Shown here: positions 1-42,557 of the stretch, one piece after another | Numbering within the stretch: position 1 is the first letter of the stretch | Layout of the letters: each line of letters starts with the position of its first letter | NCBI GenBank assembly: GCA_039029035.1 | Contig: JBCCGX010000001.1 | Span: forward strand, 1-42,557 | Source of the DNA: Acidobacteriota bacterium | Lineage (GTDB): Bacteria; Acidobacteriota; Thermoanaerobaculia; Multivoradales; J023 | Direction: 5' to 3' | DNA length: 42,557 nucleotides | Made by a program: the position numbers and the translations under genes | The notes under the pieces: generated by a model | The model's database searches: none | What the model saw: only the letters and a program-made list of their open reading frames with translations | What the model was told of the DNA's origin: nothing

Positions 1-66
1 TCCACCGTGAACTTGGTAGGCTTCCAGTGTCCCGTTGAGACTGATCGAATTCGGATGGAGTTGCGC

Positions 67-1944
67 ATGAGTGCCTACGATGACGTCTACCGGCAATCGC
101 TGAACGATCCCGAGACCTTCTGGGCCAAAGCGGCGACGGGCATCGATTGGCAGCGCCCCTTCGATCAGGTGCTTGATGACAGCCGACGACCCATCTACCG
201 CTGGTTTGCCGGTGGTCGCCTGAACACCTGCTACAACGCGCTCGATCGGCATATCGAGTCCGGCCGCGGCGAGCAGGCGGCTCTGATCTACGACAGCCCG
301 GTGACGCAGACGGTGCGCCGCTTGACCTACCGTCAGCTGCGCGACGAGGTGGCGCTATTCGCCGGGGTGCTGGCGGCACGCGGCGTCGACCGGGGCGACC
401 GAGTGCTGATCTACATGCCGATGGTGCCGGAGGCGGTGGTCGCCATGCTGGCTTGTGCCCGGCTCGGCGCGGTGCACTCAGTGGTCTTCGGCGGCTTTGC
501 CGCCAACGAGCTGGCGGTGCGGATCGACGACGCCCGGCCCAAGGTCGTGGTGTCGGCCTCCTGCGGCGTCGAGGGCCAGCGAGTGATTGCCTACAAGCCG
601 CTGCTCGATCGTGCGATCGAGCTGGCGAGCCATGCGCCCCGTGCTTGCTTGATCCTGCAGCGGTCGATGGCGATGGCCGAGCTGATCCCCGGGCGCGATG
701 AGGATTGGCGCGAGGCGATGGCGACCGCCCGACCGCACGATCCGGTGATCGTCGAGGCGACCGATCCCCTTTACATCCTCTACACCTCGGGCACGACCGG
801 CAAGCCGAAAGGCGTGGTACGCGATAACGGCGGGCATGCGGTGGCGTTGCACTGGTCGATGCGCCACATCTACGGGGTCGAGCCCGGTGAGGTCTATTGG
901 GCGGCGAGCGATATCGGTTGGGTCGTGGGGCATTCCTACATCGTCTACGCGCCTCTGCTGCACGGGAATATCACCGTGCTCTATGAGGGTAAGCCGGTGG
1001 GTACGCCGGACGCTGGGGCTTTCTGGCGCGTCGTCGCCGAGCACGGCGTGCGGGTCCTCTTTACGGCACCGACGGCTTTCCGGGTGATCAAGAAGGAAGA
1101 CCCGCGGGGCGAGAAGATGGCGGCCCACGATCTCAGCCACCTCCGTGCCCTCTTCCTGGCAGGGGAGCGGTGCGATCCCGAGACCCTGCAGTGGGCGAGG
1201 GCACGTCTCGGGGTTCCGGTGATCGATCATTGGTGGCAGACTGAGACCGGCTGGCCGATCTGCGCCAACTGCCTGGGGATCAGGGAAGAGCCGGTCAAAC
1301 CGGGCTCGGCGTCACGAGCGGTGCCGGGCTGGGACCTGGGCAGTCTCGACGCCGAAGGCCGCGAGGCGGCGCCGGCCGACACCGGCACCCTGGCAGTGCG
1401 GTTGCCCATGCCGCCCGGCTCTTTTCCGACGCTTTGGCAGGCCGAAGCGCAGTATGTCGACTCCTACCTGCGGCAGTTTCCCGGCTACTACAGCACCGGT
1501 GACGCGGGCTTCATCGACGACGACGGCTATGTCTTCGTCATGTCGCGCACTGACGACCTGATCAACGTCGCCGGTCATCGCCTGTCGACCGGCGCCATGG
1601 AAGAAGTCTTGGCCGCCCATCCCGATGTGGCAGAGTGTGCCGTCACCGGCGTTGCCGATGCGATCAAAGGGCAGACACCCCTCGGCTTCCTGGTGCTCAA
1701 AGACGGCGTCGAGCGCGATCCGTCCGAGATCGTCGGCGAGGTCATTCAGCAGGTGCGGCAGAAGATCGGCCCGGTCGCCGCCTTCAAACGGGCCGTCGTC
1801 GTCGAGCAGTTGCCCAAGACTCGCTCGGGCAAGATCTTGCGCGGCACCCTGCGCCGGATCGCCGACGGTGAGGACTATCCGATGCCGGCAACGATCGAGG
1901 ATCCGGACGTCCTCGGTGAGATCGAGGTTGTCTTGCAGGGCTAG
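67..1944 (+). CDS. prpE: Propionate--CoA ligase / acyl-CoA synthetase (ANL superfamily)
   Basis: ORF 7..1944. It is collinear with my recollection of E. coli PrpE: N-terminal FWA..IDW..PF, HSVVFGGFA, YTSGTTGKPKGV, DIGWVVGHSYIVYAPLL, and C-terminal LPKTRSGKILR. ATG at 67 (MSAYDDVY) is preferred over GTG at 7 because homologues start there. Confidence 0.85.
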   Translation: MSAYDDVYRQSLNDPETFWAKAATGIDWQRPFDQVLDDSRRPIYRWFAGGRLNTCYNALDRHIESGRGEQAALIYDSPVTQTVRRLTYRQLRDEVALFAGVLAARGVDRGDRVLIYMPMVPEAVVAMLACARLGAVHSVVFGGFAANELAVRIDDARPKVVVSASCGVEGQRVIAYKPLLDRAIELASHAPRACLILQRSMAMAELIPGRDEDWREAMATARPHDPVIVEATDPLYILYTSGTTGKPKGVVRDNGGHAVALHWSMRHIYGVEPGEVYWAASDIGWVVGHSYIVYAPLLHGNITVLYEGKPVGTPDAGAFWRVVAEHGVRVLFTAPTAFRVIKKEDPRGEKMAAHDLSHLRALFLAGERCDPETLQWARARLGVPVIDHWWQTETGWPICANCLGIREEPVKPGSASRAVPGWDLGSLDAEGREAAPADTGTLAVRLPMPPGSFPTLWQAEAQYVDSYLRQFPGYYSTGDAGFIDDDGYVFVMSRTDDLINVAGHRLSTGAMEEVLAAHPDVAECAVTGVADAIKGQTPLGFLVLKDGVERDPSEIVGEVIQQVRQKIGPVAAFKRAVVVEQLPKTRSGKILRGTLRRIADGEDYPMPATIEDPDVLGEIEVVLQG

Positions 1945-1983
1945 CAGTCTTGCAGGGCTAGCAGTCTTGCAGGGCTGGCAGTC
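1930..1983. repeat. 17-bp tandem repeat x3 (gtcttgcagggctagca) spanning the prpE stop codon
   Basis: Read directly. Copies lie at 1930-1946, 1947-1963 and 1964-1980 (third copy has a>g at 1977), with a partial fourth copy gtc. The prpE TAG (1942-1944) lies inside copy 1. Confidence 0.95.
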
Positions 1984-2007
1984 GAACCGCAGCGCGACCT
2001 CGTCCGA

Positions 2008-2031
2008 GGTCGGGGTCGGGGTCGGGGTCGG
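2008..2031. repeat. GGGGTC hexanucleotide microsatellite (about 4 units)
   Basis: Read directly: ggtcggggtcggggtcggggtcgg, in the convergent intergenic space between prpE and the gene at 2140-5064. Confidence 0.95.
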
Positions 2032-2139
2032 CCTGGCAGTTTGAGCAAGAGGCCGGCTTCACCTTGCTCGAGAACCCTTGCAGCCTTCAGGTGAACGGTC
2101 CCGCGCGCGAGTCTCGCTGGTCGGGCAGACTCCGCCTGG

Positions 2140-5064
2140 TCAAGGTTGCCAGGCGGACGTGTCGCCGCTTTCGAAGCCGTCGGCGAACAAAGTGCAATTG
2201 GCCAGGGTCGAAGGGCTCGGGTCGGCCGGATCACTGCAGGCATCGATCTCGTCGCGATCGAAGATGCCATCCTCGTCGCGATCGACGCCAAGGCGTGTCT
2301 CGCTGCCGGCGGGTACCAGGGTCAGGGTGACTTCTTCACCGGCGGCGACACTTTGCCGCAAGGCCTCCAGGGTTGTGGTCTCGGTCGCCCGGTCGGATTG
2401 CAGAAGGTCGGCGCCGAGGTAGGCGAAGCCGCGTTGCTGGCCGGCTACGATGCCCTTGACCGTCAGGCCGACTCGCCCCGAATCGGCCAGTGCTCGGAGC
2501 TCGGCGAACTCGGCGAGAGTCGCAGGCGAGTTGCGGTTGGCCGCCGTCACGGTCCATTGCGCGCCGACCGCGGCGTGGGTGTCGAGACTGGTCGGACCGG
2601 GCGGCTCGAAGAAGTCGAACGGGGAAAAGGCAGTCGAGCCAGGCGGCAGATCCGAGCCAGCGAAGGCCAGCATGAAGGCGACGATGTCGGAGACTTCCTG
2701 ATCGTTGGCCAGGAAGAAGGTCGGGTGCATGTGGAAACGAGTCAGCGTGTCGGTCACCCCGTCGTGCTCGTAACCAAATCCCTGGTGCGACTCCGCGAGG
2801 GTCGTATCGAAGCCGGTTTTCTCGTGCAGGTTTCGAAGCTGTGGGACCTTAATCGTGCTTTCGACGGTGCCGTCCATGATGAACAGGGCCAGGTGATTTT
2901 CGCCATCGGCACCCGGTGGAATGGGCTCGAACTGCGAGGTCTGAAGATTCAGCGTGTGGTCCGAGCCGGCACCGGTGGGGAGGGTGTGGCAGGACGAGCA
3001 GGCGAGGCCGAACAAGGCGGTGCTGTTGGGTGGACGAAAGAGCTCCAACCCTCGTCGAGGGTTGCCGTTGGGCATCGGGGCACCGACCGGTAGACCGCCT
3101 TGGTCGGCGTATCGGCCATCCGAGAACTGGCCGGGCAGCGGCAGGTCGGTCGGTAGCGCGTTGTCGCGCTGGCGGTAGGGATTGGGTGGCAGGTGGATCG
3201 ACGCCAGGAAATCCTCGAACTGCTGCATCTCCGCGGCGGTGAGCTGGCGATCGTCCCCTTGCAGGCCGGTGAAAGCGCCGTTGAACTCCTCTAGGCCGTC
3301 ACGGTCGCCGCGCCAATGATGCGGCTCCTTGCCGACGATGTCCTGCAGGGTTTGGGTCACCATCGGCCCCTTCATCGGATGGAAGTCGAGGAAATCGGTG
3401 TTAAGCCCCGGCACGTTCATCGCAAGGTTGTGCTGGCCCGGCTCACCGTTGATCGGTTTGATCTCGCCTCCCGGATCCCCGAGGTCCCAGGCCAGCCGAT
3501 CCATCCGGGCATCGATGTGGCAAGAGGCGCAGCTGACGTGGCCGAGGCCCGAGGTGAGGTGGGTATCGTAGAGGAAGCGGCGGCCCTGGCGAACTTCTGG
3601 CCTAGTGGGGTCATGGAACGGCAAGCGCTCGATCTCTTTGCGCGTGGCGAGATCGATCACCGACAGGCTGGCGGAGAACTTGTTGAGCACGTAGAGACGC
3701 CCACGAGGCTCGTCGAGAGCCAGGCCGGTCGGGCCTTCGCCGACTTCGATCCGTGCTGTGGCCCCCTGGGCTCCCGGTCGGCGCTGCCCCGCAGGGTCGA
3801 TGACGACGACATTGTTCGAGCCCATGCCTGCGATGTAGCCGGTCGTCCCAGTGCTGTTCCACAGGATAGCGCGCGGGTCACCGAGCGACCGATCGCGTAA
3901 CACCTGGCTGGCGCTGGCCGGATCGGCCTGGGCCTCGACCTGGGCGTCCGAATAGTCCAAATGATCGCCGTTTAGATCGGCGATCTCAGACGAGCCGGTC
4001 AAGAGATCGGTGCTCGCCAGCCGAACGCGGAGAAAGCGTGCCTTGAGATTGGGCTCGAACCGCACCTCGTTGGTCGCTTCGGTGCCGGCTAGGGTCACCG
4101 CGCCGCTCACCGGATTGACGGCGATCGCCATGGCGGCGTTCATCAAGCCGTCGATCCAATCGACGGCGAGGGTCGAGGTGTCGATCACCGCGATGTCATG
4201 GTCGAGCAGATTCCAGCCTTCCGGCCGCAGGCCGATCGGTGCCAGCGAGCCGCTGACGAACTCGGTCCAATCCGAGCCGTTGTCGTCGAGCCACTGCTCT
4301 GCCTGGCGGCGGACGATGAGCGAAACCTGAGGCGCCGGATTCTGTCCTTCCGGCAGGTATTCGGGGTCGATTGGCGGCTCGAAGGTGCTGCCGGCGTTGG
4401 GTGGCGGATTGCGCCCGCCATAAGGGCCGGCCGGATGATTGAGTGGCGTGACATCGTTGCCATCGATGACCAGCCGGCCCCTGAGAGCCGTCGTGCCATT
4501 ACCGGACTGGAAGATCGCCACGAGGACTTTCTGACCGTCGGCGCTGACCGCCAGGGCACGCGGATCTTCGGCCTGTAGCGGGATGAGAATTGGAACGGCT
4601 TCGAGTGACTCGGGATCGAAGACCATCACCGTATTGGCTTGTGCGCACGACACGAAGGCCCGTTGCGGGTTACCCGCAAATACGACGTCCGCCGGCTCGT
4701 CGAGGGTCTGGACGGTCGTCCTGACGTTCCGAGTTTCGAGATCGACGATGCTGATCGTGTCCGAGATGTGGTTGACGACCCAAGCCTCGTCGTTGCTCCG
4801 AGCGCGGACCGAGACCGGATCCATGCCGACGGGGATCGACGCTGCCAGCCGTGCCGATGGGGTGCTCAGATCGAAGATCTCGAGCCTGCCGTCGGCGGTG
4901 TTCACCGCCAGCAGCCTCTCGCCGTCCGGCGTCATCGTGAGGGGGTGGACATGGGGCGTCTCCCAGTTGATCCACGATTGGCCTGCCATTTGGCAGGGAA
5001 AAGCGAGCACAGCGAAGACGAAGAATCGAAGGATGGAGCCGGAACGCGCTGTCGATCGGTACAT
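2140..5064 (-). CDS. Secreted beta-propeller protein fused to a di-heme cytochrome c peroxidase/MauG-like domain, with a C-terminal Ca-binding-type DxDxDG stretch
   Basis: 974-aa ORF with an N-terminal signal-like peptide (ILRFFVFAVLAFPCQMAGQ). The N-terminal half has repetitive propeller-like strands. Two CxxCH heme motifs: CASCH (3517-3531) and CSSCH (2986-3000). HHWRGDR sits where CCPs carry FWDGR. The C-terminus contains DRDEDGIFDRDE. It is paralogous to 17439-20852. Confidence 0.7.
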   Translation of the reverse strand: MYRSTARSGSILRFFVFAVLAFPCQMAGQSWINWETPHVHPLTMTPDGERLLAVNTADGRLEIFDLSTPSARLAASIPVGMDPVSVRARSNDEAWVVNHISDTISIVDLETRNVRTTVQTLDEPADVVFAGNPQRAFVSCAQANTVMVFDPESLEAVPILIPLQAEDPRALAVSADGQKVLVAIFQSGNGTTALRGRLVIDGNDVTPLNHPAGPYGGRNPPPNAGSTFEPPIDPEYLPEGQNPAPQVSLIVRRQAEQWLDDNGSDWTEFVSGSLAPIGLRPEGWNLLDHDIAVIDTSTLAVDWIDGLMNAAMAIAVNPVSGAVTLAGTEATNEVRFEPNLKARFLRVRLASTDLLTGSSEIADLNGDHLDYSDAQVEAQADPASASQVLRDRSLGDPRAILWNSTGTTGYIAGMGSNNVVVIDPAGQRRPGAQGATARIEVGEGPTGLALDEPRGRLYVLNKFSASLSVIDLATRKEIERLPFHDPTRPEVRQGRRFLYDTHLTSGLGHVSCASCHIDARMDRLAWDLGDPGGEIKPINGEPGQHNLAMNVPGLNTDFLDFHPMKGPMVTQTLQDIVGKEPHHWRGDRDGLEEFNGAFTGLQGDDRQLTAAEMQQFEDFLASIHLPPNPYRQRDNALPTDLPLPGQFSDGRYADQGGLPVGAPMPNGNPRRGLELFRPPNSTALFGLACSSCHTLPTGAGSDHTLNLQTSQFEPIPPGADGENHLALFIMDGTVESTIKVPQLRNLHEKTGFDTTLAESHQGFGYEHDGVTDTLTRFHMHPTFFLANDQEVSDIVAFMLAFAGSDLPPGSTAFSPFDFFEPPGPTSLDTHAAVGAQWTVTAANRNSPATLAEFAELRALADSGRVGLTVKGIVAGQQRGFAYLGADLLQSDRATETTTLEALRQSVAAGEEVTLTLVPAGSETRLGVDRDEDGIFDRDEIDACSDPADPSPSTLANCTLFADGFESGDTSAWQP

Positions 5065-5137
5065 AGACGGTCCTTAGGGGGTCATTTCAGGCAGCGGAGA
5101 AGATTCGAGTCGCAGCGCGAGTTCGAGTGCTACCATA

Positions 5138-5186
5138 TGAGACAAGTTTGTTTCAGTTGATCTGGCTTTGTCAACTTTGTGTCTCA
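5138..5186. promoter_or_regulatory. Imperfect inverted repeat in the AT-richer divergent promoter region; candidate TetR operator
   Basis: tgagacaagtttg (5138-5150) faces caactttgtgtctca (5172-5186), whose reverse complement is tgagacacaaagttg. It lies between the divergent genes ending at 5064 and starting at 5206, in locally low G+C sequence. Confidence 0.35.
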
Positions 5187-5205
5187 ATGAGGCTAAACTC
5201 GTCCC

Positions 5206-5799
5206 ATGAAAGAGATCCGCCCTAGTTCCCGTGAAGCTCTGCTCGCTGCCGCCACCCGCATCCTGGCGGCCAACCCAGGGGCCTCGCTGGGCGATGTGGC
5301 GGCGAGAGCCGGTGTCGGTCGGGCGACGCTCTATCGGCAATTCCGATCGCGTGACGAGCTGATCCGTGAGCTGACCTTGCAAGCGATTCGAGCGACGGAC
5401 GAGGCGGTGGCACCGATTCAGCACCGCGCGGTCAGTGCGACGGAGATGTTGCACGAGGTGATCGAGGCAGTGGTGCCCCTGGGCGACCGCTACTACTTCC
5501 TTTCTCGCGAGTTCGAGGTGATGAAGGATCCGACGATCGCCCGCGAGCTCGAGCGTCAGCTGCGGGAGCTGAGCGAGCTCATCGAAGCGGTCAAGACGGA
5601 GCGTCACCTGGCACCGGAAGTGCCGACAGCCTGGATCGTCGCGACGCTCGATGCGCTGATCTATGCTGCCTGGTCGGCTCAGGACAATGGGCTCATCGCT
5701 TCGCACGATGCTGCGGCGCTGGTCCTGAGAACGCTTTTCGAAGGGCTTGGCAGTAGGGACACCACGGTCAAGAAGAAGCGCGCCGCCTTTCGCCGCTGA
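5206..5799 (+). CDS. TetR/AcrR family transcriptional regulator
   Basis: The N-terminal helix-turn-helix is typical of TetR: REALLAAATRILAANPGASLGDVAARAGVGRATLYRQFRSRDELI. Length is 197 aa. Confidence 0.85.
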   Translation: MKEIRPSSREALLAAATRILAANPGASLGDVAARAGVGRATLYRQFRSRDELIRELTLQAIRATDEAVAPIQHRAVSATEMLHEVIEAVVPLGDRYYFLSREFEVMKDPTIARELERQLRELSELIEAVKTERHLAPEVPTAWIVATLDALIYAAWSAQDNGLIASHDAAALVLRTLFEGLGSRDTTVKKKRAAFRR

Positions 5800-5997
5800 T
5801 CGACAGATGCGGCGAATTGATATACCATTCCCTCTTGACAGTCAGTCCTGCAGCCGAGTTTGATTTGCGCGAATTGGGCTGGTTACGGACCTTCCCGACC
5901 AACTCGAGGAAGATTCGACGCTGACGAGAGCCAAACGGATCTCGTGTGACGATGCCATGTCGATCGGGTCTGGCTGCTGTGGGAGGGTGGAGGTTCG

Positions 5998-7677
5998 ATG
6001 ATCGGAGCTTCGGTCAGACTCGAGTCCGCAGGCGGCTCTGGGGGTCTTGAGCCGGGTGACGAGAACAAGAGCCGGCGAGAGCTGTTGGAGGAGCTCCTTC
6101 AGGCGCGACGCAAGATCGTCGAGCTCGAAGTGCAGGCAGATTGTGGTGGCGCCGAGACCGCGCTCCAGGCCAAAGACGCCGAGCTGCAGGCAATGCTCGA
6201 CGCTTTGCCTGATCTGGTGATGCGGCTGGACCGGACCGGCCGCTTTCTCGACGTCAAGAGCCCGACGCACGAGATCCTGTCGCGTCCGGTCGAGCAAATC
6301 GTCGGCCGCAACATCTGTGACACCGGCCTACCGTTCGAAGTGGTCGCCATTCACCGGACGAGCATGGCGGAGGCACTGCGCACGCGCCAGGTTCAAACCT
6401 TCGAGTACGTTCTCGCAGTGTCGAAGGGCGTGCGTGATTTCGAAGGCCGAGCCGTGGCTTGCGGCCCCGACGAGGTGCTGTTGATTGTTCGCGACATCAC
6501 CGAAGCCAAGCAGGCACGAGCCGAGCACCGAGCCCTCGAAAGCGAGCTACACCAGGCACGTAAAATGGAGTCCATGGGTCGCCTGGCAGGCGGCGTGGCC
6601 CACAACCTGAACAACTTACTGGCGCCGATCTTCGGCTATGCCGAGATGTTGCTGGTGGATCCACCTTCGCTCGAACGCTCCCAGGACTACCTGCAAACGA
6701 TCCTGCAGGCCGCCGATGGTGCACGTGATCTGACCCGCCAACTGCTCGCTATCAGTCACAAGCAGGTACCCGAGATCCGCCGGATCGACCTGCGCCAGGT
6801 GGTCGCCGGCTTCGGCAAGATTCTGCGTCAGGCGATCCGTGAAGACATCGCCCTCGAGATTTGCCAGGGGGACCACCCGGTCATCGTCGAGGTGGATGTT
6901 TCGCAGGTCGAGCAGATTCTGCTCAACCTGGCGATCAACGCCCAGGACGCTATGCCGAACAGCGGCCGTCTGAGGATCGAGACTCGCCAGATCGAGGTGC
7001 CTGGCGAGCGGCCCGGCGAGAGCGCCAGCCGCTTCGGCGTCCTGCAAGTGAGCGATACCGGAACCGGCATCGACGAGGCCATTCGCGAGCAGATCTTCGA
7101 GCCCTTCTTCACCACCAAGGAGCCGGGTAAGGGCACCGGTCTGGGGTTGGCGACAGTCCAGGCCATCGTTCGGCAACACGGCGGCGATTTGCGGCTCCAC
7201 ACGGCGCCGGGGGAGGGCTCGAGTTTCGAGATTCTCTTGCCCTACGGCAAGGGACTGGCCGAGAGCCTGCCCGCCTCTCTGCAGCCGAGCTCGCAGCCGA
7301 TGCGAGGCGGTGACGAGACGGTTCTGGTGGCGGAGGACAACGAGATGGTCAACCGTCTGGTCTGCCGCATCCTGGGACGCTATGGCTACACCGTGCTCAC
7401 AGCCCAGAGTGGCGACGAATGCCTGCGCCTGGCCCAGAGCCATGAGGGACCGCTCCACCTGCTGCTCACCGACGTGGTCATGCCGCAGCTCAACGGTCGC
7501 GAGCTGCACGAGCAGTTGCAGTCATGGGTGCCGGACCTGCGGGTTCTCTATATGTCCGGCTATGCCGATGAGGTGATCCAGGATCACGGCGTCCTGCGGG
7601 GCGTCGCCCCGCTCATCCAGAAGCCGTTTTCGATCCCGGGGCTGCTACAGAAAGTGCGCGAGGCGCTCGTTCACTAA
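5998..7677 (+). CDS. Hybrid sensor histidine kinase (PAS - HisKA - HATPase_c - receiver)
   Basis: H-box GGVAHNLNNLLAPIFGYAEML. ATPase G-boxes DTGTGI and GKGTGLGLA. C-terminal receiver VLVAEDNEMV...LLLTDVVMPQLNG. The SD-like ggagg sits upstream of the ATG at 5998. Confidence 0.85.
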   Translation: MIGASVRLESAGGSGGLEPGDENKSRRELLEELLQARRKIVELEVQADCGGAETALQAKDAELQAMLDALPDLVMRLDRTGRFLDVKSPTHEILSRPVEQIVGRNICDTGLPFEVVAIHRTSMAEALRTRQVQTFEYVLAVSKGVRDFEGRAVACGPDEVLLIVRDITEAKQARAEHRALESELHQARKMESMGRLAGGVAHNLNNLLAPIFGYAEMLLVDPPSLERSQDYLQTILQAADGARDLTRQLLAISHKQVPEIRRIDLRQVVAGFGKILRQAIREDIALEICQGDHPVIVEVDVSQVEQILLNLAINAQDAMPNSGRLRIETRQIEVPGERPGESASRFGVLQVSDTGTGIDEAIREQIFEPFFTTKEPGKGTGLGLATVQAIVRQHGGDLRLHTAPGEGSSFEILLPYGKGLAESLPASLQPSSQPMRGGDETVLVAEDNEMVNRLVCRILGRYGYTVLTAQSGDECLRLAQSHEGPLHLLLTDVVMPQLNGRELHEQLQSWVPDLRVLYMSGYADEVIQDHGVLRGVAPLIQKPFSIPGLLQKVREALVH

Positions 7678-7683
7678 GGTGGC

Positions 7684-8883
7684 TCAAGCGCCGCCGGTAA
7701 GGCCCAGCTCCAGATCGGCCACCAGGTCGGCTGGCTCTTCGAGGCCGATCGACATGCGGATCAGACCGTCGGAGATATCCGCCCGCTGGCGCTCTTCCGA
7801 GGTCAGCGGTGCGTGGGTGGTGGATGCCGGGTGGACCGCCAGGGTCTCGACACCGCCCAGGCTGACCGCATGGGTGATGAGGCGAACAGACTCGAGCAGC
7901 CGGCGTCCGGCGTCGAAGCCGCCTCGCACCTCGAAGGACAGCATGCCGCCAAAGCCGTGCATCTGGCGCCGGGCGATCTCGTGCCCGGGGTGGTCCGGCA
8001 AGCCGGGGTAGTAGACGCGCGCCACCTGTGGGTGAGCCGCCAGAAACTCGGCCACCGTCTGCGCCGTGGCGTTTTGGCGGTCGACCCGTAGGCCGAGGGT
8101 CTTCATGCCGCGTTGCAGGAGCCAGGCATCGTGTGGGCTCGGGCAGCCGCCAAAGATCTTCAGGTAGGGCCACACACGGTCGACCCACTCCTGCCGGCCG
8201 ACGGCAGCGCCGGCGATGAGGTCGGAGTGGCCGCCGAGGTATTTGGTCGCCGAGTGGATCACCGCGTCGATCCCGAGCTCGATCGGCCGGGTGTTCCACG
8301 GTGAGGCCCAAGTGTTGTCGGCCAGGGTGAAGATACCGCGCTCCCGGGCCAGTCGAGCGACGGCCTCGAGGTCGGTGATCGCCAGAGTCGGGTTGGCCGG
8401 TGTCTCGACATAGATCAGCTTCGTTTCCGGTCTCAGGGCGCGCTCGAAAGCGCCGTCCTCGGACGGGTCGACGAACGTGGTCTCGACGCCAAGGGGCGGC
8501 AGAACGCGCTCGAAAAGCTCGGTCATGCCGGCATAGAGGCAGTTGGCGGCGACCACATGGTCGCCGCTCGCCACCATCGGCATCACCGCGGTGGCTCCGG
8601 CCGCCATGCCGGACGAGAAGGCGAGGGCGGCTTCGCCACCTTCGACGTCGGCCAGCGCCAGCTCGAGCGCTCGAGTCGTCGGATTGCCCCAGCGAGTGTA
8701 AAGATGGCTCGGCGCGGTGGCGGCGCAGAGCTCGGCACCCTGCTCGGCGCTATCGAATCGGAACGTCGAGCTCTGATAGATCGGCACGGTGATGGCCGCT
8801 GTCTCGTTGGCTTCGGAGCCGGCGTGGACCAGCCGCGTTGCGGCAGCCCAAGGGCCTGACTGAGGGTTGTCGCGATCGGTCAT
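7684..8883 (-). CDS. Cys/Met-metabolism PLP-dependent enzyme (cystathionine gamma-synthase / gamma-lyase / methionine gamma-lyase family)
   Basis: 399 aa. The PLP-lysine motif SATKYLGGHSDLIAGA is present and the overall layout is typical of the trans-sulfuration family. The exact activity cannot be assigned by eye. Confidence 0.8.
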   Translation of the reverse strand: MTDRDNPQSGPWAAATRLVHAGSEANETAAITVPIYQSSTFRFDSAEQGAELCAATAPSHLYTRWGNPTTRALELALADVEGGEAALAFSSGMAAGATAVMPMVASGDHVVAANCLYAGMTELFERVLPPLGVETTFVDPSEDGAFERALRPETKLIYVETPANPTLAITDLEAVARLARERGIFTLADNTWASPWNTRPIELGIDAVIHSATKYLGGHSDLIAGAAVGRQEWVDRVWPYLKIFGGCPSPHDAWLLQRGMKTLGLRVDRQNATAQTVAEFLAAHPQVARVYYPGLPDHPGHEIARRQMHGFGGMLSFEVRGGFDAGRRLLESVRLITHAVSLGGVETLAVHPASTTHAPLTSEERQRADISDGLIRMSIGLEEPADLVADLELGLTGGA

Positions 8884-8884
8884 A

Positions 8885-8920
8885 TCTCTTCCTTGCAGGT
8901 CGTCTCTTCCTTGCAGGTCC
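8885..8920. repeat. 18-bp tandem duplication (tctcttccttgcaggtcg x2) covering the ribosome-binding site of the gene at 7684-8883
   Basis: Read directly: copies at 8885-8902 and 8903-8920 (17/18 identical). On the minus strand each copy reads ..cctgcAAGGAAGAGA, and the proximal copy ends just before the ATG at 8883. Confidence 0.95.
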
Positions 8921-8956
8921 TTAGAGGGCGTCTCTATTGGATCCGTCGGCGCGGTT

Positions 8957-11404
8957 TTACTCCACGTAGCCGAGGCTGCGCAAGCGCTCCAGGTCTTCGG
9001 CGCTCATGTCCTCGGCCAGGTCGGCGTCCGAAGTGAGGCGCTCGGCCTCGGCGCGCTCTCGCCAGGCATTGAGCTGCACCAGCATCTGCTCGACCCGCTC
9101 CGGATGCTCAGTCGCGAGATTATGATGGTTGATCGGGTCGGCGCGATGGTCGTAGAGCTCGAGCTCGGGGTGCTTGTCGTCGCGGCGTGGATTATGGATC
9201 AGCTTCCAGCCGTCGAAGACCATGGCGTAGGCCTCGTGGGCGAAGCCGCGCTGGATGTCGCCTTCGGTGAACGCCTTCTCGGTGAACGCCGGTCGTGGGC
9301 GCCAGCCGGCCTGGCCGTCAGGAGCTGCGGCTGCGCCGGCCAGCCGCGGGACCAAGCTTTGTCCCTGCATACCCTCCGGCGGCTCGAGGCCGCTGAGCTC
9401 GAGTACGGTCGGCATCAAATCGAGGGTCTGGATGGTCTCTGAGATCACCGATCCGGCGGGCACATTGTGGCCCGAGAGGACGAACGGCACACGATTGAGG
9501 TCGCCGTAGACGCTGTGGCCGTGGAAATGGTGGTCGTGATCGAGGAACTCGGTGCCGTGATCGCTGATGAAGGCGATCAAGGTGCGCTCAGCGACACCAA
9601 GCTGGCTCAAGCGTTCGAGGACGCGGCCGATCTCGACATCCATGGCCCGGATCGAGCCGTCATAGGCGTCGTGCTCGAAGTCGACATAGCGCTCGGGGTC
9701 GAGCCCGGCGTCGAGCAACGCCTGGCGCTCGGGCATGCCGAAGCGCTTCATCAAGTTGTTGGTGGTGAAGGCGCGTGCCGCGTCTTGCTGGCGTTGGTAT
9801 TCCTCGGCGTCGCCCGGCTCGCCCCACAAGGTGTCGTAGGGAGCGTAGGGCAGGTAGGGGCTGTGCGGATCGGCGACGTGCAGAAAGACGAAGAAAGGCG
9901 ACTGGTGATGACGCTCGAGCCAAGGGAGCAAGCGATCGACGTAGGTGCGCGCTGTCTTGGCGTTGCGGTCGCGTGGCAGGGAGGCCGATTCGTGGAATTC
10001 CTCGTAGCCTTGGTGCAGGTTGGTGGCTCGGCCGGTAAAGGGGATCGACGACATGCCCAGGGTTCTGTAGCCGGCTTGACGGAAAGCTTCGGCCATGGTC
10101 ACGGCCGAGGCTGGCAGGCGGTCGGTGAACTGGCGCACGCCGTGGGACAGGGGGTAGCGGGAGGTGAAGATCGACGGCACCGAGACCTTGGTCCAGGTGC
10201 CCTGGGTGATGCAGTCTTCGGCCCAGGCGCCGTCTTCGGCGAGGCGGGTGAGAATCGGTGCCGTCTCACGGTCGTAGCCCCAGAGGTTGAGGTGGTCGCT
10301 GCGCAGGGTGTCACCTACGATGATGATGACGCCATGCGGAGGCGTGAGGCCATGGCCGTCCGCGCTGCGACCGTGCGGGCCGTCGCCGTTCGCGCCACGA
10401 CCGTGGACTGCCGGCGCCCCCCAAAAACCGAGGGCATCGGGGCGACCGCCATCGATGCTCAGGGCCAAATCCACCGCGCGACCCGCGAAATCACTCAGGT
10501 CGACGCTCACTGGCTCCCAGCGATGAGGTGAGGTGAGGGTGCGCTCGACGACGACCTGCTCGTCGCCACCGGCTCGCACTGCGACGCGGAAGGTCACCGG
10601 ACCGGCCTCGACGCTGGCCAGCGCCAGGTCGAGCCGTGGTGCTTGCGGTAGGGTCATGGGGAAGCGCGCGACCTCGCCGTGGTGGGTGGTGAGAGCCTCG
10701 CGATAGACGTCCGACATGCCGTGCCAGCCGATGCCGGCCGGTGCCTGAGCCAGGTGTTCTTTGCGGTAGATCAGGCGCACCGACTCGATTTCGAAGTCGG
10801 CTTCGGCGGCGTCGGTCGGCCGCAGCAGCACGTGGCCAACGTTCGAGGCCGCCACGGCGGAGCCCGGGGTGACGGTCAGCGACTGCCACTCGCCGGGCTC
10901 GATTGCTGCCGTGGCAGTCCAGGGAAAGGTGTTGGCCATCCCGAGGATCTGCGGCCAAACGAGCTCTTCGTCATCCGAGAACCGCAGCGCGACATTGCCG
11001 CCAGCGGACACCTTCAGGCGTAACTCCACCGAGTGCAGCAGGTCGTCCGGATCGGCATGCGGCTGCGGCGCCACATGGATGAGGGGGAAGTCGGTCTGGC
11101 TCCGTCCCTGCAGGCGGCCGTCACGCAGAGCCAGGCCGGTCACTCCTGTGCCAGCTCGCCAGCCTTGCGTAGCCGCCGCCGGTTCGTCCGAGTCGGCTGG
11201 CGCGGCGGTGAAGTCCCACCGACCGGCTGCCGAGGAGGCCGCGGCAGCTCCTCCGGCGTCATCCGCTGGCGTCACCGTCGCTTCGGGGAAGAGATCCACC
11301 AGGCGGGTGATGGACGGACTGTCTACTGGCGGGCTGCACGCGATACAGAGTCCCAGGGCGAGACAGAGTCCCAGGGCGAGCACGATCGGCGATTTCGGGT
11401 GCAT
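8957..11404 (-). CDS. Sulfatase-superfamily (alkaline-phosphatase fold) hydrolase/transferase with a signal/lipoprotein-like N-terminus and a ~330-aa unassigned N-terminal domain
   Basis: 815 aa. Metal-site block IIIVGDTLRSDHL. The nucleophile block GTWTKVSVPSIFTSRYP replaces the sulfatase C/S-x-P-x-R. Later blocks are FLHVADPHSPY and FISDHG. The SD aggagg sits upstream of the ATG at 11404. Confidence 0.75.
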   Translation of the reverse strand: MHPKSPIVLALGLCLALGLCIACSPPVDSPSITRLVDLFPEATVTPADDAGGAAAASSAAGRWDFTAAPADSDEPAAATQGWRAGTGVTGLALRDGRLQGRSQTDFPLIHVAPQPHADPDDLLHSVELRLKVSAGGNVALRFSDDEELVWPQILGMANTFPWTATAAIEPGEWQSLTVTPGSAVAASNVGHVLLRPTDAAEADFEIESVRLIYRKEHLAQAPAGIGWHGMSDVYREALTTHHGEVARFPMTLPQAPRLDLALASVEAGPVTFRVAVRAGGDEQVVVERTLTSPHRWEPVSVDLSDFAGRAVDLALSIDGGRPDALGFWGAPAVHGRGANGDGPHGRSADGHGLTPPHGVIIIVGDTLRSDHLNLWGYDRETAPILTRLAEDGAWAEDCITQGTWTKVSVPSIFTSRYPLSHGVRQFTDRLPASAVTMAEAFRQAGYRTLGMSSIPFTGRATNLHQGYEEFHESASLPRDRNAKTARTYVDRLLPWLERHHQSPFFVFLHVADPHSPYLPYAPYDTLWGEPGDAEEYQRQQDAARAFTTNNLMKRFGMPERQALLDAGLDPERYVDFEHDAYDGSIRAMDVEIGRVLERLSQLGVAERTLIAFISDHGTEFLDHDHHFHGHSVYGDLNRVPFVLSGHNVPAGSVISETIQTLDLMPTVLELSGLEPPEGMQGQSLVPRLAGAAAAPDGQAGWRPRPAFTEKAFTEGDIQRGFAHEAYAMVFDGWKLIHNPRRDDKHPELELYDHRADPINHHNLATEHPERVEQMLVQLNAWRERAEAERLTSDADLAEDMSAEDLERLRSLGYVE
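11344..11379. repeat. Perfect 18-bp tandem duplication inside the signal-peptide coding region (encodes LALGLC twice)
   Basis: Read directly: acagagtcccagggcgag at 11344-11361 and again at 11362-11379. Confidence 0.95.
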
Positions 11405-11470
11405 GGCGGCCTCCTGACCGGCTGAACCGGTCGGCGTTTGACGTCGAGAGGATGGCCTATACCGTACACT

Positions 11471-11845
11471 ATGCTGCCGCGCCCCGAGCAGCCATCTGAA
11501 AGGACGAATCTGTTGGCGAACGAGCCCCCGAGCAGTAACTACCAGCGCATCTACGCCGCCGTCCGCCGCATCCCGGAAGGGCGCGTCGCAACCTACGGTC
11601 AGATCGCAGTCTTGGCGGGCCTACCCGGCCACGCCCGGCAGGTCGGCTACGCCCTCCACGCCCTCGACGATGACACCGTGCCCTGGCACCGGGTGATCAA
11701 CGCCCAGGGCCGTGTCAGTCTGCGCTCCGAGCCTGGCTGGGAGGGCTTCCAGCGTCACCTCCTCGAGGCCGAGGGCGTGGCCTTCAACGCGCGAGGAGCG
11801 GTGGACTTGAAGCGCTTTCGTTGGGAGGAAGATCCGGCGGACTGA
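11471..11845 (+). CDS. Alkyltransferase-like (ATL) protein, MGMT/Ogt DNA-binding-domain family without the catalytic Cys
   Basis: IPEGRVATYGQIA...PWHRVINAQG: the Ogt/Ada active-site PCHRV is PWHRV here. The start is uncertain (TTG at 11438 or ATG at 11471). Confidence 0.75.
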   Translation: MLPRPEQPSERTNLLANEPPSSNYQRIYAAVRRIPEGRVATYGQIAVLAGLPGHARQVGYALHALDDDTVPWHRVINAQGRVSLRSEPGWEGFQRHLLEAEGVAFNARGAVDLKRFRWEEDPAD

Positions 11846-11860
11846 CGTTGCGACGGCCTG

Positions 11861-13066
11861 CTAAACCAACTCCCGGATGTACTTCTCCTGCAGCAGGCGC
11901 CAGAAGACGACGAAGAAGGCGGTCAGAGGGATCGCCAGGATCATGCCGGTGATGCCGGAGAGGGCGGAGCCCCAGAAGAAGATGGCGATGATGATCGCCA
12001 TCGGGTGGAGACCGGTCTGCTCGCCCATGATCCGCGGGGTCAGGACGTAACCTTCGATGGTCTGGACGATGGTGAAGACGAGCAGCACGGCGGCCAGAGT
12101 CGACCAGCCGCCGCCTTCCTGGAACAGGGCCAGGGGTAGGGCGACGCCCAGGCCGACGATGCTGCCGAGATAGGGGATGATGTTGAGGAAGCCGAGGAGT
12201 AGGCCGATGACGAGGCCGGAGCTCAAACCGACGACCTGAAAACCGATGCCGAAGAGCACTCCCTGCATGAAGGCGATGACGAACTGGCCGCGGAAGAAGG
12301 CGACGATGATCTCGACGAACTCGTTCACCAGGTAGGTGAGATCCTCACGGGTCTCTTGTTTCAGAAAGGGCAGCGCCGCCCGCGACCAGGTCTGGGCTCG
12401 GGCCTTGGGATCGATCAACAGCAAGAACGCGACGTAGACCGGCAGCACCGCCCAGCCGGCGAGGTTGCCCAGGGCGCCGAAGATGCCAGCGCCGGCGGAC
12501 AGGGCCTTGATCCCGACCATTCGCAGGGCCGAGAGCAGGGCGCTCTCTTTACCTTCCATCGCCGACGCCAGCTTCTCCTCGACACCATACTGCTGGAATA
12601 GCTCCTGAATCCTCGGCCAGCGCTCCTTGGCGTTGGCCACGCCGGCTTTCCACCATTCCGGGACCTTGGCAATCAGCTCGGAAGTCTGCTCGACGATGAT
12701 GTCGCCGAGGAACCAGCCGAAACCGCCAATGGGGATCAGAATCGCCAGGAAGACGGCGACCAGGGCCACGGGCTGGGGCAGCTTCAAGCGGCTATGAAAC
12801 CACTCGTAGTACGGCTTGAGGATCAGGGCGATGATGCCGGCGACGGCGAGGGGTACGAAGACGTGGGAAAAGCGGCTGAAGAAGGCGCCGATGAGCCACA
12901 GGAGCGCTGCCGCCGCGCAGACGATGACGAAGACGGACAGCACCGTCACAGCGGTGGCGAGGGTGGCTTTCTGGCGATCGCTGAAGGTGATAGCGCGTTT
13001 TGGCGGGGCCTTGCCGCCGACGTCGTCGACGCTGGCGGATTCTCTTGACTCTTCGTTGGCGTCCAT
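11861..13066 (-). CDS. AI-2E family transporter (PerM/YhhT-like permease, UPF0118)
   Basis: 401-aa polytopic membrane protein. The C-terminal blocks FLNIIPYLGSIVG and GLHPMAIIIAIFFWGSALSGITGMILAIPLTA are typical of the family. The strong SD aaggaggag sits before the ATG at 13066. Confidence 0.8.
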   Translation of the reverse strand: MDANEESRESASVDDVGGKAPPKRAITFSDRQKATLATAVTVLSVFVIVCAAAALLWLIGAFFSRFSHVFVPLAVAGIIALILKPYYEWFHSRLKLPQPVALVAVFLAILIPIGGFGWFLGDIIVEQTSELIAKVPEWWKAGVANAKERWPRIQELFQQYGVEEKLASAMEGKESALLSALRMVGIKALSAGAGIFGALGNLAGWAVLPVYVAFLLLIDPKARAQTWSRAALPFLKQETREDLTYLVNEFVEIIVAFFRGQFVIAFMQGVLFGIGFQVVGLSSGLVIGLLLGFLNIIPYLGSIVGLGVALPLALFQEGGGWSTLAAVLLVFTIVQTIEGYVLTPRIMGEQTGLHPMAIIIAIFFWGSALSGITGMILAIPLTAFFVVFWRLLQEKYIRELV

Positions 13067-13135
13067 GGTGCTCCTCCTTGTCCTTCGACGATACGGCGTC
13101 CCGTAGGGGATATTCGCTCTTCCCGTGTCGTTGTC

Positions 13136-14095
13136 TCAAGCGGCCGAAGTGGTGGCGTCCGCGTCGGCGGATGTCTCCGGTTCCACATGCCGACGCCACG
13201 CCTCGAGGCCGCCGGCCAGCGGCCGCACCCTGGCGATGCCTTTTCGGCGTAGCAAGAGCGCCACCCGGGCGCTCGACGCTTCGTTCGGTCACGTACAGAA
13301 GAGCACGACCTCCGGCCCTTGCGGGATCTCGGCCGTGCGCTGCTCGGCTTGCTCGACCGGGACGTGCAGGGCGCCGGGAATGCTGACCGGCTCGGCTTCG
13401 AACTCCACCGAGTGCCTCAGATCGACCACCACGATGTCCTCGCCGGCGTCGAGCTTTTGGGCCAGCTCGGCAGGGGTGATGCGGGCGATGCGCAGCTGGC
13501 GCAAGAAGCGTTGGCGCTGTACGTATTTGATCAGGATGTAGGCTGCCAAGGCGCCGACCAACAAGAGGCCGAAGCCGGTGCCCCAGGCCGCCAACTGTTC
13601 GGCCAGCTCTTCCAACTGCTGACCGAAGGCGTAGCCCAGGCTGCCGAAGGTGACGATCCAGAGCAGTGCGCCGAGCGCGTCGAAGACCACGAAACGGGAC
13701 AGGCGCATGCCGAAGATGCCGGCTAGCGGCGGCGCCACGGTGTTGAAGCCGGGCAGGAATTTCGCGATCAGCAGCGAGCGGGCGCCGTGGCGAGCGAAAA
13801 GGTCTTCGGTCCGGCGGACGCAGGAATCGGGCTCGAGGGAGATCCGACACAGAAGATTGAGGACTTTGATGCCACGTCGTCGGCCAATTTCGTACCACAA
13901 AAGGTCGGAGAGCACCGAGGCCGCCGTGGCGACCAGGAGCGCCAGACCGAGATGCAACTGCCCGGTGCGAGCGAGGGCCCCGCCTGCCAAGAGCACCGGC
14001 AGAGCCGGCAGCGGTAGACCGACCTGTTCGGCAAAGACGAAGCCGAAGAGCACCAGATACTTGTAGCGGATGATGAAGTCGAGGACTTCTTCCAT
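13136..14095 (-). CDS. DedA/VTT-family membrane protein fused to a C-terminal rhodanese domain, with an in-frame UGA at 13289-13291 read as candidate selenocysteine (the conventional ORF call stops at 13289)
   Basis: DedA N-terminus (YKYLVLFGFVFAEQVGLPLPALPVLLAGG) followed by a rhodanese domain (ITPAELAQKL...VVVDLR...IPGALH...VVLFCT). The ORF stops at TGA inside the active-site loop. The same frame stays open for 50 more codons (PNEASSARVALLLRRKGIARVRPLAGGLEAW...), which supply the missing rhodanese C-terminus, and ends at TGA 13136-13138. Confidence 0.65.
13247..13279 (-). promoter_or_regulatory. SECIS-like mRNA stem-loop downstream of the in-frame UGA
   Basis: On the minus strand, 14 nt after UGA: a 7-bp perfect stem GAGCGCC/GGCGCUC (13256-13274) with loop CGGGU. 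A 4-bp lower stem GCGU/ACGC is separated from it by an internal loop. The apical loop begins 21 nt after the UGA. Confidence 0.5.
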
Positions 14096-14118
14096 GTCCC
14101 GATCCCGTGGGCGTCGGC

Positions 14119-14721
14119 TTACTCGCCGTCGCCGTCGGCTGCCGGCAGAGAGACGATCTGACGCTCGATGCCATGACAGCCAGCCTCATTGAGGTCGATT
14201 CGCCACAACCCTTCGTAGCCATGGATCAGCAGTTGGCCGTCATGGTCGTTGATGTCGAGACGTTCGAAGCACGATGGAGCGGCGCCGAGCTCGATCAGGA
14301 TGTGGGGCACCGTGTCGCTGTGACCGACGACCAGAACGGCTGCGTCGTCTCGATGCCGCGACTTCAGATCAGCGAAGAAGTCAGCCAGCTGCGGCTGCTC
14401 GATGGTTCGATCGTCGGGGCTGATCGGTATGTCGGTGGCCTCGGCCAGCGGCATGCCGGTGGCCAGGGTTCGAGTCGTCGAGCTGGTGTAGATGGCCGCG
14501 ATGCCCGCGTCTTCGAGACGCTCGGCCAGGGCGTCGGCGCGATCCGTTCCGGGGCGGCTCAGGGGCCAGAAGCGATTGAGTGCGCGATCAGCCGGCCAGA
14601 AGTCGACCTTGTCGGCGTGGCGCACGAGGTAGAGAGTTGGTAGTCCTTCGCCAGCCCCGGCGGTGAGGCAGGGCAATGCCAGGAGCAGCAGGAGCACGGA
14701 TAGCCACCAGCCGTTTCGCAT
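14119..14721 (-). CDS. Histidine phosphatase family protein (PGAM/SixA-like), secreted
   Basis: Signal peptide WWLSVLLLLLALPCLTAGA. Catalytic blocks LYLVRHADK and VLVVGHSDT. ATG at 14721 with the SD ggaga is preferred over GTG at 14769. Confidence 0.75.
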   Translation of the reverse strand: MRNGWWLSVLLLLLALPCLTAGAGEGLPTLYLVRHADKVDFWPADRALNRFWPLSRPGTDRADALAERLEDAGIAAIYTSSTTRTLATGMPLAEATDIPISPDDRTIEQPQLADFFADLKSRHRDDAAVLVVGHSDTVPHILIELGAAPSCFERLDINDHDGQLLIHGYEGLWRIDLNEAGCHGIERQIVSLPAADGDGE

Positions 14722-15010
14722 CGTTGGATCTCCGGTCAAGATTCGTTGAACGCCTGATTGTATCGCCACGAGCGGCCGAACGTTAGCGTCGATCCATGTT
14801 GCGCACCGCGTCAGTGTCTCGACTCAAGGTCTCCGCGGCAGCGGCGATCTCGACCCATCCCACCGTGTTTGGAGGCTGGTGCTTGCCGCAACAGGCTCCA
14901 AGCGGCGTGTTAACATTCGTCTCGACGTTTGGTCCGGGGAGTTGACGGGGTGGTCCGGTGTGGCCGGGGTGGCGAAGGAGCTTCGAGGAGCGCGCGTGGC
15001 GAGCCAAACG

Positions 15011-17398
15011 ATGAACGATACCGGCTTGCCGATCGATCAGGCGGACGCCGAACGAGGCAAAGCCGAGCGTCTGCGACGCTTCCACACCGTACGCTCGCCG
15101 CGTTTGCGGGTGGTCGGATATCTCGTCTTCGTAGCCTTTGCCTGGGCCCACAATCTGATTCTGCAGCCCGCCTCGGAGCACGGGCCGTTGCAAGGGGTGA
15201 CCGCGGGGGTCATCGCCTATGTCGCACTGAGCTGGATGCTGCTCGTCACCGCCTACGATCGGGTTCGTCGGGTCAACCTGGGCGATGTCTTCCTGATCGC
15301 CGATGGGCTGGTCGTCTTGGCAGTGATTTGGGCGACCGGCGGTGATCGCAGCTTGCTGTTCTTCTGTTTGATCTTGAGAGCGGCCGATCAGTCGGCTATC
15401 AGCTCTCGGCGCAGCGCGTTCTTTGGCGTCCTCTCGGTTGTGTTCTACCTCGGGCTCATGGTCGGGCTGGACCTGGTCCCGGGACGGAAGATCGCGTGGC
15501 CCATTGTGTGGGTCAAAGCGGGGTTCATCGCAGGCGTCAACTTCTATCTGTTCGGGGTCGCTGGAACGGCCGATCGGTATCGTCGGCGCACCTCCCAGGC
15601 GGTGCAGATGACGCGCTCCTTGGTCTTGGACCTGGAAGAGAAGTCGCGCCAGCTGGAGGACGAGAAAGTCAAGGCACAGGCCGCCAGCCGGGCCAAGAGC
15701 CAGTTCGTGGCCAATATGAGCCATGAGATCCGAACGCCGATGAACGCCATCATCGGCTTCAATCGTCTGCAACAGAAGTGTGACCTGCCGGATGACGCGG
15801 TGGAGCTGGCCAAACATATCGGCCTGTCGGGCGAGAGCCTGCTGCAATTGATCGACGACATCCTCGATCTCTCGAAGGTCGAAGCCGGCAAGTTGGATGT
15901 CGAAGATGTTCCCTTCTCTCTCGCCGTGGCGCTCGACCAGGTGCTCGGCATCGTCGGCCAGCGGGCGGCAGAGAAAGGCGTCCGGCTCGCTCTCGAGTGT
16001 GGCGACGACCTGCCGGCTGGGGTGCGCGGCGACCCCGCACGTCTGCTGCAGGTGCTACTCAATCTGATGGGCAATGCGGTCAAGTTTACCGACCGCGGCA
16101 CGGTGACTCTGCGAGCCAGCACGGTCGACGGCTCCGAGGACGAGCTGAGCTTCGAGGTGCTCGATACCGGGATCGGGATCGAAGCGGCCTCCCTGGATCA
16201 GCTCTTCGATCCCTTCGTCCAAGTCGACTCTTCGCAGGCTCGCCGCGCTGGTGGAACCGGACTCGGGTTGGCGATCAGCCGCCGCCTGGTAGAGCTGATG
16301 TCGGGCTCGATCGAGGTCGACAGTGTTCCGGGGGTGGGTAGTAAGTTCACGGTGCGTCTACCCTTACCGGCGGCCGAGGTCACCAGCGAAGGACCGGAGT
16401 TGTCGGATCTGCCTTACGCTGAGTTAGCGGCGGACGTCAATATCCTGGTGGCGGATGACAATTCGATGAACCGCCTGGTCGTCGGCCTGCAGTTGAAGGC
16501 CCTCGGCGTGAGTGCCGACACCGTCGAAGACGGACGGCAGACCCTCGAAGCGCTGGCGAGAACGGACTACGATCTCTTGCTGCTCGACTGCCAGATGCCC
16601 GAGCTCGACGGCTACGAGACCGCGCGGCGCATCCGAGCCGGCGAGACCGCAGGCCGGATGCCGATCATCGCCATGACCGCCCATGCAATGAAGGGCGATC
16701 GGCAGCGCTGTCTCGAAGCCGGCATGGACGACTACATCGCCAAGCCGTTCAACGAGGACGAATTGGTCGACAAGTTGGCGCGTTGGCTGCCGGGCACTGC
16801 ACACCCAGGGGCTAGGTATGCCGACCGAGTGGGCGCTGATGCCGCTCTTTCTGGCGCTGAAGCTTCGGGAGTTGCGCTCTCTGACGCTGGGGCTAACGGC
16901 CTTGCGGCCCCTGACGCTGTAGACCCCGACGCGGCTACGAATCCTGCCACTGCCGACCTCACCATCGGGAACAACGAGGCTGCGGATTCGGCAAACGGGG
17001 GGGATGGCGAGGCTGCTCCGGCGTCCGTCACCAGGCCGATACCGGACGGTCCGCTGGATCTGGCCAAGTTCGAGTATTTTCGTCGGCTCGGCAAGCAGAC
17101 GGGCGACGGTAAAATGCTGACCCGGGTGGTCGATGGCTTCCAGGAGCGTGCGCCGGTGAAGCTACGAGAGCTGGAGACGGCCCTGGCCACCGGTGAGCTC
17201 GAGGCTGCCGCTGCGGCGGCCCACGCGATGAAGGGCTCGTCGGGAACCCTCGGTGCGAGCCGACTGGCGGCTCTGTGCAGTGAGGTCGAAGAGGCGCTGC
17301 TGGCCGACGATGTCGAGGGCGCCGAGAGCCTTTGCCGCCAGGTAGCCGAGGAGCTCGAGCGCACGAGTGCCGCCTTGGAGGGGCTGATGCAGGAGTGA
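15011..17398 (+). CDS. Membrane-bound hybrid histidine kinase (TM region - HisKA - HATPase_c - receiver - Ala/Asp-rich linker - Hpt)
   Basis: H-box [31 protein letters not shown]. Receiver [13 protein letters not shown]...[13 protein letters not shown]...KPF. Hpt motif [17 protein letters not shown] at 15011 (MNDTGLPI) is preferred over the upstream extension from 14879. Confidence 0.85.
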
Positions 17399-17400
17399 CC

Positions 17401-17418
17401 CCCCGGCCCGTGCCGGGG
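17401..17418. terminator. GC-rich hairpin between convergent genes
   Basis: ccccggc-ccgt-gccgggg, immediately after the kinase stop codon (17396-17398) and before the stop of the convergent gene at 17439. Confidence 0.45.
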
Positions 17419-17438
17419 AGTCTGGGCTCAGGCCGAGC

Positions 17439-20400
17439 TCAGTCGAGGGTCAGGCGTTGCCAGCCGCCGTCTCCGACTTGGTTGTCCGGATTCTTCACCT
17501 TGACTCCGATCCAGTTCCAGTTTTGGGGATCGGGCTGGAAGGGATCTGTCGGCAGCGGCGGCTCGTTGATGTTGAAGGTCGGGTTGACCGGCGGACCCTG
17601 ATCGAGCAGGGCGTTCTGTACTCCGGGAGCGTGCGGGCCGCCGAGCATCGTCATGTAGTACATCAGCGCATCGAGCTCCACCGCCGTCTCCCAGGTCCGG
17701 CTGCCGTCCGCCAGCACCTCGTCGGTGGGGTGGATCGGCAGCTCGATCTCGAGCAGGGTCGGCTGGTTCGGATCGTCGATCGGCAAAGTGGGATCGGGCG
17801 CCGGTCCTCCGATCTGATCCTGCCGATAGAGCAGGAGCTTGGCGCCTTGCAGAATGTTCTTGCCCGACACGCGGAAGCGCCGCGATGGGTCGTGCCGGAT
17901 CTCTTCGAGGCCGAAGCCCTGTCCGATCAAGGCATGCTGGAAGAGGCGCACGACATGGGGAAAGAACCCACCATGGTCTTCTTCGTAGCCCAGGCTCGGG
18001 TTGGTGGGATCGGTGAGCTCGGCCCAGAAGCGGGTCATTTGGGGTACGTCGGCATAGGCCGTGTTGGGGCGCATCGGCTGCAGCATCAGGTAGTCCGGCG
18101 CCGCGGTGTTCGAGAGCTGCGACACCGCCGTGGTCGGCGAGGCGACACGGCGCTCGCTGCCCAGGGGTGTGCCGGTCAACACCAGCCGATCGTCGCTGGT
18201 GGTCAGCAAGTTGAGCAGCCCTTGAAAGGTGAACGGCGAGCCCCCGGGCTCCTCACGGTAGGTCGGTGCGACACCGGTGACGTCATACCAGAAGCCGCGA
18301 TCGCCGCTGGCCGAGAAGAATTGCGCCGCCAGGCCGATATTGGCGACTTTCGCCTGGTCTTGCAGCACCTGGGCGGCCAGGTTCGCCAGGTTCAGGGAGG
18401 TCGGGTCGACCGGATCGTGCACCCGGTCGTCGGCGGTGTAGGGGATGCCGGCCAGCGGCGCGACGCCCCAATCCATCTCGTGGACGAATTGGTTCAACGC
18501 TTCGAGCTCGTCGCAAAGCTCGAACACCCCCGGGGTGACCGGCGTCTGGCACATGTCGGAGAAGAAGAACTGGTTGAAGGCGTTGATGCTCGCCAGGCGG
18601 TTGGCGTTCGGTAGCAGGATGTTCTGGTCGGAAAAGAAGCCGGTGTGGGCCATACCCTCGAGACCAGACAGCGGCGACAGCTGCGGGAAGTCGGAGCCGC
18701 TGCGGTCGAGCCGGGCCTCTTTCTGGAACAGGCCGCGCAACGCCGCCGTCTCGATCGGCTGGTTGGCCAGCGGAAGGCCAGCACGGTCGAACGGGGAGTC
18801 GCCTTCGATGAACTCGGTCAGCTTGTTGTTGCTGCCCTCGGGCAAGGCGTGGCAGTGGACGCAAGACCGGCTGTCGGAGTTGAGCATGTGGTAGATCTTC
18901 ATCCCTAGCTGGGCCCCCGTGCCGCGGTTCGGATCCACCGCGTCGACGCTGTCGGGATCGCCAAAATCACCGCTGAATGCGCGGCCGAGCGGCTGCTTGG
19001 GGTTGGGTGGGTAGTGCACCGAGTTGATGTACTCCTCGTAGTCTTCCATCTGATCGTCGGTGAGCTCGTTGTTGCGGCCGAGGAGCGAGACGAAAGCCGG
19101 GTTGAAATCGATGAAGGTGGCGTTGTCGCCTCGCCAATGGTACGGAGCGTTGGTCGTCAGTTGCTGGGTGGTGGGGTCGAGCTCGAAGTTGAGCAAACCT
19201 TGCAGCGACTGAGTGACCATGAACTCCTTGTCATCGGGCCAGTTGAAGAGCACCGGATTGCCAATCATGTCGTCGAGGCCAGCAGGAAATGCCGGGCCGG
19301 CGGTAGCCGGTGTGCCGAGGTGCCAGGCAAGACCGTCGGTGCGCGCATCCGTATGGCAGCTGGCGCAAGAGTCGAAGCCGTTGCCCGATAGCTTGGCGTC
19401 GTAGAGGAAGCGCTGGCCGATCAAGATGTAATCTGGTCGGGGATCGTGGTTCAGCCGCACGTTGTCGAGCTCGGTCTCGGCCACCGGATCGATAATGGTC
19501 AGCGAGTTCTCCAACCGGTTGAGCACGTAGAGGCGCTGCATGGGTCCATCCATCAAGGCCAGGGCGCGGGGCCCTGCCTTGGCGACGTTCGGCGCACCGG
19601 CGAGGGAAACGTTGATCTTGCGCCGTGGCCAGGTGTTCGGGTTGGTGGCGAAATTGGGCTCCAAGACACCGACCCGATCCGAGCCAAAGGCGGTAAAGAA
19701 GACCTTGAGCGATCCACCGGGGGGCGTGAAGGCGACGATGCTGGTGAGCTGTGCCAGGGCGTCCTTCTTCTTCGCCGGCCCCACCAGCGGTAGAGGCTCG
19801 ATAGGCCTGGCCGCTGCTTTGCTGGTCGGTGTGGTGAGCGGGTCGAGGGGCAAACCGTTGGGTGGTTCGAAGATCACTGCCTGGGACACCAGGTTGACGT
19901 CGCGACCCTTGACTTGCGGAGCGGGGCCGCAGACGTCCTTCACCATGTAGACGAAGCTCTCGACAAAGCCGGTCGGTGCGGTCGCCACCACCGGCTCGGT
20001 CAGCCGGGTCTCGTTCAAGGCCTCGCCGGAGACGACGAAGAGGTCACCATTCGATAGGGTCATGTTGAAGTTGGTGCTACCGAGCTGACCGAGGTCGGAC
20101 ACCGTGAGGGCGGTGAGGTCGACGATGTAGAGGGCATAGTCGAAGTAGGTTGGATCGGTGCCGACGCTGGCCGATTCGTTGCCGCCCTTCATGCCGAGGA
20201 TCAACAGACAGTCGTTGTGTACGGCGATCGCCCGCGGCTCCTTCAAAGCGATTTGATCGGGCAGGGTGTCGCCGTCGAGGTCGCCTTTCTGTACTGCGGC
20301 GTCGATGAGGGCGAGGCCAGGCAGAGCGTCGAGGGTCAGGGCGTCGCGCCAGCCCCAGCCGTCGAGTGTCATGTGGGTGACGAAGAGGGTCTCCCGCGCT

Positions 20401-20852
20401 ACACCGGCCGGATCTTTGTCGTAGAAGGCGATGTCGACCGGCTCGTCACCGACGTAGGTGGTCTGCAGCAGCTTGGCGGCGAGCGAGCTCGGGCCGGAGG
20501 GGCCAGAGAGCTCGATGATGCTGATCGAGTCGCCGAGGAAGTTGGCAACGTAGAGCCACGATCGGCCGGCGTGGAAGCGCACCGTGACCGGCTCCAGGCC
20601 GACCCGGATGCGCAGCAAGAAGCGGTTGGCGATCGGTAGGGATTCGTCGGTATCCCAGATCTCGATCGAGTTGTCCGGAGTGTTGCACACGGCGAGATAG
20701 GTATGACCGTCGACCTGCGCCAGCTCGAGCGGGTGTACCTGGGGGCTTTCGACATTCATGTAGGTCGTGCGCCCCTGGCCCATCGCCGGCACGCTGCAGA
20801 GCAGCGCAGCCGCGAGCATCATTCGGACGACTTTTCCCAGTCCCTCTTGCAT
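17439..20852 (-). CDS. Secreted beta-propeller protein fused to a di-heme cytochrome c peroxidase/MauG-like domain (larger paralogue of 2140-5064)
   Basis: ORF 17439..20987. ATG at 20852 has the SD aggaaaggagag and a signal peptide MMLAAALLCSVPAMGQ. It shares the N-terminal ESPQVHPL block with the paralogue. CASCH lies at 19353-19367 and CVHCH at 18849-18863. YHWRGDN corresponds to HHWRGDR in the paralogue. Confidence 0.7.
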   Translation of the reverse strand: MQEGLGKVVRMMLAAALLCSVPAMGQGRTTYMNVESPQVHPLELAQVDGHTYLAVCNTPDNSIEIWDTDESLPIANRFLLRIRVGLEPVTVRFHAGRSWLYVANFLGDSISIIELSGPSGPSSLAAKLLQTTYVGDEPVDIAFYDKDPAGVARETLFVTHMTLDGWGWRDALTLDALPGLALIDAAVQKGDLDGDTLPDQIALKEPRAIAVHNDCLLILGMKGGNESASVGTDPTYFDYALYIVDLTALTVSDLGQLGSTNFNMTLSNGDLFVVSGEALNETRLTEPVVATAPTGFVESFVYMVKDVCGPAPQVKGRDVNLVSQAVIFEPPNGLPLDPLTTPTSKAAARPIEPLPLVGPAKKKDALAQLTSIVAFTPPGGSLKVFFTAFGSDRVGVLEPNFATNPNTWPRRKINVSLAGAPNVAKAGPRALALMDGPMQRLYVLNRLENSLTIIDPVAETELDNVRLNHDPRPDYILIGQRFLYDAKLSGNGFDSCASCHTDARTDGLAWHLGTPATAGPAFPAGLDDMIGNPVLFNWPDDKEFMVTQSLQGLLNFELDPTTQQLTTNAPYHWRGDNATFIDFNPAFVSLLGRNNELTDDQMEDYEEYINSVHYPPNPKQPLGRAFSGDFGDPDSVDAVDPNRGTGAQLGMKIYHMLNSDSRSCVHCHALPEGSNNKLTEFIEGDSPFDRAGLPLANQPIETAALRGLFQKEARLDRSGSDFPQLSPLSGLEGMAHTGFFSDQNILLPNANRLASINAFNQFFFSDMCQTPVTPGVFELCDELEALNQFVHEMDWGVAPLAGIPYTADDRVHDPVDPTSLNLANLAAQVLQDQAKVANIGLAAQFFSASGDRGFWYDVTGVAPTYREEPGGSPFTFQGLLNLLTTSDDRLVLTGTPLGSERRVASPTTAVSQLSNTAAPDYLMLQPMRPNTAYADVPQMTRFWAELTDPTNPSLGYEEDHGGFFPHVVRLFQHALIGQGFGLEEIRHDPSRRFRVSGKNILQGAKLLLYRQDQIGGPAPDPTLPIDDPNQPTLLEIELPIHPTDEVLADGSRTWETAVELDALMYYMTMLGGPHAPGVQNALLDQGPPVNPTFNINEPPLPTDPFQPDPQNWNWIGVKVKNPDNQVGDGGWQRLTLD

Positions 20853-21037
20853 GGAGCTCTCCTTTCCTGACGAGTTGGGCTGCCGGAGAGCTGCAGCATC
20901 CGTTGGCGTAACGTAATGAGATATTGCGCTAATTCGATGGGTTGCTGTAGACAACCCCGCGAAGCAGCGCGGTCGCTCGGCCGGCAACGTGTAACGGACG
21001 ACTTAGTCAATAACGTCCGTTTTGTGCCGGAGAGGGG

Positions 21038-21481
21038 TCAAATTGTCTGGTCTGGAGCCGTCTCGCCGCGTTCGGCGCGTACCGTCACCGCGATGCCGCC
21101 GCGGGGATGAAAGCGGCCGACGAGCCGTAGCCACGTGGGGCGCAGCTGGCGGTAGAGGTCTTCGGCGATCTCGTCGACCAGGCTCTCGTTGAAGGCCGGC
21201 CGCTCGCGGTAGCGCCACAAGTAGAGCTTCAGCGATTTTGTCTCCACCAAGTGTCGGCCCGGCTCGTAGTCGATGTCGAGTGTGGCGAAGTCGGGGTGCC
21301 CGGTGACCGGGCAAAGCGAGGTGAACTCGCTGCATTCCAGGTGGACCGCAATCCGCCCGCCGGTCCACGGGATGAGGTCGACTTCGTCGACCGGTTGGTT
21401 CGAGGCTTTGCCGAGATGCTGGGGAGTGAAATCCTGTGGCTCTGAAGGCGGTTGGTCTGAAGACGATGGTTCTGAAGACAT
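21038..21481 (-). CDS. queF: NADPH-dependent 7-cyano-7-deazaguanine (preQ0) reductase, type I
   Basis: EFTSLCPVTGHPDFATLDIDY (catalytic Cys block) and the QueF motif ETKSLKLYLW. Length 147 aa. Confidence 0.85.
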   Translation of the reverse strand: MSSEPSSSDQPPSEPQDFTPQHLGKASNQPVDEVDLIPWTGGRIAVHLECSEFTSLCPVTGHPDFATLDIDYEPGRHLVETKSLKLYLWRYRERPAFNESLVDEIAEDLYRQLRPTWLRLVGRFHPRGGIAVTVRAERGETAPDQTI

Positions 21482-22207
21482 TGTGGCATTCTCGCACCTT
21501 GCAGGGCCGATCGATAGAGGCGGCCGAGAAGTCGGTTAGACTCGCAGCGATGCAAGCCAAAGAGCTACGTTTCCAGGCGACTCGCAGCTCAGGTGACGTG
21601 TCGGCTTTGCTGGTCCGGCCCGACGATGCGTGCTGTCTGCTGATCCTCGGTCACGGGGCCGGCGCCGGCATGCGACACGCCTTCATGGAGTCGATCTGTG
21701 AGCGCCTGGCCGAGCGCGGGATCGCTACCTTTCGCTACCAGTTCCCCTACATGGAGCAGGGCAGGAAGCGGCCCGACCACCGCAACATCTTACTCAAGAC
21801 CATCCGCTCCACGGTGGCCGCAGCGACCGAAGCCGCCGCCGGCCTACCGCTTTTCGCTGGCGGCAAATCGATGGGGGGACGGATGACCTCCATGGCGGCG
21901 GCGAAAGAGGCGCTGCCCGGAGTCCAGGGGCTGGTCTTCTTCGGCTTCCCCCTGCATCCTGCCGGCAAGCCCGGCACGGAGCGCGGCGAGCACCTGGCAG
22001 AGGTCGACGTACCGATGCTCTTCCTCCAGGGCACCCGTGACAAGCTGGCCGGTCTCGATCTGTTGCGCCCGATCTGCCAAGGGCTTGGCGAGCGAGCGAC
22101 CCTACACATCGTCGAAGGCGGTGATCACTCGTTCCACGTTCTGAAGCGGTCCGGCCGCACCCATGGCGAAGTGCTCGACGAGCTCGCCGATACGACGCAG
22201 GATTGGA

Positions 22208-23761
<1,554 letters not shown>

Positions 23762-23979
23762 CGTCGCTCCGTGCGGCCGGGTCGAGGGCGCGTCAGCCCG
23801 CCGACGATGGATGTAGGATACCGGTACTGATGCGATCCGATCGCTCGCTGGCGAACAAATTGCCCGCCAGCGGCGTAGAAGCGAGGACCCGAGGCCTGAC
23901 CTCTCCGGGCTTCAGCTTTCGATCCCCGCCAAATATTTCTTTAGAAGGCCTCTAGAAGGTTCTGACAGGAGCTGCCGTC

Positions 23980-25755
23980 ATGCAGAAACGTAATGTCGCC
24001 ATCTTGCTCGTTTTCGCCGTCTTTGTTCTCGCCATGATCGCCGTCGGTCTGTTGCTCGTCTCCAGCTTTGGCAAGAGTAGCCTGGGCTTCGGCGGTGTGG
24101 CCGCGGGGACGATCCTCGAAGTCGATTTCGAGACCGCCGTGCTGGAGTACATTCCGCCGGATCCTGTGGCTCAGCTGACCCTGCAGGAGACACCCCAGGT
24201 GCGCGACCTGGTAGAGGCCCTGGTCAAGGCGGCCGACGACGACCGGATCGTCGGGCTGGTCGCCCGGGTCGGCCAAGGCGGTATGGGCGTCGCCCAACTG
24301 CAGGAGATTCGTGATGCCGTGCTCGCCTTTCGCGCCGGCGGCAAACCGGCCTATGCCTTCGCCGAGACTTTCGGTGAGGTCAACACCGGCAACTCGAGCT
24401 ACTACCTGGCGACCGCCTTCGACAAGATCTTCCTGCAGCAGTCTGGCGACGTGAACATCACCGGTTTGCTGGTCGACAATCCGTTCTTGCGCGGGATGCT
24501 CGAGAAGATCGGTGTCGAGCCGCGCATGGACCATCGGCACGAGTTCAAGAATGCCATGAACATGTTTACCGAGACCGAGTTGACCGAGGCCCATCGCGAA
24601 GCCAGTCGAGCGCTGATGACGTCGATCTTCGACCAGATGGTCGCCGGCATGGCCGAGGGGCGCAACATGACACAGGAGAGGTTCCGCGAGCTCATCGCGG
24701 CAGGCCCCTTCTACGGTCAGGAGGCGCTCGACAACGGTTTGGTCGATGCGCTGGCCTACCGCGACGAGGTCTACGCTCAGATGCGTGACGCCGCCGGCAG
24801 TGACTCGAGTCTGCTGTACCTTGGTGCCTATCTCGACCAGGGGCGGGCCTGGAACAAGGGCGAGGCGATCGCCTTGATCTACGGCGTCGGCGGGATCACC
24901 CGTGGCGAGAGTCAGTTCAATGCCGCCAGCGGCTCGGCGACGATGGGATCGGACACGGTGGCCGCCGCTCTTCGTGCTGCGGTGGCGGATGACGACGTGC
25001 GAGCGATTCTCTTTCGCATCGACTGCAATGGCGGTTCCTACGTGGCCTCGGATACGGTGCTGCGCGAGGTGAAGCGCGCTCAGGAAGCGGGTAAGCCGGT
25101 GATCGTCTCGATGGGCAACGTCGCAGCTTCCGGGGGTTACTTCGTAGCCCTTTCGGCCGACAAGATCGTCGCCCAGCCGAGCACCATCACGGCGTCGATC
25201 GGTGTCCTCGGCGGCAAGCTCCTGACCAACGGGCTGTGGGAGAAGATCGGTTTGTCCTGGGACGGTGTGGCGACCAGCGCCAACGCCTCGATGTGGTCCA
25301 GCACCCACGACTACGACGAAGCCCAATGGGAGCGCCACACTTTCTGGCTCGATCGGGTCTACGAGGACTTCACCACCAAGGTGGCCGAAGGGCGGGACTT
25401 GCCGATCGAGCGCGTGCGCGAGATCGCCAAAGGGCGGGTGTGGACCGGCGCCCAGGCCAAGGAGAACGGGTTAGTCGACGAGCTAGGCGGTTTCCCGGTT
25501 GCCCTGCGCCTCGCCCGGGAAGCGATTGGCCTGACAGCCGACGCCTCGATCGAGCTGCGGTCCTTCCCGCCACCGCGGACCTTCTGGGAGGAGCTCATGG
25601 CCGACGGCCCGACGTCGAGCGAGGCGGCGGTCGTGGCGATGGCAAGAATGCTCGAGACCGTCCGGCCGATGGCCCGGATGGCCGAACGCATCGGCCTGAT
25701 CGAGACCTATCCCAAGACCTTGGCGCTGCCGGAGGACATGATTCCGCGGCCCTGA
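23980..25755 (+). CDS. sppA: Signal peptide peptidase SppA, 67K type
   Basis: 591 aa with an N-terminal TM segment, two ClpP/crotonase-like halves, and the catalytic-region block MGNVAASGGYFVALSADKIVAQPSTITASIGV. The SD aggag sits before the ATG. Confidence 0.85.
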   Translation: MQKRNVAILLVFAVFVLAMIAVGLLLVSSFGKSSLGFGGVAAGTILEVDFETAVLEYIPPDPVAQLTLQETPQVRDLVEALVKAADDDRIVGLVARVGQGGMGVAQLQEIRDAVLAFRAGGKPAYAFAETFGEVNTGNSSYYLATAFDKIFLQQSGDVNITGLLVDNPFLRGMLEKIGVEPRMDHRHEFKNAMNMFTETELTEAHREASRALMTSIFDQMVAGMAEGRNMTQERFRELIAAGPFYGQEALDNGLVDALAYRDEVYAQMRDAAGSDSSLLYLGAYLDQGRAWNKGEAIALIYGVGGITRGESQFNAASGSATMGSDTVAAALRAAVADDDVRAILFRIDCNGGSYVASDTVLREVKRAQEAGKPVIVSMGNVAASGGYFVALSADKIVAQPSTITASIGVLGGKLLTNGLWEKIGLSWDGVATSANASMWSSTHDYDEAQWERHTFWLDRVYEDFTTKVAEGRDLPIERVREIAKGRVWTGAQAKENGLVDELGGFPVALRLAREAIGLTADASIELRSFPPPRTFWEELMADGPTSSEAAVVAMARMLETVRPMARMAERIGLIETYPKTLALPEDMIPRP

Positions 25756-25756
25756 T

Positions 25757-26605
25757 CTACCACATGGCGATGATGCGCAGCGGTGCGCCGCTGCCGCCTT
25801 CGATCTTCATCGGCAGCGCCACCACGAGGAAGTCCTTCGCTGGTAGCTGATCGAGATTGGCGACGTTCTCGAAAGCCGGGATCTCGGCCTCGAAGAGAGC
25901 GACATGGCTCTCGTAGAGGGTGCTCTGACCGTAGTCGATCGAAGGCGTGTCGAGGCCGATGGCGGCGATGTTGCGCTCGGCCACGAGCCACTCGGCAGCG
26001 GCCGGGCCGAGACCGGGGAAGTGGAGCTCAGGGACCGCTTCCGGTCCGGTCCGGTCGGTGCCCAGGTAGGCGCTGCGATCGCCCCAATGCTGGCCATGGC
26101 CGGTGTTCACGAGAACGATCGCACCGTCCGGCAGCGTGCCATGGCGTGCCTCCCAGCCCTCCAAGTCGGCGACGCTGACCAGGTAGTCGGGATCCTGCGA
26201 CGCCCGTTCGCTGACGTCGACCACGACGCCGGGAGCAACCAAGCGATCGAGGGCGATGGCGTCGACCGTCGAGCGGCCTTCGGCGAAATGGATCGGCGCG
26301 TCGACGTGGGTGCCGCCGTGCTCGGCACTGGAAAAGCGATTGGCAGCGTAGTAGTAGCCCTTGTCGGTGTGACCGGCGGCGAGGATCTCGAGATCGAAAC
26401 CCTGGGTGTCCGTCGGCCAGTAGATGGTGGTCGGACCGAAGGCATGGGTCAGGTCGACCAAGTTCTCTGGCGTCGACGGGCCGGCGTCCGCCGTCTCGGC
26501 CGGCGTGGCTTCGGTAGCGGCCGGCGGTGTGGGCTGGGGCGCACAGGCGCCGAGCAGAGCGAGTATTGCGGTCAGGGCCAGCCGGGGGGTGGGCGATCCG
26601 AGCAT
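25757..26605 (-). CDS. Cyclase family protein (kynurenine-formamidase-like), secreted/lipoprotein
   Basis: Signal peptide with LLGAC. Metal motif HGGTHVDAPIH. DLTHAF near the N-terminus. The SD ggagga sits before the ATG at 26605. Confidence 0.8.
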   Translation of the reverse strand: MLGSPTPRLALTAILALLGACAPQPTPPAATEATPAETADAGPSTPENLVDLTHAFGPTTIYWPTDTQGFDLEILAAGHTDKGYYYAANRFSSAEHGGTHVDAPIHFAEGRSTVDAIALDRLVAPGVVVDVSERASQDPDYLVSVADLEGWEARHGTLPDGAIVLVNTGHGQHWGDRSAYLGTDRTGPEAVPELHFPGLGPAAAEWLVAERNIAAIGLDTPSIDYGQSTLYESHVALFEAEIPAFENVANLDQLPAKDFLVVALPMKIEGGSGAPLRIIAMW

Positions 26606-26791
26606 GGTTTGTCCTCCGGAGTTTCGTGTCGGTGACTCTCACCTGCCATCCTACCGTGATCATTCTGTGAACCGCCGCTGTTATAGTCGCCGATCATTCG
26701 AGCGAAGCGATGAAGAGACGGGCCTTACAGCGCCTTCCACAAAGAAGACCTCCAGCGTCGAGGGCACGGCGAATGCCGAGGCGATACGACC

Positions 26792-28579
26792 ATGATGCAT
26801 AGAGCCGTGTCGGACACGGAGGCCTTCGGCGCTGGTTTGCCGGGTCCAGTCGATCGCTCGACCGAGACGAAGCAAGAAGGCAGGGGTTGTTGGTGCGGTG
26901 CGGCCCGGCTCGAAGCCCTCGGGGCTGACTACGGCCGCTGTTCGGATTGCGGTACCGTGGTCTACAACCAGCCCTACGACCCGACTGACTACCTCGGAAC
27001 CGGCCCATCGGATTTTTATGGTGACCGCTACTGGGAGCGGCACGTTCCCGAGCACCTCGGTCTGCCGCGGTTGGCGGAGCGTGGCAGGACCGATCTACCG
27101 GATCGCTCGGTCTACCACCTCACGCGCATCCTCGACCATCTGGCCCCTGGGAGCCGTGTCCTGGAGCTCGGCTGCGGTTCCGGTAGCTTGACCTACCTCT
27201 TGCGGCAGGCCGGCTTCGATGCCCTGGGCCTCGAGATGGGCCCCGGGGTGATCGCCTGGGCGCGCCAGCACTTTGCTATCGACGTAGTGCGTGGGCCGCT
27301 CGAAGCTCTCGCCGAGACCGAGACCTTCGATGCGATCGTCGCCATCGATGTTTTGGAGCACCTGCCCGATCCTCAGACCACGCTGCAGCATTGTGCGCAG
27401 CACCTCGAGAAGGGCGGCCTGCTCTTCCAGCAAACGCCTCGATACCGCGGTGAAGGGCCGGACTGGGAGATGCTGCTGCCGCGCGAGCACCTTTATCTGT
27501 TCACCGAGGAGGCGGTCGAGCGCCTCCTCGTCGAGGCGGGATTCGACGCTGTTTCGACCAGCGACAGCCTCTTCCCCTATGACATGTGGGTGGTCGCGTC
27601 GCGTCGCGCGCTGGTTCAGCGTCCCGATCCCCTCCAAGGGGTGACACCGGTCGCCCTCGCTTTGATTGATGCTTATGCTGCCCTCGAGGCGATTCGCGTC
27701 GAGAACCAGGCGATCCGGGCGGATCGGGAGGCACAGGAGGAGGTCAATGCCCGACTGAGCCGCGATCTCGAGTCGATGCGCGACGACCAGCAGGCGAAAG
27801 ATGCCCTGCTACAGGAGCAGGACCGACAGATCGCCAGTCTGCGAGACGATCAACAGCAGAAAGAAGCGCTCATCCGTCGTTTGTCTGGCGATTTGGGCGA
27901 CGTCCGAAACGATCAGCAGGCGAAGAGCGACCAGATCGACGGTTTGAGCACTGATCTGGGCTCGGCCCGGTGCGATCTGGAGGCAGTCCGGGCCGATCAG
28001 CGGGCCAAGGGTGATCTGATCGATCAGTTGACCGCGAACCTGGAGGCGGTGGGTGTTGATCGGCAGGCGAAGAGCGACCTGATCGATGCACTGAGCACCG
28101 AGCTGGAGTCGGTGCGTGGCGATCAGCAAGCCAAGGAAGGTCTGATCGGCCGCTTGAATGCCGAGCTGGAGTCGGTGCGTGGCGATCAGCAAGCCAAGGC
28201 GGACCTGATCGGTCGCCTGAACACCGATCTCGAGTCGACGCGCGCCGACCAGCAGGCCAAAGAAGCCTTGATCGATCGCTTGAGCTCCGACCTCGAGTCG
28301 ACTCGCGAGGACCAGCAGGCCAAGGGCGAGGTCATCCGACGCCTGCACGACAAGCTCCGACCGCTGCAGGCCGACCAGATTCTGAAGGGGCAGCGGATCG
28401 ATCAGCTGACCGCTGAGCTGGCCGAAGTGATGCACGATCAGCAGGCGCGGGCTGAGACGATCGACCGTCTCGACCAGGAGCTCCGGACGGCGAATGCAGA
28501 GCTCGAAGCGATTCGTGCGGGGCGCCTCTATCGTTGGTCCCAGGCGCTGCGATATCGAGTCAGTAAGGGGCGCCGCTGA
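26792..28579 (+). CDS. Class I SAM-dependent methyltransferase with an N-terminal Cys4 zinc-ribbon and a ~280-aa C-terminal coiled coil built from 21-residue repeats
   Basis: CWCG...CSDCG, then SAM motif I VLELGCGSGSLT, then about 12 repeats of the form R.DQQAK..LI.RL..DLES., then a basic aromatic tail GRLYRWSQALRYRVSKGRR. The stop codon overlaps the next gene's ATG (TGATG). Confidence 0.8.
   Translation: MMHRAVSDTEAFGAGLPGPVDRSTETKQEGRGCWCGAARLEALGADYGRCSDCGTVVYNQPYDPTDYLGTGPSDFYGDRYWERHVPEHLGLPRLAERGRTDLPDRSVYHLTRILDHLAPGSRVLELGCGSGSLTYLLRQAGFDALGLEMGPGVIAWARQHFAIDVVRGPLEALAETETFDAIVAIDVLEHLPDPQTTLQHCAQHLEKGGLLFQQTPRYRGEGPDWEMLLPREHLYLFTEEAVERLLVEAGFDAVSTSDSLFPYDMWVVASRRALVQRPDPLQGVTPVALALIDAYAALEAIRVENQAIRADREAQEEVNARLSRDLESMRDDQQAKDALLQEQDRQIASLRDDQQQKEALIRRLSGDLGDVRNDQQAKSDQIDGLSTDLGSARCDLEAVRADQRAKGDLIDQLTANLEAVGVDRQAKSDLIDALSTELESVRGDQQAKEGLIGRLNAELESVRGDQQAKADLIGRLNTDLESTRADQQAKEALIDRLSSDLESTREDQQAKGEVIRRLHDKLRPLQADQILKGQRIDQLTAELAEVMHDQQARAETIDRLDQELRTANAELEAIRAGRLYRWSQALRYRVSKGRR
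27713..28516 (+). repeat. Coding tandem array of about twelve 63-bp (21-codon) units, two of them 84 bp
   Basis: Read directly. For example, gagtcggtgcgtggcgatcagcaagccaagg occurs twice 63 bp apart (near 28104 and 28167). Neighbouring units are diverged copies. Confidence 0.9.
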
Positions 28580-30738
28580 TGCGGGTCGGCATCCACCTGC
28601 AGTCGTTGCGGCCGGGGGAGATCGGCGGCTTGGAAGACTACGTGCGCCAGCTCTTGATGGCGGTGGCGCGGCTCGAGCCTGAAATCACCTTCGTCCTTTT
28701 CGCTGCCGAATACAACCTGGCGACCTTCGCCGACGATCCTCGGCTCGAGAAGCACCTGCTCTCGGCCGAAGACTTCGCCGCTCTCGACGCAGAGCGCTTG
28801 GCGGCGTATGGACTCGACTTGTGGTTTTGCCCCCTTTTGGTGCTCGAACCACCCGATCCCGGCCTGCCGACCGTCGTCACGATGCCGGATCTGCAGCACG
28901 AAGTCTTTCCTCAGTTCTTTTCCGAGCAGATTCTGGAGTGGCGTCGGCACAACTACCGACTGACGGTCGAGAAGGCGGATCGCATCCTGACTTTTTCAAA
29001 CGACTCGAAGCAGCAGATCGTCACGTCTCTCGGGGCGGATCCCGAACGGGTGGTGGTGACCTACCTCGACGCGGCTGCGGAGTTCGAGTCGGCCGCCGAG
29101 CCGGACCAGGGTCAGCGCGGGGCGCTGCGCGCACGCTACCGGGATCGGCTGCCGGAGGCTGTTCGCCTTGCCGGTGACTACCTCTTTTACCCGGGGGCCG
29201 CGTGGCCGCACAAGAACCATCGCCTACTCTTCGAAGCCCTGGTGCGCCTCTCGAGCGAGCACGGGATCGAGCCCCACCTGGTGCTCACCGGGGCACAGGT
29301 CGAGGGCGCGGCAGATCTCGAGCAGTCTTGCCGCGACCTCGGGCTGGACGATAGGGTGCACTTTCTGGGCTATGTGCCGCGGGAGGATATGCCGCTTCTC
29401 TACGCTGGGAGTTTGGCAACGGTCTTCCCGTCGCTGTTCGAAGGCTTCGGCATTCCGGTGGTCGAAGCGATGCGCGCCGGCAGCCCGGTGATCTGCTCCT
29501 CCGCCGCGAGCCTGCCGGAAGTCGGCGGCCAAGCGGCGCTCTACTTCGATCCCCAGCAGGTCGACGAGCTGGTCGACCGATTGCGTCAGGTCTGGACCAC
29601 ACTGCAGATCGAGAGCCCGAGGGGCAGGGCAGCGCGGGAAGAGCTGCAGGCGGCCGGATTCCAGCAGGCCCAGCAGTTTTCCTGGCAGCAGACCGCGGCG
29701 ACGACCCTCGAGGTGTTTCGGGCCGTCGGCGCCTCCCATAGAAACCCACCGGAGACCGACTCGTCGGCTGATGCATCGACGGCCGCGGCCGAGGCTTTGC
29801 CCGCCGCCTCCCAGCAACCCTTGATCACGGTGGTTACGCCATCTTTCAATCAGCAGGCGTTCATCGAGCGGACGGTGCGCAGTGTGCTCGACAACGGTTA
29901 CCCCTCGGTTGAGCATTGGGTCGTCGATGGCGATTCCACCGACGGTACAGTGGCAACGCTCGAACAGCTTCGGCAGACGTTTCCCGACCGTCTACATTTC
30001 GTCTCCGAGCCCGACCGGGGCCAGGCCCACGCGGTCAACAAGGGCTTTGACCGCGCCAGCGGAGAGATCGTCGGCTGGCTCAATTCAGACGACACCTACG
30101 AGCCGGGCTGCCTGCAGGCGGTGGCTGCCTTCTTTGCCCAACATCCCGAGTGCGACGCGGTCTATGGCCGGGCGCATTATGTCGACGAGAACGACCAGTT
30201 GCTCGGGGTCTATCCCACCCGGACCGAGTTCGATTGGCAGACCCTGGCCCATGAGTGTTTTATCTGCCAGCCAACGGTCTTCCTGCGCCGTCGACTGCTC
30301 GACCGTGGGCTGCGCCTCGACGACAGCCTTCAAATGTGCATGGACTACGACTTCTGGATCCGCCTGGGCCGCGACCATCAGGTGCGGTTTCTCGACCAGG
30401 TCCTGGCCAGCTCTCGCATGTACGAGGACAACAAGACCCTGGCGCGGCGTTCGGAGGTCTACCGCGAAGTCTTCCTCACGGTGAAGCGGCACTATGGTCG
30501 TTTGCCTTTCTCCTGGGCCCTCGGCCGAGCCCATCATGTTTGGGATCATGGTGATCCCTTCTTCAACATTCGCCGCCTGACGTGGGTGACCTACCTCATC
30601 GCGCTCTTCTTTCTGTTGCGCCATAACTGGTCGAATCCGCGCGACTGGCGCAACTTGGCGCGTGAAGTGTGGGTACCGCTGCGCGCCAAGCTGCAAAAGC
30701 GTTGGCGAGCGCTGTCGACGCGTGACTCCACCACCTGA
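28579..30738 (+). CDS. Bifunctional glycosyltransferase: N-terminal GT4 (GT-B) domain fused to a C-terminal GT2 (GT-A) domain
   Basis: The GT4 E-x7-E block is EGFGIPVVEAMRAGSPVICS. After an Ala/Ser-rich linker the GT2 blocks are ITVVTPSFNQ, VVDGDSTDGT, DRGQAHAVNKG and WLNSDDTY. Confidence 0.85.
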   Translation: MRVGIHLQSLRPGEIGGLEDYVRQLLMAVARLEPEITFVLFAAEYNLATFADDPRLEKHLLSAEDFAALDAERLAAYGLDLWFCPLLVLEPPDPGLPTVVTMPDLQHEVFPQFFSEQILEWRRHNYRLTVEKADRILTFSNDSKQQIVTSLGADPERVVVTYLDAAAEFESAAEPDQGQRGALRARYRDRLPEAVRLAGDYLFYPGAAWPHKNHRLLFEALVRLSSEHGIEPHLVLTGAQVEGAADLEQSCRDLGLDDRVHFLGYVPREDMPLLYAGSLATVFPSLFEGFGIPVVEAMRAGSPVICSSAASLPEVGGQAALYFDPQQVDELVDRLRQVWTTLQIESPRGRAAREELQAAGFQQAQQFSWQQTAATTLEVFRAVGASHRNPPETDSSADASTAAAEALPAASQQPLITVVTPSFNQQAFIERTVRSVLDNGYPSVEHWVVDGDSTDGTVATLEQLRQTFPDRLHFVSEPDRGQAHAVNKGFDRASGEIVGWLNSDDTYEPGCLQAVAAFFAQHPECDAVYGRAHYVDENDQLLGVYPTRTEFDWQTLAHECFICQPTVFLRRRLLDRGLRLDDSLQMCMDYDFWIRLGRDHQVRFLDQVLASSRMYEDNKTLARRSEVYREVFLTVKRHYGRLPFSWALGRAHHVWDHGDPFFNIRRLTWVTYLIALFFLLRHNWSNPRDWRNLAREVWVPLRAKLQKRWRALSTRDSTT

Positions 30739-31867
30739 ATCACCCCCCCTGGTCTCGGTGGTGACGCCGTCCCTGAATCAGGGACGCTTCCTGCGCCATG
30801 CGATCGACAGCGTGCTGGCCCAGACCAGCGTCCCCGTCGAGCTGTTGGTGATGGACGGCGGATCGACCGATGAGACGCTCGACGTCCTCGCGACCTACGG
30901 CGATCGCATCCGTTGGGTCAGTGAGCCCGACGACGGCCAGTCCGATGCCATCAACAAGGGCTTTGCGCTGTGCCGGGGCGAGATCCTCGCCTGGCTCAAT
31001 GCCGACGATGTCTACCTGCCTGGCGCTATCGAGCGCGGTGTCGCCGAGCTCGAGCACCATCCCCGGGCCGACCTGGTCTACGGCCGCGGGGCAATTCTCG
31101 ACGCGGAGGGCCGTGAGACCGGGCCCTTTGCCGGCATCGAGCCGTTCAACCTTTGGCGCTTGCTCCACGGGCTCGACTACGTCCTGCAGCCCGCGACGTT
31201 CTTCCGCCGTGCCGCCTTCGAAGCCGTGGGCGAGCTCGATCGCGATCTGCACTACGCGATGGATTGGGATCTGTGGATCCGCCTCGCCGGCCACGGCGAG
31301 GTGCGCTTCATCGACCAGGTTCTCGCCGGCTCGCGCGAGTATGGCGACACCAAGACCGCCACCGGCGGCTGGCGACGGATCCGCGAGCTCGCTCGTCTGG
31401 TGCAACGCCACACCGGCCGGCGCTTCAGCCCCGGGGTCAAGCTGTATGCCCTGGACACCCTGCGACGGCAATGGGGGGCCGCGCTGCCGCCGTTGGCCGG
31501 TGCGGTCGACTCGGCCGTCGCCTTCGCCTCGCGGCGGATCATGCAGGCCACACCGGTCCACGCCGACGGTTGGCTCGGGCCACAGGCGGCCTTGGTCGTA
31601 CCGCGGCGGTGGGGGAGCTTTGCAGTAACCCTCGAAGCCCATCGCATACCGTCGAGCGGGCGCTTCGCTGTTCGGTTTGCGACCCGTCGAGGACCCCTGG
31701 GCACCTGGATCGTCGAACGCCCGGGTGCCGAGACGCTCCGCTTCGTGCTGCCGTCAGATCTCGCGGAGACCTTCGTTGACGTCCGGGTCGAAAGCGACTT
31801 CGCTTTCTCGACTCGCGAAGATCGTCGCCGGTTGGCGGTACGCTGCTCGGAGTTGCGACCGGCCTGA
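30722..31867 (+). CDS. GT2 family glycosyltransferase (paralogous to the GT2 half of the preceding gene)
   Basis: VSVVTPSLNQ, VMDGGSTDET, DDGQSDAINKG and WLNADDVY. The start is uncertain: GTG at 30722 overlaps the upstream stop region, and the ORF track starts at GTG 30662. Confidence 0.8.
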   Translation: MTPPPESPPLVSVVTPSLNQGRFLRHAIDSVLAQTSVPVELLVMDGGSTDETLDVLATYGDRIRWVSEPDDGQSDAINKGFALCRGEILAWLNADDVYLPGAIERGVAELEHHPRADLVYGRGAILDAEGRETGPFAGIEPFNLWRLLHGLDYVLQPATFFRRAAFEAVGELDRDLHYAMDWDLWIRLAGHGEVRFIDQVLAGSREYGDTKTATGGWRRIRELARLVQRHTGRRFSPGVKLYALDTLRRQWGAALPPLAGAVDSAVAFASRRIMQATPVHADGWLGPQAALVVPRRWGSFAVTLEAHRIPSSGRFAVRFATRRGPLGTWIVERPGAETLRFVLPSDLAETFVDVRVESDFAFSTREDRRRLAVRCSELRPA

Positions 31868-32075
31868 GCTGGCTCCCGACTTCAGAACCCAAAGACCCAA
31901 ATCGCTGGCCGCTTGCCGCGTGTCTCCATGAGAGTCCGATAGGCGGGCTCGATCCCGGTCGCCAGCCACCGTACTGCAGCGTGGTTTCTTCGTGAAGCTG
32001 CGGCCGGGTGAGGTGTGTCAGGAGAGCTGACTCTTCTGATCTGTTGCCAAACTCTTCTTCCGGAGGCATTGACTC

Positions 32076-34994
32076 GTGGGAAAAATAGCTTGTTTACAGT
32101 CGTGGATCGATAGGGTACGTGGGCCCTTCGGCGTTCGCAGCCTTTCGTTTCTAGTCGGATTGTTGGTTGGTCTGGTCGGGATCCCGGCATTGGCCGACGC
32201 TGAGGACGGCGGCTTGGCGGAGCGCCAGCTCCTGGTGCGGCTGGCGCCCGAACCGGCGGCGCCGTCGCCCGAGGTTTTGATCGAAAGCGCACGGGCGAGG
32301 CAGCCTCTCACCGGCGCCTTGGCGACCGGTGAGCCTTTGGCGGTCGACTTTCTCTTGAAGCAGCGGGCGTCGGGCTCGATGCGTGCCGAGTTGGCGGTCG
32401 AGCCCGAGCGGCCGCGGGCGCGTCTCCACCGCTGGATCGTGCTCACGTACCCCGCCGCCGCCGATCTGGCGCAGATCGAGCGAGCGCTATGGACGGATCC
32501 GGGGATCGAGGCGGTGCAGCGCAACCTCCGCGGCACCTTCTCCTCGGTGACGCCGGACGACCCGCTGTTCTCGTCGCAGTGGGGGAGCGGGTCGTTGGAT
32601 CTACCGGAAGCCTGGGAGCGCACCAAGGGGCATGGCTTCGTCGGCCTCATCGATACCGGTCTCGATGTCGATCACCCCGACTTGGCGATGACCTTCGACA
32701 GCCTGGAGTTCAAAGGTGGCAATTTCAGGCCCCATCTATCGAAGGATTTCGCCCATCCCACGACCTGCGCCACCAACCCGGGCTGCGTCGACGAGGACGA
32801 ACCCGGCGATCCGACCGCATTCAGTGGTAAAGGCCATGGCACCCATGTCAGCGGCATCGTGGGCGCTACCGCCGACAACGCCACCGGCGTGGCCGGCAAT
32901 TGCTGGAACTGCAGCCTGATGATGGCTCGTTCCACGATCACCACAGCCCAGGTTGCCGATGCGCTGCGTTGGCTCGCCGATCATGGTGCTCAGACGGTCA
33001 GCATGAGCTTCGGCTGGCCGACCGTCCAGCCCGCCATTGCCGACGCGATCGACGATGTCAACGAGCGTGATCTGATCGTCGTCGCGGCGGTCGGCAACGA
33101 CCTCGAAGACATCGAGTTTCCGGCCTTCGACGACGCCGTGATCGCCGCCGGTGGCACGGAGGAGCCCATTCCCCCGGCGACCGTCGAGTTCTGGCAGCGC
33201 GACGTCTGTCCTTCGGCGCAAGGGCCTCTACTGCTGTGCGACGGCACCACCTTCACCTATTCCGGGACGACGGAATGCGGTTCCAACTACACCGTGACGC
33301 CCGGCAGCTCGATGATCGAGCTGGTGGCGCCGGCGGCCGAGGTTCTGTCCACCTTCTACCTCGGCGGATGCTGGAACCGCGGGCTCGGTTGCCACGACGA
33401 CGACCATCCGGACGACGGCTACGACTACTGCACCGGCACGTCGATGTCGTCGCCGAGCATCGCCTCGGTCGCCACGCTGGTGCGGTCGGTGAACCCCCTG
33501 CTCTCCCAGGCCGATGTGCGCAGCATCCTGCAAGCGACCGCCAGCGGCGGCGGCATGTGGGATCCGCAGCTCGGCTACGGCGTGCCGAACACCCCGGCGG
33601 CGGTGGACGAGATCCTTGGTAGAGCTGCCGGGCAGACCCTGGCCAATCGCCTGACACCGCTGTTCGTCCTCTACAGCTCACTGACCGAAGCCCACCTCGA
33701 GACCACCGTGCCACAGCGTGCCTCGGCGGCGATCGTGGCGGGCGACCAATACGATGCGGACTCCAGCCTGGCGCCGGCGATCGGCGGCTACGCCGAATAC
33801 CCCGGCCTACCTTGCATCATCGGCCCTTGCTTCCGGACGCCGGTGGCCTGGGTGTATCTCTTCAGCACCGATCGTGAGCCCTTCCCGGGCTCGCCGGATC
33901 TGACGCCGCTCTATCGGCTGAGCCGCGAGCAAGCGCTGCCGGGTAATCCCGACAACCAGAGCTTTGCCTATGCGGCCGATACGGTCGAAGTGAAACAGCT
34001 CACCGACCTCGGCTTTCAGCTCGACGGCATCGAAGGCTACCTCTACGAACCCTGCACGCCGGAGCCGAGCTGCGTGCCGGCAGGCGCTACCCGCCTGTAT
34101 CGGATGGAGCACACCATCCGCGACGACTATGTGGTGGTGCCCCTCTCCAAAGTCGGAGACTTCCAGACCCAAGGCTACGGCTTCCCGGTCGGCTTCGACG
34201 ACTGGATCGGTTACGTCTACGAGAACCTCGACGCCGACGGCGATTTCCTGATCGATGGCTTCGAGGCTCTGATCGGCACCGATGGGGCCGATTTCGACAG
34301 TGACGACGATGGCCTCAGCGACGGCCAGGAGATCTTGCAGTACCCCTACAGCGATCCTCTGGATACCGTGGCCGGCTGCAACCAGGTCTTCGCCGATAGC
34401 TTCGACAGCGGCGATTTCTCGAATTGGGACAGCACGACCGTACTCGGCAACGCCAGCTTGGCGGTCACCTCGTCGTCGGCGATGGAGGGGCCCTTCGGCA
34501 TGCAGGTTGGCGTCCAGGGTGTTGGTGATCGGGCCTTTGCGCGCGATCAGTCGCCAGCCGGCGAGTCGATCTATCGGGCTCGCTTTCTCTTCCGCTTCGA
34601 CACCAAGATGAACAACGGTGGCCTGCACCGCATCCTGGCCTTGCAGGACGCCAGTCCGGCGGCCAACGTAGTGCTGGTGCGCATGCGTAAGAGTGCCGGG
34701 CAGTTCCAGCTGAGAGCGGATACACGGCTCAACGACGGCAGCTGGAGCACCACGCCTTGGGTGACGGTGGCGGAGAAGACCCCGATCGAGATCGAGGTCC
34801 TCTGGCGTCGAGGTAACATCCTGGGGCCAGCCGGAAGTCTCGACTTCACGGTCGACGGGTTGACCCACACCATCCCACTTTTGGATAACTGGTCGTACGC
34901 GATCGACCGGGCCTTCCTCGGTCTGGTCAACGGTGTCGATGCGGGGACCGACGGGACCTATGACTTCGATGCCTTTGAATCCTGTCGCGACTGA
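32076..34994 (+). CDS. Secreted subtilisin-like serine protease (peptidase S8) with a long C-terminal extension
   Basis: Catalytic triad blocks GLIDTGLDVDHPDL (Asp), GHGTHVSGIVGA (His) and GTSMSSPSIASVATLV (Ser). Signal peptide FLVGLLVGLVGIPALADA. Ca-binding-type DADGD...DSDDDGLSDGQE. The ~200-aa tail begins VFADSFDSGDFSNW. The start codon is uncertain. Confidence 0.85.
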   Translation: MGKIACLQSWIDRVRGPFGVRSLSFLVGLLVGLVGIPALADAEDGGLAERQLLVRLAPEPAAPSPEVLIESARARQPLTGALATGEPLAVDFLLKQRASGSMRAELAVEPERPRARLHRWIVLTYPAAADLAQIERALWTDPGIEAVQRNLRGTFSSVTPDDPLFSSQWGSGSLDLPEAWERTKGHGFVGLIDTGLDVDHPDLAMTFDSLEFKGGNFRPHLSKDFAHPTTCATNPGCVDEDEPGDPTAFSGKGHGTHVSGIVGATADNATGVAGNCWNCSLMMARSTITTAQVADALRWLADHGAQTVSMSFGWPTVQPAIADAIDDVNERDLIVVAAVGNDLEDIEFPAFDDAVIAAGGTEEPIPPATVEFWQRDVCPSAQGPLLLCDGTTFTYSGTTECGSNYTVTPGSSMIELVAPAAEVLSTFYLGGCWNRGLGCHDDDHPDDGYDYCTGTSMSSPSIASVATLVRSVNPLLSQADVRSILQATASGGGMWDPQLGYGVPNTPAAVDEILGRAAGQTLANRLTPLFVLYSSLTEAHLETTVPQRASAAIVAGDQYDADSSLAPAIGGYAEYPGLPCIIGPCFRTPVAWVYLFSTDREPFPGSPDLTPLYRLSREQALPGNPDNQSFAYAADTVEVKQLTDLGFQLDGIEGYLYEPCTPEPSCVPAGATRLYRMEHTIRDDYVVVPLSKVGDFQTQGYGFPVGFDDWIGYVYENLDADGDFLIDGFEALIGTDGADFDSDDDGLSDGQEILQYPYSDPLDTVAGCNQVFADSFDSGDFSNWDSTTVLGNASLAVTSSSAMEGPFGMQVGVQGVGDRAFARDQSPAGESIYRARFLFRFDTKMNNGGLHRILALQDASPAANVVLVRMRKSAGQFQLRADTRLNDGSWSTTPWVTVAEKTPIEIEVLWRRGNILGPAGSLDFTVDGLTHTIPLLDNWSYAIDRAFLGLVNGVDAGTDGTYDFDAFESCRD

Positions 34995-35019
34995 TTCTTC
35001 GGTCGGATAGGGGCGACTC

Positions 35020-35048
35020 ACGGCCGGCTGTCTCGGGCAGCCGGCCGT
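35020..35048. terminator. Bidirectional intrinsic-terminator-like hairpin between convergent genes
   Basis: An 11-bp perfect stem acggccggctg / cagccggccgt with a 7-nt loop, lying between the stops at 34994 (+) and 35069 (-). Confidence 0.55.
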
Positions 35049-35068
35049 CGGTCGTCTCGGGCGGCGAC

Positions 35069-35389
35069 TTAGCTCGCCGAGACCGCGGTGCCGCTGACGC
35101 TGACCATCAGCATGCCGCCGGACTGGCCGACGGTTTCGTAGTCGATGTCGATGCCGACAATCGCATTGGCGCCGAGATCGGAAGCCTTTTGCTCCATCTC
35201 CTGGAAGGCGATCGAGCGGGCCTTTTGTAGCTCGCGCTCATAGGCCGCTGAGCGGCCGCCGACGATGTCGCGGATGCCGGCGAAGAAGTCTTTGAAGATA
35301 TTGGCGCCGAGAATTGCCTCGCCGGTGACCACCCCGTGGTAGCGGGTGATGGTCTGGCCGTCGATCTGGGGTGTCGTCGTCTGAATCAT
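35069..35389 (-). CDS. ybjQ: YbjQ/UPF0145 family protein
   Basis: 106 aa from [11 protein letters not shown]. Family blocks are [25 protein letters not shown] and [12 protein letters not shown]. The SD aaggag lies 9 nt upstream of the ATG at 35389. The longer ORF to 35794 looks non-coding. Confidence 0.8.
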
Positions 35390-35808
35390 GGCTCGGGGCT
35401 CCTTGAAGGTCAGGGGAGTGTATTGCTCGACGGAGCTACGCTTCGCCTGGGTGGGATATTCATCGTCTTCAGGCTGCGGGATCCGTTGCCTCGGGGCCGG
35501 TCGGGCCTGCGGGCTGCGCTGCCGCTCCGGAAACTCGCCGGGCCTGTTGCGATTTGCACAAAGCGCGGTGGCTTGAGGACTTCGAGTGACCCGACTTTGT
35601 CCCAGCTCGGACACGCTCGCGGCGTGCTCGCTCCGCAGGCCCGACCTCTCCTCGTACGTCTCCGCCGGCTGGGAGCGATGTTGGCAGTATCTGGTTACAG
35701 AATCTCTGGCGGTGTAGGATAAGTCTTGCCCATTGCCCAATGTGCCGTTGTCCTGGATCCGGTCGTCGCCGGACGACCCGTCCTGCATTCCCAACCGAGA
35801 GGTCCGTC

Positions 35809-38622
35809 ATGCGAGATCGATTCCTCCGTTGTCCCCGCTCCGTCTTCGCTCTGTGTCTGGTGCTGGTGCTGAGCGCTTCCCACGCCGGCGCCCAATCTTC
35901 GGGTGACGCGTTGTGGAGCGACGTCGACGAGTCGTCACTCGGCTTTGTCGCCAAGCGCACGATCGTTCCCGAGCGCTACCGCTCTCTGCATCTCGATCTG
36001 ACCGCGCTGGAGGGTCACCTCGCCTCGACGCCCCTCGAGGAGTCGGCTGACGTGGCGTCGCGTGGAGTCGTTCTGAGCTTGCCGATGCCGGAGGGCGGCT
36101 TCCAGCGCTTCCGCATCGTCGAGTCGCCGATCATGGCACCGGGACTGGCTGCCAAGTTTCCCGAGATCCGCACCTATAGCGGCCAGGGCATTGATGACCC
36201 GCAGGCTACGCTGCGCTTCGATGTCACGCCAGCCGGCTTCCACGGCATGATCCTGTCGCCGAGCGGCAGCGTCTACATCGATCCCTACAGCCAAGACGAC
36301 ACGCGGCACTACATGAGCTATCTGGCGCGCCACGCCAAGGGTGAGGGGCGGGTGTTCGAATGTGGCGTGCAGGGCCACGATGTCGCCCCCGGACATCGGC
36401 ATACGGTGCCCAACAAGGTCGTTTCGGGCACCACCTTGCGGACCTATCGCCTGGCGGTCGCGGCGACGGGAGAATACACCGCCTTCCATGGTGGCACCGT
36501 GGCCCAGGGCCAGGCGGCGATCGTCACCGCGATGAACCGGGTCAACGGGATCTACGAGCGTGAGGTGGCGATCCGCATGGTGCTGGTGGCGAACAACGAC
36601 CAGGTGGTCTACACCAACGGCGGCTCCGATCCCTACAGCAACGGGAGTGGTGGCGCCATGCTGGGCCAGAACCAGAGCAACCTGGACTCGGTGATCGGTA
36701 GTGCCAACTACGACATCGGCCACGTCTTCTCGACCGGCGGCGGTGGTGTCGCCTCCCTGCGGGTGCCCTGTATCAACGGCTCCAAGGCGCGCGGCGTCAC
36801 CGGTCAGCCGGCGCCGACCGGCGACCCTTTCTGGGTTGACTTCGTCGCTCACGAAATGGGCCACCAGTGGGGTGGCAACCACACCTTCAACGGTAGCTCC
36901 GGCAGCTGTGCTGGCGGCAATCGCAACGGCTCCACCGCCTACGAGCCGGGCAGTGGCTCGACCATTCAGGCCTATGCCGGGATCTGCGGAGCGCAAGATC
37001 TGCAGCCCAACAGCGATCCCTACTTCCACGGCCTCAGCCTGGACGAGATCGTCGCCTACTCGGCCAATGGCAACGGTGACAACTGCGCTGTGCGGACATC
37101 GACGGGTAACAACCCGCCGTCGGTCGACGCCGGAGCGGCCTTCACCATTCCGCTGGAGACCCCGTTCGAGCTCTGTGGCTCGGCGACCGACCCAGAGGGT
37201 GATGCCCTGACCTATGGCTGGGAGCAGTTCGATCTCGGGCCGACCGGCGCGCCGAACAGCCCGAGCGGCAACGCGCCGATCTTCCGCTCCTTCAACCCGA
37301 CGACCTCACCCTGTCGGACCTTCCCGCAGCTCAGTGATCTGCTGGCCAACACCCAGACGATCGGCGAGCTGTTGCCAACCTACGCACGGACGATGAACTT
37401 TCGTCTGACGGCGCGCGACAATCGCGCCGGCGGCGGTGGGGTGGCCGACGACGCCACCACCGTTACCGCCTCCAGCGTCGGCGGTCCGTTTCGGGTCACC
37501 GCCCCCAACACCGCAGTGACCTGGGCGGTGGGTACCTCCCAATCGGTCACCTGGAACGTCGCCGGCACCGACTTGTCGCCGATCAACTGCTCGTCGGTCG
37601 ACATCTCGCTGTCCACCGACGGCGGCTCGACCTACGGCGTCAGCCTGGCTTCCGGGGTGCCCAACTCGGGCAGTCAATCGATCACCGTGCCGGCGGCGGC
37701 GACGACCTCGGCGCGCCTCAAGGTGCAGTGCTCGAACAACATTTTCTTCGATATCTCGAACGCCGATTTCACCATCGACGGCACCTCCGGCACGCCGCCG
37801 ACGGTCAACATCAGTGCCCCCGCCGATGGCTCGTCGTCGACGGTCGGCGACTCGGTGACTTTCACCGGCACCGCCAACGATGTCGAGGACGGCAACCTCA
37901 CCGCCAGCCTGAGCTGGAGCTCGTCGATCGACGGCACGATCGGCAGCGGCGGCTCGTTCGCCACCACGGCGCTCAGCGTCGGCAGTCACACCATCACCGC
38001 TTCAGTGACCGATTCGAGCGCCCTCACCGGTTCGGATTCGATCTCGATTACGGTGCTTGGCACCGGTGGCGGCCCACAAACGGCAGTCTTCGACTCTGGC
38101 CTGGGCGTGCCAGCCTGTGCTCTCGTCGGCAGCTCGTGTGACAGCACGACGCTGCTCGTCGGCCGTGACGGCAACGGCCCCGAGCCCAACCAGCCCAACA
38201 CGCTGGACGGCTGCGCCGACGGCACGTCGGGCTCGTTCCAAGCCGACGAGTCCAACGACAGCCTCTTCGTCACCACCCTCGACGGCAGCGACATGGTGGA
38301 GGGCGCCACGGTGCGCATCGACGCCGAGGTCTGGGCCTGGACGACGCCGGCGGAGGATACCTTGGATCTCTTCTTCACCGCCGACGCCAACAACCCGAGC
38401 TGGACCCTGATCACCTCGATCACCCCGACGGTGGTCGGCCAGCAGACTCTGTCGGCGACCTACACCCCGGTTACGCACAGATCCGCCCATCAACGGAGTA
38501 TCTCTGTCATTCGCAACACGCCTATCTGGGTTTTATGTACGTGTCGGCGGAGTTTCGGGGGCAAGGCGTTAACAAAGTGCTGCTGCGGCGCCTTCTTGCA
38601 TGGTGTCGGGATGAAGGGGTAG
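35809..38622 (+). CDS. Secreted metzincin-type zinc metalloprotease (reprolysin-like), with its native 3' end lost at the compositional junction near 38470
   Basis: Signal peptide VFALCLVLVLSASHAGAQ. The extended zinc motif HEMGHQWGGNH (36850-36882) matches HExxHxxGxxH. A long beta-rich C-terminal region follows. After about 38470 the reading frame runs into foreign, lower-GC DNA and ends at a fortuitous stop. Confidence 0.75.
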   Translation: MRDRFLRCPRSVFALCLVLVLSASHAGAQSSGDALWSDVDESSLGFVAKRTIVPERYRSLHLDLTALEGHLASTPLEESADVASRGVVLSLPMPEGGFQRFRIVESPIMAPGLAAKFPEIRTYSGQGIDDPQATLRFDVTPAGFHGMILSPSGSVYIDPYSQDDTRHYMSYLARHAKGEGRVFECGVQGHDVAPGHRHTVPNKVVSGTTLRTYRLAVAATGEYTAFHGGTVAQGQAAIVTAMNRVNGIYEREVAIRMVLVANNDQVVYTNGGSDPYSNGSGGAMLGQNQSNLDSVIGSANYDIGHVFSTGGGGVASLRVPCINGSKARGVTGQPAPTGDPFWVDFVAHEMGHQWGGNHTFNGSSGSCAGGNRNGSTAYEPGSGSTIQAYAGICGAQDLQPNSDPYFHGLSLDEIVAYSANGNGDNCAVRTSTGNNPPSVDAGAAFTIPLETPFELCGSATDPEGDALTYGWEQFDLGPTGAPNSPSGNAPIFRSFNPTTSPCRTFPQLSDLLANTQTIGELLPTYARTMNFRLTARDNRAGGGGVADDATTVTASSVGGPFRVTAPNTAVTWAVGTSQSVTWNVAGTDLSPINCSSVDISLSTDGGSTYGVSLASGVPNSGSQSITVPAAATTSARLKVQCSNNIFFDISNADFTIDGTSGTPPTVNISAPADGSSSTVGDSVTFTGTANDVEDGNLTASLSWSSSIDGTIGSGGSFATTALSVGSHTITASVTDSSALTGSDSISITVLGTGGGPQTAVFDSGLGVPACALVGSSCDSTTLLVGRDGNGPEPNQPNTLDGCADGTSGSFQADESNDSLFVTTLDGSDMVEGATVRIDAEVWAWTTPAEDTLDLFFTADANNPSWTLITSITPTVVGQQTLSATYTPVTHRSAHQRSISVIRNTPIWVLCTCRRSFGGKALTKCCCGAFLHGVGMKG

Positions 38623-38726
38623 ACACGGCCTATCTGGATGTTTATTCCGAGAACAAGGCGGCGGTGAGAGCCTACGAAAAAGCCGGGTTTCAGGCCTCAA
38701 TGACAGAGATGAAGCTGCACTTGTGA
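38478..38726 (+). pseudogene. GNAT family N-acetyltransferase, C-terminal fragment only
   Basis: YLGFMYVSAEFRGQGVNKVLLRRLLAWCRDEGVDTAYLDVYSENKAAVRAYEKAGF is the acetyl-CoA-binding (R/Q-x-x-G-x-G/A) core plus the C-terminus. The N-terminal ~90 aa of a normal GNAT are absent because the frame begins at the junction. Confidence 0.7.
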
Positions 38727-38775
38727 CAGGAAAAGCGGCAAGAGTGTTACTAACCAATAGGGAGTTGACCAGGCT

Positions 38776-39378
38776 ATGAGTGGATTGCACAAGATGTTTC
38801 TACTGGCGGCGATGCTGTTTGTGTTCGGTTGCGACACGTCAGAACCCGCGAAAGAATCGCAGGCTGCAACTGCTGTTGCCGAGCAAGTGGCTGATTTTCC
38901 ACTGGTGTTTCGCCGTACCACTTTGATTGTTCGGGATGTTGAGGCGTCGCTGGCGTTGTATCGCGATGCGCTTGGGATGGAGGTTATCTACGACAACATA
39001 ATTCGCAGGCCACACCCGACAGAAGACAGGGAACGACAAATACGTTTGGTGTTCCTGAAGGCAACGCATAATTTCTATGGCGTACTGGGTTTGGTCGATT
39101 ATGAATACCAAAACCCGGATGCACCTGAGAAGCCGGTGCGCAAAGAAGGCTTTACGCCTCAGAATGTGGTCCTTGTTTTCAATTCGGAAAAACTTGAGGC
39201 GCAATTTCAACAAATTCGTTCAACGCCCGGCGTAGAAATATTGACGGAGCCGAAGCTCACCGAGTATCCGTCCTACGATGGCACGGAGATATTGCGCGTG
39301 ATGGTGAGCAAGTTCTACGATCCGGATGGCTTTCTGGTGGAGCTAAACAGGTTGTTAGACCCGATAAAGCCTGAGTAG
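38776..39378 (+). CDS. VOC (glyoxalase/bleomycin-resistance/dioxygenase) superfamily lipoprotein
   Basis: Lipobox-like LFVFGC. VOC blocks RRTTLIVRDVEASLALYRDALGMEV and FYDPDGFLVELN. Confidence 0.7.
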   Translation: MSGLHKMFLLAAMLFVFGCDTSEPAKESQAATAVAEQVADFPLVFRRTTLIVRDVEASLALYRDALGMEVIYDNIIRRPHPTEDRERQIRLVFLKATHNFYGVLGLVDYEYQNPDAPEKPVRKEGFTPQNVVLVFNSEKLEAQFQQIRSTPGVEILTEPKLTEYPSYDGTEILRVMVSKFYDPDGFLVELNRLLDPIKPE

Positions 39379-39445
39379 GCGTTTTGCGCCTATGTGCCAT
39401 GTTCGTGCTAAATTGTTTTTCAAAATCTAAAGGGGAGTAATCAGA

Positions 39446-39871
39446 ATGAGTCCAACTATAAAAAATATTCTGGCTGTAATTCTTGGTATTGTGATCGGCG
39501 GCGGAATCAACATGCTTATTGTGACGTATGGCGGTGCTGTTGTTCCGGCACCGGAGGGCGTCGATCCTTCCGATGTCGAGAGCATTAAGGCAAACCTACA
39601 TTTGTATGAGGCCAAGCACTTTGCCGTGCCATTTCTTGCACATGCGCTAGGTACCCTGGTAGGGGCGATTGTCGCCTTTATGCTGGCAGCAAACCGTAAG
39701 GCGATGTGCGCCTACATAATTGGTGTTGTGTTCTTGTTAGGCGGAATCGCCATGGCTGTCATGCTTCAGGGGCCCGTCTGGTTCATCTCTCTGGATGTTT
39801 TGGTTGCGTACATTCCCATGGCCTGGCTGGGCGCAAAAATTGGGGGTGGCTTACAAGGTGGCAATCAGTAA
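39446..39871 (+). CDS. Hypothetical small integral membrane protein
   Basis: 141 aa with about four hydrophobic segments. The good SD aaagggga sits upstream of the ATG. I recognise no family. Confidence 0.6.
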   Translation: MSPTIKNILAVILGIVIGGGINMLIVTYGGAVVPAPEGVDPSDVESIKANLHLYEAKHFAVPFLAHALGTLVGAIVAFMLAANRKAMCAYIIGVVFLLGGIAMAVMLQGPVWFISLDVLVAYIPMAWLGAKIGGGLQGGNQ

Positions 39872-39915
39872 GCATACTGCCTTGTCGTACAGACAATAAT
39901 TTGAAGGAATCCGTT

Positions 39916-40518
39916 ATGTTGCGCTGGCTTTTGCTTGCCTTTGTGTGTGTCTCCAGTATGGCGTGTGCCAGTACTGCAGAGGAGACCTGCATGAACTCAC
40001 CGTCGCAGACGCTTTATCTGAGCGATGGGCGCTACGAATGTAGAGAGGCTGCCAATGCCTGCGAGGAGGGTTTCGTGCAGGCGACGTCCACCGAAGAGTC
40101 CTGCAGTGCGAAGACCGGCTGTCAGTACGAGCCTGGACGTTGTTATTGCCCCTTCTACAAAGGGGTTCAGTGTATTTGTGCGATGGGTCCACCCCCGACG
40201 TGCGGCGCGGTAGCGCAGCACGGCGATGTGCGCGAAGAGCCAAATCTGCAAGCCTGGGATGAGCCCGGCAAGGCCTGGTTGGGTATGGAGGCTTTCTGGC
40301 AGGCGTACACGCAGCGCAATGGCGGACTGACCTGGGAGCGTAGCGCTGAGTACCCTGAGTACTCGAAAGTGAAAGAGCACGACACCTTCCTGGTTCAGCT
40401 ACCGCAAGGCGTGTGTCTGATGGAGTTTTTCCACACGCGCTGGCGCAGGGCCAACGACGTGCGTCGCTGGAACCCTGCCTTTAACGAGTACGGTGGCTGT
40501 CCTTATGTGTTCGACTAG
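39916..40518 (+). CDS. Hypothetical secreted cysteine-rich protein
   Basis: ATG at 39916 with the SD gaagga. Signal peptide MLRWLLLAFVCVSSMACA. Many Cys occur in the first ~100 mature residues, followed by a Trp/aromatic-rich C-terminal half. I recognise no family. Confidence 0.6.
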   Translation: MLRWLLLAFVCVSSMACASTAEETCMNSPSQTLYLSDGRYECREAANACEEGFVQATSTEESCSAKTGCQYEPGRCYCPFYKGVQCICAMGPPPTCGAVAQHGDVREEPNLQAWDEPGKAWLGMEAFWQAYTQRNGGLTWERSAEYPEYSKVKEHDTFLVQLPQGVCLMEFFHTRWRRANDVRRWNPAFNEYGGCPYVFD

Positions 40519-40539
40519 TCTTTTGCTGAGTATTCGTTA

Positions 40540-40914
40540 ATGGCCGAGCTTCGTCGATTCGATGCAACGAAATTCAGTTGCGATATTTTTGGTGACTTTT
40601 CCATGCAACCGCGGGAGTTTTTGCCCGGACCACCTGTCAGGAAAGACAGCGTTAACGTTGGCATTATCACGATGACCGAAAACGCGCCGCATGGCGGCGA
40701 GGTGCATCCGGATGGTGATGAATTTTTGTACGTGATCTCCGGCCGTTTGCGGGTCAGCGGCGATAATCTGGGTGACATTGAGTTAGGCCCGGGTGAGGGT
40801 TGTATTGTGCCGCAGGGCGAATGGCATAAAGTTGACGTGCTGGAAGTTACGCAATTGATTTATATGACGCCTGGTCCTAACGGCGACCACCGGCCGTTGC
40901 CGGATGCCGAGTAG
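40540..40914 (+). CDS. Cupin domain protein
   Basis: GGEVHPDGDEFLYVISGRL (cupin motif 1) and GEGCIVPQGEWHKV (motif 2). Length 124 aa. Confidence 0.7.
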   Translation: MAELRRFDATKFSCDIFGDFSMQPREFLPGPPVRKDSVNVGIITMTENAPHGGEVHPDGDEFLYVISGRLRVSGDNLGDIELGPGEGCIVPQGEWHKVDVLEVTQLIYMTPGPNGDHRPLPDAE

Positions 40915-41203
40915 GCAGTACTCAATGACTGGCTCACCAAAACGTCTGAAGATGCCTCTGTGGATGCATGGCTTCGATGCGGTCTGTTTTCTCGTGGCAG
41001 GGCTTTGCATGATTGCCTATGTTGGTAAGGATAAAGGAGGCGTTCCTGCCTGGATTCCAGACTGGAGCCTGATTCCGGAACATCCTGTGCCTATTGGTCT
41101 GACCGCCATGTTTCTGGGCAGCATTCCGCAGATGTTGTATGCCGCAAGGGCAATGGCTGCGCGCCGTGCACAGATGCATCAAGGCGCCCCTCGCGACGAT
41201 TAA
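40904..41203 (+). CDS. Hypothetical small membrane protein
   Basis: Two hydrophobic segments (FDAVCFLVAGLCMIAYV and PIGLTAMFLGSIPQMLYAA). The start is uncertain (ATG at 40904, 40925 or 40952). No clear SD. Confidence 0.45.
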   Translation: MPSRQYSMTGSPKRLKMPLWMHGFDAVCFLVAGLCMIAYVGKDKGGVPAWIPDWSLIPEHPVPIGLTAMFLGSIPQMLYAARAMAARRAQMHQGAPRDD

Positions 41204-41337
41204 TCCGCATATAGACGCAAACTGGACAAATGGTGCCAGTGCTACTCCTGCGGTGACAGAAAAATCCGGTATTTGCTAAGCTCTGCAGCGCAGCAAACAA
41301 GGCCTGTTTGCGACTTGTTATCTAAGGAGAGCTTCAC

Positions 41338-42177
41338 GTGAATGCTAAATTTGCAGGTCTGGCGTCGGTCGCGTTAGTTTTTTCAGCTTGTTCGAAAAGC
41401 CCTGACTCCGATTCAGCGCCGGCGCCCGAGCCGGAGGCCAAAACTGTCGCTGCATCGGCGCCTGATTTGTGTCTGGATGCAGGTCCGCAAACGCCGCGCG
41501 ATATCTCCAGCAAAGTTGGATTGAACACCGTGAGTTTTGAAAAAGCGCCGGCGGCGTCTGAGTTGAATCTTTGCAATATTCACACGCATACCAACGCAGA
41601 GCACAAAGGCCCCGGCTACAGCACCTTTGTTAACAACACAGACAGTGGTGGTTATGCCTGTAACGATACGGCCAGCTTGAGTGATGCCGAAAAAGCGCCT
41701 CTCGACGGTGCATTCAAAGGGGCAAAGCCGGGTGACACCATTGAGGTGCATTGGGTGCACACAAGCTGCGACATAACGCCAGGCGAGGGCCTAGGTTCGT
41801 GCCTGAGCGACACCTGCACCGACCCGCTACTTCGAGTTGAGGCGCAAACTTTCCTGGTGGTCAATGATTCTTCAGCACTGGATTTCACCGACTTTGCCTA
41901 TCAGGGCAATGTGATTGGTGGAAAACACCAGGCGATGGCTCTGCCCTCTGGCACCGGCACACCGGTTGAGTTTTTAGGCTCGACGACCGGGCCAAGTTAC
42001 ACCCAATCCAAGTGCTCGCCGATGAAGGTAACCTGGAGTGTACGACCTCAGTGCGCGAAGCTCGATATCAGTTCTTTGCATCGCTGGGCCGAAAGCGGCA
42101 ACGTCTTTAACGAGACGAAGTCGCACGGTGTTCGGCAATTGGTTACGGCGCCAGAGTTGCTCTCGCCCATCGAGTAG
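41338..42177 (+). CDS. Lipoprotein with carbonic-anhydrase-like histidine motifs (possible delta-class / CA_like family)
   Basis: GTG start with the SD aaggaga. Lipobox LVFSAC. GPQTPRDIS resembles the alpha-CA QSPI(D/N)I block. NIHTHTNAEHKG and IEVHWVHTS resemble the HxH and second-His zinc-ligand blocks. The family assignment is from memory only. Confidence 0.45.
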   Translation: MNAKFAGLASVALVFSACSKSPDSDSAPAPEPEAKTVAASAPDLCLDAGPQTPRDISSKVGLNTVSFEKAPAASELNLCNIHTHTNAEHKGPGYSTFVNNTDSGGYACNDTASLSDAEKAPLDGAFKGAKPGDTIEVHWVHTSCDITPGEGLGSCLSDTCTDPLLRVEAQTFLVVNDSSALDFTDFAYQGNVIGGKHQAMALPSGTGTPVEFLGSTTGPSYTQSKCSPMKVTWSVRPQCAKLDISSLHRWAESGNVFNETKSHGVRQLVTAPELLSPIE

Positions 42178-42242
42178 TCGCGAATAGTTGATGAGCTTCG
42201 GTGTGATAAAGTCACCGTACTTGTCCACCGGAGCTCTCAGCG

Positions 42243-42509
42243 ATGCCTGCATTTACCTCGCGCCATGCTCTTGCGCTGCTCGCGCTTACCGTTTGCCAGC
42301 TGCTGACGCGGGTGAGCTTCGCCGGTAAAGGTGCGGTCTATTCTCTCGGCGTGGTGGTCAATCAAACCTTAACTTTCCTGTCAGTCGCGCTGAGTTACCT
42401 CCCAGGTCTTGCCGGCATAGTTATTGCGACTGCCGTCGGAGTCTCGTTGGGTCAGCGGTTTTATTCTGCACAAGTTAGCTCGCAGGGCCAGGACTCTACG
42501 CATGTCTGA
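42243..42509 (+). CDS. Hypothetical small membrane protein
   Basis: 88 aa with two or three hydrophobic segments. Its stop overlaps the next ATG (ATGTCTGA), suggesting translational coupling. Confidence 0.45.
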   Translation: MPAFTSRHALALLALTVCQLLTRVSFAGKGAVYSLGVVVNQTLTFLSVALSYLPGLAGIVIATAVGVSLGQRFYSAQVSSQGQDSTHV

Positions 42510-42557
42510 AATAAAGTTTGCAGCGGAAGAAAAAAAGATACTGGTCGCCCGTATTCA
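42502..42557 (+). CDS. 5' end of an ORF running off the window (MSEIKFAAEEKKILVARI...), possibly DUF2164-like
   Basis: ATG at 42502 overlaps the preceding stop. Only 18 codons are visible, and the family guess rests on a weak recollection of similar N-termini. Confidence 0.3.
   Translation, partial: MSEIKFAAEEKKILVARI

Follow-up and report, generated by a model that had tools for sequence, protein, structure and literature searches.

The window, by which we mean the whole stretch of 42,557 nucleotides of the Acidobacteriota contig JBCCGX010000001.1 analysed here, carries on its minus strand a gene (13136..14095) that NCBI annotates as MEM7349162.1, a 'VTT domain-containing protein' of 268 residues. 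The called open reading frame (13289-14095) comprises 268 codons and its 3' end reads ...EVVLFCT-TGA, stopping within a rhodanese catalytic loop; re-reading the sequence gave the same coordinates as the preliminary description of this locus. Past this TGA (codon 269, 13289..13291, minus strand), which is the proposed selenocysteine (Sec) codon, the same frame stays open for a further 50 codons (PNEASSARVALLLRRKGIARVRPLAGGLEAWRRHVEPETSADADATTSAA), as described before, up to a second TGA at 13136-13138 on the minus strand, which frame analysis marks as the true stop. Read in this way, the complete gene encodes a DedA(VTT)-rhodanese fusion with 319 codons, one of them the in-frame UGA, plus the terminal stop. 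The C-terminal extension (13139..13288, minus strand; PNEASSARVALLLRRKGI..RPLAGGLEAWRR..) was overlooked by ORF calling. Its GC3 of 0.80 bears out the earlier estimate of about 80% and lies inside the range of 0.74-0.87 seen across the genes of the window. It also fills most of a gap of about 220 bp that had been pointed out earlier, since the distance to the next gene shrinks from 222 to 69 nt. The peptide GIARVRPLAGGLEAWR is an example from the extension, located C-terminal to residue 269. The downstream neighbour, 69 nt past the true stop and on the same strand, encodes an AI-2E family transporter (11861..13066, minus strand), which is also present next to the gene in the close relatives L002-L007 and L009. 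Clustering of the neighbourhoods of UGA-carrying loci yielded no conserved selenium or sulfur partner; the sole pattern was a clade-restricted MarR-YceI-nitroreductase arrangement.

The N-terminal part of the fusion contains a DedA/VTT membrane domain (residues 30-155; 13631..14008, minus strand), which matches Pfam PF09335 with 62.5 bits against a cut-off of 33.9. The DedA-like region reaches to about residue 196 and includes a final transmembrane helix, after which several basic residues are clustered; the NCBIfam UptA and DedA models align to residues 11-196 with scores under their cut-offs, and in the AF2 model for a Cys homologue residues 3-200 are helical. No structural match to the DedA part was found with Foldseek against the PDB. 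When compared with the equivalog models for E. coli DedA (NF008102) and for the undecaprenyl-phosphate transporter UptA (NF052604, NF052605), the protein scored 64.6 bits against a cut-off of 236, 59.3 against 250 and 46.7 against 300. Judged by these scores, it is a member of the DedA/VTT family but no orthologue of a characterised transporter.

The C-terminal rhodanese domain (residues 207-302; 13190..13477, minus strand) spans the UGA. With Cys substituted for the stop, Pfam PF00581 matches it with 48.7 bits against a cut-off of 22.2 and covers profile positions 1-101 of 102, so that the extension indeed completes the domain, as had been proposed, contributing the rest of the active-site loop, one helix and the GG..W strand-helix. 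Foldseek and PDB matches of this part are single-domain rhodaneses. Cys267 (codon TGT, 13295..13297, minus strand) is invariant in protein alignments of 25 and 46 sequences; in the model of the Cys homologue it is the final residue of the central β-strand, followed by a loop at 268-271 and a helix that starts at 272. Alignments to solved rhodaneses put the catalytic Cys at C267 or at position 269, either of which could be the nucleophile. The rhodanese domain is probably cytoplasmic, because the basic cluster KYVQRQRFLRQLRIAR follows the last helix.

A protein search returned about 30 distinct homologues with 64-89% identity, each exactly 268 residues long. In an alignment of 25 homologues, the 268-residue forms all end ...C[TK], while the forms with Cys at the UGA column (Cys forms) read L[YF]C[TAS]CPNE; the pattern C-x-C-P-N-E is also encoded by 117 more DNA loci of the Cys form. 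The Cys residue thus sits exactly at the UGA column, within a motif, C-[TASND]-C-P-N-E, that is wider than the C-[ST]-C-P-N-E given in the preliminary description, and the homologues continue through the GG..W block. At the DNA level, the loci L001, L002, L008 and L009 all have TGA at this position, followed by the conserved extension. A DNA-pattern scan of GTDB species genomes yielded at least 120 loci in which this very codon is an in-frame TGA. They represent at least 120 species, the majority of them Acidobacteriota, with Rokubacteria, Myxococcota and others also among the matches listed; in all listed loci the in-frame TGA is followed by PNEA[ST][SA]A...RPL.GG...W. OZ255834.1 and OY969786.1 are examples of complete genomes with the UGA form. 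Both states that had been anticipated for this column, Cys and UGA, are therefore found, and both lead into the same C-terminal block. None of the 120 UGA-carrying sequences (Sec forms) long enough for the comparison has a stop within 33 codons past the UGA, and a motif of the GGxxxW type (GGxxxW or GxxxxW) is present in 124 of 125. Column entropies by codon position are 1.14/0.86/1.59 before the UGA and 0.97/0.90/1.63 after it, with 0.91/0.88/1.58 in the Cys forms. The alignments thereby show a codon periodicity that is unchanged past the UGA, and purifying selection on the downstream protein sequence. On a rough tree, Sec and Cys were exchanged at least 12 times, so the Sec/Cys state is labile.

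Downstream of the UGA, and inside the coding sequence, lies a SECIS-like hairpin (13256..13274, minus strand) with a 7-bp G+C-rich stem formed by the 5' arm GAGCGCC (13268-13274) and the 3' arm GGCGCUC (13256-13262), closed by the loop CGGGU (13263-13267). From the UGA it is 14 nt to the start of the stem and 21 nt to that of the loop, and both distances agree with those first given. The bSECISearch program uses a loop range of 16-37 nt after the UGA, into which the loop start in the window falls. The 23-nt hairpin alone folds with -13.5 kcal/mol (z = -2.95; 1 of 200 shuffles folds as well), and in its 71-nt context the total energy is ordinary for the GC-rich DNA of this region (z = -0.23). 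With an ordinary context energy and an isolated hairpin that beats shuffled sequences modestly, the hairpin of a single sequence is weak evidence, and the strength of the case comes from comparison across genomes. A 4-bp lower stem, also part of the original proposal, is present in the minimum-energy fold of the window but is not conserved; most homologues leave two of its four pairs open. The suggested covariance-model check was run against Rfam; searches of the whole window at gathering thresholds and of 13100-13400 at E<=10 gave no match to a SECIS model, which neither supports nor rejects the hairpin. Rfam matches to sX12, a frameshift element and Actino-ugpB were at chance level and were rejected.

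Comparison of the two forms separates the hairpin from the peptide that it encodes. All seven pairs can form in 72 of 123 Sec forms, and at least six contiguous pairs from the loop in 98 of 123, compared with at least six contiguous stem pairs in 9 of 117 Cys forms; 70 of the 117 Cys forms lack the closing pair. The family consensus of the loop is C-G-K-G-Y, its two fixed G residues lying at positions 26 and 28 when the U of the UGA is numbered 1. Codon choice follows the same division: for Ala +7, GCC is used by 120 of 123 Sec forms versus 42 of 117 Cys forms, G is the third base of codon +9 in 121 of 123 Sec forms, and Arg +8 is encoded in Sec forms by CGU or CGG only. Third-position entropies for codons +6 to +10 are 0.83/0.21/0.85/0.14/0.83 in Sec forms versus 1.5-1.7 in Cys forms, the synonymous sites of the hairpin being almost fixed in the former and free to vary in the latter. 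Even where the peptide is the same (S-A-R-[VA]-A-L), the hairpin is formed in 95 of 95 Sec forms versus 3 of 9 Cys forms. Compensatory changes occur at the outer pair (CG in 52 sequences, GC in 33) and at pair 24/36 (CG in 102, GC in 7, UA in 5). The covariation score of 0.180 compares with 0.122 for shuffles, none of 500 reaching it, and with 0.02-0.085 for slid partners, although shuffle and Fisher figures overstate independence because the sequences share ancestry. Taken at the level of alignments, these data show a covarying hairpin under RNA-level constraint that occurs almost only in UGA forms.

The rhodanese module itself has a known counterpart. This is the family NF041203, 'rhodanese_LYCAU, rhodanese-related (seleno)protein', whose prediction goes back to Zhang & Gladyshev 2005 (bSECISearch) and which both PMC13188914 and PMC9312934 list, in keeping with the earlier statement that rhodaneses are among the reported selenoprotein families. 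The family represents the same rhodanese subtype, with the loop L-[YF]-C-x-U-P-N-E-A-[TS]-S-A and Sec at the same column as in the window protein; the published member TKB26178.1 reads ...LYCAUPNEYTSARLA..., so that L-Y-C-A-U-P-N-E stands against L-F-C-T-U-P-N-E in the window. NF041203 proteins, however, are secreted; they are about 126-137 residues long (profile length 126), start with a signal peptide and lack a membrane domain, whereas the rhodanese of the window protein is the C-terminal third of a 319-residue DedA fusion and probably faces the cytoplasm. The window protein scores 69 bits against the NF041203 cut-off of 115, other DedA fusions 76-82 bits and an antiporter fusion 90 bits, while three stand-alone proteins from the same scan (L014, L026 and L106) reach 156-173 bits, above the cut-off. 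These three have the hairpin at the same place and the same distance from the UGA, with GCGCC-CGUGU-GGCGU in L014 and compensatory variants in L026 and L106. Judged from these alignments, the rhodanese-Sec-SECIS unit is homologous to NF041203 and acts as a portable cassette, which is found by itself as well as in fusions with DedA and with a K+/H+ antiporter. With the C-x-U rhodanese module already known, the protein is not a new kind of selenoprotein; what is new is the joining of this module to a DedA membrane domain, and we found no description of a Sec-containing DedA-rhodanese fusion in the literature.

A further known group close to the fusion consists of Cys DedA-rhodanese proteins of the same architecture and similar length (311-332 residues; 53-63% identity), named 'membrane protein DedA with SNARE-associated domain/rhodanese-related sulfurtransferase' by JGI and 'DedA family protein/thiosulfate sulfurtransferase GlpE' by NCBI; no functionally characterised member was found among them. 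They share all other invariant residues, including C83, C92, C267 and P270, but have TGY instead of UGA at column 269, are mostly without the hairpin and vary freely at residues +8 and +9. Two further systems also join a rhodanese to a membrane module. E. coli YgaP is a rhodanese with a C-terminal membrane anchor, whose rhodanese domain (5hbl) is a structural match, and TsoB (NF045694) is a rhodanese/DsbD fusion-like selenoprotein. In the window protein, by contrast, the membrane partner is DedA/VTT, and the Sec motif is CxU rather than the UxxxxU of TsoB. The TsoB model is absent among the profile matches of the window protein, and one other DedA fusion scored 18.6 bits to it against a cut-off of 805. 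Like SECIS elements of the fdhF type known from E. coli, the hairpin of the window is located within the coding sequence, a few nucleotides past the UGA, and has a small apical loop with a conserved G; its sequence, however, is unrelated, it has no evident bulged U, its loop is C-G-K-G-Y, and its binding by SelB is a proposal.

Together, the Cys column, the recurrence in at least 120 species and the UGA-specific covarying hairpin uphold the original suggestion of a selenoprotein missed by ORF calling, and the gene product is very probably a genuine selenoprotein. The explanation that best accounts for the whole, to which we assign a probability of about 0.88, is a 319-residue inner-membrane selenoprotein whose UGA-269 is decoded as Sec by means of the hairpin. 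Such a protein would consist of an N-terminal DedA/VTT domain, the last transmembrane helix and a C-terminal rhodanese with the loop C267-T-U269-P-N-E. On reaching UGA-269, the ribosome would encounter the hairpin 14 nt downstream, which would recruit SelB-GTP-Sec-tRNA(Sec), and Sec would be inserted in place of termination, in the manner of the E. coli fdhF SECIS and similar bacterial elements. The likely chemistry would be a C-x-U selenenylsulfide or a perselenide/persulfide relay, by which a DedA transporter may have a sulfur or selenium transferase, or a redox switch, linked to it. SelB-dependent decoding, the incorporation of selenium, this chemistry and a selABCD set in the source genome are inferences.

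Acidobacteria are documented users of selenocysteine (PMC1794560), among them Occallatibacter riparius (PMC12013277). Within the 42.5-kb window, we found none of selA, selB, selC and selD; ARAGORN detected no tRNA in the window and no tRNA-Sec in the approximately 130 Sec-form loci L001-L129, and a tblastn search with the Occallatibacter AhpD-like protein gave no match in L001-L129 or the window. The one SelD found close to the gene in a relative is that of L001; it passes TIGR00476, is encoded at a distance of 5 kb and shares its operon with a NACHT/FGE-sulfatase gene. We rejected it as a lead to the Sec machinery: with nearest relatives only 56% and 49% identical, it is a divergent paralogue in an unrelated-looking cluster and no evidence for Sec decoding. 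No other recoded gene was found within the window; a TGA-linked frame upstream of an MGMT-like gene (11438-11845) is antisense to a sulfatase gene and was dismissed.

Among the alternatives, UGA-269 might be a true stop in this genome, either as a relic left after loss of the Sec machinery or because what the gene mainly yields is a DedA protein of 268 residues that ends in a defective rhodanese stub, as a selenium-dependent switch. In the switch variant, the full-length product would be made solely in the presence of selenium. The machinery not having been found in the window or in the related loci searched, and the frequent interconversion of Sec and Cys, would both fit a true stop. Yet once decoding is lost, quick decay is expected, whereas extension and hairpin are intact in the window, where the stem is identical to that of relatives with only 72-87% protein identity, and none of the testable loci has acquired an early downstream stop. 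We therefore regard termination at UGA-269 as improbable. Alternatively, the UGA could be read through without selenocysteine, by near-cognate insertion of Trp or Cys. A UGA with C as the next base is known to be leaky, and hairpins can stimulate read-through. Against this, the column is Cys in all non-UGA homologues, the classic Cys/Sec pair, the position, size and loop G of the hairpin match bacterial SECIS elements, and the curated entry for the homologous stand-alone family describes a selenoprotein. Moreover, it is the loop C-G-K-G-Y itself that is conserved, beyond the stem, which implies a sequence-specific binder. Leaky read-through of this kind is accordingly a very improbable account of the locus.

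Two further explanations have practically negligible probability. One window by itself would leave room for a lone nonsense mutation in a pseudogene, or for a sequencing or assembly error at 13289-13291, but the same TGA codon recurs in more than 125 independent assemblies from differing studies and phyla, with conserved downstream coding sequence, by which this reading is effectively refuted. A genome-wide reassignment of UGA to sense, as in codes 4 or 25, is contradicted by TGA being the commonest ordinary stop in the window, where it ends 14 of 23 predicted genes; the present gene itself has TGA as its stop at 13136-13138, and among the TGA-ended genes only this one has a coding-like read-through extension, the other 13 extensions being non-coding-like or very short, with a GC3 of 0.40-0.72 in 12 and, as the sole exception, 0.83 in one of just 12 codons.

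Selenocysteine insertion at UGA-269 would add an integral-membrane DedA protein to the selenoproteins. What it might do there can be sketched tentatively. As the first selenoprotein of the DedA/VTT (TMEM41/VMP1) superfamily, the protein might use its Sec-rhodanese together with the transporter domain as a transport-coupled sulfur/selenium relay, in which a chalcogen moved or bound by DedA (selenite/selenide, thiosulfate or persulfide) would be captured covalently on C267-x-U269 at the cytoplasmic face; we consider this specific role unlikely, if conceivable. The preliminary description had linked DedA to selenite handling in E. coli, a link that the review PMC11422209 attributes instead to Ralstonia metallidurans. 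If true, the relay would tie this old, unexplained DedA-selenite phenotype to chemistry.

All UGA-form entries and loci that we examined are truncated at codon 268 and either carry the name 'VTT domain-containing protein' or are unnamed, and NCBIfam release 20.0 has no model for the DedA-rhodanese fusion that scores above its cut-off. With well over 100 GTDB species from abundant soil phyla carrying it, the gene would represent a sizeable hidden share of the soil selenoproteome. The cassette of rhodanese, Sec and internal SECIS would have been plugged into at least three contexts, secreted, DedA-fused and K+/H+ antiporter-fused, making the C-x-U rhodanese a module that moves among architectures and repeatedly switches between Sec and Cys. 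For the poorly understood DedA family, and for the use of selenium in Acidobacteriota, C267, U269 and selenium dependence would provide an experimental handle.

On the minus strand of the window, the called ORF at 13289-14095 terminates with ...EVVLFCT and a TGA at 13289-13291, past which the frame continues for 50 more codons, up to a TGA at 13136-13138. When Cys was put for the internal stop, Pfam assigned to the 319-residue product a VTT/DedA domain (PF09335, residues 30-155) and a rhodanese domain (PF00581, residues 207-302) that is complete (profile positions 1-101 of 102) and crosses the UGA. The extension has a GC3 of 0.80, similar to the adjoining genes, and counting it reduces a 222-nt intergenic gap to 69 nt; what the preliminary description had stated about the sequence of the ORF, TGA, extension, composition, gap and hairpin was all correct on recheck. 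A protein-collection search recovered the window product as MEM7349162.1 (P0001; 268 aa, 'VTT domain-containing protein'), together with about 30 other distinct homologues at 64-89% identity, every one exactly 268 aa long. Ranked below these were hundreds of DedA-rhodanese fusions of 311-332 aa at 53-63% identity. In the long forms the loop sequence is L-[YF]-C-[TAS]-C-P-N-E-[AV]-T-[SA]-A, and its second Cys aligns with the exact end point of the short forms, bearing out the earlier claim that homologues place Cys at the UGA column. In four out of four contigs of relatives (L001, L002, L008, L009), the short form ends at TGA, and the frame past it encodes PNEA[ST]SARVALLLR.KGI..RPLAGGLE.WR.

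A degenerate DNA pattern encoding L-[FY]-C-x-TGA-P-N-E-[AV]-[ST]-x-A, run against the species genomes of GTDB, yielded at least 120 loci. Among the matches listed, the hosts are mainly Acidobacteriota (Thermoanaerobaculia, Bryobacteraceae, Acidobacteriaceae, Acidoferrum, Korobacteraceae), with others including Rokubacteria, Myxococcota, Binatia, Udaeobacter, one Pseudomonadales MAG and Desulfofustis; at all matches listed, the in-frame TGA is followed by 31-120 sense codons with a rhodanese C-terminus. None of the 120 UGA-containing (Sec) sequences of testable length has a stop within the first 33 codons past the UGA, and a GGxxxW-type motif (GGxxxW or GxxxxW) is present in 124 of 125. Variation by codon position past the UGA (0.97/0.90/1.63 bits) follows the same three-base periodicity as before the UGA and in the Cys forms, which have TGY at this column. 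The recurrence of the TGA with open, periodic coding downstream therefore rules out an isolated nonsense mutation, an error in sequencing or a pseudogene. A reassigned genetic code is likewise excluded, since TGA terminates 14 of the 23 window genes and none but the DedA-rhodanese gene has a long coding-like read-through. In four GTDB loci (L043, L081, L091, L108) the ORF upstream of the UGA is short even though no contig end lies there; a frameshift, a misassembly or decay of the fusion gene may account for this.

The hairpin GAGCGCC-CGGGU-GGCGCUC (13256-13274, minus strand) starts 14 nt after the UGA. Folded alone it reaches -13.5 kcal/mol (z = -2.95), but the fold energy of its 71-nt context is unremarkable for such GC-rich DNA (z = -0.23); taken as a single sequence, the window's hairpin would therefore not convince. 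As controls we used 117 distinct Cys-form loci from metagenomes, matching the same DNA pattern with TGY for TGA. All seven stem pairs are found in 72 of 123 Sec forms, and at least six contiguous pairs from the loop in 98, while the loop-closing pair is missing in 70 of the 117 Cys forms. Synonymous positions within the stem hardly vary in Sec forms. Counting codons after the UGA, Ala +7 is GCC in 120/123 Sec forms versus 42/117 Cys forms, codon +9 has G at its third position in 121/123 Sec forms, and Arg +8 is either CGU or CGG in Sec forms, with CGC the commonest in Cys forms; four-fold sites near the stem (+1, +4, +5) are free to vary in Sec forms. Residues +8 and +9 (R, V/A) are almost fixed in Sec forms but free in Cys forms, so the protein is constrained by the RNA here. 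Compensatory changes occur at the outer stem pair (C-G in 52, G-C in 33 Sec sequences) and at another stem pair (C-G 102, G-C 7, U-A 5). On these related, phylogenetically non-independent sequences, the covariation score was 0.180, compared with 0.122 for shuffles (0 of 500 attained 0.180) and 0.02-0.085 for slid partners, and the hairpin was formed by 95/95 Sec versus 3/9 Cys genes with the identical peptide S-A-R-[VA]-A-L. The loop, of consensus C-G-K-G-Y with conserved G residues, starts 21 nt after the UGA. A 4-bp lower stem, also proposed previously, is not conserved among homologues, and no Rfam family matches the hairpin. The comparative pattern argues for a selected RNA structure specific to UGA forms. 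Three metagenome Cys forms with the same peptide (L148, L186, L188) retain the hairpin and may have changed from Sec to Cys recently; parsimony on a rough NJ tree suggested that the family switched between Sec and Cys at least 12 times.

The recoding phenomenon and the C-x-U rhodanese module are already known. Among NCBIfam models, the window protein matches NF041203 ('rhodanese_LYCAU, rhodanese-related (seleno)protein') best, scoring 69 bits where the cut-off is 115. Reviews of prokaryotic selenoproteins from 2022 and 2026 include this family as a rhodanese form with a CxU motif, exemplified by TKB26178.1 (PMC9312934, PMC13188914); its prediction goes back to Zhang & Gladyshev, 2005. TKB26178.1 (...IVLYCAUPNEYTSARLAQKL...) is small and carries a signal peptide. 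Stand-alone forms from our scan (L014, L026, L106) score 156-173 bits on NF041203, above the cut-off, whereas the DedA fusions remain below it at 69-82 bits; both have the hairpin at the matching position. A DedA domain was demonstrable in 113 of 130 UGA loci, the remainder being mostly truncated contigs. In a third architecture, a K+/H+ antiporter is fused to the same Sec-rhodanese (90 bits on NF041203); these antiporter (CPA) fusions of ~530-570 aa, with C-x-U rhodanese and hairpin at the C-terminal end, were seen in Kofleriaceae and Myxococcota MAGs (L029:6458 (UGA), L056:1311, and L087 on the minus strand). DedA goes unmentioned in the 2026 review and in the main text and part of the supplements of the deep-Sep paper; a full-text literature search found no paper tying DedA to a selenoprotein, and no NCBIfam model matches the DedA-rhodanese fusion above its cut-off. 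Thus, the membrane form in which the module is fused to DedA and probably faces the cytoplasm appears to be undescribed so far; its UGA version is truncated in all annotations examined.

In an AlphaFold2 model of the Cys homologue P0027, made with a 46-sequence alignment and reaching a mean pLDDT of 81, residues 3-200 are helical and lead into a rhodanese fold, whose central strand 262-267 ends at C267; loop 268-271 reads T-C269-P-N, and a helix begins at 272. Foldseek and phmmer matches to solved structures were confined to the rhodanese domain (3tp9, 3fnj, 3ilm, 6mxv, YgaP 5hbl), with none for the DedA part. As the canonical catalytic Cys aligns at either C267 or position 269 in sequence alignments to solved rhodaneses, and both are invariant in protein alignments, a C-x-U pair would be the safe description of the predicted active site. 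An Arg/Lys cluster after the last helix suggests a cytoplasmic rhodanese domain. Anchored to a DedA-type transporter, this domain would most likely serve to transfer sulfur or selenium or to carry out a selenenylsulfide redox step. The selenite link formerly ascribed to E. coli DedA is attributed instead to a DedA phenotype of Ralstonia metallidurans (PMC11422209).

Gene neighbourhoods offered no functional partner besides a clade-restricted gene set and the AI-2E transporter of close relatives. The former consists of genes for a MarR regulator, YceI and a nitroreductase that immediately precede the Sec DedA-rhodanese gene in the same orientation; it occurs at L008:8099-9944 and ~11-15 other GTDB loci, all of one clade (Acidoferrales/Terriglobia), and is suggestive of an operon responding to stress or electrophiles. 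In the window, the AI-2E family transporter gene (11861-13066, minus) lies 69 nt downstream on the same strand and recurs in L002-L007 and L009; a histidine-phosphatase gene (14119-14769, minus) lies directly upstream, also on the same strand, and recurs, with QueF, in L001. Adjoining the transporter, also in L009, is an MGMT-like gene (window 11438-11845; DNA_binding_1, 135 aa). Sec variants are known in the MGMT family, but the window gene showed no sign of recoding.

The 42.5-kb window contains no selA, selB, selC or selD, and loci L001-L129, the Sec-form set, contain no tRNA-Sec; support for Sec use is confined to the phylum level (PMC1794560; PMC12013277). L001 encodes a divergent SelD paralogue (15554-16627, minus; 287 bits on TIGR00476), its nearest database relatives just 56% and 49% identical. 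The gene overlaps by 4 nt an 892-aa NACHT/AAA_16 and FGE-sulfatase gene and adjoins genes for a TIR-domain protein and a TPMT-type methyltransferase. As a divergent paralogue in such a setting, it was discounted as a sign of Sec decoding; the cluster (L001:13246-19302) resembles an atypical selenium-related or defence-like one rather than canonical Sec machinery. Many database SelD homologues have a length of 316-325 aa, perhaps because gene callers truncated them N-terminally at a Sec codon; in others SelD is joined to a CMD/AhpD-like (PF02627) or NifS-like (PF00266) domain.

The Cys/Sec column, the recurrence of the UGA, the downstream coding and the UGA-specific hairpin support the selenoprotein reading originally proposed, and from this comparative evidence we put the probability that the window gene is a real, mis-annotated selenoprotein at roughly 0.88. 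As the selenoprotein family is known, the finding is of moderate interest and not categorically new: the gene would represent a new architectural form of that family, and the DedA-rhodanese UGA form is widespread in soil bacteria.

Follow-up and report, generated by a model that had tools for sequence, protein, structure and literature searches.

A methyltransferase with a long heptad-repeat coiled coil beside glycosyltransferase genes in an Acidobacteriota bacterium: a predicted chain terminator and ruler

The MT-CC gene and its neighbours

The window, which here denotes the whole stretch of 42,557 nucleotides that was analysed from an Acidobacteriota contig, carries a gene for a methyltransferase/coiled-coil protein, hereafter MT-CC, that is followed by two glycosyltransferase genes (Table 1). 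The initial annotation of the locus had described a Cys4 zinc ribbon and a class I SAM-dependent methyltransferase without a kinase domain, followed by a repetitive coil and a basic aromatic tail, and had likened this arrangement to that of WbdD, the terminator of E. coli O9a. The zinc ribbon and methyltransferase are confirmed by the conserved cysteines and by a Pfam Methyltransf_23 match with an E-value of 1.2e-28, a Pfam scan finds no kinase domain in the protein, and the tail is present. NCBIfam gave no match above its cut-offs for MT-CC or for either glycosyltransferase, and the matches of MT-CC to SMC families reflect merely its coiled-coil composition. All 19-residue Kyte-Doolittle windows of MT-CC, GT4-GT2 and GT2 score at or below approximately 1.5, and a transmembrane segment is by this measure absent from all three proteins.

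Table 1. Features of the MT-CC locus, in coordinates of the window.
Feature	Coordinates	Strand	Description and basis
MT-CC gene	26792..28579	+	595 aa; ORF list, translation, homologues
Cys4 zinc-ribbon-like element	26888..26965	+	residues 33-58, CWCG...CxxCG
Class I SAM-dependent methyltransferase core	27119..27556	+	residues 110-255; motif VLELGCGSG; Methyltransf_23
Conserved helix at the methyltransferase-coil joint	27647..27715	+	residues 286-308, ALIDAYAALEA...
Predicted coiled-coil stalk, 38 uninterrupted heptads	27716..28513	+	ten 21-aa and two 28-aa units
Pair of perfect 39-bp direct repeats, offset by 63 bp	28098..28199	+	28098-28136 and 28161-28199; units 6-8
Basic aromatic C-terminal tail	28514..28576	+	RAGRLYRWSQALRYRVSKGRR; net charge +7
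TGATG stop/start overlap, MT-CC / GT4-GT2	28577..28581	+	read from sequence
GT4 (GT-B) + GT2 (GT-A) fusion gene	28579..30738	+	719 aa; Pfam domains
GT2 glycosyltransferase gene	30722..31867	+	~381 aa; Pfam Glycos_transf_2

The zinc-ribbon motif reads C33-W-C35-G ... C50-x-x-C53-G, with C50 and C53 invariant and C33/W34/C35/G36 at least 90% conserved among 24 homologues, and its region forms three short strands in the AlphaFold2 model (pLDDT >90), in which the methyltransferase module has a pLDDT of 90. The top Foldseek matches of residues 1-308 are MtmC, KijD1 and TcaB9, zinc-containing sugar methyltransferases that act at C3 of NDP-sugars, and it is these that the catalytic module most resembles: they share with MT-CC both a Cys4 zinc domain at the N-terminus and a methyltransferase of Rossmann fold, and the alignments, which include the zinc domain, extend over 275-306 columns (E ~1e-12) at 16-21% identity and a TM-score of ~0.54, with E-values barely better than those of generic methyltransferases. 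The active-site residues are likewise common to both, as H190 and E232-H233, which are invariant in the MT-CC family, align with H181 and E224-H225 of TcaB9. The alignment stops near TcaB9 residue 252, and where the 416-aa architecture of TcaB9 continues into a C-terminal domain, MT-CC instead has its coiled coil. At this joint the AlphaFold2 model shows a single helix that runs from residue 286 into the repeats with a pLDDT >90, and the joint helix is conserved as ALIDA or ALLDAN across clades.

The MT-CC stop codon overlaps the ATG of the glycosyltransferase fusion, as had been claimed, and this overlap would couple the translation of the two genes. Within the fusion protein, Pfam places Glycos_transf_1 at residues 201-338 and Glycos_transf_2 at 417-573, making it a candidate two-module polymerase. 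The GT2 gene downstream probably starts with the GTG codon at 30722 and could begin no earlier than 30662. The order MT-CC, GT4-GT2, GT2 is kept in all 11 loci of the close and intermediate clades, while in Verrucomicrobia a GT2 gene lies between MT-CC and GT4-GT2; in every locus examined, polymerase-type glycosyltransferase genes follow the MT-CC gene. Single-chain fusions of methyltransferase, spacer and GT4 were found in all six long family members tested, as well as in L024 and P0070, and the methyltransferase always occupies the coil end that is farther from the glycosyltransferase or tail. Neighbouring genes conserved in the intermediate clade encode a GT-C enzyme (PMT_2), a further GT4 and a radical SAM protein. 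Upstream of MT-CC, the open reading frame at 26424-26795 (+) has no Pfam match, overlaps the cyclase gene on the opposite strand and is probably spurious. Searches around the operon for tRNA genes, Rfam families, sigma-70 promoters and intrinsic terminators yielded nothing informative.

The heptad-phased stalk and its variation in length

The initial annotation counted about twelve tandem units, two of them of 28 residues, and this count holds: the units begin at residue 309 and span 266 residues, the two longer ones occupying residues 372-399 and 547-574. Identity at a lag of 21 residues is 44.9%, against 9.0 +/- 1.9% in 2000 shuffles (z = 19), and the power of the 3.5-residue hydrophobic periodicity is 6.59, against a shuffle maximum of 1.47. 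All 38 heptads are in phase, with the a column cycling through Q-I-L and the d column through K-L-V. Among 241 units from 70 homologues, the strongly hydrophobic positions are 11 (97%), 14 (88%), 18 (99%) and 21 (67%), and positions 4 (Q/R) and 7 (K/R) fill out a strict 3-4-3-4-3-4 pattern. Each 21-aa unit comprises two hydrophobic heptads and one conserved polar-core heptad, RxDQxAK, and measures ~3.1 nm. The a/d pattern, the 3.5-residue periodicity and the AlphaFold2 helices all agree with the earlier assignment of a coiled coil, and the repeat region is predicted to behave as one continuous heptad-phased coil, which would be ~39.5 nm long if fully extended. The AlphaFold2 monomer places helices at 286-399 and 425-575, with a break at 400-424 where the pLDDT falls below 50. 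The core has Ile at a, Leu and Val at d and a polar layer of Gln/Lys, a composition that fits a dimer or a trimer alike.

The tail appears in the AlphaFold2 model as a separate short helix (residues 578-591). Its motif, DR(L/I/R)(Y/F)R...GGRR, is a conserved feature of the close clade and shares the heptad phase of the coil, and a related motif, SRIYRAxVxxGRW, lies at the junction of coil and GT4 in the fusion proteins; many members of the wider family lack the tail motif. The hydrophobic moment of the tail is moderate (0.40-0.52), inside the range of the coil itself, and its basic character suggests an action at the membrane.

At the level of DNA, the repeats are less uniform than had been described. 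Tandem Repeats Finder reports a 63-bp period at 28016-28345 only, and the units are pairwise 41-81% identical, the best pair being units 7 and 8; "nearly identical" was therefore an overstatement. An exact-repeat scan found a single long perfect repeat, of 39 bp, and the window offers no other substrate for gaining or losing one unit in frame. The further proposal that recombination changes the coil in quantal steps stands in part, in that this repeat is long enough in principle, although there is only one such repeat here. Its basis is stronger among the homologues, several of which have adjacent units that are identical at 19-21 of 21 residues and show recent duplication. A metagenome scan with the MT-CC protein found no close, strain-level relative.

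A total of 74 MT-CC homologues were found, and the N-terminal module is matched at E <= 1e-30 by 646 clusters (50% identity). The family, which is undescribed, extends over Acidobacteriota, Verrucomicrobiota, Methylomirabilota, Gemmatimonadota and other phyla; its carriers include the cultivable Geotalea toluenoxydans JCM 15764 (L045) and Elainella saxicola E1 (L015). Measured from the first DADR anchor to the tail motif, the coil comes to a whole number of heptads (19-40) in 21 of 25 close homologues, where chance would give approximately one in seven, and this regularity favours a rod over loosely arranged repeats; the remaining four show an offset of +4, the classic stutter. Coil length does vary among orthologues, as the ruler idea anticipates, and it does so in heptad steps: six syntenic orthologues, each preceded by the divergently oriented cyclase gene, have coils of 38, 32, 30, 24, ~20.6 and 19 heptads. 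One orthologue, P0009, is encoded on the 9.3-Mb contig ERZ25072999 ctg322095. Of 103 representatives of the wider family, 74 have a best internal repeat lag that is divisible by seven, and the Verrucomicrobial members have one to three units only.

Export linkage, proposed function and alternatives

Neither wzm nor wzt was detected in the window, by Pfam on open reading frames of at least 185 aa or by tblastn with two queries each for Wzm and Wzt, nor was a gene for an initiating phosphoglycosyltransferase. Both transporter genes are likewise absent from the flanking sequence available for the ten other loci of the close and intermediate clades (L001, L002, L008-L012 and L089-L091). Among 18 distinct distant loci, by contrast, 11 have wzm and wzt within 10 kb. 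L003/L004 show the order wzm, wzt (with Wzt_C), MT-CC, GT4, GT2, and the cap-reading Wzt_C domain was confirmed in six loci (L003/L004, L007, L017, L026, L027 and L045). In four Verrucomicrobial loci (L019, L020, L022 and L025) the set of GT4-GT2, GT2 and MT-CC genes adjoins wzm/wzt, and the Verrucomicrobial Wzt is without the cap-reading domain.

Together, these observations make it probable, with moderate confidence, that MT-CC is the terminator and ruler subunit of an assembly line for a polyprenol-linked polysaccharide at the cytoplasmic face of the membrane. In such a scheme the basic tail would anchor MT-CC at the inner membrane face beside GT4-GT2 and GT2, and the 38-heptad stalk would form a parallel, homo-oligomeric rod, possibly a trimer, that holds the zinc-ribbon methyltransferase ~40 nm from the membrane. 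The chain would grow until its non-reducing end meets the methyltransferase, whereupon O-methylation of the terminal sugar would stop extension and, where Wzt carries Wzt_C, would also tag the chain for export. Coil length would thereby set chain length, and the coil would evolve by gain or loss of units that are multiples of a heptad. The activity as a terminator, the nature of the methylated sugar, the oligomeric state and parallel orientation of the coil, the binding of the tail to membrane or glycosyltransferases and the route of export are all inferred in this scheme.

Four other accounts were weighed against it. It is unlikely that MT-CC is a scaffold without a ruler function, in which the coil would oligomerise and organise the glycosyltransferases while the methyltransferase decorated internal or side-chain sugars, with coil length having no effect on the polymer. 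It is true that the genetic linkage and the fusions show physical association with glycosyltransferases and not termination, and that the short Verrucomicrobial coils, together with a Wzt that has no cap reader, imply that a long ruler and cap recognition are dispensable there. However, the strict heptad phase from anchor to tail over 19-40 heptads and the constant placement of the enzyme distal to the glycosyltransferase or tail both fit a spacer better than a simple oligomerisation motif, for which far fewer than 38 heptads would do, and the presence of Wzt_C alongside family members in six loci suggests that the cap is terminal. A ruler of the same kind could instead serve another destination, the cassette being uncoupled from ABC export and the glycan remaining cytoplasmic, being moved to protein or lipid, or being exported otherwise. 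Length-defined glycans that are kept in the cytoplasm are exemplified by the mycobacterial methylated polysaccharides, and the linkage of wzm/wzt to none of the 11 close- and intermediate-clade loci, the hint of a different downstream pathway from the PMT_2, extra GT4 and radical SAM neighbours, and the absence of transmembrane segments from the three proteins would all suit such a fate. It is nonetheless quite unlikely: genes for the transporter or for initiation are often unlinked, E. coli O9a itself using a WecA that is encoded elsewhere, the same gene set adjoins wzm/wzt in Verrucomicrobia, and the basic charge of the tail suggests that MT-CC acts at the membrane.

The fold matches raise the question as to whether MT-CC might methylate an NDP-sugar in the manner of TcaB9, KijD1 and MtmC, for subsequent use by the glycosyltransferases, with the coil merely a tether. 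The long alignments through the zinc domain and the shared H...EH residues speak for this, yet the TM-scores are modest and the E-values scarcely distinguish these enzymes from generic methyltransferases, the C-terminal domain of TcaB9 has no counterpart in MT-CC, and a soluble precursor enzyme would have no evident need for a heptad-phased 40-nm stalk. The contexts differ as well, in that TcaB9-type enzymes belong to deoxysugar biosynthesis and MT-CC to glycosyltransferases of glycan polymerisation; Pfam scans of the window found no dehydratase or aminotransferase genes of an NDP-4-keto-sugar pathway near MT-CC. A precursor role is accordingly very unlikely. Least probable, and indeed extremely so, is that the coil folds back at 400-424 into an antiparallel two-helix hairpin, which would bring the tail beside the methyltransferase and halve or abolish the spacer. 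While the low-confidence break in the AlphaFold2 model falls exactly there, between two long helices, the arms would be unequal (114 and 151 residues), and fold-back is a frequent artefact of monomer predictions for long homo-oligomeric coils. The hairpin is disfavoured because the heptad register continues unbroken through 400-424, where the unit sequences are normal, and because the single-unit indels seen across homologues would unbalance a hairpin but be neutral for a parallel oligomer.

Returning to the terminator and ruler, a bolder form of the proposal is that the coil is an evolvable, fixed-increment ruler, whose 21-aa modules are gained or lost through recombination between units so as to retune polysaccharide length across lineages and possibly across subpopulations, and whose cassette operates independently of Wzm/Wzt in the Acidobacteriota-like clade. 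This is put forward tentatively, as a doubtful extension; were it true, it would imply a length-defined, methyl-capped glycan that is exported differently or not at all and has approximately twice the length measured by WbdD.

Coiled-coil rulers are the accepted explanation of polysaccharide length in ABC-transporter-dependent pathways, and their tests come mainly from Enterobacteriaceae. As the ruler principle is already established in E. coli, MT-CC represents a useful extension that would not surprise a specialist. What it adds is the definition of a large, uncharacterised family in which the ruler would be built from regular heptad-multiple repeats, with a two-fold range of length even among syntenic orthologues. 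This variation constitutes a natural experiment for the ruler hypothesis, which predicts that the length of surface glycans in abundant soil phyla can be read from sequence, and the modular 21-aa spacers might find use in engineering glycan length.

Relation to known chain terminators

The analogy with WbdD that was drawn initially is supported at the level of domain logic by the heptad coil, its variation in length, the linkage to glycosyltransferases, the occurrence of wzm/wzt with Wzt_C beside distant members and the fusions of methyltransferase, spacer and GT4. Direct homology to WbdD was considered and rejected: a search of PDB sequences with the single sequence did not return WbdD, a search with a 24-sequence profile did not place it among the best 60 matches, nor did two Foldseek searches, with two models, among the top 50; the matches were to generic methyltransferases and TcaB9-type enzymes. 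The resemblance is architectural only. In WbdD of E. coli O9a and Klebsiella pneumoniae O3, as in the methyltransferase-only forms of E. coli O8 and K. pneumoniae O5, the parts follow the same order as in MT-CC, namely an N-terminal enzyme, which in WbdD is chain-terminating, an extended coiled coil and, at the C-terminus, a basic region, and both genes adjoin those of polymerising glycosyltransferases. The lack of a kinase in MT-CC is no anomaly, because E. coli O8 has a WbdD that is likewise a methyltransferase without kinase (PMC3482155). The gene order of E. coli O9a, wzm, wzt (with Wzt_C), terminator and GT4, is matched by distant members of the MT-CC family. WbdD proteins are further marked by a parallel trimer in the coiled coil and by an amphipathic C-terminal helix that associates with the membrane and recruits the polymerase.

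There are, however, several differences between the two systems. Experiments have tested the WbdD coil as a ruler, ~20 nm in length (PMC5082667), whereas that of MT-CC, with its 38 heptads, is approximately twice as long and is assembled from regular 21-aa units with the polar-core heptad RxDQxAK. Unlike WbdD, MT-CC has a Cys4 zinc ribbon on its methyltransferase and no wzm/wzt nearby in its source clade, and its partner is a GT4-GT2 fusion, where WbdA has two or three mannosyltransferase modules.

Single-chain terminators offer a second comparison. Klebsiella pneumoniae O7 ORF6 consists of methyltransferase, kinase, coiled coil and two GT2 modules, and O12 WbbB of a terminating glycosyltransferase, coiled coil and polymerase glycosyltransferases (PMC11231755). 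In both, the terminator is distal and the polymerase modules are proximal, and the MT-CC family members in which methyltransferase, spacer and GT4 form one chain are equivalent in this respect. MT-CC in the window corresponds to a split-gene version, with the stop/start overlap and the polymerase on a separate polypeptide. The MT-CC family differs further from O7 ORF6 and O12 WbbB in having neither kinase nor Kdo transferase, in the use of GT4 in place of GT2-GT2 in its fusions, and in its phyla, which are Acidobacteriota, Verrucomicrobiota, Methylomirabilota and Gemmatimonadota.

Terminator proteins of the ABC-transporter-dependent pathway are described as being marked characteristically by an extended coiled coil (PMC11231755). 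MT-CC has the enzyme module, the extended coil and the adjoining glycosyltransferase genes of this class, whereas Wzm/Wzt are missing from its cluster. Overall, it joins the coiled-coil chain terminators, an already known class, as a new and well-supported member with a predicted function.

The repeat region and its coiled-coil phase

The domains of the methyltransferase/coiled-coil protein (MT-CC), its downstream glycosyltransferase (GT) genes and other features of the window are listed in the table. The MT-CC stop codon and the next start codon share TGATG. The repeats comprise ten 21-residue units and two 28-residue units (residues 372-399 and 547-574), and lie far above chance expectation: lag-21 identity is 44.9%, where shuffled sequences give 9.0 ± 1.9% (z = 19), and period-3.5 hydrophobic power is 6.59, the highest value among shuffles being 1.47. 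The initial annotation described 63-bp DNA repeats, some nearly identical. The 63-bp units stand, but near-identity was overstated, as units are 41-81% identical; there is a single 39-bp perfect repeat among them (copies at 28098 and 28161).

Features of the MT-CC cassette and of the surrounding window
Feature	Position	Strand	Remarks
Large paralogue	2140-5064	-	974 aa
Large paralogue	17439-20987	-	1182 aa
Cyclase/arylformamidase-like gene	25757-26605	-	PF04199
MT-CC ORF	26792-28579	+	595 aa
Cys4 zinc ribbon	MT-CC residues 33-58		CWCG...CxxCG; each cysteine invariant or ≥90% conserved (24 homologues)
Methyltransferase domain	MT-CC residues 110-255		Pfam Methyltransf_23, E = 1e-28
Repeat region	residue 309 (nt 27716) to nt 28513		266 residues, 38 heptads
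Basic tail	directly C-terminal of repeats		RAGRLYRWSQALRYRVSKGRR
GT4-GT2 fusion	first gene after MT-CC		719 aa
Fusion C-terminus	30579-30735		14-residue hydrophobic stretch
GT2 gene	after GT4-GT2 fusion		start probably GTG at 30722
Low-GC stretch	38001-42557		GC 0.54-0.55 vs 0.62-0.68 elsewhere in window
Glyoxalase-family gene	38776-39378		in low-GC stretch
270-aa ORF	39706-40518		in low-GC stretch; no Pfam match
Delta-class carbonic anhydrase	41338-42177		in low-GC stretch; CA_like

In a set of 241 units taken from 70 homologues, unit positions 11 (97%), 14 (88%), 18 (99%) and 21 (67%) are strongly hydrophobic, and positions 4 (Q/R) and 7 (K/R) fill out a strict 3-4-3-4-3-4 spacing. The unit therefore consists of two hydrophobic heptads and one polar-core heptad, RxDQxAK; Asp3 is near-invariant (239/241). 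In the window protein, the coil columns run cyclically over all 38 heptads as Q-I-L at a and K-L-V at d. The AlphaFold2 monomer (37-sequence alignment, mean pLDDT 82.9) has helices at residues 286-399, 425-575 and 578-591, with a low-confidence break at residues 400-424 that we read as a fold-back artefact, because the heptad register and unit sequences run on through it.

The strongest test of the predicted coiled coil is a comparative one. Measured between the first DADR anchor and the tail motif DR(L/I/R)(Y/F)R, the spacing divides exactly by 7 in 21 of 25 close homologues (range 19-40 heptads); the remaining four show an offset of +4, a stutter. Coil and tail thus keep one continuous helical phase despite a two-fold length range. 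Hydrophobic 3-4 spacing, AlphaFold2 helices and this phase together bear out the assignment of the repeats to a coiled coil, with a predicted length in the window of ~39.5 nm (0.1485 nm per residue).

The hydrophobic stretch at the C-terminus of the GT4-GT2 fusion has basic and aromatic flanks (RRLTWVTYLIALFFLLRHNW...WRNLAREVWVPLRAKLQKRWRAL). It received no transmembrane-helix score, being too short and too weakly hydrophobic, and could be an in-plane membrane anchor of the putative polymerase.

A sugar-type catalytic module

AlphaFold2 modeled residues 1-308 confidently (pLDDT 90.2), and the PDB folds that match this model best are those of MtmC, KijD1 and TcaB9, sugar C3-methyltransferases that contain zinc (275-306 aligned columns, E ~1e-12, TM-score ~0.54). 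The family-invariant H190 and E232-H233 correspond to H181 and E224-H225 of TcaB9, which are the positions mutated in deposited TcaB9 variant structures; the MT-CC module lacks the C-terminal domain that TcaB9-family enzymes have. WbdD was found neither in the best 60 sequence-profile matches nor in the top 50 fold matches in the PDB. As judged from sequence and model, the module is a putative sugar-type methyltransferase and not a WbdD homologue.

Genomic setting and family breadth

The nearest genome matches are metagenome-assembled genomes (MAGs) of Acidobacteriota at 59-61% identity, a MAG classified no further than 'bacterium' at 62% and, at 51%, a single Gemmatimonadota genome. The order MT-CC, GT4-GT2, GT2 is kept in all 11 close- and intermediate-clade loci (the window, L001, L002, L008-L012 and L089-L091), none of which has the polysaccharide exporter genes wzm/wzt in its flanks; the window (42,557 nt) contains neither wzm/wzt nor an initiating transferase gene. 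The cassette's neighbors there are unrelated: an S49 peptidase and the divergent cyclase upstream, S8 and M12B proteases downstream. Six of the 11 loci are syntenic orthologues with the cyclase gene, and their coils span 38 (window), 32 (L001), 30 (L008), 19 (L009), 24 (L010) and ~20.6 (L089) heptads. The cyclase gene, divergent and directly 5' of MT-CC in six genomes, probably reflects plain synteny with no functional link; S49 peptidase and Abhydrolase_11 genes are common to L089 and the window. In P0009, the L001 orthologue encoded on a 9.3-Mb contig, three tandem seven-residue ADRDKLR copies stand just ahead of the tail, so single-heptad duplications also happen in the family.

A GT-C enzyme (PMT_2, ~710-725 aa) adjoins the cassette in the intermediate-clade loci L002 (16276-19576), L090 (16393-19681) and L091 (17278-19440), and likewise at the Methylomirabilota locus L003 (56-1525). 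GT4 and radical SAM genes are adjacent to it in L002 and L090, and lie away from it in L091. Its recurrence hints that modification or transfer takes place in the periplasm.

Among 18 distinct distant loci (34-44% identity), 11 carry wzm and wzt within 10 kb. The order in one Methylomirabilota genome (wzm, wzt with ABC_tran and Wzt_C, MT-CC, GT4, GT2, GT4, GT4) matches the E. coli O9a arrangement, and in verrucomicrobial loci the same set of MT-CC, GT2 and GT4-GT2 adjoins wzt and wzm. Wzt_C, the cap-reading domain, was found at L003/L004, L007, L017, L026, L027 and L045.

The N-terminal module profile collects 646 clusters (50% identity) at E <= 1e-30, the best 150 of which cover the whole module in proteins of 295-1259 aa. 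Past the methyltransferase, 74 of 103 representatives have a multiple of 7 as their best internal repeat lag (21, n=34; 28, n=14; 42, n=11; 7, n=7; 35, n=6; 14, n=2), and in some proteins neighboring units agree at up to 21/21 positions; duplicating heptad-multiple units in tandem is therefore how the family generally changes coil length. At least 850 aa are reached by 30 of 145 representatives. Methyltransferase-spacer-GT4 fusions were seen in 6/6 long representatives checked, at L024 and in P0070, with a tail-like motif, SRIYRAxVxxGRW, exactly at the coil/GT4 junction in several fusion proteins.

A single putative ORF with ABC_tran, Wzt_C and Sulfotransfer_1 in Geotalea toluenoxydans JCM 15764 (L045, 6269-8392, +), ~2 kb upstream of a family methyltransferase, would, from its predicted start, join a sulfotransferase to the Wzt exporter ATPase in one protein. 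The family proteins P0093, P0095 and P0165 contain two tandem methyltransferase domains, or a sulfotransferase and two methyltransferases, which suggests multi-step terminal capping chemistries.

Elsewhere in the window, the low-GC stretch may be horizontally acquired. The two large paralogues (32% identity over 315 aa) both combine beta-propeller/lactonase-like repeats with CxxCH di-haem peroxidase-like (CCP_MauG) motifs, and in front of each lies a small ORF without a Pfam match; these two ORFs are mutually unrelated.

Probable chain-length control and its alternatives

An extended coiled coil is described as the characteristic marker of terminators in ABC-transporter-dependent glycan assembly; the terminator is distal and the polymerase modules are proximal, either fused or recruited (PMC11231755). 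The ~20 nm coil of WbdD is an experimentally tested ruler (PMC5082667), and E. coli O8 WbdD is methyltransferase only (PMC3482155). MT-CC follows the logic of these terminators with different parts, and the WbdD-like ruler that had been proposed by analogy is therefore supported by comparative evidence. MT-CC is rather probably a chain-terminating ruler.

Weighing on the ruler reading are the missing exporter in the close and intermediate clade and a tail of only moderate amphipathicity. That MT-CC is a scaffold with no ruler function is unlikely, and that the same ruler feeds a pathway without ABC export, a version to be set beside both the exporter-free loci and the wzm and wzt of distant members, is quite unlikely. 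An NDP-sugar methyltransferase, to be read beside the sugar-type fold matches and the neighboring GT genes, is very unlikely; a hairpin geometry of the coil, to be read beside the AlphaFold2 break and the register that crosses it, is highly improbable.

The ruler reading carries an established principle over to abundant soil phyla and overturns nothing, and the family provides a natural coil-length series for testing it. MT-CC is a previously undescribed family inside a known functional class, distinguished by its zinc-ribbon TcaB9-like methyltransferase, a very regular 21-residue unit with a conserved polar-core heptad, lost transporter linkage in one clade and a long stalk; the stalk of WbdD is about half the length of that in the window.

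Follow-up and report, generated by a model that had tools for sequence, protein, structure and literature searches.

Truncated genes and the junction between them

The stretch of DNA analysed here (the window, 42,557 bases) makes up the whole of contig C1, which belongs to a fragmented MAG of 10.6 Mb in 1696 contigs (N50 8.3 kb, mean G+C 0.651) with a completeness of 85% and a marker-based contamination of 4.5%. Bases 35740–38467 of the forward strand encode residues 1–909 of a secreted metzincin of the reprolysin-like (M12B) type, which has PKD/Ig-like domains (Pfam Reprolysin_4/2/5/3 and PKD). The gene is native to the 65% G+C MAG and is cut mid-domain at 38467. Its open reading frame, 35740–38622, has 960 codons, and homology to relatives ends at residue 909 (...ATYT). 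The last 51 codons (38468–38622, forward strand) are a spurious end, produced by out-of-frame read-through of a GNAT acetyltransferase fragment that lies on the other side of the cut.

Homologues of the metzincin go on beyond this point. Two congeneric orthologues, 74% identical over residues 24–909 (G001:C29) and 73% identical over residues 13–909 (G003:C147), extend past the cut by 148 and 178 residues, respectively, until their own contigs end, as shown by tblastn. Both extensions are homologous to a further copy in the same MAG, on contig C1102, which continues for 549 residues beyond the cut and then reaches a stop. A preliminary description of this DNA had proposed that the metzincin is truncated and runs into a fortuitous stop at 38622, and had pointed out that the proposal would be weakened if full-length homologues ended naturally here. 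They do not, as the extensions of 148–549 residues show, and the truncation stands. The true C-terminus of the metzincin is likely to be that on C1102 or on an allele of it; the native 593-aa C-terminal part on C1102 gave no Pfam match.

The stretch just before the cut (38063–38467, forward strand) is part of a multi-copy C-terminal domain, of which the MAG has at least five copies. A search of the MAG with bases 38300–38700 of the window as the query returned four further copies of the left-hand sequence, on C105, on C1102 and twice on C587, and all of the alignments stop at 38467. The C105 copy is 96% identical to the window over 168 nt and 90% over 405 nt, the two C587 copies are 77–78% identical, and C1102 matches bases 38335–38467 at 98.5% over 133 nt. 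All four continue in frame as '...ATYT LPAGALQAVRAQFRYQ...', where the window has unrelated sequence.

To the right of the cut lies a foreign tail of 4.09 kb (38468–42557, forward strand; 53.5% G+C), which reaches the end of the contig. It opens with the 3′ fragment of the GNAT acetyltransferase gene (38469–38726, forward strand; Pfam Acetyltransf_1), which comprises residues 58–143 of 143 and the stop codon, and has no start of its own. The fragment covers positions 48–116 of the 116-position Acetyltransf_1 profile, so the gene does begin mid-domain, as had been described; its N-terminal loss, put at about 90 residues, is in fact 57 of 143. Full-length homologues of 143–150 aa occur on three foreign contigs (L010, L011 and L012; 143 aa on the first two), with 86% identity to that on L010. 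The fragment is followed by a VOC/glyoxalase gene (38776–39378), a 141-aa membrane protein (39446–39871), a 200-aa Cys-rich protein (39913–40518), a cupin (40540–40914), a 99-aa open reading frame (40904–41203), a delta-carbonic anhydrase (41338–42177) and an 88-aa open reading frame (42243–42509). After this comes the start of a DUF2164 gene, which runs off the contig.

The junction itself is blunt. It falls at 38467/38468, where homology to the left-hand source stops and homology to the right-hand source starts, with about 1 nt common to both. Just as the four native copies all stop matching at 38467, the alignments of the three foreign contigs to the window all start there. Beyond this point, each source matches the window no better than expected by chance (18/60 and 12/60). 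An in-silico join through a shared k-mer was considered and was rejected on this chance-level identity of the flanks.

Composition and source of the tail

The sliding G+C profile falls from 0.65–0.67 to 0.48–0.60 across 38200–38800. G+C content is 0.650 in the 38467 bases on the left and 0.535 in the 4090 bases on the right, and the latter value is lower than that of every other 4.09-kb window in the MAG (n = 2856; mean 0.649, sd 0.020). A two-segment likelihood analysis placed the change point after base 38488 (LLR 103.5), and GC3 is 0.84 in the metzincin compared to 0.54–0.69 in the tail genes. Comparing the tetranucleotide signatures of the two sides, as had been suggested, showed the tail to be an outlier: it lies 0.056 from the MAG mean (z = 8.1), while 500 random MAG windows gave 0.020 ± 0.004 with a maximum of 0.045, so that none of the 500 was as far away. 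The tail lies at a distance of only 0.023 from the non-homologous parts of L010, which is an ordinary within-genome value. The composition break is genuine and far beyond chance. The G+C profile, the change point and the homology edges at 38467/38468 together bear out the abrupt compositional breakpoint that was first noticed in the letters of the sequence.

The foreign contigs were reached through a homologue that is 91% identical to the tail glyoxalase. L010 and L011 come from the NCBI assemblies GCA_041156825.1 and GCA_041156885.1, and L012 from the Logan assembly of ERR13828567; the accessions of these contigs turned up nothing in a literature search. All three contigs have about 52% G+C and a Gammaproteobacteria-like context. 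On L010 (16 kb, G+C 0.518), the order is a full GNAT gene, the VOC/glyoxalase, the 141-aa membrane protein, the 200-aa protein, the cupin, a small open reading frame, the delta-carbonic anhydrase and DUF2164; more small genes precede this shared block and other genes come after it. The seven tail genes keep one order on all three contigs, each of which also has the intact GNAT gene and genes upstream of it. The tail is fully colinear with L010 and L011, with 83% nucleotide identity over 3.8 kb from 38467 on, and each of its seven genes is 86–97% identical in amino acids to the L010 counterpart. An acyl-CoA dehydrogenase on L010 groups with those of Lentisalinibacter, Woeseiaceae and other Gammaproteobacteria or 'Pseudomonadota' MAGs (65–69%).

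No orthologue of the tail glyoxalase was found in 40 relatives of the MAG, where the best match was 33%; among GTDB species representatives, the named taxa closest to it are marine Bacteroidota and Gammaproteobacteria (up to 66%). The tail genes were likewise not found in four congeneric genomes, except for a distant homologue of the delta-carbonic anhydrase (48–68%). One oddity concerns this enzyme: its homologues in relatives of the MAG reach 82% amino-acid identity (in G017), with the L010 copy being closer at 92.5%. Exact-protein look-ups for the tail glyoxalase and delta-carbonic anhydrase returned no other record. Protein-guided scans of metagenome and GTDB genome collections returned relatives at up to 70% identity and no copy of the tail in its native setting from the same strain. 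A native copy with 100% identity was not found in public data, so that relatives at 83% nucleotide identity are the only evidence that the donor exists independently.

Bases 1–38467 most likely come from the organism that the MAG represents, an Acidobacteriota-type bacterium with a large genome of 65% G+C. For a conserved left-side gene, a methionine gamma-lyase-like protein, the closest relative with a phylum name is from an Acidobacteriota MAG (81%). The most likely source of the tail, judged from its sequence, is a different organism of about 52% G+C, close to the source of L010 and L011, whose gene neighbours look gammaproteobacterial. A separate taxonomic comparison of the two sides, one of the checks that had been proposed, gave Acidobacteriota on the left and, in the L010 context, Gammaproteobacteria on the right. 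By composition, gene content and named homologues, the flanks are therefore assigned to different phyla. Each flank is found uninterrupted elsewhere, the right-hand one in contexts that are 83%-nucleotide relatives and not the same strain.

These data also bear on whether there is any foreign join at all. The tail might be a native low-G+C island, or the site an ordinary gene boundary at which the metzincin simply ends and the GNAT gene simply begins. Other contigs of the MAG, such as C85 and C20, do have internal low-G+C stretches with normal DNA on both sides, and the homologues of the delta-carbonic anhydrase in relatives would suit a native block. Yet orthologues and paralogues of the metzincin extend 148–549 residues past the point, the GNAT gene is without 57 of its 143 residues and its own start codon, the tetranucleotides of the tail lie beyond those of every sampled MAG window, and the glyoxalase has no orthologue among the 40 relatives. 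The site also lacks a tRNA, an integrase and repeats (see below). We consider this explanation highly improbable, and the full-length homologues of both genes effectively refute it.

Island hallmarks and end-joining capture

The preliminary description saw no tRNA, integrase or repeats at the boundary, and on this basis argued against a classical island insertion. Dedicated searches agree on both counts. No tRNA was found in 34000–42557, direct and inverted repeats were limited to short ones at chance level with none at the boundary, and no integrase or transposase domain (Pfam) was present in the tail open reading frames. The tail resembles a classical genomic island in its abrupt G+C drop and its block of accessory-type genes. 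However, classical islands have a tRNA, an integrase and flanking direct repeats, all of which are absent here, where both boundary genes are instead cut mid-domain. A further difference is that the block represents only part of a more extensive syntenic region, which another organism carries.

The same description left two explanations side by side, a mis-join of sequences from two organisms and a real illegitimate recombination. In the latter, an Acidobacteriota-type strain would have captured gammaproteobacterium-like DNA, 4 kb or more, by end-joining at a double-strand break in a dispensable metzincin paralogue. We regard this as unlikely; equally doubtful is its corollary, that both genes were truncated in a living strain by an event too recent for compositional amelioration. 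Given the several paralogues of the metzincin, a strain could tolerate losing it. The join, too, has the form that capture by NHEJ or illegitimate recombination takes in bacteria: it is blunt, such captures having 0–2 nt of microhomology, it has no mobile-element hallmarks, and the target gene is truncated. End-joining leaves blunt joins of this type, with microhomology of about 1 nt. This agreement does not discriminate, since in vitro ligation chimeras look alike: end-joining in a strain would leave a sequence identical to that of a blunt-ligation chimera made in vitro.

NHEJ capture is expected to leave two junctions, at full genomic depth, whereas there is one junction here, on a tail that reaches the contig end at 42557. 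No second junction back to host DNA was found, and within the bin L010-like DNA is confined to this contig; a second junction lying in unassembled or unbinned sequence would have escaped the search. Capture from outside the lineage also has to be set against the four congeneric genomes, from which the tail genes are missing apart from the 48–68% delta-carbonic anhydrase homologue. Finally, a 30-mer spanning the junction had no exact match in JGI metagenome contigs; near-identical copies of the flanks are likewise absent from that collection.

Assembly context of the join

The contig ends of the MAG carry a record of how it was assembled. Among 3392 ends, exact terminal overlaps of 141 nt occur at 1563, of 119 nt at 32 and of 99 nt at 14. 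We read this pattern of 141, 119 and 99 nt as the mark of MEGAHIT run with its default series of k-mer sizes, and from this overlap spectrum we infer that MEGAHIT was the assembler.

One such overlap lies next to the junction. Bases 38335–38453 (forward strand) are identical to the first 119 bases of C1102, and mark a branch node of the assembly graph. An exact 119-nt overlap implies that C1102 was a graph neighbour of C1 and lost this connection at the final k. The join lies 14 nt beyond the end of this overlap, within the multi-copy domain, and 2 of these last 14 bases before the join differ between the window and C1102. The orthologous contigs of two other MAGs likewise break within the continuation of the metzincin gene. 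Sites of this kind are where assemblers run into dead ends. Random insertion of foreign DNA does not predict that the join should fall 14 nt past a branch node in a repeat, and this coincidence is a point against recombination in a cell.

C1 itself is unbroken and unbranched through the junction, so that the assembly contains no native alternative for how this exact allele continues. The absence of a rival native path is what a real recombination joint would give; in a low-coverage, strain-mixed population, however, it fits an artefact and a real join alike. With about 1 nt shared by the two sources, a de Bruijn graph at k = 141 needs real k-mers that span the junction, so that at least one sequenced molecule probably carried the join. 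The existence of such k-mers is again in keeping with recombination in a strain.

A second mid-gene join in the same MAG is harder to reconcile with biology. On contig C463, an RND-pump gene (72% G+C) loses homology at about base 5148, beyond which there are 2.4 kb of 45% G+C DNA whose longest open reading frame is at most 113 aa. The orthologue of this gene in G002 stays open for more than 480 codons further. C463 is a second chimera of the same kind in this MAG, and a join of a pump gene to such ORF-poor DNA is implausible as a cellular event.

We conclude that the window is most likely an inter-genome chimeric contig, the join having been made during library preparation or assembly and not in a cell. 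Of the two origins first offered, the evidence favours the mis-join, because the MAG has a second chimera, a branch node lies 14 nt away, the tail occupies the end of the contig, and chimeras have a high base rate in MEGAHIT MAGs. Against it stand the following points: the sources share only about 1 nt, there is no branch at the junction, and the donor is known through 83%-nucleotide relatives.

How could such a contig arise? The left-hand contig would enter the multi-copy, strain-variable C-terminal domain of the metzincin, where the de Bruijn graph would branch. The native path, now C1102, would become disconnected and leave a dead end, which a few junction-spanning k-mers could then connect to the foreign contig. 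The most plausible source of these k-mers would be a chimera among the library fragments, sequenced from each end, or else a spurious extension step. A library chimera formed by blunt ligation would be enough, as two overlapping mates reading it would satisfy a minimum k-mer count of two. In binning, the 4.1-kb tail would then follow the 38 kb of native sequence.

Inter-genome chimeric contigs in short-read metagenomes are a problem tackled by metaMIC, DeepMAsED, ResMiCo, GUNC and DeepMM (bioRxiv 10.64898/2026.10.15.759294). The window resembles known cases in that its flanks differ in taxonomy and composition, genes are cut at the join, and the assembly is MEGAHIT-like. As in those cases, the minor foreign part enters the bin because binners assign whole contigs, and the marker-based contamination is modest (4.5%) despite the defect. 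It differs from them in one respect. Chimeric contigs usually form through a shared repeat or conserved k-mer, while the two sources here have about 1 nt in common; without a shared repeat at the junction, the join calls for a chimeric library fragment or an error in local extension. From NHEJ captures, the window differs in that its junction adjoins a branch of the assembly graph and that the assembly contains a further obvious chimera.

The finding matters as quality control. Bases 38468–42557 should be trimmed from the MAG, and the 960-aa 'metzincin' open reading frame, which joins a truncated gene to a nonsense tail, needs to be labelled as partial. The GNAT fragment, the VOC/glyoxalase, the small envelope proteins, the cupin and the delta-carbonic anhydrase are not attributable to the Acidobacteriota-type MAG, and should be assigned instead to a gammaproteobacterium-like relative of the organism from which L010 derives. 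Given at least one further chimera (C463), the marker-based contamination figure understates the problem. Were the join true after all, it would offer a modestly interesting snapshot of inter-phylum DNA capture without a mobile element, with the insert wholly unameliorated. As a separate observation on the same MAG, composition shifts similar to these at the 3′ end of C480 and the 5′ end of C392 make the two contigs further candidates.

Gene content of the foreign tail

The delta-carbonic anhydrase gene of the foreign tail (window 41338-42177) has homologues at loci L007, L008 and L009. The encoded protein shared 82% and 75% amino-acid identity with its counterparts in two relatives of the Acidobacteriota-type MAG (G017 and G024, respectively), and the relatives' homologues sit on DNA of 60-65% G+C. 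No homologues of the remaining tail were found in relatives of the MAG. That the delta-carbonic anhydrase is alone in the tail in having them hints that this family moves between, or is common to, the Acidobacteriota-type and tail lineages.

Compared with L010, a foreign contig colinear with it, the tail has about 274 nt of additional sequence (window 42213-42497) separating the delta-carbonic anhydrase gene from DUF2164. This segment holds an 88-aa hydrophobic ORF (42243-42509).

Further chimeric and candidate chimeric ends in the MAG

A second chimeric join in the MAG (G000) lies on contig C463 (about 5148-7635, locus L067). Here, an RND (AcrB-family) pump gene of 72% G+C is interrupted mid-gene at about 5148 and joined to 2.4 kb of 45% G+C DNA. 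This low-G+C part contains no ORFs longer than 113 aa, and is possibly eukaryotic or non-coding DNA. Sharp terminal drops in G+C also occur in contigs C480 (to 0.43, about 6616-7440, locus L069) and C392 (to 0.52, 1 to about 1922, locus L070), and these ends are candidates for additional chimeric tails.

The metzincin family and its upstream repeat

The native C-terminus of the metzincin family was found on G000 contig C1102 (1-1779, locus L068), and likewise on C105 and C587. In it, Cys-rich 'CDDG-FCNG-E-C' repeats precede a pair of similar domains, each of about 150 aa. This C-terminus is present in several paralogues; on C1102, it had no Pfam matches. Contigs of the congeneric genomes G001 and G003 likewise break inside the continuation of the gene.

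A repeat of about 150 nt (window 35498-35650) lies in the long intergenic stretch preceding the metzincin gene and resembles a dispersed element of the REP or MITE type. BLAST returned 59 matches within G000 and many more in G003, at about 82-89% over cores of 45-55 nt.
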